Assembly (NCBI GenBank): GCA_937930175.1
Contig: CALGLP010000013.1
Location: 267,764-331,763, forward strand
DNA: 64,000 nucleotides
Direction: 5' to 3'
Source: an uncultured bacterium
Lineage (GTDB): Bacteria > Omnitrophota > Gorgyraeia > Zapsychrales > Aceulaceae
The position numbers and the translations under genes are program-made. Shown piece after piece: positions 1 through 64,000 of the stretch (positions are counted from its first letter, which is position 1; each line of letters begins with the position of its first letter). The notes beneath the pieces are model-generated. The model had not been told where the DNA came from, ran no database searches, and worked only from the letters and a program-made list of their open reading frames with translations.

Positions 1-348
1 AGGATTATTGATCAAGCCTTGAAGCTTGAAAGTGTTGGATGTTTTAGTCTTGTTCTTGAGTGTATTCCCGACAGGATTGCAGGTTTGATCACCCAAAAGT
101 TAAAGATCCCGACCATTGGCATTGGCGCGGGGCCGTTGTGTGATGGCCAGGTTTTAGTCATGCATGATCTCTTAGGCCTCTTTGATCGCTTTCATCCTAA
201 ATTTGTCAAAACATATGTGGATCTTCGTCCTTTGATCATCAAAGCCGTTGGACGTTATCGTCGTGATGTCACGACCGGAGCTTTTCCAGCAAAAAAGCAA
301 AGTTTTGCCATCCATCCAGATGAATTTAAGAGGATTGATACCCTATGA
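1..348 (+). CDS. panB: 3-methyl-2-oxobutanoate hydroxymethyltransferase (ketopantoate hydroxymethyltransferase), C-terminal part; 5' end lies outside the window
   Basis: Translation (GIGAGPLCDGQVLVMHDLLG...) matches the conserved PanB C-terminal region. The reading frame is open from base 1. Confidence 0.8.
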   Translation, partial: RIIDQALKLESVGCFSLVLECIPDRIAGLITQKLKIPTIGIGAGPLCDGQVLVMHDLLGLFDRFHPKFVKTYVDLRPLIIKAVGRYRRDVTTGAFPAKKQSFAIHPDEFKRIDTL

Positions 349-656
349 GAAAGTGTCCTTTTTGCGCAGAAGAAATTCAAGATGAGGCCTTAAAGTGCCG
401 TTGGTGCGCAGAATTCTTGCAACCTAAGATCGTAACGCCATGGTATTACAAAACAGCGTCGATTGTATCAGGATTTCTTGTGGTTGGGCCTTTGGTCTTG
501 CCGCTTGTGTGGATTCATCCGCAGTATTCGTTAAAGAAAAAAATAGTGATAACGGTGATCATGGTGTTTATTAGTTTCATGCTTTTTAAAGCCTTTAGCA
601 ATTTTCTTGATATGATGAAGGGTTATTATCAGCCTGTCTTTGATGCTTTGTCTTAG
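345..656 (+). CDS. hypothetical membrane protein with N-terminal zinc-ribbon (CPFC...CRWC)
   Basis: ORF overlaps the panB stop by 4 nt. Two CxxC pairs are followed by two hydrophobic segments. Confidence 0.5.
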   Translation: MRKCPFCAEEIQDEALKCRWCAEFLQPKIVTPWYYKTASIVSGFLVVGPLVLPLVWIHPQYSLKKKIVITVIMVFISFMLFKAFSNFLDMMKGYYQPVFDALS

Positions 657-692
657 AGGATGGATTTTTTATAATGTGGATTATGCGGATGG

Positions 693-1115
693 TTGATTGC
701 AAGAAGAGGAAAAAGCTTGAAGCCTTCATTGATGTATAAGCGAAAATTTTATCGTGAAAAAGATTTGGATTCAAAAAATGATATTTCTTTTGGAAGAGAT
801 TTCTTCATTATTGGCGTTGGCCTTGCGCTAACCTTGCTCGGTTTCTTTCTTTTTGGTACGGTGTCGGGTTTAGGGCTTAAGGTTGATCTTCCACGGAAAA
901 TTCGTGTTTTAATCGGTGATGATGGCCGCGTCCTTGATCTCAAAGATACAAAAGTCGCTGCGGAATCTGTCCAAGGATATGTACAGATCGCGATTATTTT
1001 AGGGGTTGCGGCATTTATTATTTTCGTGAGCACGTTTATTATTTTACGCTGGATTAAGAACGAAAACTCTCCCCCAACAAATGAAAAGTCTCCGCCGAGT
1101 CTTTTTAAGAGATAA
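693..1115 (+). CDS. hypothetical membrane protein
   Basis: 140-aa ORF with two predicted TM segments; no recognisable domain. Confidence 0.4.
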   Translation: MIARRGKSLKPSLMYKRKFYREKDLDSKNDISFGRDFFIIGVGLALTLLGFFLFGTVSGLGLKVDLPRKIRVLIGDDGRVLDLKDTKVAAESVQGYVQIAIILGVAAFIIFVSTFIILRWIKNENSPPTNEKSPPSLFKR

Positions 1116-1279
1116 GAAATCTCCTGAAGCGATTCCGCGATTGCACAACAACACCGACCTTTTTCTCTGTGCGTTTTGGTGACGCCCTTATGGTGTCATG
1201 CAAATTCTGGATTTAACTTTAGCGACAAGGAATCTGTGATATACTTAAAATAAGGAGGTGAGAAGACTCGCCCAAGCCT

Positions 1280-1525
1280 ATGGATGTACACGTGTTGCCT
1301 AGGATTTTAGTGTATTTTTTTGGCGTGGGGGGAGTTTTGCTCATTTTGATCCTTTTGTGGACAGCGCAAAAGGCGATCGCTTCTGCTAAAGATCGCTCCA
1401 AATATAAAAGTCAGAAAATTGTTGAAGATTACTATGCCCAGGATGGGAAACCAATTAATTATTCTGTGCTCAGTAGTCAGCTAGTAAAGCGCTGGAAAGA
1501 AAACGCAGAGTCGTGGAACGACTAG
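1280..1525 (+). CDS. small hypothetical membrane protein
   Basis: 81-aa ORF with one TM segment. An AGGAGG-like motif lies about 20 nt upstream, which is far for an RBS. A competing minus-strand ORF exists at 1219..1401. Confidence 0.3.
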   Translation: MDVHVLPRILVYFFGVGGVLLILILLWTAQKAIASAKDRSKYKSQKIVEDYYAQDGKPINYSVLSSQLVKRWKENAESWND

Positions 1526-1588
1526 GTTTTGGTAATTGCCCGACGTGAATGATCTCTTGTCTATAAACATAGTTTATCCTCTCTCAAG

Positions 1589-2059
1589 ATGACCTCTTTA
1601 AGTTCGATGAAAAATCAAACAAACAGGCGAGGTTGTGTTGTCGCTCTTTGCATTTCCAAGCAAAAGCATGTTGCCAAAACTCAAGTTTCCAGCGTTTATT
1701 TAAAGAAAAATTTTGGTTTGGAACACGATGCCCATGCGGGAGCAACGCATCGGCAGGTGAGTTTTTTAAGTGACGAGTCCATTTTAAGAATGAAGAAGGA
1801 TGGCGCCATTGTTTCTTATGGGAGCTTTGGCGAGAATATCGTTGTCAAAGGTTTTGCTTGGGAAGAGCTTAAGGTCGGTGACCATCTCAAAATAGGAGCA
1901 GCTGCTGTTGTGGAAGTTACACAGCTTGGCAAGGAATGTCATGCTCCCTGTGCTATTTCGCAGCAGGCTGGCTACTGTATCATGCCAGTGGAGGGCGTTT
2001 TTGCCCGCGTGATTACATCGGGGGTTGTTAAAACTATGGACCCGATCGCGCGGATTTAG
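1589..2059 (+). CDS. MOSC domain-containing protein (YiiM-like)
   Basis: GENIVVKG...VGDHLKIG...VEVTQLGKECHAPC motif pattern, typical of the MOSC beta-barrel with a conserved Cys. Confidence 0.7.
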   Translation: MTSLSSMKNQTNRRGCVVALCISKQKHVAKTQVSSVYLKKNFGLEHDAHAGATHRQVSFLSDESILRMKKDGAIVSYGSFGENIVVKGFAWEELKVGDHLKIGAAAVVEVTQLGKECHAPCAISQQAGYCIMPVEGVFARVITSGVVKTMDPIARI

Positions 2060-2171
2060 ATCGATCTGAAAAAGCCCCATTTTTTTATATCAAAAAGCTT
2101 GATTTTGTTAAATCTTTCCGATAAAATACAACTTCAAATCGTCTAAGTTGATCTAGTTAAAATGAAATCGG

Positions 2172-2206
2172 CATACCACCGATGGTAATCGGTGGTTTTT
2201 TCTAAC
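2172..2206 (+). terminator. intrinsic terminator-like hairpin (ACCACCGAT-GGTA-ATCGGTGGT followed by TTTTTT), 15 nt upstream of the glyQS start
   Basis: Perfect 9-bp stem with a 4-nt loop and a U-run. It could terminate the MOSC gene or act as an attenuator for glyQS. Confidence 0.55.
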
Positions 2207-2220
2207 AGGAAAAACCCTCA

Positions 2221-3537
2221 ATGTCTCAAGACAATCTCATGGAAAAGATCGTTTCCCTTTGCAAGCGCAGAGGCTTCATTTTTCAGTCTTCCGAAATCTA
2301 TGGCGGGCTGGGAAGTGTTTGGGATTATGGGCCCCTTGGGGTTGAGCTCAAGCGTAATGTGAAGGATGCCTGGTGGAAGGCCATGGTTCATGGGCGCGAT
2401 GACATGGTTGGACTCGACGCGGGCATTTTGATGCACCCTAAGACCTGGAAGGCCTCTGGACACACGGAAAATTTTTCTGATATTTTAGTGGATTGCAAAA
2501 CGTGCAAGAAGCGATTTCGCAAGGATCATGTGGGCGATACCTGTCCTGAATGCGGGGCCAAAGATTTTACTGAAGGCCGCGCTTTTAACTTGATGATGAA
2601 GACGTATTTAGGCGCGGTGGAGGATGAGAATAGCCTTTCTTATCTTCGACCCGAAACGGCCCAGGGCATTTTTGTTAATTTTGCCAATGTCGTGGATACG
2701 ATGCACAAGCGCTTGCCTTTTGGCGTGGCGCAAATCGGCAAATCGTTTCGTAATGAAATCACCCCAGGCAATTTTGTTTTTCGCACCCGTGAATTTGAGC
2801 AGATGGAAATTGAATATTTTACACAGCCTGAGGACGCCGACAAGATGTATGAAGAGTGGATTGCCGAGCGTTATCGCTGGTATTTAGATTTGGGGATCAA
2901 AAAAGAAACGCTTCGCCTGCGTCCCCATGCCCAAGATGAGTTGGCGCATTATGCCAAGGGATGCACGGATATTGAATATTTATTTCCCTTTGGATGGTCC
3001 GAGCTTGAAGGCATTGCCAATCGCACGGATTATGATTTGAAGCAGCATGCCAAGCATTCGGGTAAAAATCTTCAATACAAAGACCCCGTGAGCGGTCAAG
3101 AGTTTTATCCGTTTATTATTGAGCCTTCTGGTGGCGTGGATCGCGCGACGTTGGCGTTTCTAACCGACGCGTATTGCGAAGAACAGGTCAATGACGCTAC
3201 ACGCGTTGTTTTAAAGTTTAGCAAGCATTTGGCTCCAATCAAGGTCGCGGTTCTTCCGCTCTTGAAAAAAAACGCCGAACTTGTTACAATGGCAAGGCGC
3301 CTTAAGGGCGATTTATCAAAAATCTTTACCACGGTCTATGATGATACGGCGTCGATTGGTAAACTCTATCGCCGTCAAGATGAAGTGGGAACGTTTTTTT
3401 GTGTGACTGTGGATGTGGATTCGCTCACCGATCATCAGGTCACGGTACGGCATCGGGATACGATGAAGCAGGACAGGATTTCGATTGAACATGTGAAAGA
3501 GTATTTAGGGCAACAATTCTCAACCAACAATAGCTAG
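2221..3537 (+). CDS. glyQS: glycine--tRNA ligase (dimeric class II type)
   Basis: 438 aa. The N-terminus FIFQSSEIYGGLGSVWDYGPLGVELKRNVKDAWW is a GlyRS class II signature. A zinc-ribbon insertion (CKTCKKRF...CPECG) is present. Confidence 0.9.
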   Translation: MSQDNLMEKIVSLCKRRGFIFQSSEIYGGLGSVWDYGPLGVELKRNVKDAWWKAMVHGRDDMVGLDAGILMHPKTWKASGHTENFSDILVDCKTCKKRFRKDHVGDTCPECGAKDFTEGRAFNLMMKTYLGAVEDENSLSYLRPETAQGIFVNFANVVDTMHKRLPFGVAQIGKSFRNEITPGNFVFRTREFEQMEIEYFTQPEDADKMYEEWIAERYRWYLDLGIKKETLRLRPHAQDELAHYAKGCTDIEYLFPFGWSELEGIANRTDYDLKQHAKHSGKNLQYKDPVSGQEFYPFIIEPSGGVDRATLAFLTDAYCEEQVNDATRVVLKFSKHLAPIKVAVLPLLKKNAELVTMARRLKGDLSKIFTTVYDDTASIGKLYRRQDEVGTFFCVTVDVDSLTDHQVTVRHRDTMKQDRISIEHVKEYLGQQFSTNNS

Positions 3538-3538
3538 T

Positions 3539-3646
3539 CCCGTTAGAGAGTAGTAAAGCATTTACGGGGCAAGCTACGGTAGCTAAAATCATAATTAACT
3601 TTTGTTGAGATGACTGCTTTTCAAGTCTGCAGGCTCTCTAACGGGG
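3539..3646 (+). repeat. copy A of the intergenic inverted-repeat element (arms CCCGTTAGAGAG / CTCTCTAACGGGG, interior of about 83 nt). It lies between glyQS and ppdK.
   Basis: Perfect 12-nt terminal inverted repeat. The arms are nearly identical to those of copies B-E at 13.5-16.0 kb, but the interior is divergent. Confidence 0.6.
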
Positions 3647-3671
3647 TAAAGAAAGGTCAAGGGCAGAAGCA

Positions 3672-6428
3672 ATGGCAAGTAAGGTAAAAAAGTATGTGTA
3701 CGCGTTTGGGGGTGGAAAAGCTGATGGCAATGAATCGATGAAAAATCTTCTTGGCGGTAAAGGGGCTAATCTCGCCGAGATGGCAGGCAATAAAAATTTA
3801 AGACTTCCCGTTCCTCCAGGCTTCACAATCACAACTGATGTGTGTACGTATTATTATGCTAATAAAAAGAAATATCCTTCTGAGCTCAAGGCGCAAGTTA
3901 AGGCCGCAATGCTTACCGTGGAAAGCATTATGGGTAAGAAGTTTGGCGATGTCAAAGATCCACTTTTGATGTCCGTGCGCTCTGGCGCAAGAAAATCGAT
4001 GCCGGGCATGATGGATACGGTCTTAAATGTGGGTTTAAACGATGAGACTGTTCAGGGATTGATTAAGAAGACTAATAATCCACGCTTTGCCTATGATGCC
4101 TATCGTAGACTTGTGATGATGTATGCGGATGTTGTGATGGAAAAAGCTGCCGGTCGAGAACCAGCCCGCGGCAAGGGGATCAGAAAATTGATGGATGAAA
4201 AATTAAGTGAGCTTAAGTATTCCAAGGGTTACAAATTGGATACGGATCTCTCCGCTGAAGATCTCAAGGGTTTGGTCGCCGAGTTTAAAGATATGGTGAA
4301 AAAAGAAATGGGCCAGGCCTTCCCGGAAAAACCTGAAGATCAGCTTTGGGGTGGAATTGGCGCTGTATTTATGTCATGGAATGGTAAGCGTGCTATTGAT
4401 TATCGTCGCATCGAACGCATTCCAGATGAGTGGGGAACCGCGGTTAATGTGCAGGCCATGGTTTTTGGTAATATGGGTGACAACTCAGCGACGGGTGTTG
4501 CCTTTACGCGAAATCCCGGGAATGGTGAAAAGTATTTTTACGGTGAGTATTTGGTCAACGCTCAGGGTGAAGATGTTGTCGCGGGGATTCGTACACCAGC
4601 TCCCATCAACGATCAGAGCAAAAATGCCCAAAGCGCGAATTTGACGACGCTCGAGAAATTCATGCCCGCGATCTATCAAGAGCTTTTCGATATCCAGAAA
4701 AGACTTGAAAATCACTACAAGGACATGCAGGATATTGAGTTTACCATCGAGAACGGAAAACTGTTCATGCTTCAGTGTCGTGTTGGTAAGCGCAATGGTA
4801 CCGCCGCTGTTCGTATTGCGATTGACATGTATAAGGAAAAGTTTATTGATGCCGCGACCGCGGTTCAACGTGTTCCTTCGCATCAGCTCGTTGAGCTTCT
4901 TCTTCCGATGACAGATCCTAAGGCTGAGGCCGCGACGAAGATTATCGCTAAAGGACTTCCAGCCGGGCCTGGTGGCGCGGTGGGACGCGTTGTTTTTTCA
5001 TCTGCCGAGGCTGTCAAATGGGCGGAGCGAGGCGAAAAAGTGATTCTCGTACGCGAAGAAACATCTCCAGAAGATGTCGATGGTATGCATAAATCCGAAG
5101 CCATTTTGACCTCTAAGGGTGGGATGACATCGCATGCGGCGTTGGTTGCCCGCGGCTGGGGCAAATGCTGCATCGTGGGTTGTGAAGGTCTTGAAATTGC
5201 CGACGATGAAAAATCGTTTACAACGAAAAGTGGCGTGGTCGTTAAAGAAGGGGATTGGATTACTTTAAATGGAACCAAGGGAACTGTTTGCGCTGGCAAG
5301 CTCCCATTGGTGGATCCAGACCTGGAACATAACGATGCGTTTAAAGAGTTGATGAAGCTTGTGGATAAGTTTCGAACTATGAAGGTGCGTACTAATGCTG
5401 ACACACCTAAAGACACTAAGAAGGCGATTGAGTTTGGTGCTGAAGGGATCGGTCTTTTCCGTACCGAGCATATGTTCTATGGCGAAGGAAGTGACAAGCC
5501 ATTATTTTTGTTGCGAAAAATGATCATGTCGAAAACGATCGAAGAAAGAAAGGCCGCTTTGGCGGAGCTTTCCGTTTTCGTGAAAAATGATATCAAGGCC
5601 ACCATGGAAGCGTTGAATGGCTTCCCGATTACCATCCGTTTGCTTGATCCGCCGCTTCATGAGTTCGTTCCCCATAGCGAAGATAAGATCGCTGATATGG
5701 CTAAGGAACTTGGCATTAGCGTTGAAGAAGCCAAGAAGCGCGGCGAAGGCTTAAAGGAAAGCAATCCGATGATGGGTCATCGTGGTGTTCGCTTAGGGGT
5801 GACCTATCCTGAAGTGACCGAGATGCAGGTGCGTGCGATTCTGGAAGCCGCTGCTGAGCTTGTCAAAGCTGGCAAAAAGGTTAATCCAGAGATCATGATC
5901 CCTGTTGTCTGCACGGAGAAAGAACTTTTGGATCAGAAGCTGATTGTTGATCGTATCTATAAGGAAGTCTGCGTTAAATATAGTCTTAAGAAGTTTAATT
6001 ATATGTTTGGGACTATGATTGAAATCCCACGCGCGGCCTTGCAGGCTGGTAAGATTGCTGAAATTGCTGAGTTTTTCAGCTTCGGCACCAATGATCTCAC
6101 GCAGATGAGTTTCGGGTTTTCTCGCGACGATATCGGTGGATTTTTGCAAGATTATATTGGCAGGAAGATTCTTCTTGATGATCCGTTTGGAACGATTGAT
6201 CAAGACGGTGTCGGTGAGTTGATGAAGATTGGTATCGAGCGTGGACGTAAGGTCAAAAAAGACCTTAAAATTGGTATCTGCGGTGAGCATGGCGGAGAGT
6301 CAAAATCCGTGGAGTTCTGTCATGCCGTTGGCATGGATTATGTTTCATGTTCACCGTTTCGAGTTCCGATTGCACGTTTGGCTGCTGCCCAAGCGGCGTT
6401 GAAAAGTACGAAAAAAGGAAAAAAATAA
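3672..6428 (+). CDS. ppdK: pyruvate, phosphate dikinase
   Basis: 918 aa. Matches the PPDK N-terminus (YVYAFGGGKADGNESMKNLLGGKGANLAEM) and contains the phosphohistidine and PEP-utilising domains. Confidence 0.95.
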   Translation: MASKVKKYVYAFGGGKADGNESMKNLLGGKGANLAEMAGNKNLRLPVPPGFTITTDVCTYYYANKKKYPSELKAQVKAAMLTVESIMGKKFGDVKDPLLMSVRSGARKSMPGMMDTVLNVGLNDETVQGLIKKTNNPRFAYDAYRRLVMMYADVVMEKAAGREPARGKGIRKLMDEKLSELKYSKGYKLDTDLSAEDLKGLVAEFKDMVKKEMGQAFPEKPEDQLWGGIGAVFMSWNGKRAIDYRRIERIPDEWGTAVNVQAMVFGNMGDNSATGVAFTRNPGNGEKYFYGEYLVNAQGEDVVAGIRTPAPINDQSKNAQSANLTTLEKFMPAIYQELFDIQKRLENHYKDMQDIEFTIENGKLFMLQCRVGKRNGTAAVRIAIDMYKEKFIDAATAVQRVPSHQLVELLLPMTDPKAEAATKIIAKGLPAGPGGAVGRVVFSSAEAVKWAERGEKVILVREETSPEDVDGMHKSEAILTSKGGMTSHAALVARGWGKCCIVGCEGLEIADDEKSFTTKSGVVVKEGDWITLNGTKGTVCAGKLPLVDPDLEHNDAFKELMKLVDKFRTMKVRTNADTPKDTKKAIEFGAEGIGLFRTEHMFYGEGSDKPLFLLRKMIMSKTIEERKAALAELSVFVKNDIKATMEALNGFPITIRLLDPPLHEFVPHSEDKIADMAKELGISVEEAKKRGEGLKESNPMMGHRGVRLGVTYPEVTEMQVRAILEAAAELVKAGKKVNPEIMIPVVCTEKELLDQKLIVDRIYKEVCVKYSLKKFNYMFGTMIEIPRAALQAGKIAEIAEFFSFGTNDLTQMSFGFSRDDIGGFLQDYIGRKILLDDPFGTIDQDGVGELMKIGIERGRKVKKDLKIGICGEHGGESKSVEFCHAVGMDYVSCSPFRVPIARLAAAQAALKSTKKGKK

Positions 6429-6431
6429 AGC

Positions 6432-7283
6432 ATGGATCCAGTTCGCGCGTATTTTAAAGATGTCCGGACCATTCCCTTGTTAACTCCTGAGGAAGAGATT
6501 GATCTTGCCAAAAGGATTAAAAAAGGAGATGAAAAGGCGCGTGAACATATGATCAAGGCGAATTTGCGCTTGGTGATCAGCATTGCTAAGCGTTATATGA
6601 ATCTTGGGATCCCTTTGAGTGATCTGATTGAAGAAGGCAATATCGGTTTGATGCGTGCCGTCGATAAATTTGATCCTTCCAAGGGATTCCGTTTTTCTAC
6701 TTATGGGGCGTGGTGGATTAAACAAAGCGTGTCCCGCGCGATTGTCGATCAGGGCAAGATGATCCGCATTCCTGTGTATATGAATGAAGAGCTTGCCAAA
6801 TATAAAAAGGCTATTGAACAATTAACACACAAACTTAAGCGTAAGCCGCGCATCTCAGAGATCGCTAAAAAAATGCAAGTTGGCGTTGATAAGGTGCGCG
6901 ATTTGTTTCAGTGCGTGACTAAGATGTCAAGCTTAGACGCGCCTATTGGCGAGGACGGGGAAGGCCAGTTTATTGATCTGGTGGAGGATACAAGTATTGA
7001 GGCTCCTCACGAAGAATTGGATAGTTTTCTTAACAAAGAGCGTACCACGGACTTTCTTGCTATGATCACCGATAAAGAGCGAGAGGTTTTGGAAATGCGC
7101 CATGGCATCATCGATGGCGATAAAAAGACCTTGGCTCAGATTGCCAAAGCTATGGGCGTCTCCCGTGAGCGTATCCGTCAGATCGAATTTATCGCTATTC
7201 AAAAATTACGTAAACTTTTTAAACGCCATGAAAAAGGACCAGACGATCATGTTTCTGAAGAAAGTATTGAAACCGAAGATTAA
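6432..7283 (+). CDS. RNA polymerase sigma factor, sigma-70 family (regions 1.2, 2, 3 and 4 present)
   Basis: Region 2 (DLIEEGNIGLMRAVDKFD...GFRFSTYGAWWIKQS) and a region 4 HTH (LAQIAKAMGVSRERIRQIEFIAIQKLRK). Starts 4 nt after the ppdK stop. Confidence 0.85.
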   Translation: MDPVRAYFKDVRTIPLLTPEEEIDLAKRIKKGDEKAREHMIKANLRLVISIAKRYMNLGIPLSDLIEEGNIGLMRAVDKFDPSKGFRFSTYGAWWIKQSVSRAIVDQGKMIRIPVYMNEELAKYKKAIEQLTHKLKRKPRISEIAKKMQVGVDKVRDLFQCVTKMSSLDAPIGEDGEGQFIDLVEDTSIEAPHEELDSFLNKERTTDFLAMITDKEREVLEMRHGIIDGDKKTLAQIAKAMGVSRERIRQIEFIAIQKLRKLFKRHEKGPDDHVSEESIETED

Positions 7284-8127
7284 AACGGCCAAGACCTTTG
7301 CATTGATTATGCCTCGCTTTGAGGACGTGGATCATTCATTTTATGCTGAAGAGATTCTAAAGGGTATTGGCTTGACCGCTAGCCGTCTTAAGGTAGATAT
7401 CTTATTTCATGTGACCGAGCGCTATGATCATCAGGATTGGCTTAATAGTAAGATTTTGGATCCCCAATACATCGACGGTATTATCTTTGCGGATATTGAT
7501 AATGACGTGCAAACTCTTCAGAAGGTGATTGCGACTGGCATTCCTTATGTGGTCTTAAATAATATTTTTCAAGAGCCGATCAACAGCATTGCTGTGGATA
7601 ATTTTAAGGCTGCTTTTGATGTCATTGAGCATTTGATTGCCTTGGGCCATCAGAGGATCGCGATTGTCTCTGGGGATCAGCGCACCCAAGCCGGACGCCT
7701 TCGCTTGGAAGGGTATCAAGAAGCCTTGAAGGCTCATCAGATTGACGCCAAGAAAGAATATATCAAATATGGAGAATTTCTACGTACGCCATCGCGCAAG
7801 GCTGCGCAAGAACTTTTTGCTCTTACCGAGCGTCCAACCGCTGTTTTTGCGTGTTCCGATGTCATGGCCATGGAAGTGATTGCCGAAGCCAAGACGCGGA
7901 CCATCAGTGTTCCTCAAGAGCTTTCGGTTGTGGGTTTTGATGACAACCCAATTAATATTCATAGCTCGGTCAAGCTTGCGACGATTGCCCAGCCTCTTAA
8001 AGAAATGGGACGGCTTGGACTTGAGAAACTTAATCTTATTTGCGAGGGCAAGATCGGCGTGCCTGTCCAGGTCTTGTTGGGAACACGCTTAATTGAGCGT
8101 GATTCCATGACGCGGCTTGCTTGTTAA
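7249..8127 (+). CDS. LacI-family periplasmic-binding-fold (sugar-binding) domain protein with no N-terminal HTH
   Basis: Ligand-binding-domain motifs of the LacI/GalR family (IAIVSGD...RLEGYQEAL, VFACSDVMAMEVI, LSVVGFDD). The ORF overlaps the 3' end of the sigma-factor gene in another frame. No HTH is encoded in any upstream extension. Start codon uncertain (7228 or 7249). Confidence 0.55.
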   Translation: MFLKKVLKPKIKTAKTFALIMPRFEDVDHSFYAEEILKGIGLTASRLKVDILFHVTERYDHQDWLNSKILDPQYIDGIIFADIDNDVQTLQKVIATGIPYVVLNNIFQEPINSIAVDNFKAAFDVIEHLIALGHQRIAIVSGDQRTQAGRLRLEGYQEALKAHQIDAKKEYIKYGEFLRTPSRKAAQELFALTERPTAVFACSDVMAMEVIAEAKTRTISVPQELSVVGFDDNPINIHSSVKLATIAQPLKEMGRLGLEKLNLICEGKIGVPVQVLLGTRLIERDSMTRLAC

Positions 8128-8143
8128 GAGGAGATAAGAACTC

Positions 8144-8665
8144 ATGAACGCAAAACTTTTGAGCGCCTGCATTCGCGACATTCCCGATTTTCCCAAAAAA
8201 GGAATCCTTTTTAAAGACATCACGACCCTTTTGAATAGCCAAGAAGCGTTTAAGGCGTCCATTGATTTATTGGCCGAAAAAGTGAAAGGCCAGAATATCG
8301 ATTATGTGATTTCCGTGGAATCCCGCGGTTTTATTTTTGGTGCAGCCTTAGCCTATAAGCTTGGCGCAGGTTTTGTCCCTGTGCGCAAGAAAGGCAAATT
8401 ACCGTCTCAGACCAAGAGCGTGACCTATGCGCTCGAATACGGCACTGATACTCTGGAAATGCACGAGGATGCCATTCGACAAAAAGCCAAGGTGCTGGTC
8501 GTCGATGATTTGCTCGCAACCGGCGGAACCGTCGAGGCTGTCATGAAACTTCTTGAAACCTTTCAAGCTTCTATTGTGGGTATTGTGTTTTTGATTGAGC
8601 TAACCTTTCTGCATGGCCGCGACAAGTTAAAGAAGTATCCTGTACATTCGATCATTCAGTATTAG
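8144..8665 (+). CDS. apt: adenine phosphoribosyltransferase
   Basis: Carries the PRPP-binding motif VLVVDDLLATGGT and the APRT N-terminus DFPKKGILFKDIT. Confidence 0.9.
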   Translation: MNAKLLSACIRDIPDFPKKGILFKDITTLLNSQEAFKASIDLLAEKVKGQNIDYVISVESRGFIFGAALAYKLGAGFVPVRKKGKLPSQTKSVTYALEYGTDTLEMHEDAIRQKAKVLVVDDLLATGGTVEAVMKLLETFQASIVGIVFLIELTFLHGRDKLKKYPVHSIIQY

Positions 8666-8708
8666 CCCTGGTGTTTTTCAAGCCCGCTTATTGATAAGAG
8701 GAAATATC

Positions 8709-9140
8709 ATGCTTAGGCAATGGTTGCAAAAGTTCTGGCCATCAAAAAAGAATGATGTCTCTTCCGTCAAAATATTAATCATTGAAGACAATCTTGTTGA
8801 TGCACGGATGATCAAAAAGGCTGTTGATCTTTGCGGTTTTAGCGCACTCATCGCTTATGATGGCAAAAACGGCATTGCCATGGCTCAGGCGCATAAGCCG
8901 GATTTGATTATCTTGGATTATCGCCTTCCTGATATGAATGGTGGCGAGGTCTTAGAAGCCTTGCGCTCCACAAAAGAGACCTCCACGGAAACCGTGATGG
9001 TTTTGACCGTGTTTGATACCTCTGAAGTTGTCATTGATTCCTTTATCCATGGCGCGGATCAGTATTTTACCAAACCGATTAGCGTGGCGTCTTTGGCTAA
9101 GCAGATCAAAGCGATGCTTCGTCAGCCGCATGAAGATTAA
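8709..9140 (+). CDS. single-domain response regulator (CheY-like receiver)
   Basis: Receiver-domain acidic pocket and phospho-acceptor Asp context (ILIIEDN...DLIILDYRLPDMNG). AAGAGG lies 7 nt upstream of the ATG at 8709. Confidence 0.75.
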   Translation: MLRQWLQKFWPSKKNDVSSVKILIIEDNLVDARMIKKAVDLCGFSALIAYDGKNGIAMAQAHKPDLIILDYRLPDMNGGEVLEALRSTKETSTETVMVLTVFDTSEVVIDSFIHGADQYFTKPISVASLAKQIKAMLRQPHED

Positions 9141-9281
9141 GGCACGAGGGAAAAAGGCGCGCAAGTTTATCTAGATCTTTGAAAAGTGTTTTCATTTTGC
9201 GCCTGCCCCGATTGCTCTAGAAAGGCATCATGGTCCTCGGGACAAGCGCAAAATTTCCTAGAAATGATAATAATGAATCTT

Positions 9282-9372
9282 GCGCCTTGCTCACAGCCTT
9301 CTTTGAATTTAGATTTCAGAGAAGCTGGAGCAGGTGCATCCTTCCTTGAGAGGACATTAGCGTAGATGCGCC
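9282..9372 (+). repeat. 91-bp direct repeat, copy 1 (upstream of tRNA-Arg)
   Basis: Identical at 90 of 91 positions to 9453..9543. A degenerate third partial copy lies between them at about 9390..9420. Confidence 0.8.
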
Positions 9373-9452
9373 TTGTCCGCAACTGTCCTTGAATTTAAAT
9401 CAGAGGAAGTTGGGGCAGGCTCATTTCTTCTGGAAGTTATATTTAGGAAAAT

Positions 9453-9543
9453 GCGCCTTGCTCACAGCCTTCTTTGAATTTAGATTTCAGAGAAGCTGGA
9501 GCAGGTGCATCCTTCCTTGTGAGGACATTAGCGTAGATGCGCC
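9453..9543 (+). repeat. 91-bp direct repeat, copy 2; its last 5 nt are the first 5 nt of tRNA-Arg
   Basis: Direct comparison with 9282..9372. Confidence 0.8.
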
Positions 9544-9612
9544 TGTAGCTCAGATGGATAGAGCGCGGCTCTCCTAAGGCCGGCGTGGGCGGTTCGAGTC
9601 CGCCCAGGCGCA
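9539..9612 (+). tRNA. tRNA-Arg (anticodon CCT)
   Basis: Manually folded cloverleaf: 7-bp acceptor stem (GCGCCTG/CAGGCGC), D arm GCTC/GAGC, anticodon stem CGGCT/GGCCG with loop CTCCTAA (U33, anticodon CCT, A37), T arm GGCGG-TTCGAGT-CCGCC. CCA is not encoded. Confidence 0.85.
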
Positions 9613-9639
9613 CTTAATTCTTGCGAAGCAAGAATTAAG
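9613..9639 (+). other. perfect 12-bp hairpin (CTTAATTCTTGC-GAA-GCAAGAATTAAG) immediately 3' of the tRNA
   Basis: Seen directly. No U-tract follows. It may be a processing or terminator element for the tRNA transcript. Confidence 0.4.
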
Positions 9640-9718
9640 TAGAGCAATCGAGAATCGAGATTTGAAAATGGATTGTTAAGCGACTCGATTGCGATCAATT
9701 CTCAATTATCAATTTTCA

Positions 9719-10069
9719 ATGTCTATGGCATTTATTTTCGAAAACCTCGATGTTTATCAGAAGGCTGTTGATTTTGCAGATGAGGTTTCTTCTTTAGCGG
9801 AAAAGTTCCCTAGAGGAAGTTACTACTTAGTTGACCAGCTCAATAGGGCCGCACTATCGATAGCCACTAATATCGCAGAAGGAAACGGAAAATATCACAA
9901 AGCCGATAGGATTAATTTTTTTAGGATTGCTCGTGGATCTGCTTTTGAATGTGTTCCTATCCTGGAAATTTGCAAGCGTAAGTCTTTGGTTGAAGAAAGA
10001 ACACATGCCGATTACAAGAAGAAGCTTGAAGATATCTGCAAGATGTTGTCCGGTCTTATGAATTATTAA
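9719..10069 (+). CDS. four-helix-bundle protein (TIGR02436 / 23S rRNA intervening-sequence protein family), copy 1
   Basis: Family signature: LDVYQKAVDFADEV...LVDQLNRAALSIATNIAEGNGKY...RIARGSAFEC. Three paralogs lie at 49031, 50230 and 59884. Confidence 0.8.
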   Translation: MSMAFIFENLDVYQKAVDFADEVSSLAEKFPRGSYYLVDQLNRAALSIATNIAEGNGKYHKADRINFFRIARGSAFECVPILEICKRKSLVEERTHADYKKKLEDICKMLSGLMNY

Positions 10070-10101
10070 ATAGAGCCATCGAGAAAGGTATCCTTCATTT
10101 C

Positions 10102-10443
10102 ATGAAAATCATAACACAAAGTATCACCCTTAATGAAATCAAAGCCATGGCCACAGCCATTTTTGGTGATTTAGTTAAGGCTGTTGTTGACATTGATCGG
10201 GAGCTGATCGCCGTTGACGCTGAGCTTCATTCGGATCTTGAGGCGTTGCTCCTGGAAGATGGTTCAAAGCAAAAAAGCCTTTGGGGGATCAACCTTTACC
10301 CGGATATGCAAGGGGATGATTTTATTGAATTTGATTCGATGATCAATGTGCGTCCCTCCCAGGGCAATCGAAGCCGCAATGTTGAGGATGGCGCCTTGCG
10401 CAAGCAAATCATGGAGATCGTTTCAAAGAGAGTCAGGGTATGA
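10102..10443 (+). CDS. hypothetical protein
   Basis: 113-aa ORF, acidic, no TM segment. Overlaps the next ORF by 4 nt (ATGA). Confidence 0.4.
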   Translation: MKIITQSITLNEIKAMATAIFGDLVKAVVDIDRELIAVDAELHSDLEALLLEDGSKQKSLWGINLYPDMQGDDFIEFDSMINVRPSQGNRSRNVEDGALRKQIMEIVSKRVRV

Positions 10444-10772
10444 TTTATCAGCATAAAAGTCTTGCAGCGGGAGGCTGGGATAAGCTTTCGCTTGTAGAGC
10501 AAATGGCCAATATTGGTAGCGAGGTTGAGCGAGCGCTTAGCTGGCGAAGCAAGAAAAATGAGGATTATGCCCGCAGAGCGCTTGAACGGGCCCTTGAGCT
10601 CATCGATCTCTCCTTGGGGTGCCACAAGAGCTATGCCCGGCTTAAAGAGTTTGCCCGTATGCGAGAGGCCCTTGTTGATGATTTTTTTGGAACAAACCAA
10701 TGGATGACCTCGGAAGCCTCTTGGCGAAAGTACTTTTCCCCCTTTTTCTTTGCCTCGCGTAGGTATTGTTAG
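10440..10772 (+). CDS. hypothetical protein (predicted mostly alpha-helical)
   Basis: 110-aa ORF, translationally coupled to the previous one. Confidence 0.4.
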   Translation: MIYQHKSLAAGGWDKLSLVEQMANIGSEVERALSWRSKKNEDYARRALERALELIDLSLGCHKSYARLKEFARMREALVDDFFGTNQWMTSEASWRKYFSPFFFASRRYC

Positions 10773-10910
10773 CTAAGTTTCCGGAAATCATTGGATTGAT
10801 TGGGTTTGTAGAGGTTATGGGATCCAGTCTAGCAGGTGCAGAGTCTCAATCTAGTGCTAAATAATTCCAAAATCCCTTGCTATTTCCCCTAAAAAAAATT
10901 CTAAAAATTC

Positions 10911-10939
10911 TTGACATGGCTTTGTATCTATGGAAGAAT
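10911..10939 (+). promoter_or_regulatory. candidate sigma-70 promoter (TTGACA-N17-AAGAAT) upstream of the outer-membrane protein gene
   Basis: Perfect -35 hexamer, 17-nt spacer, weak -10. Confidence 0.3.
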
Positions 10940-11117
10940 GTACTCAACTGAACCCAGAGACGATTTAATCTAAACTCGAAAGGAGGGGATGGTAAACCTA
11001 ACGTTTAAGATCGTCGCTCAGCTGGGAATATGATTATTTAATCTAGAATCTCTTTTATAGACTAGTTTCATATATATAAAATACATGGCTGGAAAAATTA
11101 ACAAAAGGAGATTACAA

Positions 11118-12452
11118 ATGAAGAAATTATTAATCGCAGTATTGCTGGTGGCTGTCATGGCTGTCCCAGCTTTTGCTAGCGTACAAAATGTCAAAGTAAG
11201 CGGCGACCTCCAGACCACTTGGGCTGTCCGTGACACCTTTGATTTCACAGACACTGGAGATCAAGTTAATCAGAATCTCAATGACGTGATTTCTTATGCA
11301 CGCGTTCGTATTGATGCTGATTTAACTGACAATGTTTCAACCACAGTTCGCTTGCTCAATGAAAGAGCTTGGGGAGATGATACCTCTGGCAGCGCTAATG
11401 CTGATGTTGAACTTGATTTAGCCTATGTGCAGTTAAGAGAAATGCTATATTCACCTCTTACTGTAACATTAGGTCGTCAAGAATTGTTCTACGGCAATGG
11501 TTTCATCATTGGCGGTAATGGTCCAAATAATAACACATATACAGGCAGTCCTCTTGCTGAGAATGGTTTAAGAGATCTTAGCATGAGAAACAGTCTTGAT
11601 GCTGTTAAGGCGGTTTTAAATTATGACCCTTTAACCATCGATATGTTTGCTGCTGTTGTTGATTCTAATGATACGGTTCTTCAGGCAGAGAAGAATGATG
11701 ATGTTAATCTTTATGGTATCAATGCAAACTATAAGTTTTCTGATAAGTGGAATACTATTGCAGAAGGTTATTTCTTTTCAAAGTATGATCACAAGGCAGA
11801 CGGAGAAAAAAAAGATACCATTTATGTTCCTGGTATGCGTTTAAGCACAAATCCTATCAAGGGTTTGAACTTGCAGGGTGAATTGGCTTGGCAGCGAGGA
11901 AATCAATCTCCATTGGTTGGAACTCGTGGTGAGCGTGAAGCCGTGGCTGGACAGTTTATTGCTGGCTATCTTCTTCCATTTGAGAAGACAGCAAAGTATC
12001 AGCCAGTTGTTTCCTATGCCTTTACCTATGCCTCAGGTGATGATAATTATGCCTCAGGTGAAGTTAAGGGTTGGGATCCTATGTATGAGCATCTTTCAGG
12101 TGGCAAGATCTACAACGCGATCTTGAACTTTACCAATGTATCGTGTCATGAGCTTGCACTTTCTGTAAAACCAGTTGAAGATATTACATTAAAAGGCAGC
12201 TGGTCAATGTTGTACATGAATGAGGATCTCAATACAACGTTAAACATCTCTAGCCCAATGGGTGCCAGCGCGTATCCAGCAAATGGCAAGAAGGATTTAG
12301 GCGATGAAATCGACCTTGATCTAACCTATGCTTATACCGAAGATGTCTCTATCGGCATGAGCGCTGGTTGGTTTTTCCCAGGAGAAGCCTTTGAGAGAAA
12401 TGGTGACAGAACTGCAACACAGTTGTTGACCAGTTTGTCAGTTGCTTTCTAA
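11118..12452 (+). CDS. outer-membrane beta-barrel protein (porin-like), with signal peptide and C-terminal Phe
   Basis: Signal peptide MKKLLIAVLLVAVMAVPAFA. Alternating amphipathic beta-strands. Terminal ...SLSVAF matches the OMP C-terminal signature. AGGAG RBS. Confidence 0.6.
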   Translation: MKKLLIAVLLVAVMAVPAFASVQNVKVSGDLQTTWAVRDTFDFTDTGDQVNQNLNDVISYARVRIDADLTDNVSTTVRLLNERAWGDDTSGSANADVELDLAYVQLREMLYSPLTVTLGRQELFYGNGFIIGGNGPNNNTYTGSPLAENGLRDLSMRNSLDAVKAVLNYDPLTIDMFAAVVDSNDTVLQAEKNDDVNLYGINANYKFSDKWNTIAEGYFFSKYDHKADGEKKDTIYVPGMRLSTNPIKGLNLQGELAWQRGNQSPLVGTRGEREAVAGQFIAGYLLPFEKTAKYQPVVSYAFTYASGDDNYASGEVKGWDPMYEHLSGGKIYNAILNFTNVSCHELALSVKPVEDITLKGSWSMLYMNEDLNTTLNISSPMGASAYPANGKKDLGDEIDLDLTYAYTEDVSIGMSAGWFFPGEAFERNGDRTATQLLTSLSVAF

Positions 12453-12484
12453 AAGTTAGAAAAAGTTAGAAGGTAAGTATTATT

Positions 12485-12545
12485 GAGCCCCGCCTTGAAA
12501 AAGGCGGGGCTCTTAACTTGTCCGCCTGATTTTTGGCGGACAAGT
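12485..12545 (+). terminator. tandem hairpins (AGCCCCGCC-N8-GGCGGGGCT, then CTTAACTTGTCCGCC-N8-GGCGGACAAGTTA) after the outer-membrane protein gene
   Basis: Two consecutive perfect stems of 9 and 13 bp, with a T-run in and after the second. Confidence 0.65.
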
Positions 12546-12824
12546 TATCCCAAGCGAGCGTTAGCGAAGCGGGGGATTTCCTCTTTAAAAGTCCTTCCTC
12601 GCCAAGAGGCGACGTCAAGTCAGCCGCACGAATTTACCCCTTTAAGGCTGCGGCCTAGCAGTCGAAAAGGGGATGGCAGCCATTTCCCTTCAACCACCTT
12701 CTCTCAAAAAGTCCTTTCTCGCCTTGCTCGTCCGTAAACTGTGCGCCTATTTATCCCAAGCAACCGTTAGCGAGAAGCAAGGAATTCCCTCCTAAAAGAC
12801 ATTCAAACAAATTTGTAAATATCC

Positions 12825-12882
12825 TTTGCACCCTATTTTTATCTTGTATAATAAATAGTAGTTATACTTATTTTTATACAAG
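12825..12882 (+). promoter_or_regulatory. candidate promoter TTTGCA-N16-TATAAT overlapped by a palindrome CTTGTATAA-N22-TTATACAAG (operator-like)
   Basis: Seen directly. The motif TTGTATAA occurs a third time at 12887. Confidence 0.45.
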
Positions 12883-12903
12883 ATATTGTATAAAAGTAGA
12901 ATA

Positions 12904-13521
12904 ATGAGAGAGACAACTCAAGCCAGCTATTTTAAGATGACCAAAGAAGAAATCTATGAGCATCTTGCGCAAGTGTACTTGGGCAAGAAGTCACAGGATA
13001 AAAAAGATTTACCTAAAAAGACATTCTTTTCGCGATTTCCCAAAGAAGCTAAAGTCATAGCAACGGTGTTAGCGATTGGCGTTGCGTTTTATACCCTGAC
13101 TGCGTTTCTTTCTCGTCGAGATGAAGCCATGAAGGCCACCATCCTTTTTGCCTTAAACAATTCCCCGATTCGCGTGACCTATGACCTTAATGATCCTTTT
13201 CCGCAAGTCAAAGATTTTTCTATTGCGATTCCTCAGGCGGATATGGCTAAGTATAAGAGCCTGGCCTTTTCCATTCGCGGACTTGAAGAAGGGTATCCGG
13301 GGGTTGTTAAAGTGGTTTTGCGGAATAAGAAAAATGAGTTGGCTTTTGTGTATGTTGAGGATGTCAACATGAAATGGAAACATCATGTGGTCGCGCTTAC
13401 GGATTTTTCAACAATTACAGACTGGACAAGTCTTAGTGAAGTTGCGTTTGTGTTGGAAGGATGGAACGTTAAAAAGAAAAAGGGCAGTATCTTAATCGAT
13501 GACATTTGTTTTTCAAAGTGA
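12904..13521 (+). CDS. hypothetical single-pass membrane protein with an extracytoplasmic domain
   Basis: 205-aa ORF with one TM segment (VIATVLAIGVAFYTLTAFL). No known domain recognised. Confidence 0.45.
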   Translation: MRETTQASYFKMTKEEIYEHLAQVYLGKKSQDKKDLPKKTFFSRFPKEAKVIATVLAIGVAFYTLTAFLSRRDEAMKATILFALNNSPIRVTYDLNDPFPQVKDFSIAIPQADMAKYKSLAFSIRGLEEGYPGVVKVVLRNKKNELAFVYVEDVNMKWKHHVVALTDFSTITDWTSLSEVAFVLEGWNVKKKKGSILIDDICFSK

Positions 13522-13522
13522 C

Positions 13523-13624
13523 CCCGTTAGAGAACTTCATACTAACGGTTTGATTGTCAAGGGTGATACACCGCGAGCGGTGTAGGGCCATAAACGGTAT
13601 TATTGGTAGTTTTCTCTAACGGGG
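13523..13624 (+). repeat. copy B of the intergenic inverted-repeat element (CCCCGTTAGAGAA ... TTCTCTAACGGGG)
   Basis: 13-nt perfect terminal inverted repeat. The interior (TAACGGTTTGATTGTCAAGGGTGATACA ... AACGGTATTATTGG) is shared with copies C, D and E. The element starts 2 nt after the upstream stop codon. Confidence 0.7.
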
Positions 13625-13655
13625 CTAAATTAATCAAAAGCGGAGGATAAGCTTC

Positions 13656-14834
13656 ATGCGAATTATTGCCATTGCGAATCAAAAGGGCGGATGCGGCAAA
13701 ACCACAACGGCGATCAATCTAAGCTCGGCCTTGGCCATCAATGGCCAAAAGGTTTTGCTCGTTGATTTGGACCCGCAGGCGCATGCGTCGCTAGGACTTA
13801 ACATTAATGCGCAGAATACCATTTATAATGTCATCTCTAAGCTTGCTCCGCGCAAGCTTTCCCTAAGTCAGATCATCGTGAAGGTCAAGGATCAGTTTGA
13901 TCTTGTGCCATCCAATGTTTTGGTGGGTACCCTTGAGCAAGAATTGGCTGATGAGATTGGCCGCGAGCTCAAACTTTTTTCCATTTTGAGCGAGCAAAAA
14001 GAGTATGATTATATCATTATTGATTGCCCTCCGAATTTAGGCTTTTTAACGATCAATGCCTTGCGTGCGAGTCAAGAGGTGATTATTCCCGTCGAGGCGA
14101 GCCGTTTTTCCATTCAGGGTGTTGGCCGGTTGATTGATATTATTGAACTCGTCAAGCAACGCCTCAATCATACGATTGACTATCGTGTCTTGGTAACGAT
14201 GTTTGATTCGCGTCTGCGCCATTCGTTTGAGATGCTGGCCAAGATCAAAGAAGATTTTGCGAAAAATTTAGCAGGGACGATCATTCATCTTAATGTCAAA
14301 CTCAAAGAAGCCGCGGCCGCAGGCGAGACAGTATCCTGCTATGACAAATATTCGCGGGGAAGCAAAGATTATTTTAGCTTGGCGAAAGAAATGATCATGG
14401 TTGGACAAAAGGATGGTCCTCGCGAGTCTTCGTTGAGCGCCCAGCCTATGGCTAAGTCTGTATCGCAGCCGATGTCTAAAGTGATGCGGGAGACGATTAA
14501 GGAGAAGGCCAAAGATTTTTCTCTTGCGAGCTTTACCTTGGTTGCCCCCGAAGCCAAGAATGTTTATTTGGCTGGCGATTTTAACAATTGGTATGTTGAT
14601 GAGTCTTGCCGTATGCAAAAGACGGATGGGCGTTGGCAGTCGGAGTTGAAATTAAAGCCGGGGGTGTACCAATACCGTTTTATTGTGGATGGTAAATGGC
14701 AAAATGATCCGGCGAACACGAGGCGTGTTGAAAATGCCTTTGGGGATTCTAATTCAGTTTTGGAGGTTCACCCCGTTAGAGAATTGCACACTAGCGGTCT
14801 GACTTTAAAGGGTGATGCACCGCCAGCACTGTAA
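13656..14834 (+). CDS. ParA/MinD-family ATPase fused to a C-terminal CBM48 (AMPK-beta / isoamylase-N type glycogen-binding) domain
   Basis: N-terminal deviant Walker A motif KGGCGKTT and ParA-type motifs (VLLVDLDPQAHAS, IIIDCPPNLG). The C-terminal 90 aa (LVAPEAKNVYLAGDFNNWY...GVYQYRFIVDGKWQNDPAN) match the CBM48/AMPK1_CBM fold signature. The last codons run into repeat copy C. Confidence 0.8.
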   Translation: MRIIAIANQKGGCGKTTTAINLSSALAINGQKVLLVDLDPQAHASLGLNINAQNTIYNVISKLAPRKLSLSQIIVKVKDQFDLVPSNVLVGTLEQELADEIGRELKLFSILSEQKEYDYIIIDCPPNLGFLTINALRASQEVIIPVEASRFSIQGVGRLIDIIELVKQRLNHTIDYRVLVTMFDSRLRHSFEMLAKIKEDFAKNLAGTIIHLNVKLKEAAAAGETVSCYDKYSRGSKDYFSLAKEMIMVGQKDGPRESSLSAQPMAKSVSQPMSKVMRETIKEKAKDFSLASFTLVAPEAKNVYLAGDFNNWYVDESCRMQKTDGRWQSELKLKPGVYQYRFIVDGKWQNDPANTRRVENAFGDSNSVLEVHPVRELHTSGLTLKGDAPPAL

Positions 14835-14873
14835 GATTGTTAATGGTATTATCGGCAATCTTCTCTAACGGGG
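14771..14873 (+). repeat. copy C of the intergenic inverted-repeat element
   Basis: Arms CCCCGTTAGAGAA / TTCTCTAACGGGG. The interior is similar to B and D. The 5' arm lies inside the last codons of the ParA-CBM48 CDS. Confidence 0.7.
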
Positions 14874-14932
14874 TGAACCCCATAGAGAAATAAAATCTTT
14901 CGCGGTTTCCGTTGAAGGTGAAAAGAGCCTTT

Positions 14933-14983
14933 AGTCTTATAGGGTGATAACGATTAACAAGTTGTTGGTTTTCTCTAATGGGG
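14933..14983 (+). repeat. copy E (3' half only) of the intergenic element, ending TTCTCTAATGGGG 9 nt before the ATG at 14993
   Basis: GGGTGATAACGATTAACAAGTTGTTGG TTTTCTCTAATGGGG matches the 3' halves of B, C and D. No 5' arm is present. Confidence 0.5.
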
Positions 14984-14992
14984 TAAACTATA

Positions 14993-15307
14993 ATGGAAAC
15001 AGTTCAAGGCCAAGAAATCAATGAGGGCAAGATCTACGCTGTGATCGGGTATTTGTGGATTTTTTGTGTGATCCCATTGATTCTAAAAAAAGACAATAAG
15101 TTTGTCTTAAATCACAGCCGTCAGGGGCTTGTCATCTTTATTGGTGTTGTTGGAGTATTTATTTTGAGCATTCTCGTTGATTGGTTCTTGCGTCCAGGTC
15201 TATTTGTCTTTGGGATTTTATCGCTCTGGGGGATTATTGCTGCACTGGCGGGACAAGACTTGCGCATTCCGCTTATTCGTGATTATGCGGATAAAATTAT
15301 TTTGTAA
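14993..15307 (+). CDS. small membrane protein (DUF4870-like topology, two TM segments)
   Basis: 104-aa ORF with two hydrophobic segments. The GGGG of the repeat arm serves as an SD-like element. Confidence 0.5.
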   Translation: METVQGQEINEGKIYAVIGYLWIFCVIPLILKKDNKFVLNHSRQGLVIFIGVVGVFILSILVDWFLRPGLFVFGILSLWGIIAALAGQDLRIPLIRDYADKIIL

Positions 15308-15312
15308 TAATA

Positions 15313-15894
15313 ATGCCTGACTTTCGTAAAATTCTATTTGGCATACGTGACAAGAATTATGTGGATGTTACGACTCTTTCGGCGCCTTCCCAGAGGAAGG
15401 CGCCTTTTTCTTTAAAGAGTGTTAAGATCAAAAAGATCGTTGCTTCTAAGTCGCTGGCCAAGAAGAAGATTCTTAGAGTAGGCAAGCCCAAGGCATTGAA
15501 TTTCTTTAGCAAGACCAAGAAGCCTTCCCAAAAGGTTGCCAAGCCTTCCTTAGCGCCCATCAAACTCGTTAAACCTCCTAAGGCAGTCCTGAAGACTCCT
15601 AAGCCTCTTAAGCCTGCAAAGCCACAGGCTCTCAAGGAAACTTTGGCCGGCGAGATTGTTCATTTTTTTGATAAGATTCAAGTTTGTGTTGTGAAGCTTG
15701 CATGTGACTTAAAGGTCGGGGATCAGCTGCATTTTAAAGGAAAGGGAACAGATTTTGTGCAGGCGCTTGATTCGATGCAAATTAATCATCAACAAGTGAT
15801 GATGGCCAAAAAAGGCCATGAAATCGGCCTTAAGGTCAAAAAAGAAGTGCGTGTTGGAGATAAAGTTTTTTTGAGCTTAAGCCAAAGGGTTTAA
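15313..15894 (+). CDS. Lys/Pro-rich (histone H1-like, disordered) protein with a C-terminal beta-barrel resembling translation-factor domain II
   Basis: N-terminal 110 aa are K/P/A-rich. The C-terminal VGDQLHFKGKG...IGLKVKKEVRVGDKVF has an EF-Tu-domain-2-like pattern. Confidence 0.45.
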   Translation: MPDFRKILFGIRDKNYVDVTTLSAPSQRKAPFSLKSVKIKKIVASKSLAKKKILRVGKPKALNFFSKTKKPSQKVAKPSLAPIKLVKPPKAVLKTPKPLKPAKPQALKETLAGEIVHFFDKIQVCVVKLACDLKVGDQLHFKGKGTDFVQALDSMQINHQQVMMAKKGHEIGLKVKKEVRVGDKVFLSLSQRV

Positions 15895-15947
15895 GAAATC
15901 AAGGCCTTGATTATTTTTTTATTAGAATTGTGGTATACTTAAAGTAG

Positions 15948-16041
15948 AGAACGTTAGGCTAACGGTTTGATCATCAAGAGCGATGCATCTCTAGCAATCT
16001 AGGATGATAAACGATATTATTGGCAGTTTTTTCTAACGGGG
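15948..16041 (+). repeat. copy D of the intergenic element (5' arm eroded; 3' arm TTTTCTAACGGGG ends 5 nt before the ATG at 16047)
   Basis: Interior TAACGGTTTGATCATCAAGAGCGATGCA ... AACGATATTATTGGCAG aligns with copy B. Confidence 0.6.
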
Positions 16042-16046
16042 TGAAT

Positions 16047-17465
16047 ATGAATAAAGGCCAGAGTGCGATTGAATATATTTTATTGGTGACCTGTATCATT
16101 GCGGTCTTGATTGCTTTTCTTGCGCCCAATGGCATTATGTCGCGCACGATTGATTCAGGGATTAACGCGACTGTTGATCAGATTGCTTTGATGACGGCTG
16201 GAACAAATTTCGAGTCTGGGGTTCAGCACGGTCATTGCGGAGACGGTTTATGTGTGCCCCCTGAAACTCTTGTTAATTGTCCACAAGATTGTCTGCCGTC
16301 TACTCCTGTTTGCGGGGATGGTGTTTGCGAGTTTCCTCCGGAAACAATTGCCACGTGTCCTCAGGATTGCAATTCTTCCTCTTTTAACTGTCCGTTTAAA
16401 TATACTCCCGCCGCATGTAATGCGGAATTAGGTTGCCGATGGGTGGTCGACTGTCAAGAATCTTCTGGGATGTGCACGCAATGCAGCTATGGGGTTTGTA
16501 AGCCAAACAGCTGGCAATGTCCATCGGGGTCAACAAGTTCATTTGATCCATGTGCTGATTGTAATCAGACCGCCTGTTGTGGACAGAATTGTTATGCCTG
16601 TCAATATTCAGGGGGATCGTTTTGCGGAAACTATCTCTGCGAATGGCCGCCAGAAAATCCAGATAATTGCCCGGTTGATTGCCAAGCGACACCAGTCTGC
16701 AATAATAATGGAATATGTGAGCCACCCACAGAGACTTGTGCGAATTGCCCGGATGATTGTTGTGTCGATTGCTCAGAAGGAACGCAAGCAAACTGTGGGA
16801 TATCTTCTGGCTTTGAAAATTGCTATAGGTTTATTATGACAGAGTATCAAGGGTTTTGTGTTGATAACTATAAAGGATGTTACGTGGACGGTGCTTCAAC
16901 TGGCTATACGACTTATTGTAGCGGTCAGACATGTCGATGCGTTTTGCAGCCTAGTATGTGCGGGACAGCCTATCCGGATTGTGAAGCATGCAATAATAAT
17001 GGTGTATGTGAATCAGGAGAGACTTGCACGAATTGTCCGGATGATTGCTGTCCTCCCCCACCTGTGTGCAATAATAATGGTGTATGTGAATCAGGAGAGA
17101 CTTGTGCGAATTGCCCGGATGATTGCTGTCCTCCGCCACCTGTGTGCAATAATAATGGTGTATGTGAATCCGGAGAGACTTGCGCGAATTGTCCGGATGA
17201 TTGCTGTCCTCCTGACTGTGCTAGCTACACGAATCCTTCCGCATGTAATGCTTTCAGCAGTTGTCAATGGATCAACCTTCTTTCATGGAATTCAGTGACT
17301 AGCTCTTGCGTTCAGGGTGCAAATTTTTGCAGTTCTTCCAGCAGTTGTCCATCAGGATATCATCCTGGAGGTATTTCGAACCCATGTATTTGTAGCGGGA
17401 TCAACCCAGGCTGTTGCAGCGGAGGTAATTGGACGAATCAATGCCTTGCTTGTACGCAGAATTAA
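16047..17465 (+). CDS. Flp/Tad-type prepilin-like N-terminus (class III signal peptide, G|QSAIEY) fused to a roughly 440-aa cysteine-rich tandem-repeat domain
   Basis: MNKG|QSAIEYILLVTCIIAVLIAF carries the Flp-pilin IEY motif with Glu at +5. The rest is about 20% Cys, with 3-4 tandem units CNNNGVCESGETC(A/T)NCPDDCCPPPPV. Confidence 0.6.
   Translation: MNKGQSAIEYILLVTCIIAVLIAFLAPNGIMSRTIDSGINATVDQIALMTAGTNFESGVQHGHCGDGLCVPPETLVNCPQDCLPSTPVCGDGVCEFPPETIATCPQDCNSSSFNCPFKYTPAACNAELGCRWVVDCQESSGMCTQCSYGVCKPNSWQCPSGSTSSFDPCADCNQTACCGQNCYACQYSGGSFCGNYLCEWPPENPDNCPVDCQATPVCNNNGICEPPTETCANCPDDCCVDCSEGTQANCGISSGFENCYRFIMTEYQGFCVDNYKGCYVDGASTGYTTYCSGQTCRCVLQPSMCGTAYPDCEACNNNGVCESGETCTNCPDDCCPPPPVCNNNGVCESGETCANCPDDCCPPPPVCNNNGVCESGETCANCPDDCCPPDCASYTNPSACNAFSSCQWINLLSWNSVTSSCVQGANFCSSSSSCPSGYHPGGISNPCICSGINPGCCSGGNWTNQCLACTQN
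16990..17222 (+). repeat. 3 x 78-bp in-frame tandem repeat inside the Cys-rich pilin-like gene
   Basis: Units at 16990, 17068 and 17146 are more than 90% identical. An older diverged unit lies near 16693. Confidence 0.8.
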
Positions 17466-17493
17466 TAAAAAAAGGCAAGCTGTGGATGATAAT

Positions 17494-17898
17494 ATGAAAC
17501 TAATAAAACGTTATCTTCTTTGGTGCTATAAAATGACCAGGGAGGAGCTTGAGCGTATTGACCGTAAGTTTACTCAACTGGAAGTTGATGAGTTTGTTTT
17601 GCGCGAGCTTCAGAAGAAGCTTGAGCCTTTAAAGGGTAGCTATCGTGAAGCTTTTGCCAAAAAGGTTGACGACTTTAAAGAGTATATGGCTAAAAAAGAA
17701 CAGAATGCCAAGGCAGAGAAATTCTGCGATGTCGCTGCGAAGCAATTAAATCCACATTATTTTTATTTGACACAGCGTCTTGGCGCGATTGAAAAGGCCA
17801 TTGTTTCTTTTTGTGGGAAGAAAGCGCTTCGCGAGATTCAAAGCTGTTATGATGGGGAAATGACTCGTCGGATTCTTGAGTCAAGAGAGCATACCTAG
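17494..17898 (+). CDS. hypothetical protein
   Basis: 134-aa ORF starting at the ATG after the pilin-like gene stop; no recognisable domain. Confidence 0.4.
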   Translation: MKLIKRYLLWCYKMTREELERIDRKFTQLEVDEFVLRELQKKLEPLKGSYREAFAKKVDDFKEYMAKKEQNAKAEKFCDVAAKQLNPHYFYLTQRLGAIEKAIVSFCGKKALREIQSCYDGEMTRRILESREHT

Positions 17899-17901
17899 AT
17901 T

Positions 17902-18204
17902 TCAGCGCGCGTTATTCATGCGCTGCATATCCTTGATCTGCCGTTTTTGATCTTCCATAAATCTTTTTTGAGCGTCTTGCTGGGATTTGTACGAGGATTG
18001 TTGCGCTTTATAATCGCTGACTTGTTGGCGATAATCGTCCATAGCCTTTTTTCGATCGGCTTCAACTTTTTGGGGCGAGAAGTCGCCGTAATCTACTTTA
18101 ATGGCCATTGCATCACGGCCTCTTTGTTGCAGATAGCTGATGCCCATGCCAAGGCCCCAGATAAAAATAAACGTGCACAGGAAAAAGACAATAAGACCTT
18201 TCAT
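17902..18204 (-). CDS. hypothetical membrane-anchored protein (Gln/Lys-rich C-terminus). The only confident minus-strand gene in the window.
   Basis: 100-aa ORF that exactly fills the gap between + strand genes. N-terminal TM segment. Confidence 0.4.
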   Translation of the reverse strand: MKGLIVFFLCTFIFIWGLGMGISYLQQRGRDAMAIKVDYGDFSPQKVEADRKKAMDDYRQQVSDYKAQQSSYKSQQDAQKRFMEDQKRQIKDMQRMNNAR

Positions 18205-18220
18205 GCTTTAAGTATAAACA

Positions 18221-19210
18221 ATGAAAACGTGGATGGCAATTAAAACTTTATTTGCTGGATCGCTTAAAGCTTGGGGATTGCCTTATTTTTGTTTGACGGA
18301 TAATGGGTTTAACGATAATCTATTGCCTATGGCCAGACAAAAACATCCGCCATTTCTGTTTGAGCTTTTCTGTATTTTGCAAAACGATACTCATGGGCAA
18401 ACCGATATTGCGCGAGAGCTATTGATCAATTCTGGCGTTAAGCCTGAGGACGTCATTGTCGTTGCCAAGGCCGAGACTTTTCGTGTTGTCGTGTATTTTA
18501 ATAATTGCAAAAAGGCTGATCTTGTCCGTGCGCAGGTGAATCAGCATTTAAAAGGCGCCTTTCGCTTTAAAGTCAAAAAAATCAAGAATGAAAACTGGAA
18601 AGTAAAAACAGCAAAGATTTTTTCTGTTTTCGCTCTCACAAACAAGTTTGATATTGTTCCGTCATGGAAACAAAAAAGTTACCGTCGGACTCCGCGCATG
18701 CCGATCATCATTGATTCGATCAATGCGTTTGGAACTGGACTTCATGAAACTACAAGTTTTATGGCCAAGCTCATTGAGCGCAGGGAAGGCCGTTTTCAAA
18801 GTTTTTTAGACATTGGTACGGGAACAGGGCTTTTGGCTATGATTGCTTTGAAGTGTGGCGCACGACATGTGTGGGCCATTGATTTTGATCCAGAGGCGGT
18901 TGTGGCCGCTAAGCAAAATCTGAAGGTTAATGGATACTCGCAGCAGATGGTCCGTCGAGCAGATATCAGATGCTTTCACGCGCCTAAGCGTTTCGATTTT
19001 GTGGCCGCCAATTTGATCACGCGCGATCTCATTAAATATAAACGCCAGATTCTTTCGACGGTAGAGAAAAATGGATTCTTGGCTATTTCGGGGATCATGA
19101 TTGAAAATCTTTCGCTCCTTCGCAAGGCGTTTGGTATTAAGAAATTACGATGTGTCAAGGTGCACAAAGGCGCGCAATGGGTTGCGCTTCTTTATAAGAG
19201 GATTTTATAA
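18221..19210 (+). CDS. prmA: ribosomal protein L11 methyltransferase
   Basis: SAM-binding motif DIGTGTGLLAMIA and GTGLHETT, typical of PrmA. Confidence 0.8.
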   Translation: MKTWMAIKTLFAGSLKAWGLPYFCLTDNGFNDNLLPMARQKHPPFLFELFCILQNDTHGQTDIARELLINSGVKPEDVIVVAKAETFRVVVYFNNCKKADLVRAQVNQHLKGAFRFKVKKIKNENWKVKTAKIFSVFALTNKFDIVPSWKQKSYRRTPRMPIIIDSINAFGTGLHETTSFMAKLIERREGRFQSFLDIGTGTGLLAMIALKCGARHVWAIDFDPEAVVAAKQNLKVNGYSQQMVRRADIRCFHAPKRFDFVAANLITRDLIKYKRQILSTVEKNGFLAISGIMIENLSLLRKAFGIKKLRCVKVHKGAQWVALLYKRIL

Positions 19211-19211
19211 T

Positions 19212-19643
19212 ATGGCTTTCTTTGATGTGACAGCGCATAAAGAACATGAACTTGATGAGCGCATGTTGAAGCTTGGCGTCAAGGAAGGTGATATCGATGA
19301 GACATTTGTGCGTTCTTCGGGTCCAGGAGGCCAGAACGTCAATAAAGTGTCAACGTGTGTTGTCTTGGTTCATCGACCCACGGGGCTCATGGTTAAATGT
19401 CAGCAGTCACGCTTTCAGGGTCTCAACCGTTTTTATGCTAGACGTCTTTTGCTCGATAAGATTGAACAGAGGCAGATAGGCTTTGTGCAGGCCGAGCGCG
19501 ATCGCGTGGAAAAGATCCGACGGCAGAAGCGAAAACGTTCCAAGCGCGCTAAGGAAAAGATGTTGGATAACAAGCACAAGCATTCGGAAAAGAAGAAATT
19601 GCGTGGACGTTTGTCAGAAAAGAGAATGCAGGCGCATTTTTAA
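19212..19643 (+). CDS. arfB: peptidyl-tRNA hydrolase ArfB (class I release-factor-like GGQ protein with a basic C-terminal tail)
   Basis: SSGPGGQNVNKVST GGQ motif; 143 aa; C-terminal tail rich in K and R. Confidence 0.75.
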   Translation: MAFFDVTAHKEHELDERMLKLGVKEGDIDETFVRSSGPGGQNVNKVSTCVVLVHRPTGLMVKCQQSRFQGLNRFYARRLLLDKIEQRQIGFVQAERDRVEKIRRQKRKRSKRAKEKMLDNKHKHSEKKKLRGRLSEKRMQAHF

Positions 19644-19644
19644 T

Positions 19645-20847
19645 ATGATCTCTATTGCGAAAGCCAAAAAACTTATACTTGAAAACACCAGCGTTTTGCC
19701 TGTTGAGTCAAAAGATTTTGAGGCAACCCTTGGCCAGGCTTTAGCCCAAGATGTCGTTGCTGCCACCGATTGGCCACCATTTTCGCGATCGACCATGGAT
19801 GGTTTTGCCCTCAAGATTTCTGATGTTCAATCTTTTAAATCTCAAAAAGCTGTTGCTTTAAATGTAGTCGGCGAATCAAAAGCGGGGCAACCTTTTTTGG
19901 GAAAAATTGGCAAGGGGCAAACCGTTAAAATTAGCACGGGAGCGCTTTTGCCTCAAGGTGCTGATAGTGTTGTTATGAAAGAGTATGTGAAAATCACAGG
20001 AGACAAGGTTGTTGTTCTTGGAAAAGCTTTCAAAGGCGATCATGTTCGCTGGAAGGGTCAAGACGCTAAGAAAAACGAGATACTTATTAGCCAAGGCACG
20101 CAAATCACGCCTGGCATTGTTGCGATTTTGGCGAGTTTTGGCCAACGGAAAATTAGGGTTTTTAAAACACCACGAGTTGGCATTCTGACAACTGGTGATG
20201 AATTGGTGGGCTTGAAGTCAAAACTAAAGCCAGGACAAATCCGTAGCGCCAATGAACATGCTCTTGCGGCTCAGGTTAAGCAGTTGGGTGCCGATCCTTT
20301 TGTTCTTGGCCATGCTAAGGATAATCTTGCTAGTGTTGTAGAAAAAATTCGGCCAGGGCTTGGCTTTGATATTCTTCTTGTTTCTGGAGGCGTATCGGTC
20401 GGGGATCATGACTTTGTGCGCCAAGCTTTAAGAAAGCTTGGCGCCAAAGAGATTTTCTGGAAGGTCGCGGTTAAGCCTGGCAAGCCTTTGGTTTTTGCCA
20501 AAAGAGGGTCTTGTCATGTTTTTGGACTTCCTGGCAATACGGTTGCGAGCACGGTCTCTTTTTTGACCTTTGTGCGCCCGTGCATTCTCAAGATGTCCGG
20601 GCACAAGGCCTATTTACTCAAAACCGCTGAGGCTATCTTGGACCATGATATTTGCGATCAGGATTCACGGGCCAAGATCCTGCGCGGCATTGTTTCTGCA
20701 AAGAAGGGAAGGCGTTGCGTGCGTTTAAGCGCGGATCAAATTTCTGAGAATGTTATGTCCATGGCCCAAGCGAATTGTTTTTGGACCGTGGAGCAGGGTG
20801 TTGATTTTATTCCTAAAGGAAAAAGTATTACGTTTGAATATATTTAA
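19645..20847 (+). CDS. moeA: molybdopterin molybdenumtransferase
   Basis: MoeA N-terminal domain motif PPFSRSTMDGFA and a MoCF-binding domain (GDEL..PGQIRSAN, LLVSGGVSVGDHD). Confidence 0.85.
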   Translation: MISIAKAKKLILENTSVLPVESKDFEATLGQALAQDVVAATDWPPFSRSTMDGFALKISDVQSFKSQKAVALNVVGESKAGQPFLGKIGKGQTVKISTGALLPQGADSVVMKEYVKITGDKVVVLGKAFKGDHVRWKGQDAKKNEILISQGTQITPGIVAILASFGQRKIRVFKTPRVGILTTGDELVGLKSKLKPGQIRSANEHALAAQVKQLGADPFVLGHAKDNLASVVEKIRPGLGFDILLVSGGVSVGDHDFVRQALRKLGAKEIFWKVAVKPGKPLVFAKRGSCHVFGLPGNTVASTVSFLTFVRPCILKMSGHKAYLLKTAEAILDHDICDQDSRAKILRGIVSAKKGRRCVRLSADQISENVMSMAQANCFWTVEQGVDFIPKGKSITFEYI

Positions 20848-20866
20848 ATTGAAAAGGAATGGTGCA

Positions 20867-21316
20867 ATGAGAAAGATTTCGGGGATGGTAGATGTGAGCC
20901 ATAAAAAGGCAACCAAACGTGTTGCGCGAGCAAGATGCCACGTGCTACTGACAAAATCAGTTTTTGTTAAAGTTTTAAAAGAAGGTTCTCCTAAAGGGGA
21001 TATTTTTGAGGCGGCACGAATTGCTGGTATCATGTCTGCTAAAAAGACGCCGGAATTGATTCCGTTGTGCCATCAGATCAAGATTAATAAGGCGCGCATT
21101 GATTTTCAGATCGATCATGAAAATTGTTGTATCATCGTCGAAAGCGAGATCGCGGGTGTTGATCAAACAGGATTTGAAATGGAGGCGCTTGTTGCCGCAG
21201 GCATCGCTGCCTTGACGATTTATGATATGCTCAAATGCTTTGATAAGAAAATCCTTATTTCTCAACTCCATCTTATTTATAAAAGTGGGGGTAAAAGCGG
21301 ATTATTTAAAACATGA
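20867..21316 (+). CDS. moaC: cyclic pyranopterin monophosphate synthase accessory protein
   Basis: MoaC motifs KGD...AARIAGIMSAKKT...IPLCH. Confidence 0.85.
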   Translation: MRKISGMVDVSHKKATKRVARARCHVLLTKSVFVKVLKEGSPKGDIFEAARIAGIMSAKKTPELIPLCHQIKINKARIDFQIDHENCCIIVESEIAGVDQTGFEMEALVAAGIAALTIYDMLKCFDKKILISQLHLIYKSGGKSGLFKT

Positions 21317-22356
21317 GCAACGCATTCTTTAAGATCTCGAGATTTAGAATTTTCTTTATGATTGTCGTGGGCGTTCTTTTTACGTGGAGCTTTTTATATT
21401 CCTTTCTCTCCCATCGTGTCATCAAGTATAGCCAAGCACGCGTTCTTTTGGGGACGCTTGTGCAGATTCATATTTGCGCAGCGCCTCAGGAGAAGCATAC
21501 GGTCTTGCAGGCTTTTGATCAAGCGTGGAAGCGTCTTGAAGAAATCAACACACGGATCAATGTTTATAACGAACAAAGTGATATTGCTGCGATCAACCGT
21601 TCCTATCCTCATCCGATCAAGGTTCATAGGGATGTTTATGAGCTTCTTGCACTGTCCAAAAGATATCACGCCCTGACCCAAGGCGCTTTTGATATTACGA
21701 TTTGGCCGCTTATTGTTTTGTGGAAAGAGGCCCAAACCAAGCAAGCATTACCTTTGCCCGGCGACATCAAGTGGGCTAAGGAGGCTATGGGGGTTGATAA
21801 AATCAAACTTCTTGCGGATCATTATGTCCAGCTCATGCACGCAAGGACAAGAATTGATTTAAGTGCGATTGGCCAAGGTTATGCGGCCGATGAAGCCGCA
21901 GCCATTTTAAGAAAAGAAGGCATGAAGAATTTCTTGATTGATGCTGGCGGGGAAGTCATGGCCCAAGGATTAAATGACAAGGGTCGTCCATGGAGTGTGG
22001 GCGTTAAAGATCCTTTGCAGCCAATGCAGATGATCGATATTATTCCTGTTGCTGATCGTGCTGTTTCAACATCAGGCGATTATGAAAAGTATTATGAAAT
22101 TAACCAGAAAAAATATTCTCACATTATTGACCCGGTTACGGGTTATCCTACCAATAGCGTTGTAAGCGCAACCGTTGTTTGTAGCAATGCGACAGAGGCG
22201 GATGTTTTTTCCACCGTTCTTTGTGTTCTAGGAAAACAGGGTATCAAGCTCCTTGAATCTCTGTCTCCAGGGGTTGCTATGGCTGTGATCGAGCAAAATC
22301 TTGATCAAGCAACGAGTCTCTATCAAAACAACGCCTATCAAGTCATGACTCGCTGA
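21313..22356 (+). CDS. apbE: FAD:protein FMN transferase (ApbE family), with N-terminal TM/signal
   Basis: ApbE signatures AIGQGYAADEAA, IDAGGEV, STSGDYE. Overlaps the moaC stop by 4 nt. Confidence 0.8.
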   Translation: MSNAFFKISRFRIFFMIVVGVLFTWSFLYSFLSHRVIKYSQARVLLGTLVQIHICAAPQEKHTVLQAFDQAWKRLEEINTRINVYNEQSDIAAINRSYPHPIKVHRDVYELLALSKRYHALTQGAFDITIWPLIVLWKEAQTKQALPLPGDIKWAKEAMGVDKIKLLADHYVQLMHARTRIDLSAIGQGYAADEAAAILRKEGMKNFLIDAGGEVMAQGLNDKGRPWSVGVKDPLQPMQMIDIIPVADRAVSTSGDYEKYYEINQKKYSHIIDPVTGYPTNSVVSATVVCSNATEADVFSTVLCVLGKQGIKLLESLSPGVAMAVIEQNLDQATSLYQNNAYQVMTR

Positions 22357-22512
22357 TTCTTAAGGTTTTTAGAAATTTAGGATGATTTTGGGTCGAGATT
22401 TCCTGCTTTGGTCGGCGCGAAAAGACCAATAATCCGTTTGCAAGGGATGGATTTCTGTTATAATAAATTCACCAAAATAATATTTCATTGAACCCAAAAT
22501 TGAGGAGACCCA

Positions 22513-24546
22513 ATGTCTGACCAGAGCCAACAAAAAGAGTTTTCTTTTCATGATTTTGTTGATGGGATTGAGACCTTTGAGGAGAATTACTCTAAGGAAA
22601 TCAATGAAAAAGAATATTTTGGTTTTCCCCTAAAGACGATTTTAGACGCGGAACGCAAGCTGCGTGCCCACAACGTCCCTTCGATCGGTTATTTTTCCAT
22701 GGAGTACGGTATCGCGCCGAGTATTTACAACACGTTCTCGATGAAAAAGCCTTTGTCTGAGAAGAATAAATTTTATAAGCATGAAGTTTTTTCGAATAAT
22801 TGGCTTTGTGATTATATTTTTCGTATTGAAATTAATAAAATGTTAGATATTCCTATCTATAGCGGCGGATTGGGTGTCTTGGCCGGGGATAGCATGAAAA
22901 GCGTGGCCGATCTAGGCATCTCGCTTGCCGCGATCGGTATTTTGTGGAACAAAGGATATTTTAAGCAAAATTTTTGGTATAAACACGGACAAGTCCCTGA
23001 AGAATTGCAATGGGATCCCCATTCTTATCCAGGCTTGATCCCTTTGAAAAATATTGTTACTCTGGGCACTCGGGAAGGGCCTATTTATTTAAGGCTTTGG
23101 AAATATTATGTCTATAGTTTTGATAAAAGCCATGTGGTTCCCCTGATCCTTCTTGATTCCAATCTTCCGCAAAACAAAGAATATTTTCGGCAATTAACAG
23201 GACAGCTCTATCGCAGTGACAATGCTTGGTGGAAAATTATGCAGCGAACGATTCTTGGCATTGGCGGGATGAAGGCGTTAGAGAGCTTAGGATATTCGAC
23301 GAATCGCTATCATTTAAACGAAGGACATGCGGCCTTTGCGATCCTTGAGAAGTATATGAATCTGCAGGATAAGAACAATCTGGATCAGATCCGTAATAAT
23401 TTTATTTTTACCTGTCACACACCGGTGGCTGCGGGGCATGACCGTTTTAGCATCGCGGATGTGAGTAACGTTCTTGAGCCTCATTATGTGCAGGCAGCAG
23501 AGATGTTTGGTAAGGAGAGTCCACAATCGGGAGAGATCAATCTCACCTTTATGGCGCTTAACAATTGCAATAAGGTCAACGCGGTTGCGCAAAAGCATGG
23601 CGAGGTCATGCGTCTTCAGTTCCCAGGCTATGCCGCGAAGATCCAGGCGATCACCAACGGTGTCCACACGTATACGTGGGCGTCAGAAAGCTTCCAGAAG
23701 CTTTTTGAGAAATATAAACCAACTCTTGGGGCTTGGGATGAAGATCCTCAGGCGCTTGAAAATATCCGCAAACTTTCTGGGGACGTTAAGTTTAGAAAAG
23801 AGCTATTTGAAGCGCATCAGGTCAACAAGAGAAATCTTCTAAATATTATTAAGCCTTGGAAGTTTAAAGAAGATGTCTTTACGATTTCGTGGGCACGGCG
23901 TATTGCGAATTATAAACGTCCAGCTCTTATATTGCAGAAGATCGAGCGCTTGATCGAGCTTGCCAGAGAAGTCGGGCCGATTCAGATCATCATGGCCGGC
24001 AAAGCGCATCCCAATGATAATCTCGGAGGAACGCGTCTTGATCAGATCTTTGATCATATTGATAAGCTCAATCATTATAAGGACATTATTAAAGTCCTCG
24101 TCCTTGAGAACTATGATACTTATTTTGGAAAGCTTTTAAGTAATTCTGTGGATGTCTGGTTGAATAATCCCTTGCCGCCCTTTGAGGCTTCTGGAACAAG
24201 TGGCATGAAGGCGATCATCAATGGTGTTTTGCAAATGACGACGCTGGACGGTTGGGTGGTCGAGGCCGAGCAGGATGATATTGGATGGATCTTTGGCTAT
24301 CAGCATCATGGATCTGATATCGGCAGCGAAGCGGATTTGCGCTTGGATGAAGATGCCGATGAACTTTATGATACCCTTGGCACCGCAATGAAGCTATATT
24401 ATGAAACGATCAAGAATGGCCGCATGAATACACAAACAGCTTGGGTTGATAAGATGATCAATTGTGTTGCCCGAAGCGCTTTCTTTAGCACGCAGCGTAT
24501 GGTCGAAGAATACAATACCAAAATGTGGCAGACCACGAGGGCCTAG
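22513..24546 (+). CDS. glgP: alpha-glucan (glycogen) phosphorylase, GT35, short bacterial alpha-glucan phosphorylase type
   Basis: 677 aa, with [15 protein letters not shown] near the N-terminus and [21 protein letters not shown] near the C-terminus. Confidence 0.9.
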
Positions 24547-24560
24547 ATGGAGAGTGGTCG

Positions 24561-25376
24561 ATGAAACAATATCTTGAATTGATCGATGATGTTTTGAAAA
24601 ACGGTGAGCGTAAAAATGACCGTACCGGCACAGGAACCATCGCCATCTTTGGTTGCCAAAAGAAATATGACCTCAGGCAAGGCTTTCCTCTTTTAACTAC
24701 AAAAAAAGTTCTTTTTGACGCTGTTGTCCGCGAGCTTCTCTGGTTTCTTAAGGGATCGACCAATATCAATGATGGGTTAAAGCAATATACACCTATTTGG
24801 AATGCCTGGGCCAACGAGCAAGGCGAGCTTGGCCCTATTTATGGTTATCAATGGCGTAAGTGGGAGAAATTTGTTGTTGATCCCAAAACACAGACTTACA
24901 CCAAGGAGTATGTTGATCAAATTGAGGGCGCGCTGCATTTGATCAAAACAAATCCTGACTCACGACGCATCATTGTGAGCGCGTGGAATGTGGCCGATAT
25001 TGATCGCATGGCCCTTCCTCCATGCCACATGATGTTTCAATTTTATGTTGTGAATGGCCGGCTGGATTGTCAGTTGTATCAACGTTCTGCGGATTTAGCG
25101 CTCGGTGTTCCTTTCAATATCGCGAGCTATGCCTTGCTTATGGCGATGATGGCCCAAGAATGCCGTCTGACGCCGGGTATTTTCACCCATACGATTGGGG
25201 ATGCGCATATTTACCTTAATCACGTTGATGGATTAAAGATGCAGCTTGAACGATCTCCGAAACCTTTGCCTGAGCTTGTTATTGCGCGTAAACCACTCTT
25301 TGATCTAACTTTTGAAGATATTAAGATCATGCATTATCAGCATGATGCATTTATCAAATTTCCTATCGCTGTCTAG
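24561..25376 (+). CDS. thyA: thymidylate synthase
   Basis: DRTGTGT, the catalytic LPPCH and the overall ThyA pattern. Confidence 0.9.
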
Positions 25377-25387
25377 GTAAGAAAATC

Positions 25388-25918
25388 ATGAAAACATTTG
25401 ACCTTATTGTTGCACTGGATGAAAAAAACGGTATCGGTAAGGAAGGTCGGTTGCCTTGGATTTTGTCGGGCGATATGCAACATTTCAAGTCAGTTACGCT
25501 TGCCACAGCCCTCAAGGGGTTTATGAATGCGGTGGTGATGGGTCGGAAAACATGGGAATCGATTCCTGAGAAGTTTCGCCCTCTTGCTAACCGTCTTAAT
25601 GTGGTTTTAACGAGAAATAAAGATTCTATTTTACCGGCGGGTGTCTTAAGGGCTTCAAGCTTTGCCAAGGCTTTGGAGCTTTTAGGGACGCAGGACAAGA
25701 AAATTGACCATATTTTTATTATTGGCGGGGCGAGCGTTTATCAGGAGGCGATTGTTCATCCTTTTTGCCAAAAGATTTATGTGACCAAGGTCCAAGGGGA
25801 TTTTTCCTGTGATACTTTTTTTCCAGAATTTAAATCAACATTTAAAGAAATAGAGTGTTCGTCAAGCTGTTGTGAGTGTGGCAAAACATATTCTTTTTCT
25901 GTTTACGCACGGGCTTAA
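25388..25918 (+). CDS. folA: dihydrofolate reductase
   Basis: DHFR N-terminus (IVALDEKNGIGKEGRLPW) and GRKTWESIP; adjacent to thyA. Confidence 0.85.
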   Translation: MKTFDLIVALDEKNGIGKEGRLPWILSGDMQHFKSVTLATALKGFMNAVVMGRKTWESIPEKFRPLANRLNVVLTRNKDSILPAGVLRASSFAKALELLGTQDKKIDHIFIIGGASVYQEAIVHPFCQKIYVTKVQGDFSCDTFFPEFKSTFKEIECSSSCCECGKTYSFSVYARA

Positions 25919-25990
25919 GATTTTAGTAAAAATTGTATTTTAAGGATTTTCTAATCTCTATTCCAAGATAAGTTTTTTTAGAAAGGATGT

Positions 25991-27139
25991 ATGAACAAAA
26001 AGAAAGTTTTGGTTGTCGATGATGAGAAAAGTATTACCAAGACCCTTGCGCTTCTCTTGGAGACACGCGGGTATGAGGTTGATATTGCCGAAACCGGTAC
26101 GCAAGCCTTAGAAAAGGCTCGTAACAAGCCAGACATTGTTCTTCTTGATTTGCTCCTGCCGGATATCCCCGGATTTGATGTTTGCCGTAAACTCCGGGAG
26201 CAAAAAGACACACGGCATCTACCGATTATTATTCTTTCGGTGCGTTATCTTTATGAAGATAAAATTGAGGGTCTGTATTTGGGGGCCGATGATTATATCA
26301 CCAAGCCTTTTGAATACGAGGAGCTTTTTGCCCGCATGGAGGCTGTGTTGCGTCGGCGTCAAGCCTTTAAGTCGGGTGAAGAGCAGGATCGGGGGGCGAT
26401 CGTTGTTGAGTTGCGGCGGATCATTGATCATAAGCTCATCGTTCCTTTTTTTCAGCCGATTTTCTTTTTAAAACCTTTTCGTCTGTGCGGTTTTGAAGTC
26501 TTAAGCCGTCCACCTACTAAAAGTATTTTAACGAATCCAGAAATACTTTTTGAGGCAGCACTACGGTTTGGATTTTATTATGATCTTGAGATCTTAGGAT
26601 GGACCAAAGCTTTTCAGGCTATTGTGGCGAGCGGTTACAAGGGCCAAATCTTTCTTAATTCCAACCCATATTTGATTGAAAGTGTTGAGTTTTCTCGTAT
26701 TAGGACCTTGATCGAGAATTTTAAGCTTGATAACAGCCATATTGTTTTTGAGATTACTGAACGTTCCGCGATAACTAACTATCAAATGTTTTTTGAGCGC
26801 CTCAAGGAGTATCAGCGGGTGGGTTTTGGGGTTGCCATTGATGATCTTGGTGGAGGATTTGCAAGTCTTGAGTCGATTGTCGAGGTTTCTCCAGGGTATG
26901 TTAAGATCGATATTGGTATTATCCGTAATTTGGATAAAAATCATCTGAAATTGAGTGCTGTTCGATTTATTATTGATTTTTGCAAAGAAAATAATATTGT
27001 TTCTGTGGCGGAAGGTGTTGAGACCAAGGAAGAGCTTGACATTCTTCTCTCTCTTGGGGTGGATGCGGTTCAAGGTTATCTTTTGGCGAGGCCAGCCCCG
27101 GAGATCGACGCAGAAGCGATTAAGCGTATAAGCATTTAG
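25991..27139 (+). CDS. response regulator with an EAL (c-di-GMP phosphodiesterase) output domain
   Basis: REC domain (VLVVDDE...IVLLDLLLPD) followed by an EAL domain (FQPIF...FEVLSR, EITERSAI, DDLGGGF). Confidence 0.8.
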   Translation: MNKKKVLVVDDEKSITKTLALLLETRGYEVDIAETGTQALEKARNKPDIVLLDLLLPDIPGFDVCRKLREQKDTRHLPIIILSVRYLYEDKIEGLYLGADDYITKPFEYEELFARMEAVLRRRQAFKSGEEQDRGAIVVELRRIIDHKLIVPFFQPIFFLKPFRLCGFEVLSRPPTKSILTNPEILFEAALRFGFYYDLEILGWTKAFQAIVASGYKGQIFLNSNPYLIESVEFSRIRTLIENFKLDNSHIVFEITERSAITNYQMFFERLKEYQRVGFGVAIDDLGGGFASLESIVEVSPGYVKIDIGIIRNLDKNHLKLSAVRFIIDFCKENNIVSVAEGVETKEELDILLSLGVDAVQGYLLARPAPEIDAEAIKRISI

Positions 27140-27207
27140 GCCAAAAAGCGTAAGGTTTTTTAATGATCGACACAGAGTACGCAATTGATACGGGGAGTCA
27201 CTAAACG

Positions 27208-28179
27208 ATGTTTTCTTTATTATTTTTATTTGCGAGTGTTTTAACCGCTTCAGCGTTTTGCTCGATGGCAGAGGCGGCTGTGCTGAGTTTGCCATTTGTC
27301 CGCGCAAAAGTTTTGCATGATCAGGGAAAGGCTGGCGCAAAAGATCTTTTATATTTAAAAGACAACATTGATAAAACACTAGCGACGATTGTTATTTTAA
27401 ATAATATTATTAATATTATTGGATCGATCTTTGTTGGCCAGCATGCAGCGGTGTTATTTGGAGAGAAATGGCTTGGCGTTATTTCTGCGCTCATCACATT
27501 TATGGTGATTATTTTTGGTGAGATTATTCCCAAGACTATTGGTGAGCGTTATAAAACAACACTTTCGCTTTTTTTGGCTAAACCCTTGCACTGGCTTGTC
27601 TGGCTCATGCAGCCGATCGTGAATTTTGTGATGGGCGCCACAAAACCTTTTTTAAGAAAACGAAATCTGCCTAGGATCACTGAGGAAGAGATCAAGATGA
27701 TGCTTAAAATGGGCCGTGACGCTGGAACGGTGGAAAGTGATGAAGAGATTTTGTGTAATCATGTGTTTCGCCTCAACGATTTAAAGGCCTATCAGATGAT
27801 GAAGCCGATCGTTCAGATCTTTGCATTGCATTCGAAGAGTAAGCTTTCTGAGATCAAAGAGGCGGTGATCGCGTCACGTTTTAGCCGTATTGCGGTTTAC
27901 GATAAGAATCCTTTGGATTTGGTTGGCGTTGTACAGCAACGTGTCTTGTTGCGGGAAATCGCTAAGGACAATGACACGGCGTGTGTGGGAGATCTGATGA
28001 CGGATCCTATTTTTATCAGCCATATGACGAGCGCGGATATACTTTTAGAAAAGTTTCGCACGTATCATCAGCATCTCTTTATTGTGCAGAATGAAGTGGG
28101 GAAAAATATTGGGCTGATCACCATGGAAGATGTGTTAGAGGAGCTTTTTGGGGAAATTTATGATGAGAAGGACACGTAA
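27208..28179 (+). CDS. DUF21/CNNM-CBS membrane protein (HlyC/CorC-family transporter core lacking the CorC_HlyC C-domain)
   Basis: Four N-terminal TM helices of the DUF21 type followed by a CBS pair. Confidence 0.7.
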   Translation: MFSLLFLFASVLTASAFCSMAEAAVLSLPFVRAKVLHDQGKAGAKDLLYLKDNIDKTLATIVILNNIINIIGSIFVGQHAAVLFGEKWLGVISALITFMVIIFGEIIPKTIGERYKTTLSLFLAKPLHWLVWLMQPIVNFVMGATKPFLRKRNLPRITEEEIKMMLKMGRDAGTVESDEEILCNHVFRLNDLKAYQMMKPIVQIFALHSKSKLSEIKEAVIASRFSRIAVYDKNPLDLVGVVQQRVLLREIAKDNDTACVGDLMTDPIFISHMTSADILLEKFRTYHQHLFIVQNEVGKNIGLITMEDVLEELFGEIYDEKDT

Positions 28180-28210
28180 CGTTTGGGTAGGCTTTTGCTT
28201 GCAGCGGGGA

Positions 28211-28807
28211 ATGGTGCTTAGGCGAGAAAAAGCTCAAGAGAAGGTTTTCCTGGAACCTCGGCGGATTCCATGTCTTGTTTTTTTGATTGTCGCCTTCTTT
28301 TCTATTTCTTGCGCGCGATGGATGCCTAAGGCTAGGCCTCAAGCTTCAAGCGAGATAGTTGATTTTAGCGCCCAGATCGTTGATCCTCATTGTTTGCTAA
28401 AAGGTAATCTTGTGATCGAGCCTTTTAAACCTGGCGAGGGTGTTTTTGCGGATGCTCAAGTTTCGCAGGCCTCCTTAACGATGGTCAAGGGCTTTGTGGA
28501 CACGATGAGTCAAGGCTCTTCTGATCTTAACGTGATCACTGATGATCAGACCGAGAAGGCCCTCTTTTTTATCAAAGGTTATGTGATAAAATTTGAAAAT
28601 CCTTTGGGATTGATGGATCGCGTTAAAAAGGCGCGCAATACTTTTGCTGTGGAAGGGAAGGTCATCAATTTAGAAACAAATCGTGTCCTTGTGCTTTTTT
28701 CTTCGGTGGCCAGATCCTCGCAGGAAAAAAATATCAATGATTGCGCGTATGCGACGGGTAAGCGTTTGGCGGACTACCTTTTGAGCCAAAGCAAGGAGCA
28801 ACCGTGA
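28211..28807 (+). CDS. hypothetical lipoprotein
   Basis: Signal peptide with the lipobox-like FFSISC. The start is uncertain; the longer ORF overlaps the previous gene. Confidence 0.35.
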   Translation: MVLRREKAQEKVFLEPRRIPCLVFLIVAFFSISCARWMPKARPQASSEIVDFSAQIVDPHCLLKGNLVIEPFKPGEGVFADAQVSQASLTMVKGFVDTMSQGSSDLNVITDDQTEKALFFIKGYVIKFENPLGLMDRVKKARNTFAVEGKVINLETNRVLVLFSSVARSSQEKNINDCAYATGKRLADYLLSQSKEQP

Positions 28808-29769
28808 TTATTGTGACTGGGGCCGCAGGTTTTATTGGTAGTTGCATTTTGGCTGCGCTTAATGCCGCAGGCCGATCGGATATTCTGCTTGTTGATCATT
28901 TGGATAACGATTTGAAACCCAAGAATCTTCGCAACAAGAAATTCTTAGAATACGTGGATAAAGCTGATTTCTTAAAATCTGTTAAGGATAATCAGATACC
29001 AGCCGATGTGGAGTGCATCATTCATATGGGTGCGTGCAGTTCAACGATTTTGCAAGATGCCGCCTATTATGAAGAAAATAATTTTCTCTATACAAAAACA
29101 CTGGCCCAGTGGGCGCTTGCGCGTAAGGTGAGATTCATTTACGCGAGTTCCGCGGCGACTTATGGTGATGGCGCCCAAGGGTATAGTGATGATCACGCGC
29201 TTCTTAAGAATTATAGACCGCTTAATTTTTATGGTGATTCAAAGCAAAAATTTGACGTCTGGGCGCTTGAGCAAGGCGTGCTTGACCAGATGGTGGGGTT
29301 GAAGTTTTTTAATGTTTTTGGGCCTAATGAGTATCACAAGGGGCCGATGCGCAGTGTTATTTTAAAGGCTTATAAGAAAGTTAAAGACGAAGGCAAGATG
29401 CTTCTGTATAAATCTTATAAACAGGCTTATGCACATGGGGAACAGAAACGCGATTTTATTTATATTAAAGACGCTGTAGATATGGTGATGTTTTTTTTCA
29501 CTCATCCTGAGGTGCGCGGGATTTTTAATGTTGGGACGGGCAAGGCGCGAACCTGGAATGATGTCGCGCATGCGCTTTTTGCGGCTACGCATCAAAAGCC
29601 TGTGATCGAGTATATCGAGATGCCAGAGCCTATGAGGCCACAGTATCAATATTTTACACAAGCCGATATGACAAAGTTGCGCATGGCTGGCTACGCCAAG
29701 CCCTTGATGGAGCTTGAGGATAGTGTTCTCGATTACGTGCGGTATCTAGAGCGTAAAGATTATATTTAA
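28804..29769 (+). CDS. hldD: ADP-L-glycero-D-manno-heptose 6-epimerase
   Basis: N-terminus MIIVTGAAGFIGSCILAALN...ILLVDHLDN and the SDR-epimerase pattern YASSAATYG; typical length. Confidence 0.85.
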   Translation: MIIVTGAAGFIGSCILAALNAAGRSDILLVDHLDNDLKPKNLRNKKFLEYVDKADFLKSVKDNQIPADVECIIHMGACSSTILQDAAYYEENNFLYTKTLAQWALARKVRFIYASSAATYGDGAQGYSDDHALLKNYRPLNFYGDSKQKFDVWALEQGVLDQMVGLKFFNVFGPNEYHKGPMRSVILKAYKKVKDEGKMLLYKSYKQAYAHGEQKRDFIYIKDAVDMVMFFFTHPEVRGIFNVGTGKARTWNDVAHALFAATHQKPVIEYIEMPEPMRPQYQYFTQADMTKLRMAGYAKPLMELEDSVLDYVRYLERKDYI

Positions 29770-29790
29770 TCTTATTGATAAGGAGTCCTT

Positions 29791-30861
29791 ATGATGATCA
29801 TGATCTTAAGCTTTGTTGCGATAGTGTTGTTGGTGATCGGCGTGTCGATCGTCTGGCGGGCATTTTGTGCTGTGCCCAAAGACGATGAGATCGTTTTGAA
29901 AAAAGTTTATGAAGAGAAACAAAAAGCTTTAGATCTTGCGCTGAAAGCTGAAGAAAAGGCCAAGAAAGATCTACAACTTTTGAAAAATGAGCTTGTGGCC
30001 TCGCGCGAAAGCCTCGAATTGACACGTAAAGAAACAGATAGGATTGCAAGTCAATTGCAAGGTGCGGATGCCAAGGCCAAAGAGATTGAGAGCAAGGCCC
30101 GCATGCAGATCGAGCAACTTGAGCGAGAAATGCTTGAGTTAAAGCAGGAGAGCGAACAATCCAAGACGCAAGCTGTCGAGCCCTTAGAAAAGATAAAAGC
30201 CTTGGAAGAAAAGATTGCGGACATTGTGCTCAAGGCCAATGAACAGGCCAATGGTGCCGTGGAAGTCATTGGCACGTTACAATCTCAGCTTGCGGAATTA
30301 AAGGAAAAAGAAAATTCGTATCAGCAAGAAATTAAAACTCTTGAGGCCAAGGTATCAGATGTCCAGCAAGTTGCGGGAGCGCAGGAGAAGATAAGAGAAG
30401 AAAATGAACAGTTAAAGAAAGAAAATCAGGAGCTTCAGACAAAATATCAGAAAGAGATCGAAGGGCTTCACGTGATCGAACAAGAGCTTTTTAAATTACG
30501 GCAAGACAATGAAGCCTTAGAAGTAAAGGCCCAAAATAAAGATGGTGCCTCGCAAGATTTTGAAAAAGAAACCAAACGGCTCAAGGAAGAATTTCAAGCG
30601 CAGACACAGGAGATCGCCCAGCGTATTAAAGAGCTTGAACAAGAAAAAAGTGTTTTGGAGAAGAAGGCGCAGCAATCAGGTAGTAGTAACGGACAGGAAG
30701 CGGAAGTTTTGAAGAAATCCAATGAGCAGCTTGCCCAGCAGAACAAGCTTGCGCAGATTGAACTTGTGAAGGCCAGGGCGCGCGCTCAAGGGCTTGAACG
30801 TATCTGTGCGGACTACCAAGCGCAGCTTGAAGATATGTTAAAAAAGACGCACAGTAGTTGA
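29791..30861 (+). CDS. membrane-anchored coiled-coil protein (SMC-like heptad repeats, Glu/Lys/Gln-rich)
   Basis: N-terminal TM segment, then about 320 aa of predicted coiled coil. Confidence 0.5.
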   Translation: MMIMILSFVAIVLLVIGVSIVWRAFCAVPKDDEIVLKKVYEEKQKALDLALKAEEKAKKDLQLLKNELVASRESLELTRKETDRIASQLQGADAKAKEIESKARMQIEQLEREMLELKQESEQSKTQAVEPLEKIKALEEKIADIVLKANEQANGAVEVIGTLQSQLAELKEKENSYQQEIKTLEAKVSDVQQVAGAQEKIREENEQLKKENQELQTKYQKEIEGLHVIEQELFKLRQDNEALEVKAQNKDGASQDFEKETKRLKEEFQAQTQEIAQRIKELEQEKSVLEKKAQQSGSSNGQEAEVLKKSNEQLAQQNKLAQIELVKARARAQGLERICADYQAQLEDMLKKTHSS

Positions 30862-30892
30862 GCCGCTTCTTCATCCGCCTACGCAGGATACC

Positions 30893-30918
30893 ACCCCGCA
30901 GAACTTCTGCGGGGTGTA
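30893..30918 (+). other. hairpin ACCCCGCAGA-ACTTC-TGCGGGGT after the coiled-coil protein gene
   Basis: Seen directly; no U-tract follows. Confidence 0.35.
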
Positions 30919-31021
30919 GGAATGCGAAAATGCTGTTACCGATGCTTCGGTGGATGTTCGCCCTTTTCTTAGAAAGGTGGATGACTTTAGTCGTGGGGCT
31001 CCATTTCAAGAGAATTGTCTT

Positions 31022-31438
31022 ATGAGCGTTGATAGCCTTCATCAGTTTTCGCTTGCCCATGGATCTCTCTTAGAAGCCCTTGATCGCATCCAATCTGTTA
31101 CGCGTTCGCATGGGGAAGCCCAGATACGATTACGCGAGCTCGAGAAGCGCTTATTTTTATTCTTTGGAAAAGAAGACAAGGATTTTTTTGATGCGTTGTA
31201 CGCGTTTTATCAAGAGGACCGGCCGTCGACAAGAATGATTGATTTTCTTGTTCATGATTTAAAGGACCTTAAGATTCAATTTCTGACTTTTTTTGAGCAA
31301 CATGCACTGGAGGCGACGGCACTTCATGCGCGTAGTTTCCCTAAAGATTTTGCTGTCTTCGCCGACCAGGTCGTTGGTAGAATTAAAATGGAGCAAGAAT
31401 ATCTTTTTCCGCTTTTACAAAAGATGGCTTCGGGATGA
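31022..31438 (+). CDS. hypothetical protein
   Basis: ORF is 30950..31438; start chosen at the internal ATG. No recognisable domain. Confidence 0.3.
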   Translation: MSVDSLHQFSLAHGSLLEALDRIQSVTRSHGEAQIRLRELEKRLFLFFGKEDKDFFDALYAFYQEDRPSTRMIDFLVHDLKDLKIQFLTFFEQHALEATALHARSFPKDFAVFADQVVGRIKMEQEYLFPLLQKMASG

Positions 31439-31478
31439 GGCAGTTGCAAAGAACTCTTTTTTTGTTATAATAACCCCT

Positions 31479-31904
31479 ATGAAAAAACAAATCTTATTGA
31501 TCGGCGTCCTTTTTCTATTCTGCGGATGTGGGCATCTTCGAGAGGCTGCCAAGGTTGTCTGGGGGTCTTCCACGAAGGCCCTTGAAGACAATCGTGCCAG
31601 CGCAACTGTTAAAACTTATGAATGTTTTGCTGGTGCGTGTTTTGACACCATCGTCACAACAGCTAAGGACAAGAAATATGAGGTCTTTATCAGCGATCGT
31701 GCAAACAACCGTATCGTTGTCATGGGTGTTCCAGGAGGTATCGAAACAACGGAAATAGGGATCTTTATCACGCCATTAAAACTCAAGGAATCAAAAATCG
31801 AAGTTGTTTCGCTAAGCTCGATCGCGCAAGCCACAGTTTCTTCGGTTCTTTTTGACGCGCTTGGAAGAACTTATCTCGAGATCAAAGAAATTCCTTTATT
31901 ATGA
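31479..31904 (+). CDS. hypothetical lipoprotein
   Basis: MKKQILLIGVLFLFCGC signal peptide with a lipobox. Confidence 0.5.
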   Translation: MKKQILLIGVLFLFCGCGHLREAAKVVWGSSTKALEDNRASATVKTYECFAGACFDTIVTTAKDKKYEVFISDRANNRIVVMGVPGGIETTEIGIFITPLKLKESKIEVVSLSSIAQATVSSVLFDALGRTYLEIKEIPLL

Positions 31905-32416
31905 TTGAACATGAACTTCTCTTTTTAGGGCTCCTGATGGAGGGGCCTAAGCATGGCTATGAGATCAAACGCCAGATCGAAGAGGAGCTTGTTCCGTTTT
32001 TGGGCCTCAAGATCAAGTCGATTTATTATCCTTTGCGCAAGATGGAAAAGCTTGGTCTTGTGGTCAAGGATGCAGGTCGTGAAGGCAATTTTCCAGAACG
32101 ATTTACCTACACAATTACAGATAAGGGTAAAAAGATTTTCGACCATCTTTTAACGGAAAACTTCTTTTCCATTGAGCGCCCGTATTTTAACATCGACCTT
32201 TCTCTTTTTTTCTTGCCGTATGTGGATAAAAAGATCGCTCAGCGGCGTTTGCGTGCCCGTGTGATCTTCTTAAGGCGTATCAAGCGTGACTTGGAAGGGA
32301 TTAGCAAGAATCCTAAGGGTATTGCCAAGCACCTGCAGATTATTCTCGAGCATGATTTGGATCTGGTTTCTGCGGAAATCAAGTCCATCGCAAAACTCAT
32401 CCAGACCCTTCAGTAG
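31901..32416 (+). CDS. PadR-family transcriptional regulator
   Basis: Winged-HTH PadR signature (GPKHGYEIKRQIEE...YYPLRKMEKLGLV). Confidence 0.75.
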   Translation: MIEHELLFLGLLMEGPKHGYEIKRQIEEELVPFLGLKIKSIYYPLRKMEKLGLVVKDAGREGNFPERFTYTITDKGKKIFDHLLTENFFSIERPYFNIDLSLFFLPYVDKKIAQRRLRARVIFLRRIKRDLEGISKNPKGIAKHLQIILEHDLDLVSAEIKSIAKLIQTLQ

Positions 32417-32687
32417 GCTTGCCTAGGGCAGCACTCCCTGTTCCATCCAATCAGCGTTTTAATCGCCTTCTTTTTCATGATTTTGGAATTAATTATTTTT
32501 ATTTTTCTCTCATTTTTTATTTCCTCGTCGATGCAAGCGCTTTCCCAAAAAAGGTCAAATCGCCCCCATTTTCGTCTTTTATGTGTCATGCTTAAAGTAG
32601 GAATCATCGAGTTGTTTAAAAAAATCTATAGTTGATACACGCAACTTTTTCTCCGCCAGCCACGGAGATTACACAAGGAGGAAAAAA

Positions 32688-35600
32688 ATGCGTAGCACAA
32701 AGAACTTTTCTTGCAGGTCCAGACTGTCTCGTTGTCTATCCCTTATTGTATTGTTCCATTTTTTTGTGCTAAGCGCGATCCCTCCTGGGTATGCGCAAAG
32801 CGTTAGTCTGCCTGCAGTTGGCGCGCTTGTTCCTCTGAGCCCTGGCTTTCAGCCAGCGGTCTTGCGTGGCGTTCAGGTCGACCCCATCAAGCATCTGGAG
32901 CTTAAATTTATTGTTGATGGCGGGCAAAGCGGCTTAAAAGGGGAAAGCCTTGAAAAAGAGACTAAGGATCTTGTTAATTATTTCCTGGCCTCCTTGGCCA
33001 TTCCTGAAGATGATCTCTGGGTTAACCTCTCGCCTTATGAAAACGATCGCGTTGTGCCAACTAATTTAGGAAATACCGACATGGGCCGGGACCTTCTGGC
33101 CCAGGATTATCTTTTAAAGCAAGTCACGGCCTCCTTATTATATCCCGATGATGAACTCGGCAAAAAGTTTTGGAATACGATTTACAAAAAAGCCTACGCG
33201 CGCTACGGCACGACCAATATCCCCGTTAATACCTTTAATAAGGTCTGGATCCTGCCAGACACCGCGAAAGTGTATGAAGAAAAAGACCGCGCTATTATTA
33301 CCGAAGCCCGGATGAAAGTTATGCTCGAAGAGGATTATTTATCTAAAGAAAAGAATTTGGAAGTCGATAGTGATGGAAAGAATGATAAAACCGCGCAGTT
33401 GTCCTCTGAGATCATGCGCGAGGTCGTGATCCCTGAGATCGAAAAAGAAGTTAACGAAGGAAAGAATTTTGCCAAGGTTCGTCAGATCTATTATTCACTT
33501 GTGTTGGCGCATTGGTTTAAGACCAAGCTCAAAGGTGTTTTGCTTAACAAGATTTTTGCGGACATGTCCAAGGTCAAAGGTTTTGAAGCCAAGGATCCCA
33601 AGGAGATCAATAAGATTTATGATCAGTACGTAGCGTCGTTTAAAAAAGGCGTCTGTAATGTCTTGCGCATTGATTATGACACGAATGAAAAGAAGCATGT
33701 ACCAAGAAAGTATTTTTCAGGGGGTGTTGTTCTGGAGGTCGAAACCACGCCTGATACTGCCGCCAGTGCAATTACGGTATTGAAGAGGGCTGCAACGTTA
33801 ATGGTTGCCGCTTTTCTTTTTACATTTGCCTCCTTAACCACCAAGGCTGAAACCTCAAAATCTCTGGATCAGGGGGACAAGGCCACAACGATTGAGGCCA
33901 TAACGACAACACAATCGCAAGCGGAAGTGTATGACGCGACAGGGGAATTTACTGATTTTGAAGGCCCGCCCATGGATTCTCCGCTTTTGGATACAATCCA
34001 ACAAAATTTTCAACAATACAAACCTTTTCAGGCAGGGGATGTGATCCTGTCAGGCAGAGGTCAGTCTATTCTGGAGGTTGCTCAGGTTTTGCCCACAATG
34101 ATTACAAATAAAGGCCAGAAGATTAATGTCAATGTTTGCTGGGGAAAGTTAACCGAAAATGGAAATGTTCGCGAGGTCTTTTTTGTTCAGCTTCAAAATC
34201 CAAGCGCAAAATTTAATCAGGGACATATGACATATTCACATTCTTTACATGGTCTTATCAATGCGGCAAAGGCTGATCCAAGTTTTCGTCAGACCCTAGA
34301 AACTGCTTCAGGCAAGACGTTGCAGCAGCTAGAGGATGAGCTTACGCGCATCTCCGCCAAAGATGCGGTTTTGCAAGATCATTCTTTTATGAATATTAAG
34401 GGTATTGATAACACAAGAAAGATGGCGATTGGCGCTATTTGTTTTGTGGCTCAAGGGGACACTATTGTGCCGGTCATTATTCCTATCCATGGGCTTGATC
34501 CTATACCTTTTTTAGGTTGGGAGATGGGGATTAAAGCGATCATGACTCAATACAAGAGAGTTGAATCAATCGAAGTTTTAGGTGGCCACACTTTTAATGT
34601 TAAAGTCAATGGAAGCTGGCGTACTGTCTCTACCGCGCAAGGTCCGGATGCCGAAAACTTGAGCGGTGTTGTAAATTTGAGCCGAAATTTTATTCAGGAT
34701 TATTCTGCTGGAAATTTTAGTCCATGGGCTGCTGATGGTCAGAAGCTTCTTTTAGATTTTGCAGGTATTTCTCAGGCTGCAAACACGGCAACGCAAGAAG
34801 CTGATGGCACGATATCCGAGGTTCGGGATTTGGCGTCAGACTTGTCCCAGCGCGATAGCACGATTTTTAATATTTTGAATTTGGTCTTTCCAAATTTTCT
34901 TGAACAGATCAAACAGAAAGCTGATGAGTTTAATGCAAGCGCAAAGACAAATATTACAAGCGCTCAGGGTGACCTTCAAGATGCGTATAATCAAGCTCAA
35001 GCCGATATTAGTCAGGATCAGAAGCAGTTAGCCTATATCGGATTTCTCGCGCGGCTGCTTAACAATCCCTATGTCCAGAAACAAGGTGAGAGTTTTGTAA
35101 ATCAACTGGTCCAAAATAGCTATGCCCAAGCAGGTGGTGGTGTATTTGAGGCGGGAACAAATGCTCAGATTCAGGATGTCGTGAATCAAATTAACAGCAC
35201 TGGGGTAGAGTTTTCCAGAACAAATAGCGCAGGAAAGACAGAAACTTTTTCGTTAAATTTGCGCACTGTTGCATCCTTGCGTTATTTATTTTCGTTGGAC
35301 GCAGGTTTATTAGCCCAAGGCAAGGTGACTTTTGATGAAACAACAGAAAATCTTTTGATGGAGCTTAACGAGGAAGCCAATGGCACTGTTTCTCAAGGGT
35401 TATTGACACTTTTTGAAGATCTTGGAAACCTTGATACTTCAGGTTTGCAGGAAGTTTTTAACAAGATTATGGCTGGCCCATCGCAGGGCAAGGTTGAAGG
35501 TCAGGTTGATATGGGGCTTTTTATTAAAGGCCTTGTGGGTGGATTCCAGACGGCTTGCGGTGAATTTGGCTGGAAGGGCGAGGTTAAGGGTTTACCGATG

Positions 35601-37721
35601 ATCAATGTTAATGTTTTTGGTGGAGCCGGCGGTTATGGTCTTGCAACCGGAACTGTAGACGTCAAGATCCATACCCAGGCAGAGATTGAGGCTCTTTTAG
35701 AGGAAAGTAAGCTATCCGGAAATCTTAGCGCAGCTATTACGATGGAGGGGGGTGCCAAAGCCTATGTCCTCTCTGGGACCAGCACGAATGCGGGCGCGCA
35801 AGTTTTCTTACCAGACCAAGGGATTTCTTTTGTGATCAATTATAACGCTACAGGCGAAACGCAGATATTTAAGTATGCTAATGTTAAGATGGACGGTGGT
35901 TTTTCAGTGAACGAACAAGGAGTTATCGGGATCGACATTAAGGCAAATGTTGAATATGCTGTTGATAAAGATCTTGTCACAAACGATTTTTCCTATAGCT
36001 CGAATTTTGATTTGGGAGGAATTATTAAAAATTTGCCGGGGGATGTTATTAATAAGCTCAATGCTTGGGCCAATCAGCAGCAGATAGGCCTTGATTTCTG
36101 GACATATCTAAAGATTAACTGTGATTTTGCCAGCGCATATAATAACTTTGTGCCGGGTAGTCAGAACTGGAAAGAAGGAATCAAGAATCTTCTTACGGGT
36201 GTTAATACGCAATATGGGTTGCAGGAAGTTTTAGATGTGATCGAGATGGCTTTAAGAGATTCCTATGCCCAAGCTGAGATCGATCAAGTCTTGAAAGAAA
36301 TTTCTGATGAGTGGCAGAAAAAGGTTGATGAGATTAATAGTGAGTGGCAAAAAGGTGTTAAGAAAAGTGATCGCGAGATGACACAGGTAACAAAGACCAC
36401 TTATTTTGCTTTCGAATTTCTAAAGAATTTTGTCTATGGTAAGGGCAAGGGTTTTACCACTGTTAAGATCGGCGTTGGCGGGCCTTCTGCGGGGGTCACG
36501 GTAACAACCGGAGGAACCCTGAATGCTGGGAAAGTTAATCTTTCAGGTTCGATTCAATTGAATGCTGCTACTAGCCGCGCGGTTGATCAAGCTGCTAGCC
36601 AATCATTTATAGATTATAAAACTGTTCTTGCAAGCTGGAATATTGGCCAAAAAGATTGGTTAAAAATTGTATCTGATGTTAATCGCATTACTAACGAAAC
36701 CATCAAGGATGGAACATTTTATGATAACATCGAACGTGTTCGCTTGGCGCTTGATCAGGGGCTTGCGAATGTTGATTCAACGGTTCGCATTTGTGCGATT
36801 GCAGCGTTGATCAACAATCCTCAATGGCGACAATCTTACAATCTTGATGTCCGTCAGCTAGAAGCTAATGCCTTTGGCCTTGTTAAGGTACAGGCAAGAA
36901 CTGAAAATGGAAAATTTGCAGGGTCTCTGAGTGTCGAAAATTATTGGGAGGGAGATCAGGGCTTTGCTCCCTACATTGGCATTGGGGGAAGTTGGAATCT
37001 TGAAAAAAAGAAGATCTTGATGTCTGCGGCAGTTTATTTTGATCCCATGCTTGGATTTACAGGCGCGGGATTGCAGTTAAATTTAGACGGAGGCCAGATC
37101 AATGTAAAATTTGAACAAAAGATAACCAAGGTTGGGGTTCAGCTAAAGATTGAGCCATTTTACAAGATGATCAAGGGCAAGGCAAAAGGTCCCATGACAA
37201 TGCTTTACAACAGAAAAGGAGCAGGCATCTATGATCAAAAAGGAGAGCTCCTGAGTTATGTTCCGCTTACTTCAGATCAGGCCAAAGAAATATTTGGTGG
37301 TACCACGGCTAAGTATGGAAAGATAGAGATCAAAGGATCGCATCAAGCTGAAAGAAAAGCGGCTCGAAATAAGATTGTAAATGATGTTCTTGATCTGATG
37401 ATCGAGCAGGAGATGGATGACGTTGGTGTGACGCCAGCTACCGCAGAGTCTGCTTCCACAAATGATGGGATTGCTGATGCGTCACCGACAGCGCCTAGTT
37501 CAAGCGAAAAGCAAAAAGACTTCACTAAGGGTGGTATTGCCTTTGATTCCCGCAAGATCGACATGCAGATCGAGGGCACAGGATTAGAATTTGATTTTCC
37601 GGATAATCTGATCACCGATGAGATGCGTAATCTGATGGGGCTTGTTCCTCAGATCATTAATTTTCAACCTGTCACAAACCCGTATCAATTGCTTGGGCCA
37701 TTGGCCAAAATGGAGGAATAA
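32688..37721 (+). CDS. giant secreted hypothetical protein (1677 aa)
   Basis: Continuous ORF. The N-terminus has a hydrophobic segment ending ...VLSAIPPGYAQS. No known catalytic domain recognised. Confidence 0.7.
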   Translation: MRSTKNFSCRSRLSRCLSLIVLFHFFVLSAIPPGYAQSVSLPAVGALVPLSPGFQPAVLRGVQVDPIKHLELKFIVDGGQSGLKGESLEKETKDLVNYFLASLAIPEDDLWVNLSPYENDRVVPTNLGNTDMGRDLLAQDYLLKQVTASLLYPDDELGKKFWNTIYKKAYARYGTTNIPVNTFNKVWILPDTAKVYEEKDRAIITEARMKVMLEEDYLSKEKNLEVDSDGKNDKTAQLSSEIMREVVIPEIEKEVNEGKNFAKVRQIYYSLVLAHWFKTKLKGVLLNKIFADMSKVKGFEAKDPKEINKIYDQYVASFKKGVCNVLRIDYDTNEKKHVPRKYFSGGVVLEVETTPDTAASAITVLKRAATLMVAAFLFTFASLTTKAETSKSLDQGDKATTIEAITTTQSQAEVYDATGEFTDFEGPPMDSPLLDTIQQNFQQYKPFQAGDVILSGRGQSILEVAQVLPTMITNKGQKINVNVCWGKLTENGNVREVFFVQLQNPSAKFNQGHMTYSHSLHGLINAAKADPSFRQTLETASGKTLQQLEDELTRISAKDAVLQDHSFMNIKGIDNTRKMAIGAICFVAQGDTIVPVIIPIHGLDPIPFLGWEMGIKAIMTQYKRVESIEVLGGHTFNVKVNGSWRTVSTAQGPDAENLSGVVNLSRNFIQDYSAGNFSPWAADGQKLLLDFAGISQAANTATQEADGTISEVRDLASDLSQRDSTIFNILNLVFPNFLEQIKQKADEFNASAKTNITSAQGDLQDAYNQAQADISQDQKQLAYIGFLARLLNNPYVQKQGESFVNQLVQNSYAQAGGGVFEAGTNAQIQDVVNQINSTGVEFSRTNSAGKTETFSLNLRTVASLRYLFSLDAGLLAQGKVTFDETTENLLMELNEEANGTVSQGLLTLFEDLGNLDTSGLQEVFNKIMAGPSQGKVEGQVDMGLFIKGLVGGFQTACGEFGWKGEVKGLPMINVNVFGGAGGYGLATGTVDVKIHTQAEIEALLEESKLSGNLSAAITMEGGAKAYVLSGTSTNAGAQVFLPDQGISFVINYNATGETQIFKYANVKMDGGFSVNEQGVIGIDIKANVEYAVDKDLVTNDFSYSSNFDLGGIIKNLPGDVINKLNAWANQQQIGLDFWTYLKINCDFASAYNNFVPGSQNWKEGIKNLLTGVNTQYGLQEVLDVIEMALRDSYAQAEIDQVLKEISDEWQKKVDEINSEWQKGVKKSDREMTQVTKTTYFAFEFLKNFVYGKGKGFTTVKIGVGGPSAGVTVTTGGTLNAGKVNLSGSIQLNAATSRAVDQAASQSFIDYKTVLASWNIGQKDWLKIVSDVNRITNETIKDGTFYDNIERVRLALDQGLANVDSTVRICAIAALINNPQWRQSYNLDVRQLEANAFGLVKVQARTENGKFAGSLSVENYWEGDQGFAPYIGIGGSWNLEKKKILMSAAVYFDPMLGFTGAGLQLNLDGGQINVKFEQKITKVGVQLKIEPFYKMIKGKAKGPMTMLYNRKGAGIYDQKGELLSYVPLTSDQAKEIFGGTTAKYGKIEIKGSHQAERKAARNKIVNDVLDLMIEQEMDDVGVTPATAESASTNDGIADASPTAPSSSEKQKDFTKGGIAFDSRKIDMQIEGTGLEFDFPDNLITDEMRNLMGLVPQIINFQPVTNPYQLLGPLAKMEE

Positions 37722-37750
37722 ACTTTTTTAAAAAAAAGGAGTAGAGAAAA

Positions 37751-40700
37751 ATGAACCACGCCACGGTTTTCTCGAAAAATAAGTTTGTTGTCAGAATAGT
37801 TACATTGATCGTTTTCATAAATTTCATGATCCCTCCTCAGGTCATTTCCGCGTCGCAAGCAAATCTTAAGAGTTTTAGCCGTAATGCCGCATCCTCGAAA
37901 GCGCTTGCTGTGGCTGTTAAAGAAACCACACCTAGTCGTATTCCGGAGTCTTTTTTTAGTGATCGCAAGGATGAGTCTCGAGGCAGCACTAAAGGACCAG
38001 GATCACGCGCATGGAATGATGGAGAGAAGATCGTTGCCTTTGATGGCGTGGCTCAAGATTATTTTGGTTACGCGGTGGCGATTTCCGGGGATACGGCTGT
38101 TGTTGGTATGCCTCAGGATGATGACAACGGGATCAATTCCGGATCTGCGTATATTTACACGAAAACTGGCGATCAGTGGCTTTATAGTCAAAAGATCAAA
38201 GAAGGCGTAACGCAAGATTTTTTTGGTCGTGCCGTAGCCATTGACGGCGATACGATTGTCGTGGGGGCTCCTTTAGAGGATGAAAATGGGAGTAAAGCCG
38301 GTGCGGCCTATATTTTTAAAAAGCAGGTAAATGGCTTATGGATTAAGGTTCAGAAAATCACGGCTTCGGACGGGGAGGCTGAAGATGAATTTGGAGTATC
38401 TGTTTCTATTTCTGGAGACAACGTTGTTGTGGGAGCTCATTTTTATAGTGATTCTTATTTACGCTGTGGAGCGGCATATGTTTTTAAGAAAAATGGTGAT
38501 ACATGGGCGCAAGTAGACAAGCTTCTGGCCCCTGATCGGGCGGAAGCTGATTATTTTGGAGAGTCAGTTTCAATCTCGCAAGATACAGTGATCGTAGGCG
38601 CCCACAGAGATGATGATAACGGCTTGGAATCTGGCTCGGCTTATATTTTCGTAAAGAATGCTTCTTCTGGTCTGTGGCCGCTTCAGCAGAAGGTAGTTCC
38701 AGCAGACGGGGCCACGAATGATGCCTTTGGTTCCGCGGTTTCTGTGTATCAAGACACGGCGATCATCGGCGCGCATCTTGATGATGATAAGGGTGAGGAC
38801 TCAGGATCTGCTTATGTTTACAAAAGAAACGGGAACAGTTGGTCATTTTTTAACAAGCTTTTGGCCTTAGATGGCGCCGTAGAAGATTATTTTGGTTCGG
38901 CTGTATCGATGAGCAACGGGTCTGCGATCGTTGGCGCTCGGTATCATAATGACCCTGAATTGGACCGCGGGGCTGCGTATATTTTTGATGAAGGTTTAAA
39001 TTGGACTGAGACTAAGGAGCTTTTGGCCGGTGATGGGGCGAAAGATGATTATTTTGGGTGGTCTGTTGGCATTAGTGATAATGTTACTATCGTTGGGGCT
39101 TGGGGAGATGATGATCTCGGTTCAAAGTCAGGATCGGCGTATATTTTTACCAACACTCCTGCGCCAAATACTTACACCATTACCGTTAAGACCGATGACA
39201 CCGAAAATGCCTTGGTTAGAAATTTATCTAATAACGAGGTAGGAGAAAGTCTTGTTTATCCGGTCGTTGCAGGGCAACCGTTTAACGGCACTTTTCTCGC
39301 TGAGCCGCCTGCGACTCATGTTTTCAAAGATTGGACCAACGCCAGTCCCAGCTTTGCTAATCCGATTGATATATCCATTGATCCGGTTGAGCAGGATGTT
39401 ACGATTACAGCTAATTTTGTTTTGAAGCAAGTGACGGTTTTTGGCACGATCAAAGATCAAAACGGCCAGGCGATTGCCAATGCGCAATTGTTGAGGACTG
39501 TTAACGGGGTCGCTCAGCCTGCGATCAATGTTCCTAACATTAATTATTTTTTTAGTGTATCTCCCGGCGACACAGTTGCGATAACACCTGTTGCCGGCGG
39601 TAAGGTTTTTCCTGCAGGCTTAGCGGATAATCCAAACTGGTCAGGTGTGGTGAACGCCAACGTTAACAAAGATTTTATCGGGATCAATTATGGCTATGTC
39701 AATGTTTCCGGTACGGTCAAGGATCAGGATGGCCAGGCGATCCCTGTGGCCAAGTTAAACGTCACGATCAACGGGATCCTTCAAATTATTAATGTTCCTA
39801 ATATCAATTATTCTTTTGCTGTTCATGCTGGGGATCAGGTTTCGGTAACGCCCGCTGCGGTGAACTATGATTTTCCTGCAGGGCTCGCGGATAATCCTAG
39901 CTGGGCAGGCATGGTCTTGGCTAATGTCACTAAAAATTTTGTAGGCGTTGCCAATACTTTTACCTTGACCTATTTGGCGGGTCCCGGGGGAAGCATCAGC
40001 GGGCCGACGCCCCAAACGGTTGCCTATGGGCAAAACGGACAGCCGGTCGTGGCGGTGCCCAACCCAGGATATCATTTTGTCAAATGGAGCGACAATGTTA
40101 TGACGGCCGCACGCCAGGAGCTCAATGTCACTGCCGATCTGACAGTCACGGCGTATTTTGAAATTGATCAATTCACTGTCTCCGGCCAGGTGCGGCTCAA
40201 TGGTGCTGGCCAGCAGGGAGTGTCTATCGGATATTCAGACAACCAGACCAAGGATTTTATTCTTCTGGACACCACCGATGATAACGGCAATTATTCGTTT
40301 ACCTGCAATTATGGATTCACCGCGGATGTGTACGCGGTGGATGGGGTACATACCTATAGCCCAACCCATTACAGCTATGTCAACCTTAGTCAGAGCTATG
40401 TAAACAGGAATTATATTGCTGTTGATACCTTCACTGTCTCCGGCCAGGTGCGGCTAAACGGCACGGGCCAAGAAGATGTAGTTATTGGATACTCAGATAA
40501 CCAAACCAAGAATTTCATTCCTTTAGACACAACCGATGAGAACGGCAACTACTCGTTTACTCGCAATTATGGTTTTACCGCAGATGTGTACGCGGTGGAT
40601 GGGGTACATACCTATAGCCCAACGCATTATAGTTATGTCAATCTTAGTCAGAGTTATGCTAATAAAGATTATGTTGCTGTTGATACTTTCACTATATCCG

Positions 40701-43042
40701 GCCAGGTACGGTTAAATGGTGCTGGACAGCAGGGAGTGTCTATCGGCTATTCAGATAACCAAACCAAGAATTTCATTGTTCTGGATACTACCGATCAGAA
40801 CGGCAACTACTCGTTTACTCGCAATTATGGTTTTACTGCGGACGTTTACGCGGTGGACGGGGTACATACCTATAGCCCAACGCATTACAGCTATACCAAT
40901 CTCAATCAGAATTATGTAAATAGGGATTATGATGCTTTTGATATGTTTAATATCATCGTCAAGACCGATGGCACAGAAGGCGCTTTAGTTGAGAACATTC
41001 AGACAGGAGAACAGGGAACGTTACTGTCTTATCCTGTGGAGTATAACGATCCATTTTATGGAGAGTTTAACGCTCTTGCGCCAGAAGGCTATGAGCTCGT
41101 GAGATGGGAAAATGACATGAAGGGTGATGGCAATTTGCTCATCATCGATATTGATCATGTGACTAAGAATGTCACCTTTACAGCGATCTTCGCCCTCAAG
41201 AAGTTTACGTTAACGTATTTAGCCGGCCCAGGCGGTACGATCAAGGGCCCAACTCCCCAAACGGTGAATTATGGAGGGGACGGTAAGCCGGTGAGGGCTG
41301 TAGCGGACCGTAGCCATCATTTTGTTAATTGGTCTGATGGCTCAGTCGAGAACCCAAGGCAGGATCTTAATGTCACAGAGGATATTACGGTCACGGCGAA
41401 CTTTGAGCAGAATATTGTTTTATATAATTTAATAGTCAATAGTGGCAGCGGAAGCGGGCAATACGAGGCCACCACGGTTGTCCCGATCGAGGCTGACCCA
41501 GCGCCACAAGGCCAGGAATTTGACCAATGGATAGGGGATATTGCGCACGTCAAGGATCCAATGTCCGCCAGCACGCAAGTCACCATGCCGGCCAATGATG
41601 TGGAGGTGACAGCGACGTATAAGCCAATCATGTACACCGTTATTGTTAAAACTGACGGCACAGAAGGCGCTTTAGTTGAGAATATTGAGACAGGAGAACA
41701 GGGAACGTTATTGTCTTATCCTGTGGAGTATAACGATCCATTTTATGGAGAGTTTAACGCTTTTGCGCCAGAAGGCTATGAGCTCGTGAGATGGGAAAAT
41801 GACATGAAGGGTGATGGCAATTTGCTCATCATCGATATTGATCATGTCACCAAGGATGTCACCTTTACCGCGATTTTTGCTAAAAAGCAATTTACCTTAA
41901 CCTATCTGGTTAATCCTCTAGAAGGAGGAACGGTAAGCTTAGCCAGCGAAGTTGTCACGTATGGTGAGAATGGTTCTCTGGTTTATGCCACAGCCAATCC
42001 AGGGTATCAGTTCACAGGTTGGAGCGGGGATGTTAACACAACAGAAAACCCTTTGCAAATCATCAATGTCACGCAGGATATGACCGCGGTGGCGAACTTC
42101 GCGCCTTTGGCTACCCACACTATTACCATTAAGACCGATGGCCTGGAAGGTGCCTTGATCAGGGATATGGATTCAGCGCTTGAATTGCCAGAGCATATTT
42201 TTACAGTTTATGATGGCTATAGCTTTAATGGGAATTTTGAAGCCTTGCCACCTGAGAGTTATGCCTTTGCCAAGTGGACGGGATATGACATTGTTGATCC
42301 TGAGAACCCTGTCTTGGAGTTAAGCCTTAACAATGTGACAGAAGACATTACGATCACGGCAAACTTCACGTTGAAATCATATAAAGTTTATGGGCATGCT
42401 TATATTACTTCAGTCGCGGGCGATAAAAAAGATGGTAGTGATGGGTCTATCTATATGCCGTTTATTGGCGGAGAAGTTGTGACGGTCGATCCCGATACCT
42501 GGGATATCATTGAACATACAGGCGTGATGACCGATGAACAGGGGTATTTTGAATTGTATAAGTCTGCCGGCTGGAGTGGGAGTATCGCATTATACCGTCC
42601 TGCGACAGGCACGGTTTTGTTTGCGCACATGGCAACCGGGCAGCCTTTGGGCCCTACAGCTATTCCGTCCCTTAGCGGAGATTACTTTGTTTATAATTAT
42701 ACACAATACGAAGAACCTGAAGACCCAAGTCAAATTTGGTTTTTGGGAAGTCCATTTGCGATATACCCTGTCGTGACGGGAAGGGTTGTGGATGAGAATA
42801 ATAATCCTGTGCAAGGAGTTGAGATAGATAATTTAGCGGACCCAGGCCCTGTTTACACCAATGAAAATGGTGAGTATTCTATTGAGCTTATAATGTTTCA
42901 TTATGAGCTTTGGGCAGATATTCAGCCTTCATTTCCGGGGGCTACGTTTACTCCGCAGGTGAGACATCTTCAGCCGCTTGATCGGGATTTTATGAATCAG
43001 GATTTTGTGATGCATTCAGCGGATCAAGGAAAGAAGAAGTAG
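37751..43042 (+). CDS. giant secreted protein (1763 aa): FG-GAP-like repeats, CarboxypepD_reg-like domains, Listeria-Bacteroides (InlB B-type) repeat domains, and a conserved C-terminal module
   Basis: Seven or more units of DYFG.SV.ISGD...VGA..DD..G..SGSAYIF (integrin-alpha FG-GAP pattern). Repeated ...GYHFVKWSD / GYQFTGWSG units of the List_Bact_rpt type. N- and C-termini are homologous to the 43196 protein. Confidence 0.8.
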   Translation: MNHATVFSKNKFVVRIVTLIVFINFMIPPQVISASQANLKSFSRNAASSKALAVAVKETTPSRIPESFFSDRKDESRGSTKGPGSRAWNDGEKIVAFDGVAQDYFGYAVAISGDTAVVGMPQDDDNGINSGSAYIYTKTGDQWLYSQKIKEGVTQDFFGRAVAIDGDTIVVGAPLEDENGSKAGAAYIFKKQVNGLWIKVQKITASDGEAEDEFGVSVSISGDNVVVGAHFYSDSYLRCGAAYVFKKNGDTWAQVDKLLAPDRAEADYFGESVSISQDTVIVGAHRDDDNGLESGSAYIFVKNASSGLWPLQQKVVPADGATNDAFGSAVSVYQDTAIIGAHLDDDKGEDSGSAYVYKRNGNSWSFFNKLLALDGAVEDYFGSAVSMSNGSAIVGARYHNDPELDRGAAYIFDEGLNWTETKELLAGDGAKDDYFGWSVGISDNVTIVGAWGDDDLGSKSGSAYIFTNTPAPNTYTITVKTDDTENALVRNLSNNEVGESLVYPVVAGQPFNGTFLAEPPATHVFKDWTNASPSFANPIDISIDPVEQDVTITANFVLKQVTVFGTIKDQNGQAIANAQLLRTVNGVAQPAINVPNINYFFSVSPGDTVAITPVAGGKVFPAGLADNPNWSGVVNANVNKDFIGINYGYVNVSGTVKDQDGQAIPVAKLNVTINGILQIINVPNINYSFAVHAGDQVSVTPAAVNYDFPAGLADNPSWAGMVLANVTKNFVGVANTFTLTYLAGPGGSISGPTPQTVAYGQNGQPVVAVPNPGYHFVKWSDNVMTAARQELNVTADLTVTAYFEIDQFTVSGQVRLNGAGQQGVSIGYSDNQTKDFILLDTTDDNGNYSFTCNYGFTADVYAVDGVHTYSPTHYSYVNLSQSYVNRNYIAVDTFTVSGQVRLNGTGQEDVVIGYSDNQTKNFIPLDTTDENGNYSFTRNYGFTADVYAVDGVHTYSPTHYSYVNLSQSYANKDYVAVDTFTISGQVRLNGAGQQGVSIGYSDNQTKNFIVLDTTDQNGNYSFTRNYGFTADVYAVDGVHTYSPTHYSYTNLNQNYVNRDYDAFDMFNIIVKTDGTEGALVENIQTGEQGTLLSYPVEYNDPFYGEFNALAPEGYELVRWENDMKGDGNLLIIDIDHVTKNVTFTAIFALKKFTLTYLAGPGGTIKGPTPQTVNYGGDGKPVRAVADRSHHFVNWSDGSVENPRQDLNVTEDITVTANFEQNIVLYNLIVNSGSGSGQYEATTVVPIEADPAPQGQEFDQWIGDIAHVKDPMSASTQVTMPANDVEVTATYKPIMYTVIVKTDGTEGALVENIETGEQGTLLSYPVEYNDPFYGEFNAFAPEGYELVRWENDMKGDGNLLIIDIDHVTKDVTFTAIFAKKQFTLTYLVNPLEGGTVSLASEVVTYGENGSLVYATANPGYQFTGWSGDVNTTENPLQIINVTQDMTAVANFAPLATHTITIKTDGLEGALIRDMDSALELPEHIFTVYDGYSFNGNFEALPPESYAFAKWTGYDIVDPENPVLELSLNNVTEDITITANFTLKSYKVYGHAYITSVAGDKKDGSDGSIYMPFIGGEVVTVDPDTWDIIEHTGVMTDEQGYFELYKSAGWSGSIALYRPATGTVLFAHMATGQPLGPTAIPSLSGDYFVYNYTQYEEPEDPSQIWFLGSPFAIYPVVTGRVVDENNNPVQGVEIDNLADPGPVYTNENGEYSIELIMFHYELWADIQPSFPGATFTPQVRHLQPLDRDFMNQDFVMHSADQGKKK
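40172..40945 (+). repeat. 3 x 258-bp in-frame tandem repeat (86-aa CarboxypepD_reg-like unit) inside the 1763-aa gene
   Basis: Unit starts at 40172, 40430 and 40688 (TTCACTGTCTCCGGCCAGGTGCGGCT...). Confidence 0.8.
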
Positions 43043-43057
43043 GGAGAGGCTATAAAA

Positions 43058-43086
43058 GGGCGGCCCCGCCGTTGGCGGGGCTGCCC
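43058..43086 (+). terminator. GC-rich hairpin GGGCGGCCCCGCC-GTT-GGCGGGGCTGCCC
   Basis: 13-bp stem directly after the stop. No strong U-tract. Confidence 0.5.
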
Positions 43087-43195
43087 AATTCAAGAACAAA
43101 AATGTATGACTCAAAACTTGCATAAAAGAAAGGGATATCACCCTCACCCATAACCCAGGCCTTGAAAGAGGCCTAAACAAAAGGAGCAGAGAGAA

Positions 43196-45160
43196 ATGAA
43201 CTACGCCACGGTTCTCTCGAAGCACAAGGTTGTTGTTCGGTTAGTCACGTTAGTTGTTTTCTTGAATTTTGCCATCCCGCCGCAAGCTATTTCCGCGGCA
43301 CAGTCCCAATCCCAAGCCTTTAAGCGTAATGTTGCCCCGGCGAAAGCGCTTGCCACGTCAGACCAGGAGAAAGCTAATAACCGCATTCCGGAGGAGTTTT
43401 TTGATAGTTCTTCTGGAGATGACGATTTTGGCGATGGTAAATTGACCGAGTTTGTGATCAATGGGAACTTTGAAACACCGACAAGTTTTACTCCGCCGAT
43501 ATATGACCCCTACATGCCTTTTGCTTTCGATGAGGTGTACGCTTGGCAGGATTCCCATGGCACTCCCCAAATTAAGCCATATTTTAAAACCGAGCCTGAT
43601 CATTATGCTCAGCTTGTAACTCTTTGCGATTCTAACCATCATAAAGGTGAAGGTATTTTTGCGAACGTTGCTCTAGTGTCTGGCGAAGAATATGTTTTGC
43701 AATTTAATTATAAGCTTGTGGAGTCAGAGATGACTTCACCGAGGAACGATCTTTTTATTTGTCTGTTCAACGCTGATCCGCCAGGACTTTCTGGGTCCAA
43801 CCAGGAGCCAGTACCAGCCGTAATGACTCCTGAAGGTGGAGCGATCAATATTTATGAAGCATATGCGCTTGCGCCAGACGCCCAGTGGCATACTGCTAAT
43901 GTAACTTTTACAGCGCCGACCGATGTGAACTATATCAAGCTGGGTATCTATGGTAAGTCGGATGGCTCAATCACGTACTCTAAGATAAATATTTTAATTG
44001 ATGATGTCAGTATTACCCCACAGGGGAATGTTATCACCGTCCAAACCGATGGCACGCTAGGTGCTGAGGTTAAAAACATCCTGACTGGTGAGCAGGGAGC
44101 AATATTAACCTACAATGTAGCCGAAGGCGATCCATTTTATGGAGAGTTTGATCCCCTGCCTCCAGCAAGCCATACCTTTAAGGGATGGAAATGGGAGGCG
44201 TCTGATGATCCAACGCTCATAATTGACATCAAGAACGTTACGGAGAATGTCACGGCGACTGCGTTATTTGAGATCAAGAAGCTCACCTTGACCTACACCG
44301 CGGGAGCTGGTGGTCGCATTAAGGGTCCAAGCCCGCAAGTCATTCCTTATGGCAATGACGGCAAGCCGGTGACGGCTGTACCGGATAACCAGCATCAGTT
44401 TGTCAATTGGAGCGATGGGTCCACCATGAACCCGCGCCACGATCTTGATGTCACGGCCAATATTGATGTTGTGGCAAACTTTGAACCTATTGTGCAAAAC
44501 TATAAGGTTTCCGGGTATGCCTATATCAATTTTCTCTGGGATAAGGACGAGGGGCAAAAAGATTATTCGGGATTTATCCCATTTATTGGCGGAGAGATCG
44601 TTGTGATCGATCCCAAGACCCAAGAGATCATTGAGAATTTAGGCATTGTCACCGATGAGCAGGGATATTTCGAGTTTACCAAGCCTGCGCATTGGAGCGG
44701 TTCGATAGCTGTTTATCGTCCGGCTAATGGTCAGATCCTCTTTGATTTCGTCCTCCTTTATCCGTTGAATTATATTGCTGACTTAACGGCTGATACCTTG
44801 ATCTATAACTTTGATACAACCGGGATCGGAGGGCATTTACCTCAGAAAATTTGGCATATCGGTTATTTCAATATGGAGCCGTATATTACAGGCAAGGTTA
44901 CTGATGAGCAGGGTAATCCTGTGGCGGGTGTGAAAATTAATAGCTGGGGAACATCAAGCAGTTATTACACCGATGAACAGGGAGAATATAAGTATCCATT
45001 TATTATGTTTCATCCTGAGCTTTGGGAAGTCGTTACGCCTGAAGATGATGATCCCAACACAGTCTTTGACCCACCGCAGCGAACACTTAAGCCGATGGAC
45101 CGGGATTATTATCATCAGGATTTTGTGATGATTACAGCGGATCAAGGAAAGAAGAAATAG
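43196..45160 (+). CDS. secreted protein (654 aa) with a List_Bact_rpt domain, paralogous at both termini to the 1763-aa protein
   Basis: N-terminus MNYATVLSKHKVVVRLVTLVVFLNFAIPPQAISAAQ versus MNHATVFSKNKFVVRIVTLIVFINFMIPPQVISASQ. The C-terminal 150 aa are homologous, and both end in ADQGKKK. Confidence 0.75.
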   Translation: MNYATVLSKHKVVVRLVTLVVFLNFAIPPQAISAAQSQSQAFKRNVAPAKALATSDQEKANNRIPEEFFDSSSGDDDFGDGKLTEFVINGNFETPTSFTPPIYDPYMPFAFDEVYAWQDSHGTPQIKPYFKTEPDHYAQLVTLCDSNHHKGEGIFANVALVSGEEYVLQFNYKLVESEMTSPRNDLFICLFNADPPGLSGSNQEPVPAVMTPEGGAINIYEAYALAPDAQWHTANVTFTAPTDVNYIKLGIYGKSDGSITYSKINILIDDVSITPQGNVITVQTDGTLGAEVKNILTGEQGAILTYNVAEGDPFYGEFDPLPPASHTFKGWKWEASDDPTLIIDIKNVTENVTATALFEIKKLTLTYTAGAGGRIKGPSPQVIPYGNDGKPVTAVPDNQHQFVNWSDGSTMNPRHDLDVTANIDVVANFEPIVQNYKVSGYAYINFLWDKDEGQKDYSGFIPFIGGEIVVIDPKTQEIIENLGIVTDEQGYFEFTKPAHWSGSIAVYRPANGQILFDFVLLYPLNYIADLTADTLIYNFDTTGIGGHLPQKIWHIGYFNMEPYITGKVTDEQGNPVAGVKINSWGTSSSYYTDEQGEYKYPFIMFHPELWEVVTPEDDDPNTVFDPPQRTLKPMDRDYYHQDFVMITADQGKKK

Positions 45161-45175
45161 GGAAGGTTAATAAGA

Positions 45176-45204
45176 GGGCGGCCCCGCCGCTGGCGGGGCC
45201 GCCC
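45176..45204 (+). terminator. GC-rich hairpin GGGCGGCCCCGCC-GCTG-GCGGGGCCGCCC
   Basis: Near-identical to the hairpin at 43058. Confidence 0.5.
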
Positions 45205-45360
45205 TTCAGAAAAAAGAAAATAAGAATGCATATCAACCACGCGCAAAAGAAATGAAGGGAAAGGAGGTGAGCTGATCTTAGTCTCTTCGTCAAGCGTCGG
45301 ACGCCATATAAAACCAAAAAGAACTTATTTTTAAAAAATACATAATACAAGGAGAAACTT

Positions 45361-47280
45361 ATGTATCGCCACGGAAAAATAAGGATGTTTGTTACTTTAG
45401 CAGTTGTTTTTATGTTTTTGATCATCGTTTGTTCTTTAGCAAGCGCGGAGGAAAAAGGAAATATTGCGATATCAGGCTTTGTCAAAGATGGTAACACTCC
45501 TGTCCAAGGAGTGACCATGACGGCCCTCGCCTGGCAGTTTCCAGCTAACTGGTATCCTATTGCTACAACAACGACTTCTTCAAGCGGTTATTATTCGCTT
45601 TCCATATCAACCACGATAGGGCTTTTTAAAGTTGTGCCGACAAAGCCAGGTTATTATTTTGGGCCGATAGATCGTCAATACCACGGCAGCGTTGGTAACC
45701 AATCTAATCAAAATTATGTGGTTTTGTCCTTGCGTCAAGGTCCAACCATGGAAGGGCTTAGTTTGAGTAGCTCGGATTGGGGGGATTACAATAATGACGG
45801 GCTCTTGGATTTGGCTGTCTGCGGTCAGTTGTCTAATGGACAGAGAGTGTTACGCGTTTATCGTGCTGTTTTGAGCGCAGGGGGCGGTATTAGTTTTGTT
45901 CAAGCTCTTTCTATGTCAGGGCCGACAAGCGGCAAGGTTGCTTGGGTCGATTATAATAACGACGGTGATCTGGATTTGGCTGTTACCGGATATGGCATTG
46001 GCAACTATTATGTAAAGATGTATAGAAATCTTAATGGTTCGTTTAGTTTTAACAGCGCTGCGTCTATCTCTTCACCAAAAGCGATGAATGTTAGTACCTT
46101 TGCGTGGGGTGATTTTGATCATGATGGCGATGTGGATGTGGCTATTGCCTGTGAATTGAGAGATAGCTGGGGACAGTATTTAAAAATCTTTAAAAATAAT
46201 GCTGGATCATTTTTATATTCGCAAGATTTATTAACCTCAACATCAACTGGTGGAATAGGTTTGGCTTTTGCCAGTCTTGCTTGGGGGGATTATGATAGGG
46301 ATGGTGATCTGGATTTAGCTGTATGCGGAAGAACATACAAGTGGACTAATCCTTCATATGGATGGGGTTCACTGACGGCAATCTTTAATTATAATGGTCA
46401 GAATGGATTGTTTTCTAAAGCTAACATAAGCACTTTAATCAATGTTGAAGAAGGCTCGATTGCTTGGGCTGACTTTGATAATGATGGAGATTTGGATCTC
46501 GCGGTTGCAGGCTGGAATCGAGACGCGAATAAGGCGAGATTCTGTGCTTATCGTAATGATCTACAGCCAGGGGGGCCTTATAATGAATTTACCCTTGTCG
46601 CAGATTTTCCAGGTTTTAAACAGTCCACTCTCACGGTTGGCGACGTTAATGCTGATGGTAAGATTGACATTGCTGTTCAGGGAAAACTGCAAGATGGGAC
46701 GCCAACCACCCGTGTTTATAAGAACAGAGGTAATTTTTGGTTTGAAGATGCCCAAACTCAACTACCAGGCGTTTATAATGGGTCTATTGCTTTCGCTGAT
46801 TATGATGATGATGGAAGGCTAGATTTGGTCTCGACCGGTGTTTTGGCTTCAAATGGAAGAATTTGTAACGCTTACAAGAATCTTCGTCTTTTTGAAGCTG
46901 GTAACACCGCGCCTCAGGCTCCTGCACAATTAGTCCAGACTATTAATACTGGAGATAATAGCGTTAAGCTTCAGTGGAGTCAGGGTTCTGATGCACAGAC
47001 TAATTTTCAAGGGTTAAGCTACAATCTTTGCGTGGGAACAAATCCGACCAGCTGTGATATTGTTTCGCCATTATCTCAAGCAGATGGTGAAAGACAAGTA
47101 GCTGCTGTGGGCTCGATCGCGCACAAGACAGAACCTCTTAACTATTGGCACTTAAATGGCCTTCAGGGAGGAGCTGCTTATTATTGGAAAGTGCAGGCGA
47201 TCGATCCTGGATTAACGGGCTCAGCGTTTTCAGCCCAGAAATCGTTTTATTTGCCGAGTAAGGGGAAAATTGGGAAATAG
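45361..47280 (+). CDS. secreted FG-GAP/VCBS-like repeat protein with a C-terminal fibronectin type III domain
   Basis: Signal peptide. Seven or more WGDYNNDG(D/L)LDLAV-type repeats. FN3-like (VKLQWSQGSD...YYWKVQAID). Confidence 0.75.
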   Translation: MYRHGKIRMFVTLAVVFMFLIIVCSLASAEEKGNIAISGFVKDGNTPVQGVTMTALAWQFPANWYPIATTTTSSSGYYSLSISTTIGLFKVVPTKPGYYFGPIDRQYHGSVGNQSNQNYVVLSLRQGPTMEGLSLSSSDWGDYNNDGLLDLAVCGQLSNGQRVLRVYRAVLSAGGGISFVQALSMSGPTSGKVAWVDYNNDGDLDLAVTGYGIGNYYVKMYRNLNGSFSFNSAASISSPKAMNVSTFAWGDFDHDGDVDVAIACELRDSWGQYLKIFKNNAGSFLYSQDLLTSTSTGGIGLAFASLAWGDYDRDGDLDLAVCGRTYKWTNPSYGWGSLTAIFNYNGQNGLFSKANISTLINVEEGSIAWADFDNDGDLDLAVAGWNRDANKARFCAYRNDLQPGGPYNEFTLVADFPGFKQSTLTVGDVNADGKIDIAVQGKLQDGTPTTRVYKNRGNFWFEDAQTQLPGVYNGSIAFADYDDDGRLDLVSTGVLASNGRICNAYKNLRLFEAGNTAPQAPAQLVQTINTGDNSVKLQWSQGSDAQTNFQGLSYNLCVGTNPTSCDIVSPLSQADGERQVAAVGSIAHKTEPLNYWHLNGLQGGAAYYWKVQAIDPGLTGSAFSAQKSFYLPSKGKIGK

Positions 47281-47338
47281 GATAAATCAAGGGAATAATA
47301 AAAGAAGCTTTTAGAAAAGAAAGGGTGATGTGGATTGT

Positions 47339-47375
47339 GGGCTGACCCCGCCAACAGCGGGGTCAGCCCTTCTTA
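47339..47375 (+). terminator. intrinsic terminator GGGCTGACCCCGC-CAACA-GCGGGGTCAGCCC followed by TTCTTATATTT
   Basis: 13-bp stem plus a T-rich tail. Confidence 0.65.
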
Positions 47376-47392
47376 TATTTATATATAATTTC

Positions 47393-47420
47393 TTGACATC
47401 AGGTTTTTTTCTACTAAAAT
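47393..47420 (+). promoter_or_regulatory. candidate sigma-70 promoter TTGACA-N16-TAAAAT for the 47.5-63.9 kb co-directional cluster
   Basis: Consensus -35, 16-nt spacer, good -10. Lies 55 nt upstream of the acyl-CoA ligase ATG. Confidence 0.45.
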
Positions 47421-47475
47421 CAGACTAGTAAAATTTAACTATATCTGACCAATTACTCAGTAGAATTTATAAACT

Positions 47476-48981
47476 ATGGATATTAAACAACTTCTAATCG
47501 ATAAAGCGCGGATTTATTCGCAAAAGCCAGCCATTTTCTTTAAAGATCAGCCGATCAGCTTCAAAACTCTAGGTGAGCAGGTCTTTAAGTTGGCCAACGC
47601 CTTAAAGGTTTTAGGGGTTGCCAAAGGGGATAAGGTTGGGATATATCTGCCGAATTGTCCGGAATATATCTATAGCTATTTGGCTATCTTTTGTCTTGGT
47701 GCTACAGGTGTGCCGCTCGATTTTATGCTCAAGGAAGATGAGATCGCATCTTGCCTTACGCATGCTGAAGCAAAATACTTAATCTACATCCCCAAAGAAA
47801 ATCTATTGCCCCAAGAGCTTAAAGCCGTTGTCCCTAGCTTAAAAGAAATTATTAGTCTTCAGCCCCAGGTGGTTGGCACTCATGGGTACCATGAGCTTGT
47901 TGCGCAAGTCTCTTTAGATCCGATGAGCGTGTCTCTGAGTGAAAAAGATACAGCGCTTATTATGTACACCTCAGGCACGACCGGAAAGCCCAAAGGAGTT
48001 GTCTTGAATTATCGTCATCTCGATGGATCGCCGGCCGCGATGCATCATTTTGTGGATCTCAGTGATAAGGATGTGAAACTCTGTGCGCTTCCGTTAAGCC
48101 ACATCGCAGGGCTGATCTATATTCAAAATTGCCTTTTATTTGGGATCACGCTTGTTTTGATGGAGCGTTTTAATCCGGTGGAATTTTTGCGTCATGTCCA
48201 AGAATACAAGGTCACATGTTTTCATGTTGTGCCGGCGATGTACATGGCATTTTTGACATTGAAAAATATTGATAAATTTGATCTTGCGTCGATTCGCTGG
48301 ATGGTGGTTTTTGGCGCGCCAAACTCGCCGGATATGATGCGGCTGTTCCACAAGAACTGTTCGAATGCCAGGCTTTTGAACGGCTGGGGCATGACCGAGA
48401 CCTGTCCGCCTAATGTTGTGACACCCATGGACAGCGATAAGATCGAAAGCGTGGGCAAGCCGGCTCCGCATTGCGAGATACGGATTTTCGATGAAGAAGA
48501 AAAAGAATTAGCGCCAGGCGAGATCGGCGAAATCGTGATCAAGGGCTGGGTCGTGATGGATGGCTATTACAAAGATCCTGAGACAACAAAAAGCTTGATT
48601 TGGAACGGATGGTTTCATACCGGAGATTTAGGCCGTTTTGATGAGGAAGGATTTCTTTATATCGTTGGCCGCAAGAAAGAAATGATCAAGGTGGCCGGCC
48701 AGATCGTCTATGCCCCAGAGGTGGAAACCGTCTTGCACAAACATGTGGCGGTTGCTGAAGTCGCGGTCATTGGGGTTGCGGACAAACTGCGTGGTGAAGC
48801 GGTCAAGGCCTTTGTGACGCTTAAGCCTTCCGTCCTTGCGACCGCAGAAGAGTTGAGATTTTTTGCTAAAGACCATTTAGCGAATTTTAAAGTGCCTCAG
48901 GAGATTGTGATTTTATCCGAATTGCCGAAGAATAGATTGGGGAAGGTGGATAAGGAAAGATTGAAGATAGAGGGTAGATAA
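47476..48981 (+). CDS. AMP-dependent synthetase/ligase (acyl-CoA synthetase family)
   Basis: AMP-binding motif MYTSGTTGKPKGV, plus the GWGMTE and GDLGRFDEEGFLYIVGRKKEMIKV motifs. Confidence 0.85.
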   Translation: MDIKQLLIDKARIYSQKPAIFFKDQPISFKTLGEQVFKLANALKVLGVAKGDKVGIYLPNCPEYIYSYLAIFCLGATGVPLDFMLKEDEIASCLTHAEAKYLIYIPKENLLPQELKAVVPSLKEIISLQPQVVGTHGYHELVAQVSLDPMSVSLSEKDTALIMYTSGTTGKPKGVVLNYRHLDGSPAAMHHFVDLSDKDVKLCALPLSHIAGLIYIQNCLLFGITLVLMERFNPVEFLRHVQEYKVTCFHVVPAMYMAFLTLKNIDKFDLASIRWMVVFGAPNSPDMMRLFHKNCSNARLLNGWGMTETCPPNVVTPMDSDKIESVGKPAPHCEIRIFDEEEKELAPGEIGEIVIKGWVVMDGYYKDPETTKSLIWNGWFHTGDLGRFDEEGFLYIVGRKKEMIKVAGQIVYAPEVETVLHKHVAVAEVAVIGVADKLRGEAVKAFVTLKPSVLATAEELRFFAKDHLANFKVPQEIVILSELPKNRLGKVDKERLKIEGR

Positions 48982-49016
48982 GGTGAAGATGGAAAATGGA
49001 AGTTAGAAGTTGGAGG
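48982..49016 (+). repeat. left arm of the inverted repeat flanking four-helix-bundle gene copy 2 (GGTGAAGATGGAAAATGGAAGTTAGAAGTTGGAGG)
   Basis: Imperfect reverse complement of 49397..49425 (TCCATCTTCCAACTTCCATCTTCTATTGTC). Confidence 0.6.
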
Positions 49017-49030
49017 ATTGAAAAAGATTT

Positions 49031-49396
49031 ATGGCAATTCAAAAGTGTGAAGACTTAGAGGTTTATGCGTTGGCGTTTGATGCTGCAATGAGAATTTTTC
49101 AGCTAATAAAAGAATATCCAAAAGAAGAGACATACTCTTTAGTGAATCAGATAAGAATGTCGTCGAGGTCGGTCGCTGCCAATATTCGTGAAGGGTATGC
49201 TAAAAGAAAGTATCCAGATGTTTTTGTTAAGCATCTTAATGATGCGCTTGGATCGTCAGAAGAAACAGTAACATGGATCGATTTTAGTTGTCAGTGTGGT
49301 TATTTGCCAGAGAAGCAAGCAGTTGTTCTTAAGAAGACATATGCTTCCATTGGCGCTATGCTTTATCAATTGATGAAAGGGTGGCAAAAGTTTTAA
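49031..49396 (+). CDS. four-helix-bundle protein (TIGR02436 family), copy 2
   Basis: LEVYALAFDAAMRIF...LVNQIRMSSRSVAANIREGYAKR...LGSSEET. Confidence 0.8.
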   Translation: MAIQKCEDLEVYALAFDAAMRIFQLIKEYPKEETYSLVNQIRMSSRSVAANIREGYAKRKYPDVFVKHLNDALGSSEETVTWIDFSCQCGYLPEKQAVVLKKTYASIGAMLYQLMKGWQKF

Positions 49397-49425
49397 TCCA
49401 TCTTCCAACTTCCATCTTCTATTGT
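49397..49425 (+). repeat. right arm of the inverted repeat flanking copy 2
   Basis: See the left arm at 48982..49016. Confidence 0.6.
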
Positions 49426-49452
49426 CTATTTTTTTAAAGAAAGGATCCTTTT

Positions 49453-50205
49453 ATGACAATGCGTAAAGACATTCACTTGACCGGCCAGGATTTGATGCAC
49501 ATGGTGCAGCTGAGGCCGCAAGATATCGGTAAATACGCTCTTGTGCCAGGCCCCAAGGAGCGGCTCGATAGTCTTTTGAAAAAGATCGAGAATCCGGTTA
49601 AGAATTTTTCGTTCATGGAATATTCCATGTTTACCGGCACTTTCGCAGGAGCGAAGGTGACTGCGATCAATGGCGGACGATTTTCAGCGGATACGGCTAT
49701 CACGACGGAGATTCTCTGCAATGCGCAAGCCCAATACATGATCCGCATCGGCAGCTGCGGTGCTTTGCGCGAAGACATCAAGGTCGGGGATTTGATCGTG
49801 GCTGAAACCGCGATGCGCGGCGATGGCGTGACCCCGTATTATGTTAAAAATGATTTTAAGACTCAGGCTGATAGTGAGCTGACAAAGATCTTAAGCGATG
49901 TGGCGCAAGGCTCAGGCCTTAACGTCCATCAAGGCAAGGTGTGGTCCACGGATGCGATTTTGCGCGAGACGCGCGAGCATGTCGGCAAGGCTGTTGATGA
50001 GGGTTGTATCGCCGTGGACATGGTGACATCTGTTTTCTTAACCTTAGCGCAACTTTATAAAGTCAAAGCCGCGGTGATCCTTGCCGTCAGCGATAATATC
50101 ATTACCGGCGAAATGGGCTTTATGGATCCTAATTATTATATGGCTGAAGGATCAACGATTGGGATAGCGCTTAATTTGATAAAGAAGTTAGAGGGGAGAA
50201 GTTAG
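49453..50205 (+). CDS. PNP/UDP family-1 nucleoside phosphorylase (MTA / 5'-deoxyadenosine phosphorylase or nucleosidase-like)
   Basis: PF01048-type pattern (ALVPGPKERL, GGRFSADTAITTEIL, IRIGSCGAL, MRGDGVTPYY). Confidence 0.7.
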   Translation: MTMRKDIHLTGQDLMHMVQLRPQDIGKYALVPGPKERLDSLLKKIENPVKNFSFMEYSMFTGTFAGAKVTAINGGRFSADTAITTEILCNAQAQYMIRIGSCGALREDIKVGDLIVAETAMRGDGVTPYYVKNDFKTQADSELTKILSDVAQGSGLNVHQGKVWSTDAILRETREHVGKAVDEGCIAVDMVTSVFLTLAQLYKVKAAVILAVSDNIITGEMGFMDPNYYMAEGSTIGIALNLIKKLEGRS

Positions 50206-50223
50206 AAGGTAGAAGAAAGATAA
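50181..50223 (+). repeat. left arm of the inverted repeat flanking four-helix-bundle gene copy 3 (AAGAAGTTAGAGGGGAGAAGTTAGAAGGTAGAAGAAAG)
   Basis: Reverse-complementary to 50611..50635 (TTTCTCTCTTCTAACTTCTTTAAGG). Overlaps the last codons of the PNP gene. Confidence 0.6.
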
Positions 50224-50229
50224 GATCGA

Positions 50230-50610
50230 ATGCCGATTAAATGCTGCAAAGACTTGGAAGTGTACAATCGTTCGTTTCAAGTGGCGATGGTCATCTTTGA
50301 GAAAACCAAAATTTTTCCAGCTGAAGAGAAGTATTCTTTAGTTTCTCAGATTTTAAGATCGTCGCGTTCTGTTTCGGCAAACATTCGAGAAGGATATGCA
50401 AAGCGAAAATATCCAGATGTATTTGTAAGACATTTAAATGATGCTCTGGGTTCATCAGAAGAAACACAAACGTGGTTAGACTATTGTGAATCTTGCAGAT
50501 ATCTCGATCAGTTGACTTGTAAAAGATTAATAAAAGAATATGAGGAAATTTCAGCCATGCTTTTTGTTTTAATGAAATCGTGGCAGAAATTTGAGAAATC
50601 TAACGTCTAA
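50230..50610 (+). CDS. four-helix-bundle protein (TIGR02436 family), copy 3
   Basis: About 60% identical to copy 2 (LEVYNRSFQVAMVIF...SSRSVSANIREGYAKRKYPDVFV). Confidence 0.8.
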   Translation: MPIKCCKDLEVYNRSFQVAMVIFEKTKIFPAEEKYSLVSQILRSSRSVSANIREGYAKRKYPDVFVRHLNDALGSSEETQTWLDYCESCRYLDQLTCKRLIKEYEEISAMLFVLMKSWQKFEKSNV

Positions 50611-50635
50611 TTTCTCTCTTCTAACTTCTTTAAGG
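50611..50635 (+). repeat. right arm of the inverted repeat flanking copy 3
   Basis: See 50181..50223. Confidence 0.6.
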
Positions 50636-50640
50636 AACCT

Positions 50641-51609
50641 ATGACCGAATCTCCACTTTTTTGGCCAGCGAAATTTGAAGGCAAGACATTGCTTGTCCTT
50701 GATGAGACGCTGTTACCGGAAAAGATGTGCTATGTCAAAGTTCAGAATGTTGCGCAAGCCGTCAAGGTTATTCGTGAGATGAAGACCCGCGCCTTTGGCC
50801 AGTTTTTAGTTGTGCTAAGCACGTTTTTATTGGTACTTAAGAAAAATAAGACATGGAATGATGAGAAATTGATGGCTGAATTGCAAAAGACAGCCCAAGC
50901 CCTTAATGCTAGCCGTCCAACATTTCCGTTTGCAGAAGTAACTGGTATGATTATTGGTTGGGCTAAGAAAGACATGGAAAGTCATGTGCCTTTGCAGGTC
51001 GTGCTTCCTAAAAAGATCGATGGTTTCCTGCAAGGTATCCGTGGACGTCGTTTGGAGCGTGTACAAAGAATCGCGGATGTCTTGATGCAATATAATAATA
51101 TTTTAACGCATTGTAATGTGAGCGGCGAGCTCGCCATGGCAGCACAGCTTTGCAAGGCCAAGGGCAAGGAAATCAATTTCTTTGCAACGGAAACGCGTCC
51201 CTATTTTCAAGGTGCTAAATTAACGTGTTGGGAGCTCAATCGGGTCAAGGCACATGTCACGCTCGTTGCGGATAACGCTGTTGGAACGCTGTTGCGTGAT
51301 CATATGATTGATGCCGTGGTCATGGGATCCGATCGATCATGCGCCAACGGAGATGTCGCTAATAAAATTGGCAGCTATCAAATTGCTGTTGTGGCTAAAG
51401 AATTTGGCGTTCCAGTGTATGTGTTGACGCAGCCCTCGAATAAGATTCCAGCTGGCGCTGATATTCCCATTGAAGTGCGCCATGAAGACGAGCTTTTAAA
51501 ATTTAAGGGTAAGCGCATTACGCCAAAAGGCGTGAAGGGTTTTTATCCAGGGTTTGATGTTATTCCCAATAATCTAATCACACAAGCGATTGCCATCAAT
51601 GTTAATTGA
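50641..51609 (+). CDS. mtnA: eIF-2B alpha/beta/delta-family isomerase (S-methyl-5-thioribose-1-phosphate / 5-deoxyribose-1-phosphate isomerase, MtnA-like)
   Basis: ATETRPYFQGAKLTCWEL...VADNAVG...VMGSDRSCANGDVANKIGSY matches the MtnA / IF-2B family core. Confidence 0.7.
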   Translation: MTESPLFWPAKFEGKTLLVLDETLLPEKMCYVKVQNVAQAVKVIREMKTRAFGQFLVVLSTFLLVLKKNKTWNDEKLMAELQKTAQALNASRPTFPFAEVTGMIIGWAKKDMESHVPLQVVLPKKIDGFLQGIRGRRLERVQRIADVLMQYNNILTHCNVSGELAMAAQLCKAKGKEINFFATETRPYFQGAKLTCWELNRVKAHVTLVADNAVGTLLRDHMIDAVVMGSDRSCANGDVANKIGSYQIAVVAKEFGVPVYVLTQPSNKIPAGADIPIEVRHEDELLKFKGKRITPKGVKGFYPGFDVIPNNLITQAIAINVN

Positions 51610-52084
51610 AGAGAAAAAATCGATTGTTTTATTAAACGGCGTCTTTGAGGATGCTTTCTTTCATCTTTTAAAAGAACAAAAGATTAAGAAAGTGTATGTC
51701 CTTGAGGGTCGGCCGTATTTGGATGGAGCAAAGGCCTTGTGCTCAAAACTTATTAAGAATAGGATACAACCTGTTTTGATTGCAGATAATATGGCTGGGT
51801 TTCTTTTTTATAAAGATTTGGTGAAGGAGGTCTGGATTTCATACCAGGAGCCAGGTGACCAGAATATTTTAGCTAAGGTTGGGAGCCTTGTTTTAAGCGT
51901 GTTAGCGAAAAAGCATCAGGTGGCTGTTAAGGCCTTTCCGTCGGCCAAGCGTAAGAAATATATTGGTCATCCTAAAGATATTTTTAGCTTTGAGGGCAAG
52001 CGTGTTGCGGCCAAGGGTATTTATGGGTTTGTGCCGCTCTTAGAAGATGTCCCAAAAACATATTTATCGGAGATCTATTTATGA
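51590..52084 (+). CDS. truncated eIF-2B-family paralog (C-terminal Rossmann-like half only)
   Basis: VLEGRPYLDGAKALCSKL...VLIADNMAGFL...AKVGSLVLSVLAKKHQVAV parallels the C-terminal half of the preceding protein. Overlaps it by 20 nt. Confidence 0.5.
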   Translation: MPSMLIEEKKSIVLLNGVFEDAFFHLLKEQKIKKVYVLEGRPYLDGAKALCSKLIKNRIQPVLIADNMAGFLFYKDLVKEVWISYQEPGDQNILAKVGSLVLSVLAKKHQVAVKAFPSAKRKKYIGHPKDIFSFEGKRVAAKGIYGFVPLLEDVPKTYLSEIYL

Positions 52085-53076
52085 TCATCAACCGCGTGAA
52101 AAAAGAAATTATTGCATCTGGAAAACTGCTTTGGGAGAAAGACCTTGCTTCAGGGTTAAACGGCAATATCAGCTCTCGGGTGGACAACAAAAAGTATTTT
52201 ATTACTGGTCGCGGAACATGTTTAGGTCGGTTAAGCACCGCGGATATTGTTTTGACGGATGTAGAGGGAAACGTTTATGGTAAGGGTAAGCCGTCATCGG
52301 AAAAGACGTTGCATACGGCGATTTACAAGAATTTTCCTGAGGTGCAGGCGGTGATCCATACCCATTTAACGTATGCGGGTGGGTTTTTCCACGTGAATGA
52401 TACGCTTACACCCAGCACCTTTGAGTCCAGGCTTTATTTAGGAGAGGTTAAATGTGTCGCGCAGTTTACGCCGACAGTCACTGACATTGCGCCGGTTATC
52501 GAGGCGTTAAAGAAAAATAATATCATGGTTTTGAAAAACCACGGTGTTTTGGCCATGGGCAAAAACCTTTTTGACTGTTTTTTGCTGATCCAATGCCTGG
52601 AAGAGGCCGTGAAGATGGATGTGGTGAGCCAAATATATAGACAAGTTTCAAGTGAAAAGTTTCAGGTTTCAAGTAAAAATAAAGAACAAAAAGAGTCTAA
52701 AAGATTTAAGCTGTTTTCTAAAGAGCAGATCGATGAAATTGTGCGCCTTGTGAATGCGGATGAGCAATTAAAGAAGCTTGGTGAATCGACTAATATGACG
52801 ATGCGCCTGGCCGTCAAACTGGATGAGACAGGCCAGGCGTATTGCTTTGATTTTGAAAAGGGAAAGATCAAAAACGTGAGCAATGATGATAATGCTGAAT
52901 TTGTTGTATCAGCGCCGGAAAAAGTCTGGCGTGCTGTTTTTGCTCGTGAAATTGATCCCTTTGTAGCCACGACGCAAAAGAAAATGATCTTAAAAGGTGA
53001 CTTTGCCAAGATCTCCAAATGGTATGCGCCATGCTCGCGGCTTTTTGAGCTTTGGCAGCAAGCACCAGTGGAATAA
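52081..53076 (+). CDS. class II aldolase/adducin-domain protein fused to a C-terminal SCP2 sterol-carrier domain
   Basis: N-terminal aldolase_II pattern (SGLNGNISSRV...ITGRGTCLG...AVIHTHL) plus a C-terminal SCP2-like segment (YCFDFEKGKIKNV...MILKGDFAKISK). Confidence 0.75.
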   Translation: MIINRVKKEIIASGKLLWEKDLASGLNGNISSRVDNKKYFITGRGTCLGRLSTADIVLTDVEGNVYGKGKPSSEKTLHTAIYKNFPEVQAVIHTHLTYAGGFFHVNDTLTPSTFESRLYLGEVKCVAQFTPTVTDIAPVIEALKKNNIMVLKNHGVLAMGKNLFDCFLLIQCLEEAVKMDVVSQIYRQVSSEKFQVSSKNKEQKESKRFKLFSKEQIDEIVRLVNADEQLKKLGESTNMTMRLAVKLDETGQAYCFDFEKGKIKNVSNDDNAEFVVSAPEKVWRAVFAREIDPFVATTQKKMILKGDFAKISKWYAPCSRLFELWQQAPVE

Positions 53077-53080
53077 GGAA

Positions 53081-54556
53081 ATGAACGAACACAAATTATT
53101 TATCAACAATGAATGGATTGCTCCGCAAGGGAATGAATATCTTTCTTCTCTTAATCCATCGACGGGTGAAGTCATTGCCAAAATTGCCAAGGGAAAGGCT
53201 GTTGACGCCCAAAAAGCGATCGTGGCTGCTAAGCAGGCGTTTATTTCAGGTGTTTGGAGTTCTTTATCCGTTGAGAAACGCGGACAGGCTTTAGAAAAGA
53301 TTGCAGAAGTGATTCGTCAAAATGCTAAGGAGCTCGCGGAAATTGAGAGCCGCGACACCGGAAAGACCATTAAGCAGACAACATTTATTGATGTGCCGAC
53401 ATGTGCGGATACGTTTTCGTATTTTGCCAAGATTCGAAAAGAATTGGAAGCGCGAAAGCTTAACATTGCCGCGCCGGTGGATAGCAAGGTTTGCTATGAG
53501 CCAATCGGTGTTGTCGCCGCTATTGCGGCATGGAATTATCCCTTGATATTTTTTGGTTGGAAGGTGGCACCGGCATTGATAGCTGGCAATAGCGTTGTTT
53601 ATAAGCCTTCCAGCGTGGCAAGCCTTGCGGTTGTTCGTGTTTTTGAAATCATCGCAGGCATTTTACCCAAAGGCGTTTTAAATCTTGTCACAGGCGGTCG
53701 CGAGGTCGGCGAGGAATTGGCAAGATCAGTTGATGTTGATATGCTGACCTTTACCGGCGGTAATCAAGCGGGCCAGGAAGTCATGCGGCTTGCGGCAACA
53801 AATACCAAAAAACTTTGCCTAGAGCTGGGTGGGAAATCACCCAATATTGTTTTTGCGGATTGCGATATGGATGCCGCGATCGGCGGAACCATGTCGTCGA
53901 TCTTTATGAATCAGGGGCAGATGTGCGTGGCGGGTTCGCGCTTACTTTTAGAGGATAAAATTTATGATGAGTTTGTCGCCAAGTTATCTAAAGAAGCGCA
54001 GCGCCTAAAGATCGGCAATGCTTTGGATTATACAACTGAATTTGGCCCGTTGGTCAGCCGCGAGCATCGTGATGGTGTTTTGAAATTTATTGAGCAAGGG
54101 AAAAAGGAGGGCGCGCGGTTGGTCTACGGAGGCAAAATCGGCGCGGGCGCCGATTTTGATAAAGGGGCGTTTTTAGAGCCCACCATTTTTGCCGATGTTC
54201 AGAATTCTATGGCCATTGCGCAGGAAGAAATTTTTGGTCCGGTGTTGTCTGTGATCAAATTCTCTTCCGCCGAAGAGGCGATCACGATTGCCAACGATAC
54301 AAAGTACGGTCTGGCAGCCATGGTGTGGACCAAGGATAAAGAAAAAGCCGATAGCGTTGCGCGCCAGCTTCGCTGCGGAACGGTCTGGATCAATACCTAC
54401 GGCGGATTTTACAACGAAGCACCCTTTGGCGGATACAAGCAAAGTGGGTTTGGCAGGGAATTAGGAGTTGAAGGCTTGCTTGATTGCATGCAAATCAAGC
54501 ATGTCTGTCGCGACACAACACCTGGCGGAAAATCACTTGCGTCGAGTTGGTTTTGA
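53081..54556 (+). CDS. NAD(P)-dependent aldehyde dehydrogenase
   Basis: ALDH motifs: VTGGREVGEELA, the LELGGKSP glutamate box and the catalytic Cys in GQMCVAGSR. Confidence 0.85.
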   Translation: MNEHKLFINNEWIAPQGNEYLSSLNPSTGEVIAKIAKGKAVDAQKAIVAAKQAFISGVWSSLSVEKRGQALEKIAEVIRQNAKELAEIESRDTGKTIKQTTFIDVPTCADTFSYFAKIRKELEARKLNIAAPVDSKVCYEPIGVVAAIAAWNYPLIFFGWKVAPALIAGNSVVYKPSSVASLAVVRVFEIIAGILPKGVLNLVTGGREVGEELARSVDVDMLTFTGGNQAGQEVMRLAATNTKKLCLELGGKSPNIVFADCDMDAAIGGTMSSIFMNQGQMCVAGSRLLLEDKIYDEFVAKLSKEAQRLKIGNALDYTTEFGPLVSREHRDGVLKFIEQGKKEGARLVYGGKIGAGADFDKGAFLEPTIFADVQNSMAIAQEEIFGPVLSVIKFSSAEEAITIANDTKYGLAAMVWTKDKEKADSVARQLRCGTVWINTYGGFYNEAPFGGYKQSGFGRELGVEGLLDCMQIKHVCRDTTPGGKSLASSWF

Positions 54557-54685
54557 CTGCATGACCCGCGGACAGGGCTTATTTTTCTGATGACAAAGAT
54601 GGCGGGGATAGTAAAGAAAGTTATGGGGTTTCATAAAACCCGTATAACTTAAAACTTGCTACTTATAACTCTTGGAGGATTATTT

Positions 54686-56143
54686 ATGAAGCTTTTATTT
54701 CTTACCCCACCGATTCAAGGCTGGGTTACCCATGGGTTACATAAGGCCCCGAATCAATATTACGCGCAGTTAGCGGCTTATATTCGCATGAAAGGCGTGG
54801 CAGAGGTGAGCGTTTTGGATGCCAAGGCCCTCGACCTTACTTATGATCAAATGATGGCACAAGTGAAAGAATCTGCGCCGGATGTGGTCATGATGGGGGA
54901 TATGCTGCACTCAACGGGCGGCTTGGCCATCGTTTGGCATTTTAATGAAAGTGCTCGTTTGATCAAACAAGCTTTGCCATTAACAAAGATTGTGTGCGGC
55001 GGGCTTTGGTATTCGGCCTACTATCAAGAAGAAATGAAACGAAGTCCTCAGATCGATTTTATTTTAAGCGGAGAAGGTGAGTTGACGCTAGAAGAGCTTC
55101 TTAGCAATCTGAAACATAAGACAAAAGAGTTCAAGGATATTGCTGGGCTTGTTTCGCGTGGCGACGATGGTGCGATTTGCGCCGGGCCTCATCGAGGATT
55201 GATTCCTGATTTAAATGTTCTCCCGATGCCAGCGTATGATCTTTTCCCTATGGATCAATATGTGGGGCACACGTATTGGAAACCTTTTGCGGAACTTATG
55301 ACGTCGCGCGGTTGTCCAGGCGGATGTAATTTTTGTTATGAGTGGAGCATGTATGATCCGCGTTTTAGTAAGACGGATTTTGTTTCTTGGAGAGGTTTTT
55401 CCGCGCAAAGAATTTGCAATGAGTTTGATCTTCTGGAAAAAACATACGGCGTCAAGGTCGTGGTGATTCAAGATGACGCCTTTAATGTGAGTAAGGATAA
55501 AGTAAGGCAATTTTGTGAAGAGAAAATAAAAAGGGGCAATCAGATCAAATGGATCTGTTTAGGTCGGGCAGATGATTGGGCCAATCAGCTCGATCTTGTT
55601 CCTTTGATGGCCAAAGCTGGATTTTTTATGGGGCTTGTGGGCATTGAAGTGTCATCGGATGAAGAACTTAAGAAGCTTGGTAAAGGTGTTACGTTGGCTC
55701 AAATTAAAAAGACGGTGGACACTTTTCGAGCCAACAATATTGCTACGGTGGGTACGGTTTTGATCGGGCTTGAGGATGATGATGAAGCGGCGATCAAGAA
55801 ACGCTTACAAGTCGCTGAAGAGATCGATCCTGATATTTTAGCGTTGGATTATGTGATCCCTGTTCCGGGTTCTCAGCCTTGGGGTAAGGCGATCGCTTAC
55901 GGATGGATTGATCCGCAAAAAATTAATTTAAAAGATTGGGATTTTCATCAACCTGTTATTCCGACCAAGCATCTTTCGATTCAAGACGTGGGGCGTTTGG
56001 GAAGCTGGTGCATGCGGGAATTTTATTCGAAGCCTGAGCGTATTCATCGGATCATGGATAGCGATTATGATCTATTAGCCAAATTGTGCGTGAAAGATTT
56101 TATGAGCAATATCGCAAAGTTCGAACAGCGTTCTTCGGCTTAA
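54686..56143 (+). CDS. B12-binding-domain radical SAM protein (class B radical SAM)
   Basis: N-terminal cobalamin-binding Rossmann-like region followed by CPGGCNFC (CxxxCxxC). Confidence 0.8.
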   Translation: MKLLFLTPPIQGWVTHGLHKAPNQYYAQLAAYIRMKGVAEVSVLDAKALDLTYDQMMAQVKESAPDVVMMGDMLHSTGGLAIVWHFNESARLIKQALPLTKIVCGGLWYSAYYQEEMKRSPQIDFILSGEGELTLEELLSNLKHKTKEFKDIAGLVSRGDDGAICAGPHRGLIPDLNVLPMPAYDLFPMDQYVGHTYWKPFAELMTSRGCPGGCNFCYEWSMYDPRFSKTDFVSWRGFSAQRICNEFDLLEKTYGVKVVVIQDDAFNVSKDKVRQFCEEKIKRGNQIKWICLGRADDWANQLDLVPLMAKAGFFMGLVGIEVSSDEELKKLGKGVTLAQIKKTVDTFRANNIATVGTVLIGLEDDDEAAIKKRLQVAEEIDPDILALDYVIPVPGSQPWGKAIAYGWIDPQKINLKDWDFHQPVIPTKHLSIQDVGRLGSWCMREFYSKPERIHRIMDSDYDLLAKLCVKDFMSNIAKFEQRSSA

Positions 56144-56196
56144 GCGATAAGTATTTCAGGAAATATTTATTTAACCATTTAATCACAGGAGGGCGC

Positions 56197-57117
56197 ATGT
56201 CTGGATTTATCTTCTTTTTGATCGTTGTTTTTGTTATATTTTTTATTTCTTCAACGAGCCAGGGGTCAAGGCGTAATCCTAATGTGATCGATATGGATTT
56301 TACGCAAGCTTTTTTTAGGAAAGGGCGCTTGGCGATTGTTCTCGTTGCCCTTGGGCTCATCTGTTTTGTTGTCCTTGTGCGTTGTGTTCGTGTTGTGCCA
56401 GCGGGTACGGTTGGCGTTTATGATATTTTTGGTAAAGTTTCTGCGGATGAACGAAAGCCAGGACTCAATTTTATTAACCCTTTTGCGAATTTAGTTTTGA
56501 TGAATGTGAAGACCGAGGAATTGACCGAAAACATGCCTGTTCCCTCCAAAGAGGGATTGTCCATTGCTTTAGATGTTTCGATTCTTTATCGTCTAGATCC
56601 TTCTAAGGCAAGTGATATTTATCAAAGCGTTGGTACTAACTACCGAGAGATCGTTGTTGTGCCCCAGTTCCGTTCAGCATGCCGAGGCGCGACGGTAGGT
56701 TATGAAGCTAAAGCTCTTTATACGTCTAATCGTGAAGAAATTTCACAAAAAATTCATAGCGAGCTTAAAGAAATGTTAGCTGAGCGTGGGGTTATTTTAG
56801 AAAAAGTTCTTCTTCGTTCTATTAAAATGCCTCCAACCGTGGCTAATGCCATTGAATTAAAGCTGAAATTTGAGCAAGAATCTGAACAAATGAAATTTGT
56901 TCTTCAGAAAGAAAGACAGGAAGCTGAACGTCGCGTGATCGAAGCTGAAGGGATCGCCAAGGCCCAGGAAATCATCAACAAGACTTTGACGCCCGCGTAT
57001 TTGCAATTAGAGGCGATCCAGGCGCAAAAGAAAATGGCGGAAAGCCCAAATCACACAACTGTTTATATTCCTTCGGGTGATAATGGTATCCCGCTGATTC
57101 GTAACATTGACAAATAG
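56197..57117 (+). CDS. SPFH/band-7 (prohibitin/stomatin-like) membrane protein
   Basis: N-terminal TM segment, an SPFH domain (VVPAGTVGVYDIFGK...), and a C-terminal coiled-coil. Confidence 0.8.
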   Translation: MSGFIFFLIVVFVIFFISSTSQGSRRNPNVIDMDFTQAFFRKGRLAIVLVALGLICFVVLVRCVRVVPAGTVGVYDIFGKVSADERKPGLNFINPFANLVLMNVKTEELTENMPVPSKEGLSIALDVSILYRLDPSKASDIYQSVGTNYREIVVVPQFRSACRGATVGYEAKALYTSNREEISQKIHSELKEMLAERGVILEKVLLRSIKMPPTVANAIELKLKFEQESEQMKFVLQKERQEAERRVIEAEGIAKAQEIINKTLTPAYLQLEAIQAQKKMAESPNHTTVYIPSGDNGIPLIRNIDK

Positions 57118-57134
57118 AAAGAGGGTTTTTTGTT

Positions 57135-57389
57135 ATGCAATGGGAAAAAACAACACAGCAGAAGTATGAACTGATGATTTCTAAAATTCCTTTGTTCCAT
57201 CGCGAGATCACCAAACAAGTTGTTCCTCTGAAAGCTGAGGAAAACGCCAAAGCGCGTGGGGCGTTGGCGATTGAAGAAGGCGATGTGGTTCAGGCTTTTT
57301 TAAGCGAAGTCCCTAAGGCTTTCTTCAGCATGATGATTCGCTTGATGGATGACGTGGGGCTTGATTATAAAAAAGAAATTAGAAAATAG
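57135..57389 (+). CDS. small protein with a PCP_red-like pattern (standalone domain related to the C-terminus of protochlorophyllide reductase subunit B), tentative
   Basis: WEKTTQQKYELMISKIPLFHREITKQVV...ARGALAIEEGDVVQAF resembles the PF08369 pattern (W.EEA...L..IP.F.R). Not verifiable here. Confidence 0.3.
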   Translation: MQWEKTTQQKYELMISKIPLFHREITKQVVPLKAEENAKARGALAIEEGDVVQAFLSEVPKAFFSMMIRLMDDVGLDYKKEIRK

Positions 57390-57391
57390 AA

Positions 57392-57485
57392 GGGAGAGGA
57401 TAGAAAGAAAAGGAAAGAAAATGGATTGAAGAATGGTTTTTTAATTCTTAATCGTTCATTTCTAACTTCTATTTTCTATCTTCGC
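57392..57485 (+). repeat. cargo-less inverted-repeat hairpin of the same family as the four-helix-bundle cassette arms (GAAGGGAGAGGATAGAAAGAAAAGG... / ...CATTTCTAACTTCTATTTTCTATCTTCGC)
   Basis: Purine-rich left arm and a CTTCTAACTTCT-containing right arm, with a small inner hairpin AAGAATGGTTTTTTAATTCTT. No ORF between the arms. Confidence 0.55.
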
Positions 57486-57499
57486 TACAAAGGTTCATT

Positions 57500-58498
57500 A
57501 TGAGCATTGCAATTATTGGCGCTGGTGCCATTGGATCTGTCGCAGCAGCTTTTCTTTCCAAAGCTGGCTTGGATGTTGTCTTGATTGGAAAAAAAGAACA
57601 GGTTGATTTTATTAATCAGCATGGGTTGACTGTCCGAGCTGTTCATGGAAGCGAGCATTTTAAAATTAGGGCCTTGCCGCATCTTGACAAGCCTTATGAT
57701 CTTGTTATTTTTACGGTCAAGACGCAGGATCTCGAAGACGCATATCATGCAAATCATGAATATTTAGATCATGGTCTTATTTTGACGAGCCAAAATGGTG
57801 TTCAGGCGGATAATATCTTGAGCTCCCATTTTGAGCGGGAAAAGATGTTTTCAAGTATTGTGATGTTTGGCGCAACGTATATCAATCCTGGTCAGGTGAT
57901 CTTTAATTTTGAAGGAAGCTGGATCATTGGAAAACCTTTCACGAATGTTGACCCTAAGACCCATGAGATCGCGGAGACCTTGGGGAAGGCTTTTCCCGTT
58001 GTTGTTTCAACCAATATCATGGGGATGAAGTGGCTTAAGCTTTTTGTGAATTTTAATAATTGTCTTTGCGCGGTGCTAGGGAAGTCGATGCAGGAAACAT
58101 TTGCGGATATGGATTTTTGTCGTGCGAGCATTATGCTTTTGAAAGAGGGCCTGGGCGTTGTTGAGCGGGCGCATATTGAACTGGTGTCGTTACCTGATTT
58201 TCCCGTTGATAGAATAGATGGGCTTGCGGCCATGCCGCTTGATCAAGCGGCGGCGATCATGCACAAAACATTGACATCGCTTAGCAAGGAACCGGTGTAT
58301 GGTTCAATTTTGCAAAGCGTGATGCGCAAGCGGACAAGTGAAATTGATTTTATCAACGGTGAGATTGTTCGTTTGTCCAGACAAATGCGCCAGGATGTGC
58401 CCCTCAATGAACGCATCGTGGATTTGGTGCATGAGGTTGAGCGGACAGGAAAATTTACAAGTGTTGAAGACGTGAAGAAGATTTTTAAGCTAGGATAA
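57500..58498 (+). CDS. 2-dehydropantoate 2-reductase family (ApbA/PanE-like NADPH oxidoreductase)
   Basis: N-terminal Rossmann motif IAIIGAGAIGS and ketopantoate-reductase family length and pattern. Could serve pantothenate synthesis or act as a ketoreductase in the cluster. Confidence 0.7.
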   Translation: MSIAIIGAGAIGSVAAAFLSKAGLDVVLIGKKEQVDFINQHGLTVRAVHGSEHFKIRALPHLDKPYDLVIFTVKTQDLEDAYHANHEYLDHGLILTSQNGVQADNILSSHFEREKMFSSIVMFGATYINPGQVIFNFEGSWIIGKPFTNVDPKTHEIAETLGKAFPVVVSTNIMGMKWLKLFVNFNNCLCAVLGKSMQETFADMDFCRASIMLLKEGLGVVERAHIELVSLPDFPVDRIDGLAAMPLDQAAAIMHKTLTSLSKEPVYGSILQSVMRKRTSEIDFINGEIVRLSRQMRQDVPLNERIVDLVHEVERTGKFTSVEDVKKIFKLG

Positions 58499-58502
58499 TG
58501 TG

Positions 58503-58580
58503 CATCGTGAAGCGTGAAGCCTGCTGTCGGCAGGCAAGAGTGAAGCGCGCGTTTCACGCAATACGAAATACGTTTCACGT
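58503..58580 (+). repeat. hairpin-forming repeat (CGTGAAGCGTGAAGC ... ATACGTTTCACG), related to 62512..62590
   Basis: Shares the CGTGAAGC(A/G)TGAAG and ATACGTTTCACG blocks with the element after the ACP gene. Confidence 0.55.
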
Positions 58581-59858
58581 ATGAAAGAAAGTTTACCCAT
58601 GAAAAAAAGACGAGTCGTAGTGACAGGAGTTGGGGTTGTGTCACCTAATGGTATTGGCAATGAAGCTTGCTGGAAGGGTATGATCAACGGCGTTTCCGGC
58701 GTCAAGCGCGTTACGGAGTTTGATGTGTCGATGTTCATGACCCAGGTGGCGGCGCAGGTCAGGGATTTTGATCCGCACAAGCTTGGACTAACGCACGATG
58801 AAGCCGTGCGTATGGATCGTTATGTTCAATTTGCTGTTGTTGCGGCGCGCATGGCGCTGGAAGATTCCAAGATGGATTTAAGTAAAGTCAATAAAGAGCG
58901 CATGGGGGTTTCGCTTGCCAATGCGATTTGTGGCACCAAATATATGGAAGAAGAGTTTGCGCTTGTGACCGACAGTGGCAAGGAAGCCATTGATCCGGCC
59001 AAGGTGCGACCGGATCTTTACGACGCGGCGATGTTTAATACGCCTTCGAGTGAGATTTCGGCGAAGTATGGCCTGAAAGGAATCTGCAATACGATTTCAA
59101 CGGGGTGTACGGCGGGGACCGATTCTGTCGGGTTTTCTTTTGAAACGATTCGCGATGGCGATATCGATATCATGATTACTGGTGCTTCCGAGGCACCGAT
59201 CACGCCCATTACATTTGGTGCTTTTGATGTGGTTAATGTTTTGGCTGTGCGCAATGATGAACCTGAAAAAGCCTCGAGGCCTTTTGATAATGAACGCAAT
59301 GGATTTGTTATTTCAGAAGGCTGCGGCATTTTGATCCTCGAAGAGCTTGAGCACGCCAAGGCGCGCGGGGCCAAGATCTATTGCGAGGTCATTGGTTTTG
59401 GAACAACGTGCAATGCCTATCACATGACGGATCTGCCATCTGATGGCGAACCGATGAAGGATTGTATTGTTTTGGCCATGGAAGATGCAGACATTAAGCC
59501 GCAAGATATTGATTATATTAATGCACATGGCTCGTCGACTAGACAAAATGATGTCTTTGAAACCAATGCCTATAAAATGGCGTTAGGGGATTGGGCGTAC
59601 AAGATTCCTATTAGCTCGCTCAAGTCTATGATCGGACACCCTCTAGCTGGCGCTAATGGTGTTGAGCTAGCGGTGGGTGCGTTGATTTTTGAACGTAACA
59701 TGTTGCCGCCAACCATTAATCAGGTGCATCCTGATCCGGCATGCGATTTGGATTATGTGCCCAATGTCGCGCGTCCTAAGGTTGTCAATTGTATGCTTAA
59801 AACTTCGAGTGGTTTTTCTGGAGTGCATTCGTCGATGGTATTAAGGAGGTATAAGTAA
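58581..59858 (+). CDS. beta-ketoacyl synthase (KS; FabF/KS-alpha-like, catalytic Cys-His-His intact)
   Basis: Active-site context ISTGCTAGTDSV and the His motifs INAHGSST and MIGHPLAGANG. Start may be the ATG at 58599. Confidence 0.85.
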   Translation: MKESLPMKKRRVVVTGVGVVSPNGIGNEACWKGMINGVSGVKRVTEFDVSMFMTQVAAQVRDFDPHKLGLTHDEAVRMDRYVQFAVVAARMALEDSKMDLSKVNKERMGVSLANAICGTKYMEEEFALVTDSGKEAIDPAKVRPDLYDAAMFNTPSSEISAKYGLKGICNTISTGCTAGTDSVGFSFETIRDGDIDIMITGASEAPITPITFGAFDVVNVLAVRNDEPEKASRPFDNERNGFVISEGCGILILEELEHAKARGAKIYCEVIGFGTTCNAYHMTDLPSDGEPMKDCIVLAMEDADIKPQDIDYINAHGSSTRQNDVFETNAYKMALGDWAYKIPISSLKSMIGHPLAGANGVELAVGALIFERNMLPPTINQVHPDPACDLDYVPNVARPKVVNCMLKTSSGFSGVHSSMVLRRYK

Positions 59859-59860
59859 AA

Positions 59861-59888
59861 ATGTGTTATGTGAGATGTGATATGTGAG
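59861..59888 (+). repeat. left arm of the inverted repeat flanking four-helix-bundle gene copy 4 (ATGTGTTATGTGAGATGTGATATGTGAG)
   Basis: Reverse-complementary (with a few mismatches) to 60316..60341 (CACCTGACACATATCACATGACACAT). Confidence 0.65.
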
Positions 59889-60285
59889 AGGCAAAGAAAA
59901 GACAGTGAGTGTGAATTATCATCTATATAATTTTGATTTTGAAAAGCTTGATGTGTATCAGGAAGCCTTAGATTTTGCGAATGATGTATTTAAAATTACG
60001 AATGGTTTTCGAAGAGAGATCCAGTATTCTTTGGGAGATCAATTTAGGAGAGCTGCGCTTTCCATCTGCAATAACATCGCTGAGGGAAGTCAGAAAACAA
60101 CCCGGGGGAGAAAACAGTTTTATCATTATGCCCTGGATTCTGCTAGGGAATGTATTCCGATGATCAGTTTGTCCTTAAAGCAAAAAGAGATCTCACCTGA
60201 TGTTGAGATGCAGTTAAGGGGAAGGTGCTTGAAGATTTGTAATATGGTCTATAGACTCATACGATCTGTCGATGACAAGGGTTGA
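59884..60285 (+). CDS. four-helix-bundle protein (TIGR02436 family), copy 4; inserted between the KS and CLF-like genes
   Basis: LDVYQEALDFANDVF...LGDQFRRAALSICNNIAEGSQK...ALDSAREC. Start codon uncertain (GTG at 59884 or 59911). Confidence 0.7.
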   Translation: MRGKEKTVSVNYHLYNFDFEKLDVYQEALDFANDVFKITNGFRREIQYSLGDQFRRAALSICNNIAEGSQKTTRGRKQFYHYALDSARECIPMISLSLKQKEISPDVEMQLRGRCLKICNMVYRLIRSVDDKG

Positions 60286-60315
60286 CATTCCGGGCGTTGA
60301 TTTTTGTTTTACATT

Positions 60316-60341
60316 TCACCTGACACATATCACATGACACA
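60316..60341 (+). repeat. right arm of the inverted repeat flanking copy 4
   Basis: See 59861..59888. Confidence 0.65.
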
Positions 60342-60361
60342 TTTTTAAGAAAGGTTTTTCA

Positions 60362-61612
60362 ATGAAGAAGATTGCTATTACAGGAATGGGCATTGTGTCC
60401 CCCAGCGGGATCGATGAAAGAAAATTTTGGGCCAATATTAGCCATGGCCGCTCAGCGGTTAAGAAAATAGAACGGTTTGATGCGTCAAAATATCCATCGC
60501 GTATCGCCGGACAAGTGCATGAGCTAGATGCTTATAGCAACGTATCGTCGAGACTTCTGAAGAAAATTGATGTTTTTTCGCATATGGCGCTTGTAGCTTC
60601 AGAAATTGCTATTCAAGACGCCAAGCTTGACATGGAAAAGGAAAATTTAAAACGCGCTGGTATTTTTGCCGGTAATGCGATTGGTGGTTGGCTCTACGCT
60701 GAAACAGAGCTACGCGATATGTATATCGAGGGGCGTGAGGGGGTTAGTCCTTTTATGGCCTCGGCATGGTTTCCTGCCGCGCCTCAGGGGCAGATTTCCA
60801 TTCATTATAAAATGAAAGGCTATAGCAAGACGATTGTCTCGGATCGCGCGAGTGCCTTGATGGCGATTGCTTATGGTGCGAAAAATCTTAACGATGGAAA
60901 AAATGATTTTATCTTGGCGGGGGGCATGGAGGCACCGGTGTCGCCGTATGGACTTTTGTGCTGCAATACGTCGGGTGTTCTCAGCAAGCGAAATGATGAC
61001 CCAGAGACTGCCTATCGTCCTTTTGATAAAACACGTGATGGTTTGGCTATTGCCGAAGGCGCCGGTATTCTTATACTAGAAAAGGAAGAACGTGCTAAAA
61101 AGCGTGGTGTGCCTATTAATGGATATATTATTGGCTATGGAACGACCACGGATGGCATTGATCGCATCGAACCGGCTAGTGATGGACTTCAGCTCGCGCG
61201 GGCGATTGAACTCGCCCTTGATGACGCAGAGCTTGAGCCTGGCCAGATTGATTATGTTTGTTTGGACGGTGTCGCGACACCGATTGGCGATATTTCGGAA
61301 ACGCGCGGTATCAAAAAGGCTTTTGGTGCGCATGCGAAAAAGATCCCTATGTCTGCGCCTAAGTCTGTTTTTGGTAATATGTTGGGAGCTTGTGGGGCTG
61401 TGGATGTTGCGGCGACCCTTTTAGCCATGGAGCATGCAACAGTTCCACCGACGATCAATTTGACGCATCCGGATCCTGATTGCGATTTGGATTATTGTCC
61501 TAATAAAGCGCAGAGCAAAGAAATCAAATATGCTCTTGTGATTAATCGCGGACGCGGCGGGATCAATTGTGTTTTAGTTTTAGAAAAGGCCAATGAAAAT
61601 GAATTTCTTTAA
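60362..61612 (+). CDS. ketosynthase-like protein lacking the catalytic triad (chain-length-factor / KS-beta-like)
   Basis: Full thiolase-fold KS length and a GxGxG N-terminus. Aligning with the upstream KS, the active-site Cys position is SDRASA, the first His motif is LDGVATPIG, and the second is GNMLGACGAV (His replaced by Asn). No C/H/H remains. Confidence 0.8.
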   Translation: MKKIAITGMGIVSPSGIDERKFWANISHGRSAVKKIERFDASKYPSRIAGQVHELDAYSNVSSRLLKKIDVFSHMALVASEIAIQDAKLDMEKENLKRAGIFAGNAIGGWLYAETELRDMYIEGREGVSPFMASAWFPAAPQGQISIHYKMKGYSKTIVSDRASALMAIAYGAKNLNDGKNDFILAGGMEAPVSPYGLLCCNTSGVLSKRNDDPETAYRPFDKTRDGLAIAEGAGILILEKEERAKKRGVPINGYIIGYGTTTDGIDRIEPASDGLQLARAIELALDDAELEPGQIDYVCLDGVATPIGDISETRGIKKAFGAHAKKIPMSAPKSVFGNMLGACGAVDVAATLLAMEHATVPPTINLTHPDPDCDLDYCPNKAQSKEIKYALVINRGRGGINCVLVLEKANENEFL

Positions 61613-61919
61613 TTTCAAGCGCAAGCATTGGATCACCGTGATTGTTTTTTTGATTGTGATGATTGGCGTGGTTGCGGGATTTGCTTGTTTTTTAGAAACG
61701 CAAATTCAGAAAACGCGTACAATCATGCGAGGCTATCTTATTCCTGAGCCTTTTAATGTGCCGGAGACCCGGGCAAATGCTCAGGCTCAGGATCCAGACA
61801 GGGAGGGGCGCTTGTCAAGACGAATGGATGTTGCTTCTCCAAAAGGTGCGTGTACGTCGTGCCATTATGGGGATATTGAAGAAATGTCCAAACCTTTGAT
61901 GAATGAAGAGCTGGAATGA
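61593..61919 (+). CDS. small membrane-anchored protein with a CxxCH motif (possible monoheme c-type cytochrome-like)
   Basis: One TM segment and CTSCH near the C-terminus. Overlaps the CLF-like gene by 20 nt. Confidence 0.4.
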   Translation: MKMNFFNFKRKHWITVIVFLIVMIGVVAGFACFLETQIQKTRTIMRGYLIPEPFNVPETRANAQAQDPDREGRLSRRMDVASPKGACTSCHYGDIEEMSKPLMNEELE

Positions 61920-61975
61920 GACCTCTTATTGGTGAGGCCGCCGGGGTCTTGACCCTCAGAAAGGATGAATAGTGT

Positions 61976-62248
61976 ATGAGTTCAAAAGCATTTATTTTTT
62001 TCACAGTTCTCTTTATTGTAGGCCTTGCTATTGTGGGTTGGTATTGTTTGGATAGGTATTATTTCATAGATCCATTTGGCATGCCAAAAGGCTCTGAATA
62101 TCTTTCGGGAGGAAACGTAGTTGTTGCTGAAGATCGTCAAAGTTGTGCAAATGAGAAGATCGCTCGAGACTTTCCGAGTTGGATAAGGGACAAGTCGTTG
62201 CGCATTTATAATTATATTGAAGGTCAAGTTAAAGTATTTTTTAAATAA
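61976..62248 (+). CDS. small membrane-anchored hypothetical protein
   Basis: 90 aa with one TM segment. Confidence 0.35.
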   Translation: MSSKAFIFFTVLFIVGLAIVGWYCLDRYYFIDPFGMPKGSEYLSGGNVVVAEDRQSCANEKIARDFPSWIRDKSLRIYNYIEGQVKVFFK

Positions 62249-62274
62249 TCTTAATAATAATTTGGAGGGTAAGC

Positions 62275-62511
62275 ATGAGCGTAGAAGAAAAAGTTAAAGG
62301 TATTTTTAAAGATGTTTTAGATATTGGGCCAGATGAGATTAAAGAAGATGTGAAGCTTGATGTCGCGCTTGGTATTGACTCAACGGAAATGGTGGAGATC
62401 ACGGTGGCTCTTAAAAAAGCGTTCAATTTGACGATCCCTAATAATCAATTTAAGAAAACGCAGACGTTTAATGAGCTTGTTGCGTTTATCAAGGCTCAAG
62501 GAGCGCAGTAG
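62275..62511 (+). CDS. acyl carrier protein
   Basis: 78 aa with the phosphopantetheine-attachment motif LGIDSTEMVE; GGAGGG RBS. Confidence 0.85.
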   Translation: MSVEEKVKGIFKDVLDIGPDEIKEDVKLDVALGIDSTEMVEITVALKKAFNLTIPNNQFKKTQTFNELVAFIKAQGAQ

Positions 62512-62590
62512 CGTATTTCGTCGATCGTGAAGCATGAAGTGATAAAAGTTTTTTAAAATACGTTTCACGCATAACGATTCACGAGTAAAA
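62512..62590 (+). repeat. hairpin-forming repeat related to 58503..58580
   Basis: CGTGAAGCATGAAG ... ATACGTTTCACGCATAACGATTCACG. Confidence 0.5.
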
Positions 62591-62603
62591 AAAGGATTTT
62601 ATT

Positions 62604-63407
62604 ATGAAAATTATTGATTTAAGTTTGCCGATTGACGATACCCTTGTCGAGACGCATGCGGCCAAGATTGAGCGCATCAGCCATGCCTATGGCGTGGAAC
62701 ATTTTAATGAAATCATGATGAGTAAAAAACCTAACGGCAAAGAACGCTTTGCCAAGGGCGAGCGCGTCGCGACCGCAGAGGAAATTCCCGATGGGGAATT
62801 GCTTTCTTTGGAGATTGTGAATTCTTCGGTGCATATGGGCACGCATGTGGATGCGCCATTTCACTATGGAAGTAAGTGCGCAGGCAAGCCCGCGAAGATG
62901 ATCGAGGATGTGCCCCTGGAGTGGTGCATCGGCCCTGGCGTTGTTCTTAATTTTACACATATGAAATTTCCGGATGTTATTAAAAAAGAAGACATTGTTG
63001 CCGCGCTTAAAAAAATTCATTACAAAATCAAACCGATGGACATTGTTTTGATTTACACTGGTGGTGATAAACTTCTTGGCAGCGATGACTACGTGAATAA
63101 GTATGTTGGCATGATGCCCGATGCCGTGGAGTATCTTTTGGATCAGGGCGTCAAGATGATGGGGGTTGATACCATTGGTTTGGACCGTCCGTGTTTTGGG
63201 ATGTTTAAAGAATTCTTGGATACTAAAGATAAGAATAAGATTTGGCCATCACATTTTCTTGGTCGTCGTCGGGAATTTTGCCACATGGAACGTATGGGCA
63301 ATCTGGGCGCGATCCCCAAACCGTTTGGGTTTATGGTGTCGTGCTTGCCTATTAAAGTTCGCCACGCAGGTGCTGGTTGGTGTAGAGCAATCGCGATGGT
63401 TGATTAA
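62604..63407 (+). CDS. putative cyclase family protein (kynurenine formamidase-like fold, PF04199)
   Basis: SVHMGTHVDAPFHY motif (the HxGTHxDxPxH metal site of the cyclase family). Confidence 0.75.
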   Translation: MKIIDLSLPIDDTLVETHAAKIERISHAYGVEHFNEIMMSKKPNGKERFAKGERVATAEEIPDGELLSLEIVNSSVHMGTHVDAPFHYGSKCAGKPAKMIEDVPLEWCIGPGVVLNFTHMKFPDVIKKEDIVAALKKIHYKIKPMDIVLIYTGGDKLLGSDDYVNKYVGMMPDAVEYLLDQGVKMMGVDTIGLDRPCFGMFKEFLDTKDKNKIWPSHFLGRRREFCHMERMGNLGAIPKPFGFMVSCLPIKVRHAGAGWCRAIAMVD

Positions 63408-63437
63408 CAATTTAAAATAATTTCTGGAGGTACTGAT

Positions 63438-63881
63438 ATGGGACACACCGTCAATAGCATTATTATTAACGCACCGTACGAAAAAGTTTTTGACACCTCG
63501 AATCATATTGAGCGATGGACAGAACTTTTTGGCGGGGAATACGTCAAAGCCGATGTTTTAAGCCGTGTTGGCAATCGCATTGAGTTTCGCTTGACCAATA
63601 ACGAAGGCCAATCCTGGACATCGTTTCGTCTTTTATTCAAGGAGCACAAATTTGCGTATGCGCAAAAGAATGAGCCAACGTTTCCGTTTAGGTACATGAA
63701 AATTGTCTGGCTTTACACCGAAGTTGAAGGCGGGATCTTGATGACCTGGATCCAGGATTTTGAAGTCGACCCGAAAGCCAAGTTTACCGACGAGCAAGTG
63801 ATCAACGGTGTCAATGAGCACTCCCAACATAATTTAAAGATATTTAAGGCTGTTATTGAACAAGAGGCTCAAAATCGATAA
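63438..63881 (+). CDS. SRPBCC-superfamily protein (polyketide cyclase/dehydrase-like, Bet v1 fold)
   Basis: Size of about 147 aa and a pattern (IIINAPYEKVFD...W..F) typical of the Polyketide_cyc2 / aromatase-cyclase small proteins. Confidence 0.65.
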   Translation: MGHTVNSIIINAPYEKVFDTSNHIERWTELFGGEYVKADVLSRVGNRIEFRLTNNEGQSWTSFRLLFKEHKFAYAQKNEPTFPFRYMKIVWLYTEVEGGILMTWIQDFEVDPKAKFTDEQVINGVNEHSQHNLKIFKAVIEQEAQNR

Positions 63882-64000
63882 TCGCAAGTTCGTCCGCCTC
63901 AGCCAGAATGGCGCGGACAACTCAGCGCCTCGATCTTTCCTTAATTTTAAATTAGCGGAAACCGAGATCTCCCGATCCCTTCTAGAATTCATACTAAAGA

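Follow-up and report, generated by a model that had tools for sequence, protein, structure and literature searches.

We find that a 64-kb stretch of DNA from an uncultured bacterium (the window, meaning the whole stretch analysed) carries five ~100-nt elements that are very probably gene-less, non-autonomous members of a mobile-element family and not riboregulators. In the explanation we propose, the elements of this family are very small: complete members would be ~275 bp long with a single gene, and the elements in the window would be their ORF-less counterparts. The observations behind this proposal are a defined end structure, repeats flanking the elements, presence or absence at orthologous sites, the joining of an ORF to the element arms, start and stop codons derived from the flanks, and covariation between the arms. 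The family is widespread and apparently undescribed, and no published description of it was found in the literature searched.

Copies in the window

A first-pass annotation of the window had reported five ~100-nt elements with 13-nt terminal inverted repeats. The elements are real: a search with the arm motif CCCCGTTAGAGAA, allowing up to two mismatches, gave eight matches in the 64-kb window against 0.86 expected, a number reached in 0 of 100 shuffles of the window. A profile built from related copies (nhmmer) recovered all five copies, each on the + strand (E = 1e-23 to 9e-5), and one remnant accompanies them. The copies span 96-109 nt and lack coding capacity. The features are as follows:

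2153..2210, + strand: remnant F, 3' end only (nhmmer E = 9e-4 to profile positions 69-106)
3538..3646, + strand: copy A, ORF-less, with a divergent interior; arms TCCCGTTAGAGAG / CTCTCTAACGGGG (nhmmer E = 9e-5)
13522..13624, + strand: copy B, ORF-less, Omnitrophota type, with exact 13-nt arms
13656..14834, + strand: gene for a ParA-type ATPase with an AMPK1_CBM/CBM48 domain (Pfam; C-termini of homologues compared)
14771..14873, + strand: copy C, ORF-less, with exact arms, within the 3' end of the ParA-CBM48 gene
14874..14877, + strand: TGAA tetranucleotide common to tandem copies C and E (arm, 4 bp, arm), read from the sequence
14878..14983, + strand: copy E, ORF-less and full-length, of a second subtype; 5' arm CCCCATAGAGAA, 3' arm TTCTCTAATGGGG
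~15941..16041, + strand: copy D, ORF-less, with a decayed 5' arm (AAAG-TAGAGAAC) and no intact CCCC
16047..17465, + strand: pilin-like Cys-rich gene (gene call; weak match to Pfam Class_IIIsignal, class III signal peptide)

As annotated, copy A lies between glyQS and ppdK and has a divergent interior; it begins directly past the glyQS stop codon TAG (3535-3537), and the ppdK ATG (3672) lies 25 nt beyond its end. Remnant F, which ends 10 nt before the glyQS ATG (2221), consists of a hairpin (CCACCGAT-GGTA-ATCGGTGG), TT and a decayed arm (TTTCTAACAGGA). Copy B adjoins the TGA stop (13519-13521) of a 205-aa ORF, and the ParA-like gene on its 3' side starts at 13656, 31 nt past the copy, with a GGAGG of its own. 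The annotated arrangement, in which elements abut or overlap upstream stop codons, describes A and B, which directly follow stops, but understates C, where the ParA ORF (13656-14834) reads 64 nt into the copy. The accompanying claim that a copy stands between all cistrons of the locus is incorrect, as no copy lies between 15307 and 15313 or after 17465.

Copy E had been taken for a half-copy, but its 5' arm is present. This arm has lost 1 nt and carries G>A, for which C>T in the 3' arm compensates, turning a G-C pair into A-T. Of the statement that all copies are bounded by arms, the part concerning A, B, C and E stands, but the 5' arm of D is degenerate; likewise, the interior said to be common to B, C, D and E is common to B, C and D, but E belongs to the second subtype.

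The tetranucleotides on the two sides are unequal at copies A (CTAG/TAAA), B (GTGA/CTAA), C (TTCA/TGAA) and E (TGAA/TAAA). The window copies are old and partly decayed; we count them as old because their flanks no longer match, and the 5' arm of D has been lost. Since no window copy has matching flanks, we infer their mobility from the rest of the family and from relatives. No GIY-YIG ORF lies within the 64-kb window.

Ends, flanking repeats and orthologous sites

The two-arm pattern occurs in at least 119 stretches (species) from many phyla, including Omnitrophota and Patescibacteria, with highly varied interiors; part of this taxonomic breadth may come from mis-binned MAG contigs. The ends are 13-14-bp perfect inverted repeats with the consensus Y-CCCGTTAGAGA-N ... 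N-TCTCTAACGGG-R, and the element site is a T-N-N-A tetranucleotide on both sides, mostly TGAA or TAAA. Identical 4-bp flanks border 84 of 121 copies (69%), compared with 9.3% in mismatched pairings, and the flanks are inverted in only three of the 121. The commonest flanking repeats are TTCA, TGAA, TAAA and TTTA. ORF-less copies range from ~31-nt arm-loop-arm hairpins to ~117 nt, and the ~31-nt mini-copies have TAAA repeats too. These copies retain the arms and a covarying hairpin beside the 3' arm; a further, internal arm copy is present in the Omnitrophota subtype. An ORF of at least 60 aa starts at the junction in 54 of the 121 ORF-less copies. We propose that the flanking repeats are target-site duplications, which would arise from a 4-nt staggered cut.

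Syntenic loci in relatives (L123-L127) show both empty and filled states at the sites of B, C and D. Of the window's sites, those of B and C are also filled in L124 and are empty in L125 and/or L126; at the B site, L124 has an E-type copy, and L125 (with a 12-nt spacer) and L126 are empty. The E subtype is also found at L124 1084-1187 and L125 2648-2752. The site orthologous to D contains an ORF-less copy in L126 and a full element encoding a GIY-YIG nuclease in L125, L128 and L129. Elsewhere, an element stands ahead of ychF in L206 and is missing from relatives that are 91% and 83% identical and share the ATGAAGCTATCAATCGG start.

Differing subtypes are thus found at one orthologous site in different genomes; a single simple insertion event would account for this pattern only with additional steps, for example replacement or deletion from arm to arm. 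The same pattern, including the full element at the D site, would suit an alternative in which the arms are sites for a site-specific recombinase, the arm-(R-TNNA-Y)-arm junction is lox/dif-like (11-13-bp inverted arms, 6-bp spacer) and the segments between arms are exchangeable cassettes. It is also in keeping with this alternative that exactly one tetranucleotide separates tandem copies (in L023 and L106, as in C/E), and that the base just beyond the 4-bp repeat tends to equal the terminal base of the element. We nonetheless consider a recombinase very unlikely. Copies of the same subfamily on one contig have different tetranucleotides (L062 TTCA, L064 TACA), most targets, being start or stop codons, have no arm-like sequence to bind, and the vicinity of the elements showed no gene for a tyrosine or serine recombinase. 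Moreover, the core-like motifs run GTTAGAG ... CTCTAAC, the reverse of their order in integron attC (R'' RYYYAAC ... R' GTTRRRY). An attC site was rejected on this order, and a Pfam scan of ten ORFs (eight at 11.1-19.2 kb, glyQS and ppdK) found no integron integrase.

Host genes and the arm helix

Comparison with homologues indicates that copy C has rewritten the C-terminus of the ParA protein: the last 21 codons of the ORF (PVRELHTSGLTLKGDAPPAL and stop) are element sequence, the closest homologues without an element terminate in EVKA or EVKI directly before the stop, and four homologues read into an arm. In L126, where the C site is empty and reads GAGGT TAAA ATCTGATGG, the ParA stop overlaps the next ATG, an overlap that C plus E have broken. 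Insertions into coding sequence occur outside the window as well, including a mini-copy within a heptosyltransferase-like gene in L098.

The first-pass annotation had assigned the GGGG of the 3' arm the role of a Shine-Dalgarno sequence. At D it lies 5 nt ahead of the ATG (16047) of the pilin-like gene and at E 9 nt ahead of the ATG (14993) of a MamF/MmsF-like gene, both spacings as annotated. Because the GGGG at the E site occupies the place of the native GAGG Shine-Dalgarno sequence of empty-site relatives, and because an element 3' arm directly precedes the pilin-like gene in every relative examined, the arm probably serves as ribosome-binding site at E and D, a side effect of the element's architecture (local exaptation). 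At A and B the start codons are 25 and 31 nt away, and the gene behind B has its own GGAGG. A GTG in frame with the pilin-like gene is created at the copy D junction (16041-16043).

A larger role had also been suggested, that of an RBS-sequestering riboregulator, thermosensor or processing site: the 5'-arm CCCC would pair with the 3'-arm GGGG and hide the ribosome-binding site until temperature, a ligand or RNase cleavage opened the helix. Predicted RNA folds do give a stable arm helix in A, B, C and E (z -3.2 to -5.5; A -4.2, B -5.5), the interior hairpins covary, and the extra internal arm copy of the Omnitrophota subtype could form an alternative local hairpin; the GGGG at D and E, and its replacement of the native GAGG at the same spacing at the E site, would also fit. 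However, copy D, the best case for a ribosome-binding site, lacks a CCCC partner and has a fold z of -0.46, and the GGGG at A and B is 25 and 31 nt from the start.

Covariation, which the annotation had named as a check on the long helix, is strong in the arms: 97.2% of cells are paired, double changes occur at 9 of 14 pairs, and the observed values were met in 0 of 500 shuffles. Yet the changes are almost only Watson-Crick double changes with hardly any G-U, which is the pattern that symmetric DNA ends would give. Orientation relative to neighbouring genes is mixed as well (13 co-directional, 5 antisense, several mixed), copies lie within coding sequence (copy C; L098), and copies are missing in close relatives with conserved flanking genes, observations of the kind that the annotation had named as refuting a riboregulator. 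An Rfam scan (gathering threshold and E-value) gave no match at the elements, and an RNA regulator has no place for the flanking repeats or for the ORF-carrying partner described below. We therefore regard a cis-acting RNA regulator as most improbable. What fits is the fallback that the annotation had offered, a REP- or MITE-like selfish repeat, given the inverted repeats, the 4-bp flanks, the empty sites, the intragenic copies, the occurrence in both orientations and the ORF-carrying partner.

Complete elements and the GIY-YIG nuclease

In two relatives (L124 2398-2683 and L125 3793-4072, ~280 bp), the same arms enclose a GIY-YIG ORF of 86 aa. We retrieved 80 metagenome loci through the nuclease protein alone, a test independent of the arms, and found a 5' arm in 68, a 3' arm in 72 and both in 63. 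The complete elements at these 63 two-arm loci have a modal length of 275 bp, and about half of them (33/63) have identical flanks. The 5' arm lies 5-12 nt ahead of the nuclease ORF, the 3' arm forms its last four codons (S-L-T-G), and the stop codon is supplied by the flanking tetranucleotide (TGA in 42 and TAA in 10 of 60 unique elements). Beside the 3' arm, complete elements have a 13-bp internal inverted repeat that is the counterpart of the subterminal hairpin of ORF-less copies. The interiors of Omnitrophota-type ORF-less copies have no similarity to the nuclease gene, and these copies could be an independent lineage that shares the ends only.

The two types of end are associated with different targets. 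In the T...A-ended (Patescibacteria) type, the target is the host start codon, ATGAA. The upstream repeat gives the nuclease the host ATG and ribosome-binding site, so that the protein begins MNPVRE/D..., and the downstream repeat gives GGA-TGA overlapping the regenerated host ATG, an ATGA coupling arrangement. The nuclease shares its reading frame with the host ATG in ~22 of 31 elements of this type, and a host ORF of at least 50 aa runs from the junction in ~25. C...G-ended (Omnitrophota) elements often target a host stop codon (TAA-A or TGA-A), which is kept by the duplication.

The nuclease is a single GIY-YIG domain (Pfam PF01541, E = 1.9e-14), and its nearest solved structure is 1ZG2 (UPF0213; E = 2e-10); 1YWL also matches (E = 6e-3). 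Against TIGR01453 it scores 25.9 bits, under the 56-bit cut-off. Its relatives make up at least 3072 protein clusters, and those drawn from them for comparison never vary at Y5, Y16, G18 or R26, with 99% conservation of E62; the arm-encoded tail xLTx ends 91 of the best 120 relatives. One source labels a relative 'Predicted endonuclease containing a URI domain', and a search of viral contigs for the elements gave 0 hits.

These features bear on an alternative in which the GIY-YIG gene is a passenger and the ORF-less copies are ordinary MITEs, mobilised in trans by a conventional transposase whose gene lies elsewhere (an IS1380/piggyBac-like DDE enzyme, for instance). Inverted repeats with a 4-bp T-N-N-A duplication are a classical DDE signature, and copies consisting of arms only suffice for flanking repeats. 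In addition, GIY-YIG enzymes are not known as transposases or as catalysts of strand transfer, nor is a bare 86-aa nuclease domain known to have strand-transfer activity. Against this, inspection (not exhaustive) of ~1.4 Mb of flanks from more than 200 loci revealed no larger element with these ends, matching flanks and a transposase-like ORF, and no DDE transposase was seen between arms that had matching flanks and lay at most 4 kb from each other. A passenger would also not be expected to be integrated as this ORF is, fused to the ends through its last codons and taking its start and stop from the flanks, nor to be found with both arms in 63 of 80 protein-first loci or to keep its catalytic residues across relatives from at least 3072 clusters. 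We consider the passenger explanation unlikely, and lean slightly towards the nuclease itself recognising the ends and moving both complete and ORF-less copies. Helix requirements suggest that the substrate of the enzyme may be the element in cruciform or folded single-stranded form.

The family shares the features of MITEs: inverted repeats, 4-bp flanking repeats in the family as a whole, small non-coding copies, presence and absence between relatives, and a longer ORF-carrying partner. Closest in build are the Correia/NEMIS elements of Neisseria, which are ~100-150 bp long, have terminal inverted repeats and a short flanking duplication, and lie at gene boundaries; in both cases the copies are co-transcribed with neighbours, pairing between the repeats is possible in mRNA, and expression signals can come from the ends. 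Correia elements, which duplicate TA, are attributed to a DDE-type transposase. In contrast, this family duplicates 4 bp (TNNA), the sole ORF-carrying relative has a GIY-YIG nuclease gene, and the 12-13-bp ends are common to several phyla while interiors differ.

Ends beginning CCC and a TTAA target characterise piggyBac, and CC ends with 4-5-bp repeats characterise IS1380. The apparent likeness extends to CC(C) ends, a 4-bp T..A target and potentially seamless excision; the preferred target here, however, is TRAA and not TTAA, and no DDE transposase was found with these ends. Rickettsia palindromic elements likewise add a peptide by in-frame insertion of a palindromic repeat, as do copy C and the L098 mini-copy, but they are not known to have an autonomous partner, ends conserved in this way or TNNA repeats. 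REP/REPIN-RAYT and IS200/IS605 systems resemble this family in their short palindromic extragenic repeats, hairpins near the ends and one small nuclease-type enzyme thought to move non-autonomous copies. Those enzymes are of the HUH Y1 type, and the elements lack flanking duplications and terminal inverted repeats. We rejected a REP/REPIN-RAYT assignment: the 4-bp flanking repeats are present, there is no GTAG head, and no RAYT or TnpA gene was associated with the elements in the inspected loci, part of whose ORFs were scanned.

GIY-YIG homing endonuclease genes (I-TevI; the T4 seg genes) are also selfish, have the nuclease as sole gene and are often wedged between host genes with overlapping starts and stops. 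They differ in having extra DNA-binding domains, cutting one cognate empty allele and spreading by recombinational repair, without inverted-repeat ends or flanking duplications. The gene here has an intact catalytic domain, but this identity was rejected given one bare 86-aa domain, many unrelated targets, inverted-repeat ends and the lack of viral matches. The encoded protein itself matches the standalone GIY-YIG proteins of the UPF0213/prokaryotic Slx1-like group (COG2827; 1ZG2, 1YWL; E. coli YhbQ), which in the literature searched are putative repair nucleases and not genes of a mobile element with defined ends. UPF0213-type proteins are the minimal form of the GIY-YIG domain, and puzzling recent insertions and fusions of this domain beside or inside other genes have been described (PMC1564403).

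Taken at its broadest, our proposal is of a new class of prokaryotic mobile element whose sole enzyme is a bare 86-aa GIY-YIG nuclease, inserting at host ATGAA or T(A/G)AA codons and spread with its ORF-less parasites over Patescibacteria, Omnitrophota and other phyla; we judge this evenly balanced between right and wrong. If true, a catalytic family not known to drive mobility of the inverted-repeat and duplication type in prokaryotes would do so here, and the element, at ~275 bp, would be smaller than any other autonomous mobile element known. It would bring neither a start nor a stop codon of its own, the duplicated tetranucleotide providing host initiation signals and a stop that overlaps the regenerated ATG. 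Insertion at host codons with a regenerated ATG would minimise harm to the host.

Inverted-repeat elements in the window

The arm motif CCCCGTTAGAGAA, with up to two mismatches allowed, occurs eight times in the window, compared to a mean of 0.86 in dinucleotide-preserving shuffles, and none of 100 such shuffles reached eight. The matches comprise both arms of copies A, B and C, plus the 3' arm of E and that of D. The copy family reported in the first-pass annotation is thus real, with two corrections: copy E, described there as a half-copy, is complete, and the 5' arm of copy D has decayed.

Elements in the window
3538-3646, + strand: copy A, arm pair
13522-13624, + strand: copy B, arm pair
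14771-14873, + strand: copy C, arm pair
14878-14983, + strand: copy E, complete copy, from sequence reading and alignment of the copies
about 15941-16041, + strand: copy D, 5' arm decayed
2153-2210, + strand: sixth copy upstream of glyQS, 3' remnant only, found with a profile from related copies

The 5' arm of E (CCCCATAGAGAA) has lost one T, and a G-to-A change in this arm is compensated by a C-to-T change in the 3' arm. Folding predictions give a stable arm helix for A, B, C and E (z -3.2 to -5.5) but not for D (z = -0.46). The remnant at 2153-2210 lacks a 5' arm; it consists of a hairpin (CCACCGAT/ATCGGTGG), then TT and a decayed arm (TTTCTAACAGGA), and stops 10 nt short of the glyQS start codon. 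The profile from related copies recovered all five of copies A to E on the + strand, an orientation that says little because that strand carries nearly all of the window's genes. Rfam gave no match at the elements, whether the window was searched in full at the gathering threshold or 13400-16200 by E-value.

We noted several other features in the window. A promoter-like extended -10 (TGTGGTATACT) lies at 15925-15945, just 5' of the decayed end of D; a consensus scan did not list it because its -35 is poor, and a transcript from it would have D as a leader without the CCCC partner. The pilin-like gene that follows (ORF 16047-17465) contains three tandem 78-nt repeats at 16989-17222, 87-95% identical, which encode the Cys-rich module CNNNGVCESGETCxNCPDDCCPP, and a fourth, looser copy near 16690-16763. 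Upstream of the element-rich locus, a gene for a 23S rRNA intervening-sequence protein domain (PF05635) adjoins a DUF5674 gene (9689-10443; L120 6064-6788). A 93-nt direct repeat, 99% identical, occupies 9281-9373 and 9452-9544, its second copy entering the 5' end of a tRNA gene (9539-9612). The repeat may represent an attachment site that was duplicated, or one border of an integrated element. GC-rich 31-nt inverted repeats (AAGGGCGGCCCCGCCGTTGGCGGGGCTGCCC) at 43056-43086 and 45176-45206 flank an ORF at 43196-45160, and look like terminator stems since each arm is itself a hairpin.

Element ends, flanking repeats and empty sites

The arms recur far beyond the window. Scanning one genome per species for the two-arm pattern CCCGTTAGAGA-N65-95-TCTCTAACGGG, we found at least 119 stretches, with about two expected by chance by our own estimate. 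They span Omnitrophota, many Patescibacteria lineages, Planctomycetota, Desulfobacterota-like, Nitrospirota-like and WOR-3 bacteria and other MAGs; the same pattern had no match in IMG/VR, where we looked for a phage vector. Among the matches listed, identical ends are a consequence of the search pattern, and the interiors are highly varied. The elements take the form Y-CCCG...CGGG-R; among the matches listed, 61 copies end in the pair C..G and 55 in T..A.

Identical 4-base direct repeats lie outside both ends in 84 of the 121 copies among the matches listed, versus 9.3% for mismatched pairings; inverted flanks are found in only three. The repeats read T-N-N-A, chiefly TTCA, TGAA, TAAA and TTTA in the same matches. 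Where copies stand in tandem, one tetranucleotide is common to both, as between C and E in the window (GGGG TGAA CCCC). We rejected a 5- or 6-bp duplication because the base beyond the 4-bp core matches the element's terminal base in only 55-58%, and kept a 4-bp duplication with the target preference R-TNNA-Y. Copies of ~31 nt consist of two arms and a loop alone, yet are flanked by TAAA repeats:

Mini-elements in L098, a locus from another genome
2081-2112: ~31-32 nt with a 4-6-nt loop, flanked by TAAA; in frame within a heptosyltransferase-like gene, adding a loop absent from two adjacent paralogues
4927-4958: ~31-32 nt with a 4-6-nt loop, flanked by TAAA

Repeats and ends of this kind mark a mobile element rather than a regulatory RNA.

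Loci syntenic with the window (L124, L125 and L126) provide filled and empty sites. The B site is filled in L124 and empty in L125 and L126. In L126, the stop codon of the ParA-CBM48 gene overlaps the ATG of the following gene (GAGGT TAAA ATCTGATGG), and at this point the other loci carry one or two elements: a C-type and an E-type copy in the window, a C-type copy and a longer element in L124, and an E-type copy only in L125. The upstream flank GAGGTTC(A/G)C is common to all three insertions (L124 2294-2683, L125 2648-2752, window 14771-14983). The differing subtypes at one point suggest that elements may replace one another, or may be lost by arm-to-arm deletion within tandem arrays. Nearly all ParA-CBM48 homologues span only 95% of the window protein, and the closest terminate in ...EVKA or ...EVKI; read-through into the arm (...EV-HPVRE...) occurs in the window protein and three others. 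Copy C has rewritten the ParA C-terminus, and C and E together separate two translationally coupled genes. The window copies are old, given that their flanks are now mismatched, D has lost one arm, and the ParA insertion is common to lineages only 78% identical.

The first-pass annotation had favored an RBS-sequestering riboregulator, with a REP- or MITE-like selfish repeat as the fallback. The 4-bp flanking repeats, the empty sites in relatives and the lack of an Rfam match argue against the riboregulator, and the inverted-repeat ends, direct-repeat flanks and empty sites bear out the fallback. The long-range helix that it predicted does covary strongly: across 43 distinct complete elements, complementarity reaches 97.2% over the 14 arm pairs, nine of which show two-sided changes, values reached by none of 500 shuffles and a signal abolished by sliding the partner. 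One-sided (G-U) states are nearly absent from these pairs, a pattern explained at least as well by symmetric DNA ends or by a hairpin in DNA as by a helix in RNA. The core-like motifs GTTAGAG and CTCTAAC raised the possibility of an integron attC site, which we rejected: they stand in reversed order, and the ORFs lie outside the palindrome rather than inside.

A GIY-YIG nuclease gene within the arms

Two of the syntenic loci contain a longer element with the same arms and a single gene:

Long elements
L124 2398-2683: same arms, encodes an 86-aa protein
L125 3793-4072: same arms, encodes an 86-aa protein; site orthologous to window copy D

The 86-aa protein is a GIY-YIG domain (PF01541, E = 1.9e-14). 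Among solved structures its closest relative is the UPF0213 protein 1ZG2, a member of the "standalone Slx1-like" minimal GIY-YIG form (PMC1564403). As an arm-independent test, we searched metagenome contigs with the protein alone and took the best 80 loci. The 5' arm lies 5-21 nt upstream of the ORF in 68 of these and the 3' arm covers the last codons in 72; 63 have both arms, with a modal length of 275 bp, and identical 4-bp flanks enclose 33 of these 63. The nuclease ends in ...KRFLSLTG, the SLTG codons being the arm, and the tetranucleotide beyond the arm supplies its stop codon; among 60 unique elements, 42 use TGA and 10 use TAA. Related proteins form at least 3072 clusters, named only "GIY-YIG nuclease family protein" or "putative endonuclease", and the arm-encoded xLTx ending recurs in 91 of the best 120. 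Within the family Y5, Y16, G18 and R26 are invariant, and E62 is conserved at 99%. The window elements are ORF-less members of the family that also holds these GIY-YIG-encoding elements.

Complete elements also contain a 13-bp internal inverted repeat in which the RKRF codons pair with the KRFL codons, stacking beside the 3' arm. This repeat persists as a covarying subterminal hairpin in Patescibacteria ORF-less copies, which accordingly resemble complete elements with an internal deletion. The ORF-less copies of Omnitrophota carry separate hairpins, conserved and covarying, and an additional internal arm copy. In L001, from another genome, a minus-strand GIY-YIG element (3774-4159) has its ORF broken by a nested ORF-less copy at 3877-3982, indicating that elements insert into one another too. 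L014 (6799-7175), from a MAG labelled Saccharibacteria, has an ORF-less copy followed directly by a GIY-YIG ORF that lacks its own 5' arm and whose 3' arm has decayed; its protein shares 67% identity with the Omnitrophota counterpart, a high value for phyla so distant.

The CC ends and 4-bp T..A repeats presumably resemble those of an IS1380/piggyBac-like MITE, which would be moved by a conventional transposase acting in trans. In the retrieved loci we looked for widely spaced arm pairs whose flanks match, and for ORFs of transposase size beside solo arms. The IS1380/piggyBac-like carrier candidates (1.2-3.5 kb, in L001, L098, L066 and L087) contained ordinary host genes, and we consider a trans-acting transposase unlikely. 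The ORF is fused to the element ends, its catalytic residues are conserved and we saw no other enzyme candidate; from these features we infer that the GIY-YIG nuclease itself may move the elements.

Seating in host genes and implications

Elements ending in T..A are seated as ATGAA-T(element)A-TGAA, a layout in which the duplicated TGAA gives the nuclease start, the nuclease stop and a regenerated host ATG. Among 31 such elements, about 22 have the upstream ATG in the reading frame of the nuclease, giving the N-terminus MNPVRE/D..., and some of these have no internal Met; in about 25 of the 31, a host ORF of 50 aa or more begins exactly at the junction. By this route the nuclease would borrow the host ribosome-binding site along with the start codon, and the host ATG would be restored in an ATGA overlap. 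In the C..G-ended (Omnitrophota) type, the first three repeat bases are often the upstream host stop codon. ORF-less copies likewise have a host ORF beginning at the junction in 54 of 121 (matches listed). For Patescibacteria ORF-less copies, the idea of a preserved short upstream ORF between the host ATG and the junction TGA found no support, as the lengths do not always fall on multiples of three and the one in locus L023 stops early. At ychF, an element is present in L206 and absent from 91%- and 83%-identical relatives with the same ATGAAGCTATCAATCGG start; the upstream intergenic spacer differs, so these relatives do not serve as a base-for-base empty site of the complete element.

The first-pass annotation had also assigned the 3' arm a role as the ribosome-binding site. 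Arm GGGG occupies the position of the native GAGG at the E site, and an element arm lies directly 5' of the pilin-like gene (D site) in every relative examined. The 3' arm probably does double as the RBS at these two copies. This local use follows from an element built for gene boundaries and does not point to a riboregulator; the window repeats are parasites or what is left of them rather than a dedicated system of regulation.

A search of the available literature on the arms, on MITEs in these phyla, on GIY-YIG proteins with repeats or transposases and on the UPF0213 family yielded no description of such an element. We place the window feature among MITE-type elements, as a new family whose partner element is of unprecedented kind. 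Prokaryotic transposition machineries form a short list (DDE, HUH, serine, tyrosine and Cas1). If the nuclease moves the elements, it would add a new enzyme class to this list, and the size limit of an autonomous mobile element would fall to about 275 bp. The family would then offer an explanation for thousands of "GIY-YIG nuclease family protein" and "putative endonuclease" entries in Patescibacteria, Omnitrophota and other uncultured lineages, and the mobile-element model would account for the unexplained recent GIY-YIG insertions and fusions recorded in a 2006 survey (PMC1564403). One paper includes a GIY-YIG protein in its list of genes that other bacteria received from Patescibacteria (PMC12455944). 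The arms may serve as a tracer of horizontal exchange among co-occurring ultra-small bacteria. They are also a simple marker for locating insertions and correcting gene starts and ends in MAG annotation. Insertion at start and stop codons, with host initiation borrowed and the stop placed on the duplicated target, would allow a selfish gene to be tolerated in very compact genomes, and bears on translation initiation and re-initiation in the host organisms.

Follow-up and report, generated by a model that had tools for sequence, protein, structure and literature searches.

Results

Two neighbouring paralogs with variable middles

The window, by which we mean the whole 64-kb stretch of DNA that was analysed, contains two adjacent open reading frames for proteins of 1763 aa (37751-43042) and 654 aa (43196-45160), with lengths and coordinates as given in an earlier reading made from the letters alone (here the sequence-only reading). 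BLASTP aligns the two proteins in three homologous blocks: an N-terminal block of 82 residues (55% identity, E 3e-15), a middle block of 160 aa (58% identity, E 3e-50) and a C-terminal block of 368 aa (39% identity, E 4e-60). Both proteins end in ADQGKKK. The shared ends and common final residues described by the sequence-only reading are therefore real, as is the homologous C-terminal region, but the 150 aa allotted to that region is too short: the last ~220 aa of the two proteins are ~50% identical. The features of the locus are listed in Table 1.

Table 1. Features of the two paralogous genes and their neighbours (positions in the window)
Feature	Position	Strand	Basis or description
1677-aa upstream neighbour	32688..37721	+	signal peptide …VLSAIPPGYA↓QS, conserved N-domain, hydrophobic segment at residues 362-380
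Predicted signal peptide, 1763-aa protein, residues 1-35: MNHATVFSKNKFVVR / IVTLIVFINFMIPP / QVISA↓SQ	37751..37855	+	hydropathy, sequence inspection
Post-signal linker, 1763-aa protein, residues 36-72, FSRN and RIPESFF	37856..37966	+
FG-GAP_2 repeats, 1763-aa protein, 7 stretches	38012..39145 (approximate)	+	Pfam PF14312, E 9.8e-121
Variable middle, 1763-aa protein: InlB B-repeat/List_Bact_rpt units, KTDGTEGALV unit, CarboxypepD_reg-like repeats	39146..42376	+
C-module, 1763-aa protein, residues 1543-1763, modelled as two tandem beta-sandwich domains, with ADQGKKK tail	42377..43042	+	BLASTP, Pfam, AF2, Foldseek
GC-rich 13-bp hairpin downstream of 1763-aa gene, no clear U-tract	43058..43086	+	-32 kcal/mol, z -3.95
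Predicted signal peptide, 654-aa protein, residues 1-35	43196..43300	+	BLASTP, hydropathy scan
Post-signal linker, 654-aa protein, FKRN … RIPEEFF	43301..43411	+
Region unique to 654-aa protein, residues ~85-275, starting NGNFE	43448..44020	+
KTDG unit and InlB B-repeat, 654-aa protein, 58% identical to 1763-aa counterpart	44033..44491	+	BLASTP, Pfam
C-module, 654-aa protein, residues 434-654, ADQGKKK end	44495..45160	+	BLASTP, Pfam, AF2, Foldseek
GC-rich hairpin downstream of 654-aa gene, homologous to the 43058-43086 hairpin	45176..45204	+	-36.3 kcal/mol, z -5.7
639-aa FG-GAP_3 protein, own signal peptide (…CSLASA↓EE), without both shared modules	45361..47280	+

Pfam finds FG-GAP_2, Flg_new_2, Flg_new and CarboxypepD_reg in the pair, and the combination of an FG-GAP_2 propeller, InlB B-repeats and CarboxypepD_reg domains agrees with the earlier proposal of paralogous, exported proteins of surface or adhesin type; we infer that both are exported to the surface or outside of the cell and act as adhesins. 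The pattern of shared termini around variable middles is likewise borne out for these two proteins. The FG-GAP_2 repeats of the longer one likely form a beta-propeller, while the stretch peculiar to the shorter one may be a CBM-like jelly roll, its sole match being a sub-threshold one to Pfam CBM_4_9_1 (E 0.24). The 1763-aa gene also carries young internal duplications, three copies of 258 nt at 40154-40963 (81-82% identity) and a pair at 40955-41218 and 41642-41905 (91% identity).

Only 29 nt separate the upstream 1677-aa gene from the 1763-aa gene, and the two are probably co-transcribed. The 1677-aa protein matches nothing in Pfam, NCBIfam or PDB sequences, and at its C-terminus (about 37527-37700) lies a ~55-aa motif, GGIAF…PQIINFQPVTN. 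In the more general form GGIxF…PxIINIxPVTN, this C-terminal motif of ~55 aa is common to otherwise unrelated large proteins, and a protein with it is adjacent in L010, with a remnant of one in L014. The downstream 639-aa protein had been described as an FG-GAP/FN3 protein; Pfam supports FG-GAP_3, FG-GAP and CarboxypepD_reg, but FN3 is absent at E<=0.01. It shares 28% identity with the middle of a relative, P0004, which carries both shared modules.

The N-terminal module

Hydropathy scans show the signal peptide to be the sole hydrophobic segment in each of the two paralogs, and the two signal peptides are 71% identical. In the 1763-aa protein, inspection finds an n-region with K9, K11 and R15, a ~14-residue core (about residues 16-28), a PP pair and then Q-V-I-S-A↓S, with no Cys. 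By such heuristic inspection and hydropathy, the n/h/c layout, the small-x-small site and the lack of a lipobox Cys agree with a substrate of Sec and SPase I, and the shared N-terminus looks like a Sec signal peptide of standard type with a short linker behind it; cleavage is expected after I-S-A. The likeness to other peptides of this class extends to the basic n-region, hydrophobic core, helix-breaking prolines and I-S-A↓S site. What sets these peptides apart is that they are rather long (35 residues), that their residues, and partly their nucleotides, are unusually conserved between the paralogs and across three related genomes, and that a conserved short linker motif comes after them. Models of the YSIRK, KxYKxGKxW and ESPR signal-peptide variants (TIGR01168, TIGR03715, PF13018) gave no Pfam or NCBIfam match.

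The linker motifs, FxRN and RIPExFF, also occur in L010_1427 and are faint in P0004, where an independent profile gives E 0.019 among ~4000 sequences. A further resemblance had been seen in the 1677-aa protein, which has IPP near its own N-terminus; this is true as letters, but the triplet is not conserved among the family's relatives (IPG in L010, IPS in L012 and L014). A proline ahead of the cleavage site is a generic trait of signal peptides.

The C-terminal module

Pfam recognizes the second half of the C-module in the 1763-aa protein (residues 1675-1718) as PF13620, with a score of 40.8 bits where the cut-off is 32.3; in the 654-aa protein PF13715 is borderline (32.2 against 32.2) and PF13620 falls below its cut-off (31.0 against 32.3). 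The AF2 model is all-beta with two domains (mean pLDDT 80.4), and its best Foldseek matches in the PDB are tandem CnaB-type domains of SpaA, GBS52, BcpA, TIE and the SdrD B domains (E ~1e-6), with a TM of only ~0.3 that is due to inter-domain geometry. Both halves have the beta-sandwich fold by AF2 and Foldseek, the first half also through the core motif of the repeats, since it matches CarboxypepD_reg repeats at TDxxGxYxF…W.G. PDB sequence matches comprise the transthyretin-like domain of carboxypeptidase M and the SusC N-terminal domain. As modelled, then, the C-module is two tandem CarboxypepD_reg/CnaB-like beta-sandwich domains, of the same type as the repeats in the protein middles, and its role is most likely that of a structural stalk or base.

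The comparison with CarboxypepD_reg (PF13620/PF13715) and CnaB stalks of adhesins and Gram-positive pilins (SpaA, GBS52, BcpA, SdrD B-repeats) is close in three respects: the Pfam match of the second domain, the tandem sandwiches of the model, which match these stalks best in the PDB, and the same type of repeat filling the middles. It departs in that Pfam does not recognise the divergent first domain, that there is no sortase motif here and that the host is a diderm bacterium of the PVC group. Nor does the C-module have an invariant Lys, so that the isopeptide bond is not indicated. When its profile was compared with 1.84e9 representative proteins, 1489 matched, both halves being covered only in P0001 and P0004; the remaining matches fall at positions ~130-217, the generic CarboxypepD_reg repeat.

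The ADQGKKK tail and the 3' ends

The last 25 codons of the two genes are 79% identical in DNA (80% at third positions), compared with ~59% in the rest of the C-module, and the identity extends 60 nt beyond the stop codon, through the hairpin. The whole forms a duplicated 3' unit (family D5; 42968-43103 and 45086-45221, 79% identical), and it is because of this identity, which includes the hairpin, that ADQGKKK is common to both proteins. Relatives end otherwise, in EERKIE (L014), SEQKNE (L002), DQMNTE (L012) and KKKGSSQNEKK (P0004); judged from these sequences, the tail is not a conserved signal. A duplication of the 3' end or a local gene conversion, with a homogenised tract that runs past the stop codon, would account for the identical tail and the shared hairpin alike. 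A third GC-rich hairpin lies at 47339-47369. The idea that each gene of the block has its own GC-rich terminator does not hold, as a hairpin follows only three of the four genes and none lies between the 1677-aa and 1763-aa genes. We also noticed a possible hairpin at a start codon.

Relatives and distribution

Members of the family occur only at syntenic loci in a small number of related Omnitrophota (Ca. Aceula meridiana, GCA_028693815.1 and three metagenome populations), with one or two carriers per locus; AMP-binding, PNP and IF-2B genes keep their synteny in L002 and L014. This family size is a lower bound, because the protein databases and DNA scans have blind spots: the DNA scans missed known loci, and the 90% cluster of the 1763-aa protein is represented by an unrelated 43-aa peptide. 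The shared termini nevertheless reach beyond the two genes, the C-module to four further loci and the N-module to L010_1427, L012 and L014. L012_1370 shares 43-64% identity with the 1763-aa protein over its entire length, which means that the termini are not specially conserved; the C-module is present in it, but its signal peptide is another one and its N-motif can barely be recognised. L010_1427, in turn, has the N-module and a different C-terminus without the C-module, and together these two proteins show that the modules are not an obligatory pair. In L012, a 52%-identical ortholog of the 1677-aa protein lies directly upstream of the 1763-aa ortholog. A decayed copy with an N-module remnant is seen in L014, L001 and L015, and the middle of P0004 consists of FG-GAP_3 and an FN3-like region.

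Comparison with known sorting and secretion systems

As the sequence-only reading had stated, the termini match no PEP-CTERM, T9SS CTD or LPXTG model (none in NCBIfam at E<=0.1 or in Pfam at E<=0.01). Its suggestion that they are nonetheless a dedicated sorting signal of that kind fares poorly: what we find is an apparently standard Sec signal, a folded beta-sandwich pair and a hydrophilic, unconserved tail, on one or two syntenic copies per locus in a narrow clade rather than on many cargo proteins per genome. No sortase, exosortase or other processing-enzyme gene and no secretion-system gene lies within the 64-kb window.

PEP-CTERM and LPXTG signals depend on three elements at the very C-terminal end: a short motif, a TM helix and a basic cluster. 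The proteins here resemble PEP-CTERM/exosortase and LPXTG/sortase substrates in that the termini are common to variable surface proteins, but the tail is hydrophilic, varies among relatives and lacks a TM helix. The hydropathy scan finds no C-terminal TM helix in either paralog, the last 50 residues hold neither an LPXTG motif nor a TM helix, and the tails likewise have no PEP motif, with no NCBIfam match to TIGR02595 at E<=0.1.

With the T9SS CTD (Por_Secre_tail, TIGR04183/PF18962) the C-module has in common its C-terminal position, its beta-sandwich fold and its occurrence on large, repeat-bearing secreted proteins with N-terminal Sec signals. The C-module differs from it in being about twice as big, with two domains, and in having one or two members per locus, where the T9SS CTD has tens in each genome. 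TIGR04183, TIGR04131 and PF18962 gave no match (NCBIfam E<=0.1, Pfam E<=0.01), no T9SS CTD stands among the top 50 Foldseek PDB matches, and PorU/V/K-N and SprA are absent from the 64-kb window. To our knowledge, T9SS is not known from the host phylum. [quoted passage not shown] As for Type V, the barrel (PF03797), TPS (PF05860) and PF03865/POTRA domains have no Pfam match in the 1763-aa, 654-aa or 1677-aa proteins, and only ~35 aa lie between the signal peptide and the start of the propeller in the 1763-aa protein.

Discussion

We think it probable, at roughly 0.7, that the two genes are tandem paralogs from a small, clade-restricted, modular family of Sec-exported, adhesin-like Omnitrophota proteins, which owe their shared ends, an ordinary export signal and a beta-sandwich stalk, to duplication. 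The N-terminus would be a cleavable SPase I-type Sec signal peptide of ~35 residues, then a ~35-residue low-complexity linker with two short motifs, and the C-terminus two folded transthyretin/CnaB-like domains that belong to the CarboxypepD_reg superfamily, a type found in thousands of bacterial surface proteins. Some observations sit less easily with such ordinary ends: the N-motif and C-module are retained on unlike middles (FG-GAP_2 in the 1763-aa protein, possibly CBM-like in the 654-aa protein, FG-GAP_3/FN3-like in P0004), a pattern that a functional targeting or anchoring cassette would also give, and nucleotide conservation at both gene ends is somewhat above that of the surroundings.

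The modules might instead be lineage-specific localisation determinants, such that after Sec export FxRN…RIPExFF, the C-module, or both, are bound by an envelope partner for surface retention or translocation. Candidates for this partner are the 1677-aa protein, probably co-transcribed, and a type II-like secretion system, and varied binding 'payloads' could then travel by one route. The same termini on three different middles speak for this, as does the N-module on L010_1427 with another C-terminus. A homolog of the 1677-aa protein lies directly upstream, at a gap of 14-29 nt, in both of the two loci with a visible upstream region, and the GGIxF-motif neighbours in L010 and, as a remnant, L014 point the same way. 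Giant surface proteins of Omnitrophota have been reported beside T2SS-like loci (10.1101/2023.11.21.568195). We regard this possibility as doubtful, however, given one or two carriers per locus and no secretion genes in the window, modules that are not an obligatory pair (L012_1370, L010_1427), a C-module whose conservation does not exceed that of the remaining protein and a 1677-aa protein without a match to any known transporter family. In its more specific form, in which the post-signal motif and C-module would act as cassettes for targeting or retention on a surface-display route peculiar to Omnitrophota, with the 1677-aa envelope protein as partner, we consider it unlikely.

Conserved ends could also serve as recombination handles; gene conversion between the tandem paralogs would then swap their middles, and a surface antigen or adhesin would vary as a result. 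Nucleotide identity is indeed highest at the extreme 3' end (79%) and in the signal-peptide region (73%), compared with 55-63% elsewhere; the 1763-aa gene has young internal repeats, the decayed copy in L014, L001 and L015 keeps an N-module remnant, and at its 5' end the 1763-aa gene is nearer to the downstream-gene copies of other genomes (88% in L014, 80% in L012) than to its own paralog (75%). But ends that are 73-79% identical, with a longest identical run of 22 nt, are too dissimilar for efficient homologous recombination now, and the locus has two copies only and lacks a silent cassette array, with neither a recombinase nor an invertase encoded nearby. The pattern suits occasional past conversion and not a working variation system, which we think very unlikely. 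It is scarcely credible that one of the known sorting systems (PEP-CTERM/exosortase, LPXTG/sortase, T9SS CTD, T1SS signal or T5SS barrel) is represented here by a divergent C-terminus: large, repeat-bearing secreted proteins whose C-terminal region is conserved invite the idea, and the T9SS CTD is also a small beta-sandwich, but there is no C-terminal TM helix, LPXTG or PEP motif, no match to an NCBIfam or Pfam sorting-domain model and no detected barrel domain, the N-terminal Sec signal argues against T1SS, and the top Foldseek matches are CnaB-type pilin and adhesin domains.

Large attachment proteins have been described in Omnitrophota, exported, with attachment-type domains, longer than 10 kaa and with a proposed role in adhesion to host or prey (West-Roberts et al. 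2023 bioRxiv 10.1101/2023.11.21.568195; Seymour et al. 2023 PMC10066038). The family considered here resembles them in phylum, in export and in its attachment-type domains, but its members are of 0.65-1.8 kaa, have another domain set without TM arrays, SecA-like or peptidase domains, and have no T2SS-like locus adjacent in the window.

Read as a clade-private, modular, adhesin-like family with ordinary ends, these genes document such a family in an uncultivated phylum thought to live attached to other cells, and their striking shared ends can be explained without new sorting machinery; as it stands, this matters little. The GGIxF motif of the neighbouring protein may be an undescribed C-terminal localisation domain. 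If it is true that the modules or this motif are localisation signals, they would bear on how Omnitrophota deliver large surface proteins across a diderm envelope.

Results

A tandem pair among four large, predicted exported proteins

The 1763-aa and 654-aa proteins are encoded within a run of four consecutive plus-strand genes, flanked by a 1677-aa neighbour upstream and a 639-aa neighbour downstream, all four being predicted large exported proteins (see table). The sequence-only reading described a common start and a common end for the pair, both members closing on ADQGKKK, and BLASTP recovers these features. Identity is 55% over the first 82 residues (E 3e-15) and 58% over a 160-aa block in the interior (E 3e-50); at the C-terminus, 368 aa align with 39% of positions identical (E 4e-60). 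Homology at this end is thus real but reaches beyond the 150 aa first assigned to it, with ~50% identity over the last ~220 aa. Resemblance on this scale between the two proteins is far beyond chance. In the 1763-aa protein, Pfam recognizes FG-GAP_2 (seven repeats), InlB-type B-repeats (Flg_new_2, Flg_new) and CarboxypepD_reg; in the 654-aa protein it recognizes Flg_new_2 and CarboxypepD_reg. The longer gene also carries an internal duplication of 3 x 258 nt (40154-40963, 81-82% identity) and a 264-nt repeat pair (40955-41218 and 41642-41905, 91% identity), which look young and indicate ongoing repeat expansion. A region found only in the 654-aa gene (43448-44020) opens with NGNFE; a sub-threshold CBM_4_9-like hint (E 0.24) makes it a possible carbohydrate-binding jelly roll.

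Coordinates of the genes, motif and candidate hairpin
Feature	Sequence	Position	Strand	Remark
1677-aa gene	window	32688-37721	+	predicted large exported protein
1763-aa gene	window	37751-43042	+	predicted large exported protein
654-aa gene	window	43196-45160	+	predicted large exported protein
639-aa gene	window	45361-47280	+	predicted large exported protein
GGIxF motif	window	37527-37700		C-terminus of 1677-aa protein
GGIxF motif	L012	781-5937 and 25-552		ORFs that end in the motif: the ortholog of the 1677-aa gene and another L012 ORF
GGIxF motif	L010	14994-15230	-	giant protein of at least 4041 aa
GGIxF motif	L014	2953-3141		62-aa ORF
Candidate start-codon hairpin	window	37745-37774, 43190-43219		
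Candidate start-codon hairpin	L014	2645-2674		
Candidate start-codon hairpin	L012	10211-10240		

The shared start, or N-module, comprises a signal peptide and the linker behind it. Its 35 N-terminal residues are arranged like a Sec signal peptide: the n-region is basic, a hydrophobic core and two prolines come next, and Q-V-I-S-A precedes S. They form the sole hydrophobic stretch of either protein in a hydropathy scan. The low-complexity linker of ~35 residues that follows carries FxRN and RIPExFF, both of them small and conserved. A prepilin-type signal was ruled out because the G/FxxxE motif is absent, and a lipoprotein signal because no Cys lies close to the cleavage site. An 'IPP' feature had been thought to tie the 1677-aa neighbour to the pair; 'IPP' is not conserved, and we dropped that link. 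The 88 N-terminal residues found no match among 5.8e9 proteins, nor did the RIPExFF pattern in the metagenome scan.

At the start codon, a purine run just 3' of the Shine-Dalgarno could pair with codons 6-8, giving a stem of 7 bp whose 16-nt loop contains the AUG; the arms are GAGAAAA and UUUUCUC (GAGAGAA and UUCUCUC in the 654-aa gene). Pairing is retained in 4/4 sequences (28/28 cells paired, one compensatory A-U to G-C change), a conservation that is not statistically significant (128/500 shuffles). Silent sites in codons 4-8 (GCC ACG GTT YTC TCG) are identical across three genomes, which the hairpin might explain. No Rfam family matched in 32-48 kb.

Relatives at a single syntenic locus

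The shared termini occur more widely than in the two window genes, with further carriers at the scanned loci L002, L010, L012 and L014/L015/L001. Patterns of the C-module, as we call the shared end, gave one true locus among 185,579 species genomes, L002 of Candidatus Aceula meridiana (phylum Omnitrophota), where the genes on the downstream side (AMP-binding enzyme, PNP, IF-2B, aldolase, aldehyde dehydrogenase, radical SAM) are in synteny with those of the window, with DNA identities of 70-76%. A C-module profile had 1489 matches among 1.84e9 representative proteins, both halves being covered only in P0001 and P0004 and the rest matching the generic repeat; a word-indexed search returned one match, P0001, which proved to be part of a gene at least 831 aa long. 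Loci L003-L009 and L013 (Sphingobacterium) were dropped since only the generic CarboxypepD_reg core matched. The family size is a lower bound, as pattern scans missed loci known by other routes. Moreover, the 90%-identity cluster of the 1763-aa protein is represented by an unrelated 43-aa peptide and that of the 654-aa protein by a 270-aa chimeric fragment, so representative-based searches can miss the family and their negatives are weaker. The short peptides that share a cluster with the 1763-aa protein were rejected as unrelated clustering artefacts. Database records place the 1677-aa protein in NCBI assembly GCA_036722365.1 and in ENA assemblies, and NCBI and ENA list the 1763-aa and 654-aa proteins as well.

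The related loci vary in how the parts are combined, and the N-module and C-module are not always found together. At L010 (GCA_028693815.1), P0004 is a 955-aa protein annotated 'FG-GAP-like repeat-containing protein'. It combines a signal peptide of its own and a weak FSRN…KIPNEFF motif with FG-GAP_3, an FN3-like region and the C-module; the adjoining 1427-aa protein has the N-module, FG-GAP_2 and B-repeats, yet a different C-terminus. In L012, the 1677-aa and 1763-aa genes both have orthologs, in the same order. The first is 52% identical; the second, of 1370 aa, has the C-module and a signal peptide different from that of the 1763-aa protein. Past the hairpin 3' of this second gene, another gene with the N-module begins. 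The 1370-aa and 1763-aa proteins are 43-64% identical over their whole length, and the termini are therefore not specially conserved. In L014, L015 and L001, from three JGI samples, the gene of at least 831 aa with the C-module is followed by an N-module remnant, a 62-aa ORF and the AMP-binding gene. The remnant is a decayed second copy (2653-3141 in L014, the same in L001 and L015) with an in-frame stop in the signal peptide (…FFNPTIPS*), then degenerate sequence, then the 62-aa ORF with a GGIDL motif; over its first 81 nt it matches the 5' end of the 1763-aa gene at 90% identity, compared with only 68% for the adjacent AMP-binding gene.

The shared end as a probable structural module

Pfam recognizes the second domain of the C-module as CarboxypepD_reg and does not recognize the first, whose profile nonetheless matches, in many proteins, the TDxxGxYxF…W.G core that belongs to this repeat type. 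The conserved DRDFxxQDFxM of the module is the counterpart of the '…QDF…' that closes each such repeat elsewhere, for example in P0005. An AF2 model from a 49-row alignment is all-beta with two domains (mean pLDDT 80.4), and its best Foldseek matches in the PDB are tandem CnaB/transthyretin-like domains (SpaA, GBS52, BcpA, TIE, SdrD B; E ~1e-6, TM ~0.3). The proteins matched are Gram-positive pilins and adhesins. By sequence, the PDB returned only the carboxypeptidase M transthyretin-like domain and the SusC N-terminal domain. An isopeptide-bonded pilin was ruled out, as there is no invariant Lys.

The common termini had suggested a dedicated sorting or secretion signal, a reading that the results do not support. 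The C-module lacks the defining features of known C-terminal sorting systems: the hydropathy scan found no C-terminal helix in either protein, no NCBIfam sorting-signal model matched at E<=0.1, and ADQGKKK differs in relatives. Pfam found no sortase, exosortase, rhombosortase, T9SS, T2SS, T1SS or T5SS component in the 64-kb window, where scans of essentially all the larger ORFs turned up housekeeping genes (such as thyA, folA, PPDK, a sigma-70 factor, molybdopterin biosynthesis, the AMP-binding enzyme, PNP/IF-2B/class II aldolase and KAS enzymes). It is still conceivable, if unlikely, that the linker motif or the C-module is a lineage-specific anchoring or targeting element: the two modules surround different middles, and the 1677-aa envelope protein is probably co-transcribed upstream, in both loci with that side visible.

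Further along the window, two small '23S rRNA-intervening sequence protein' genes (PF05635; 49031-49396 and 50230-50610) lie among the PNP, IF-2B-family and class II aldolase genes; at these positions the ORFs of Ca. Aceula meridiana directly adjoin one another, and L014 has a GIY-YIG gene in place of the first. Adjacent overlapping ORFs at 50641-51609 (322 aa) and 51590-52084 (164 aa) are both of the IF-2B family, the second a partial domain, and the pair recurs in L002 and L014. All long ORFs of the window (1-64000) are on the plus strand, GC skew is positive in every 2-kb window and cumulative skew climbs monotonically, a pattern consistent with a long co-oriented leading-strand stretch.

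As a candidate tag common to several C-termini, the GGIxF motif (GGI(D/A)(F/L)…G..(I/L)(E/N)F(D/N).P…G(F/L)(V/I)P.(I/V)(I/V).(I/F).P(V/I).N, ~55 aa) is stronger than the C-module; the proteins that end in it are otherwise unrelated. It adjoins FG-GAP/C-module genes in 4/4 loci examined. The L010 giant protein, which has an FHA-like segment just ahead of the motif, has nothing else in common with the 1677-aa protein, itself without a Pfam, NCBIfam or PDB sequence match. The motif belongs to no Pfam family, and a word-indexed search gave only 3 matches, all short.

Probable homogenization of the 3' ends

DNA identity between the paralogs is ~59-64% across most shared blocks and reaches 79% (80% at third positions) in the final 25 codons; this ~79% runs on for 60 nt past the stop, through a GC-rich hairpin of 13-15 bp. 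The ADQGKKK codons sit inside a 22-nt run identical in both genes. The corresponding tails in relatives are EERKIE (L014/P0001), SEQKNE (L002), DQMNTE (L012) and KKKGSSQNEKK (P0004). Because the raised identity extends past the stop and the tails of relatives differ, we take ADQGKKK to be a side effect of duplicating or converting the entire 3' unit, and not a peptide signal under conservation. A cassette-exchange system at the paralog ends is very improbable, since the identical tracts are short (<=22 nt) and there are just two copies. Some C-module tails are Lys-rich (ADQGKKK, KKKGSSQNEKK) and others acidic; neighbouring exported proteins without the C-module also have short Lys/Arg-rich ends (…SKGKIGK, window 47260-47280; …PAIKKR, L010 14760-14784).

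Discussion

We favour, with a probability of roughly 70%, a reading in which the 1763-aa and 654-aa genes would have arisen as tandem paralogs within one modular, Sec-exported, adhesin-like family. Their shared start would act as a Sec signal peptide plus linker, their shared end would be a stalk-type double beta-sandwich, and the 3' unit would have been homogenized through duplication or conversion. For both proteins we infer Sec export, cleavage at I-S-A, a surface location and a role in adhesion. With 1-2 copies per locus, the family is a small group of orthologs and paralogs that occupies one syntenic position in a narrow clade.

Follow-up and report, generated by a model that had tools for sequence, protein, structure and literature searches.

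Four-helix-bundle genes in the spacers of an Omnitrophota metabolic operon are enclosed by inverted heptamer arrays predicted to form long stems

Introduction

Intervening sequences (IVSs) of 23S rRNA, known from Leptospira, Coxiella and the Xanthomonas/Brucella type, can carry an S23p open reading frame (ORF) of the PF05635 family in the sense orientation of the host transcript, without a promoter of its own and flanked by inverted repeats that form a long stem. The Coxiella IVS is published as having tandem GACAGAT heptamers (x3) upstream of the S23p ORF, with RNase III cutting inside the inverted-repeat stem; the S23p protein is apparently not made in vivo (PMC4990558). Tandem 7-nt units also make up cyanobacterial STRR (short tandemly repeated repetitive) sequences, whose inverted arrays can form hairpins between co-transcribed genes, for example between hupS and hupL, where they have been proposed to stabilise transcripts or couple translation (PMC2670836). 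The IVS ORF and the STRR-type heptamers have each lacked a known function for more than 30 years, and in the papers we could search they are treated as unrelated, STRRs being described mainly in heterocystous cyanobacteria. A third group, the TAACTGA heptamer repeats of Beggiatoaceae, Cyanobacteria and Bacteroidetes, was reported as direct repeats lying a few nucleotides upstream of start codons, with only one inverted case and no associated gene family; the candidate binding proteins proposed were S1, Csp and CsrA (MacGregor 2015, PMC4679880). Avd, the accessory protein of diversity-generating retroelements (DGRs), belongs to a homologous four-helix-bundle (4HB) fold family (PHROG 3206; CDD grouping quoted in PMC10053308).

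Here, we analysed a 64,000-nucleotide stretch of an uncultured Omnitrophota genome (the window; GCA_937930175.1, contig CALGLP010000013.1, positions 267,764 to 331,763), in which the initial annotation had noted that two of four TIGR02436-family genes, on either side of a PNP gene, sit between imperfect inverted repeats as in 23S IVSs. We confirm this observation and find that such packaging surrounds this gene family in many bacterial phyla.

Results

Inverted heptamer arrays enclose three of the four four-helix-bundle genes

The operon, the 4HB genes and the heptamer arrays of the window lie on the + strand. The operon has a promoter-like site at 47393..47420 (TTGACA-16-TAAAAT, 11 of 12 matches), preceded by a terminator-like hairpin at 47339-47369, followed by an AMP-binding acyl-CoA ligase gene (47476..48981), a PNP/UDP-phosphorylase-family gene (49453..50205) and MtnA (start codon 50641). 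The two spacers of this operon contain 4HB genes at 49031..49396 (cassette 2, 121 aa) and 50230..50610 (cassette 3, 126 aa), whose products are 64% identical and match PF05635 (E 9e-29 and 1e-31) and TIGR02436 (91.6 and 104.1 bits against a cut-off of 24). Two further copies lie at 9689/9725..10069 (copy 1) and 59884/59914..60285 (cassette 4), and PF05635 scores for the four copies were 100.3, 109.7, 105.7 and 85.7 bits against a cut-off of 33.8. Sequence homology of the cassette 3 protein to the solved pentameric bundles 2GSC (E 1.9e-10) and 2RLD (E 3.4e-9) was also detected. Scanning for the sigma-70 consensus showed no promoter-like site in the arms of either cassette of this operon, and no terminator-like site was found there.

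The arms are tandem 7-nt repeats, G/A-rich upstream and the complement downstream. In cassette 2, a C-free, purine-rich 5' arm (48963..49022; GAAGATA GAGGGTA ... GAAGATG GAAAATG GAAGTTA GAAGTTG GAGGATT) faces a G-free 3' arm (49397..49432; TCCATCT TCCAACT TCCATCT TCTATTG; period 7, 3.3 copies); 48989-49014 pairs with 49397-49422 (26 nt, 85%), and the extended version is 48986-49036 with 49382-49432 (51 nt, 73%). In cassette 3, the 5' arm (50180..50221; GAAGTTA GAGGGGA GAAGTTA GAAGGTA GAAGAAA; periods 7 and 14) faces a 3' arm (50599..50635; TCTAACG TCTAATT TCTCTCT TCTAACT TCTTTA) that ends at the ribosome-binding site of MtnA; 50180-50213 pairs with 50599-50632 (34 nt, 85% complementary), and three of the five mismatches are G:T, that is, G:U in the sense RNA. 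Cassette 4, between two ketoacyl-synthase genes, has arms built from a different repeat unit (5' arm 59856..59900, ATGTGAG/ATGTGAT; 3' arm 60303..60347, CACATGA-type; 45 nt, 78%). Three of the four copies are therefore enclosed, not two as initially annotated, and the arms are heptamer arrays rather than copies of one shared 12-mer, CTTCTAACTTCT occurring only in the downstream arm of cassette 3.

The upstream arms begin inside the last codons of the upstream host genes. The ligase ends in ERLKIEGR* here, compared with EALKK* in the comparison locus L001, and the PNP-like protein ends in KKLEGRS*, compared with KKLEGK* in L001 and a second locus, L006.

Whole-cassette RNA folding predicted that each of the two operon genes is closed inside the long stem (cassettes 2 and 3, z = -2.7 and -4.4), which in cassette 3 has 27 consecutive pairs. 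To determine whether this pairing exceeds that expected from composition, we shuffled each arm with its dinucleotide content held fixed. The observed duplex energies of -41.5 (cassette 2), -43.3 (cassette 3) and -44.0 (cassette 4) kcal/mol, compared with shuffle averages of -23 to -26 (sd about 3.7), were reached by 1, 0 and 0 of 1000 shuffles, respectively. Among 56 window genes, the flank duplexes of cassettes 3, 2 and 4 ranked 1, 2 and 3. Copy 1 (9725..10069), downstream of tRNA-Arg, is not enclosed: its flank duplex ranked 50 of 56, and only a heptamer hairpin wholly upstream of the gene (9640..9722; AATCGAG / ATCAATT units) and a short direct repeat, TAGAGCnATCGAGAA, were found.

The cassettes are insertions into a conserved operon

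Next, we compared orthologous Omnitrophota operons, which have spacers of 15-24 nt (ligase to PNP) and 4 nt (PNP to MtnA) with no arms and no gene, so each whole cassette is an insertion. Site A is empty in 40 of 51 relatives and site B in 51 of 71; the same junctions also accept toxin-antitoxin and restriction-modification modules. A relative has the site-A cassette plus a gene-less heptamer hairpin at site B. The one relative with a 4HB gene at the same site (L089) also has flanking inverted arrays, still complementary although synonymous sites are saturated (pS 0.72-0.82). Thus, neither test by which the initial annotation could have been refuted, a gene at the same position without inverted repeats or pairing no better than in shuffled spacers, did so. 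The protein is under purifying selection (pN 0.22-0.28 against pS 0.75-0.82).

We found no sign of recent transposition. Proteins of identical sequence occupy a single genomic context in 9, 14 and 23 contigs, cassette 3 has no relative between 69% and 100% identity, and five contigs of the window's own population are 100% identical, with no variation in repeat number. No target-site duplication could be defined, the empty-site relatives being too diverged (dS > 2) to resolve one.

Gene-less hairpins and other arrays in the window

Two gene-less (solo) heptamer hairpins lie in operon spacers of the window. The first (57369..57485; -30.2 kcal/mol, z = -3.4) starts in the last codons of ORF 57135..57389 and ends before a ketopantoate-reductase-like gene, and its 3' arm shares TTCTAACTTCT with the 3' arm of cassette 3. 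The second (58503..58583; CGTGAAG units) occupies the next spacer. Additionally, a direct array at 12450..12482, AAAAGTTAGA x2 plus AGG just after a porin-like gene, shares AGTTAGAAG with cassettes 2 and 3 (4 hits against 0.4 expected).

Heptamer arms accompany the gene family in many phyla

To examine how general this arrangement is, we scored 80 homologues from many phyla. Raw duplex energies separated cassettes from controls only weakly, being confounded by GC content (control median -32.5), and were replaced by an alignment score. In this test, 42 of 80 homologues had an inverted-arm score of at least 24, against 7 of 262 neighbouring control genes, while about 45% of homologues lack clear enclosing arms. 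Flanks show lag-7 periodicity, with G exceeding C upstream in 92%, and period-7 arrays occur at 4.96 per kb within 120 nt of the gene against 0.276 per kb elsewhere, an 18-fold enrichment. The upstream neighbour is co-directional in 66 of 74 loci (89%), and 10 of 11 solo hairpins have the G-rich arm 5' on the operon strand. Similarity of the heptamer unit tracks protein identity (Mantel r = 0.30, 1 of 2000 permutations).

A genuine 23S rRNA IVS carrying a PF05635 ORF, in Azospirillum lipoferum 4B, has inverted heptamer arrays (CAGAGGA/CGGAGGA units) that close the ORF in a stem of about 33 bp. Cyanobacterial 4HB genes are likewise flanked by STRR-like arrays, although one cyanobacterial copy has direct, not inverted, arrays.

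An Rfam search gave nothing on the cassettes at E <= 1 and, in the whole window at gathering thresholds, only tRNA-Arg, so that the window contains no rRNA. No defence-system hit was obtained with PADLOC, and no relatives were found on viral contigs or phage records.

Discussion

Our preferred interpretation, held with moderate confidence, is that these are promoterless IVS-type stem-loop cassettes, inserted exactly between the stop codon of one host gene and the ribosome-binding site of the next. In the absence of transcript data, we infer that each operon cassette is transcribed by read-through as part of the ligase-PNP-MtnA mRNA, that the two arrays pair into a stem of 25-45 bp whose loop is the 4HB message, and that RNase III, for which such a stem is a natural substrate, probably excises the 4HB RNA and leaves the flanking cistrons with stem remnants, as for the same element in 23S rRNA. 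This would permit insertion nearly wherever the host RNA tolerates an added stem-loop, probably with little effect on the host, which would explain its presence in rRNA helices, operon spacers and cas operons. Because the arms are tandem repeats, they stay complementary in many registers after slippage. Gene-less hairpins in equivalent spacers are most simply derivatives or relatives of the same element type, and the protein, whose role is unknown, is by homology to Avd most plausibly an RNA-binding scaffold. The initial annotation, which suggested that the cassettes may be mobile or selfish insertion units or RNase III processing modules, is supported as to IVS-like architecture and insertion, whereas cleavage in mRNA and present-day mobility remain unproven.

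Compared with rRNA IVSs, the host RNA here is a protein-coding operon mRNA, with cassettes in the ligase|PNP, PNP|MtnA and KAS|KAS spacers rather than in helix 25 or 45 of 23S rRNA, and the 5' arm overlaps the last codons of the upstream gene. Compared with STRR hairpins, which the solo hairpins of the window and of relatives resemble, the structure occurs in Omnitrophota and many other phyla and carries a gene in its loop. The 3' arms (TAACTTC-type) sit in the same position relative to the next start codon as the TAACTGA repeats. Integron gene cassettes are also promoterless single ORFs associated with an imperfect inverted repeat and expressed from an external promoter; however, attC lies on one side of the ORF only and needs an integrase and an attI platform, whereas here the arms flank the ORF, the cassettes sit singly inside housekeeping operons and no integrase is nearby.

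These data suggest that the IVS ORF and STRR-type heptamers are parts of one element type, the rRNA IVS being a special case of a cassette that mostly lives in ordinary operons, across Omnitrophota, Acidobacteriota, Bacteroidota, Planctomycetota, Chloroflexota, Cyanobacteriota and others. In the incomplete literature we could search, no paper links heptamer hairpins outside rRNA to this gene family. On this view, it is explained why 'four helix bundle protein' genes turn up inside conserved operons without belonging to them, including 23S_rRNA_IVP genes sitting between cas genes (PMC3936711), and annotators are warned against guilt-by-association calls. It also makes the biology testable in tractable organisms, for example Nostoc punctiforme (NPUN_RS36250) or Trichormus variabilis (AVA_RS28115).

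A more speculative possibility, which we consider unlikely but cannot exclude, is that PF05635 proteins and inverted heptamer hairpins together form one ancient, very widespread class of RNA-level element, with a gene-carrying 'autonomous' form and gene-less hairpins, in which the 4HB pentamer would bind its own array and help maintain, process or spread it. 23S IVSs, cyanobacterial STRR arrays (including those in RNase P RNA and in hupS-hupL spacers) and the TAACTGA-type repeats of Beggiatoa and Bacteroidota would then all be manifestations of a single system whose protein partner had not been recognised.

Alternatively, the arrays could act at the DNA level, as terminal inverted repeats or single-strand DNA hairpins recognised by a transposase or recombinase supplied in trans (MITE/REP-like), with the 4HB gene as a passenger or DNA-binding accessory and solo hairpins as the non-autonomous form. 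Presence/absence at orthologous sites, solo hairpins with the same units in the same genome and a weak Y1-transposase hit two genes away in one locus are compatible with this. Moreover, although the sense strand is more stable by 8-13 kcal/mol in the window, arm mismatches across the family are not biased toward G:U on the sense strand (58 against 48), and several solo hairpins fold equally well or better as antisense; this asymmetry therefore cannot settle RNA versus DNA. We nevertheless regard a DNA-level element as improbable: no transposase or integrase is associated in the window or in most loci, the arms vary in number and order of units rather than having defined termini, no recent copies were found, and a purely DNA-level element has no need for the strong orientation bias relative to host transcription.

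Equally doubtful is a regulatory module benefiting the host, in which the hairpins are intercistronic mRNA stabilisers, processing sites or translation-coupling sites, as proposed for STRR hairpins, tuned by a repeat-binding 4HB pentamer encoded inside one of its own target sites so that it regulates itself. Purifying selection, the covariation of heptamer unit and protein, the persistence of the arms despite saturated synonymous divergence, the RNA-binding scaffold role of the Avd homologue in DGRs (PHROG hit; PMC10053308) and the many solo hairpins in genomes that carry 4HB genes all favour such a role. However, most orthologous operons work without any hairpin or 4HB gene, the acceptance of toxin-antitoxin and restriction-modification modules at these junctions points to a dumping ground for selfish DNA, the Coxiella protein is apparently not made, and the covariation can be explained by common descent of the arm-plus-gene unit.

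That the genes are Avd remnants of DGRs, as a bAvd Pfam hit below the curated cut-off (E 1.7e-4) and the PHROG 'Avd protein of DGR' match might suggest, is effectively refuted for this locus, as the window contains no TR/VR-like repeat pair, all genes within about 5 kb are metabolic or secreted-protein genes with no reverse transcriptase, the cassettes are clean insertions into a conserved operon, and viral contigs and phage records yielded no relatives. Finally, although shuffled purine/pyrimidine arms already reach about -25 kcal/mol, a chance effect of low-complexity spacers is refuted by the shuffling, ranking, family-wide and period-7 controls described above.

Organisation of the four-helix-bundle genes

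The window comes from a Candidatus Omnitrophota bacterium, and its cassette region is 100% identical to GCA_036722365.1. It holds four PF05635/TIGR02436 four-helix-bundle (4HB) genes, which we refer to as c1 (9725..10069), c2 (49031..49396), c3 (50230..50610) and c4 (59914..60285). Of these, c2 and c3 sit in an operon that starts at a strong promoter-like site (47393-47420), just after a terminator-like hairpin, with the gene order acyl-CoA ligase, c2, PNP-family phosphorylase, c3, MtnA, short MtnA-like gene, class II aldolase-SCP2 and aldehyde dehydrogenase, whereas c4 lies between two ketoacyl-synthase genes. The short (about 160 aa) second IF-2B/MtnA-like gene (51590-52084) overlaps the end of mtnA and is conserved in most Omnitrophota versions of the operon (loci L088-L167), so it is a real gene and not a fragment.

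Inverted heptamer arrays enclose c2, c3 and c4

To determine whether these genes are enclosed by stems, as the initial annotation had proposed for c2 and c3, we searched their flanks for inverted repeats, which revealed arms of 34 nt at 85% for c3, 26 nt at 85% for c2 and 45 nt at 78% for c4. RNA folds of the whole cassettes close each ORF inside the long stem, which in c3 has 27 consecutive pairs. The initial annotation had also raised the concern that purine-rich and pyrimidine-rich spacers might pair by composition alone, and indeed shuffled arms already reach about -25 kcal/mol; however, this does not account for the data, since with the dinucleotide content of each arm held fixed, only 1, 0 and 0 of 1000 shuffles reached the observed -41.5, -43.3 and -44.0 kcal/mol for c2, c3 and c4, respectively. 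Also, among 56 genes of the window, the upstream/downstream flank duplexes of c3, c2 and c4 rank 1, 2 and 3. In contrast, the flanks of c1 rank 50 of 56, and a heptamer hairpin lies wholly upstream of that gene. The observation is therefore confirmed, and it is stronger and broader than initially stated.

Tandem Repeats Finder called period 7 (and 14) at every arm, with GAAGTTA-type units for c2 and c3, ATGTGAG units for c4, and AATCGAG / ATCAATT units near c1. The window holds few other period-7 arrays, and four of those (57369-57391, 57460-57483, 58506-58520 and 9646-9720) lie in hairpins that carry no gene. The 5' arms contain no C and the 3' arms no G, and in the window the sense RNA is 8-13 kcal/mol more stable than the antisense, because the mismatches are G:U.

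The cassettes are insertions into a conserved operon

We next compared the same operon, which is conserved across Omnitrophota, at the ligase-PNP (site A) and PNP-MtnA (site B) junctions. In the relative whose PNP is 94% identical (locus L001/L088), the ligase-PNP spacer is 15 nt, and in a further relative (L006/L093) the two spacers are 24 and 4 nt, with no arms and no gene. Over non-redundant metagenome loci, site A is empty in 40 of 51 and site B in 51 of 71. Both arms therefore belong to the inserted unit. The 5' arms reach into the host genes, as the PNP gene ends KKLEGK* (AAGAAACTCGAAGGAAAATAA) in L001 but KKLEGRS* (AAGAAGTTAGAGGGGAGAAGTTAG) here, and the ligase C-terminus is also altered.

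One relative (L089 = L008, PNP 90% identical) has a 4HB cassette at site A with the same left junction and its own complementary arms, while at site B, where the window has c3, it has a gene-less heptamer hairpin (GAAGATG units, -37.6 kcal/mol). Other relatives (L101, L118, L130, L147, L158 and L167) carry solo heptamer hairpins at these junctions. The same two junctions also hold unrelated small modules in relatives (L102 3076-3788, L108 2068-2783, L004 1101-2619 and L001 5753-6442), namely an MNT-nucleotidyltransferase plus HEPN pair, an N6/N4 methylase plus a BglII-type endonuclease, and a gene for a 229-aa Cys-rich protein. These spacers therefore act as landing places for extra DNA and are hot spots for selfish insertions.

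Heptamer arms occur across the gene family

To examine whether this arrangement extends beyond the window, we fetched eighty loci encoding homologues from species-representative genomes of many phyla. An alignment score between the upstream flank and the reverse complement of the downstream flank reached 24 or more in 42 of 80 4HB genes, against 7 of 262 other genes in the same loci, and the matched arms were nearly always heptamer arrays (GAAGGCA, GTAGGCA, GCAGGAA, GAAGGTN, GAAGTAA and others). Flank identity peaked at lag 7 (0.40-0.42, against about 0.30), with G exceeding C upstream in 92% of cassettes and C exceeding G downstream in 79%. Period-7 arrays occurred at 4.96 per kb within 120 nt of the ORF, against 0.276 per kb elsewhere, and were present next to 57 of 80 genes; many further solo inverted heptamer hairpins lie elsewhere in these loci.

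The upstream neighbour was co-directional in 66 of 74 loci, at a median gap of 86 nt, but the downstream neighbour in only 43 of 73, which fits a promoterless gene that depends on read-through. Additionally, similarity of the heptamer unit rose with protein identity (Mantel r = 0.30, 1 of 2000 permutations), indicating that arms and gene are inherited together, although host taxonomy is a confounder.

Relation to 23S rRNA intervening sequences and STRR repeats

A search of plasmids returned 42 records, mostly Nostocales. One of these, from the 750-kb plasmid AZO_p2 of Azospirillum lipoferum 4B (L186, 2835-3305), lies inside a 23S rRNA gene, as identified with Rfam, at a place where the plasmid gene table lists no feature. 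The 4HB ORF of this genuine intervening sequence (IVS) is closed by a stem of about 33 bp made of CAGAGGA/CGGAGGA heptamers and their complement, and its possible ATG (2848) lies inside the 5' heptamer arm. In line with this, the Coxiella IVS is published as having an AG-rich stretch plus three tandem GACAGAT heptamers before the S23p start codon, with a copy number that varies between strains, and RNase III cuts within the inverted-repeat stem at the first repeat (PMC4990558).

Cyanobacterial copies, from Nostoc punctiforme (NPUN_RS36250), N. flagelliforme, Tolypothrix, Leptolyngbya and Anabaena sp. 90, have inverted arrays whose predicted duplexes are -62 to -120 kcal/mol, with units GCAGGGG(A)/CCCCTGC or GGTGACA/TGTCACC. 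The Anabaena sp. 90 copy (L185, plasmid pANA02, 401-769), with GGTGACA/TGTCACC arrays, sits between cas6 and cas4, illustrating why the family has been suspected of being Cas-associated; 23S_rRNA_IVP genes have previously been seen between cas genes and were discussed as possibly Cas-related (PMC3936711). An exception to the hairpin rule is the copy on a plasmid of Oscillatoria nigro-viridis PCC 7112 (L180, 1360-2020), which is flanked on both sides by long G-rich arrays (GGGAGAGT-type) in direct orientation, so no stem can form.

Such 7-bp repeats are what the cyanobacterial literature calls STRR. STRR hairpins between hupS and hupL have been noted, with unknown function (PMC2670836), and a 1997 paper title records STRR inside the RNase P RNA gene (reference list of PMC2858038). 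TAACTGA heptamer arrays just upstream of start codons were catalogued in Beggiatoaceae, Cyanobacteria and Bacteroidetes without an associated protein (PMC4679880). Among the papers we could search, none connects the 4HB gene outside rRNA with heptamer hairpins. The cassettes described here are not rRNA IVSs, because they lie in mRNA, although they share the sequence-level features of one. A wider reading that ties together IVSs, STRR repeats and the 4HB protein is possible, but we regard it as unlikely.

The protein and a probable mode of action

The genes belong to PF05635/TIGR02436, and the protein is homologous to the pentameric four-helix bundles 2GSC and 2RLD and to DGR Avd, with no PADLOC hit. 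It is under purifying selection but evolves about five times faster than the host PNP gene (pN 0.22-0.28 against 0.04-0.06, with synonymous sites saturated). The arms of the orthologous site-A cassettes remain complementary despite that saturation, so complementarity is maintained.

Taken as a unit, each cassette consists of a G-rich heptamer array, a leader of 15-35 nt, the 4HB ORF and a C-rich complementary array. It is inserted between a stop codon and the ribosome-binding site of the next gene, has no promoter or terminator consensus of its own, and is oriented with host transcription. Most likely, the cassette is co-transcribed with the operon, and the arrays pair once the 3' arm is made. 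RNase III would then cleave the stem, as it does for the same element in 23S rRNA, releasing the 4HB RNA and leaving the neighbouring cistrons intact, so that the insertion would cost the host little, and repeat-built arms would keep pairing after slippage. The initial annotation, which had likened the cassettes to 23S IVSs and suggested that they may be mobile or selfish insertion units or RNase III processing modules, is supported on architecture and on insertion, while RNase III processing and mobility remain open. The near-constant order of the arms, G-rich arm first in 92% of cassettes and 10 of 11 solo hairpins, argues for a constraint at the transcript level, potentially Shine-Dalgarno-like units ahead of the ORF or the avoidance of a long exposed C-rich stretch that Rho could use, both of which are speculative.

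A DNA-level role for the hairpin is not excluded, since family-wide mismatch types are not biased toward sense-strand G:U (58 against 48), and some solo hairpins fold better as antisense. In a groundwater Omnitrophota lineage (L168-L175), a gene with a weak Y1-transposase (PF01797) hit lies two genes downstream of a 4HB cassette, about 1 kb from the 4HB gene, which may be coincidental. We found no sign of recent movement, as c3 has no relative between 69% and 100% identity, and proteins of identical sequence occupy one genomic context in 9, 14 and 23 contigs. There is no reverse transcriptase and no TR/VR pair nearby, so this is not a DGR.

Other repeats in the window

A non-coding stretch after a porin-like gene (12483-12800), with no convincing ORF and no Rfam match, has a strong GC-rich terminator-like hairpin (12485-12513) followed by two copies of a motif of about 60 nt (..TATCCCAAGCnAnCGTTAGCGA..). 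Intergenic or gene-start segments are repeated at 74-84% identity ahead of several large secreted-protein genes (42953-43101 vs 45074-45215; 37729-37908 vs 43174-43353; 13521-13624 vs 14770-14873 vs 15945-16041), and long in-frame tandem repeats lie inside ORFs (40172-40943, 258 nt x3; 16989-17212, 78 nt x2.9). Directly upstream of tRNA-Arg(CCT) (9539-9613), and running into it, an 86-nt unit is repeated 3.1 times (9281-9544; first and third copies 98.9% identical), with each unit ending with the first bases of the tRNA (GCGCCT), which might be a relic of repeated integration or duplication at the tRNA gene.
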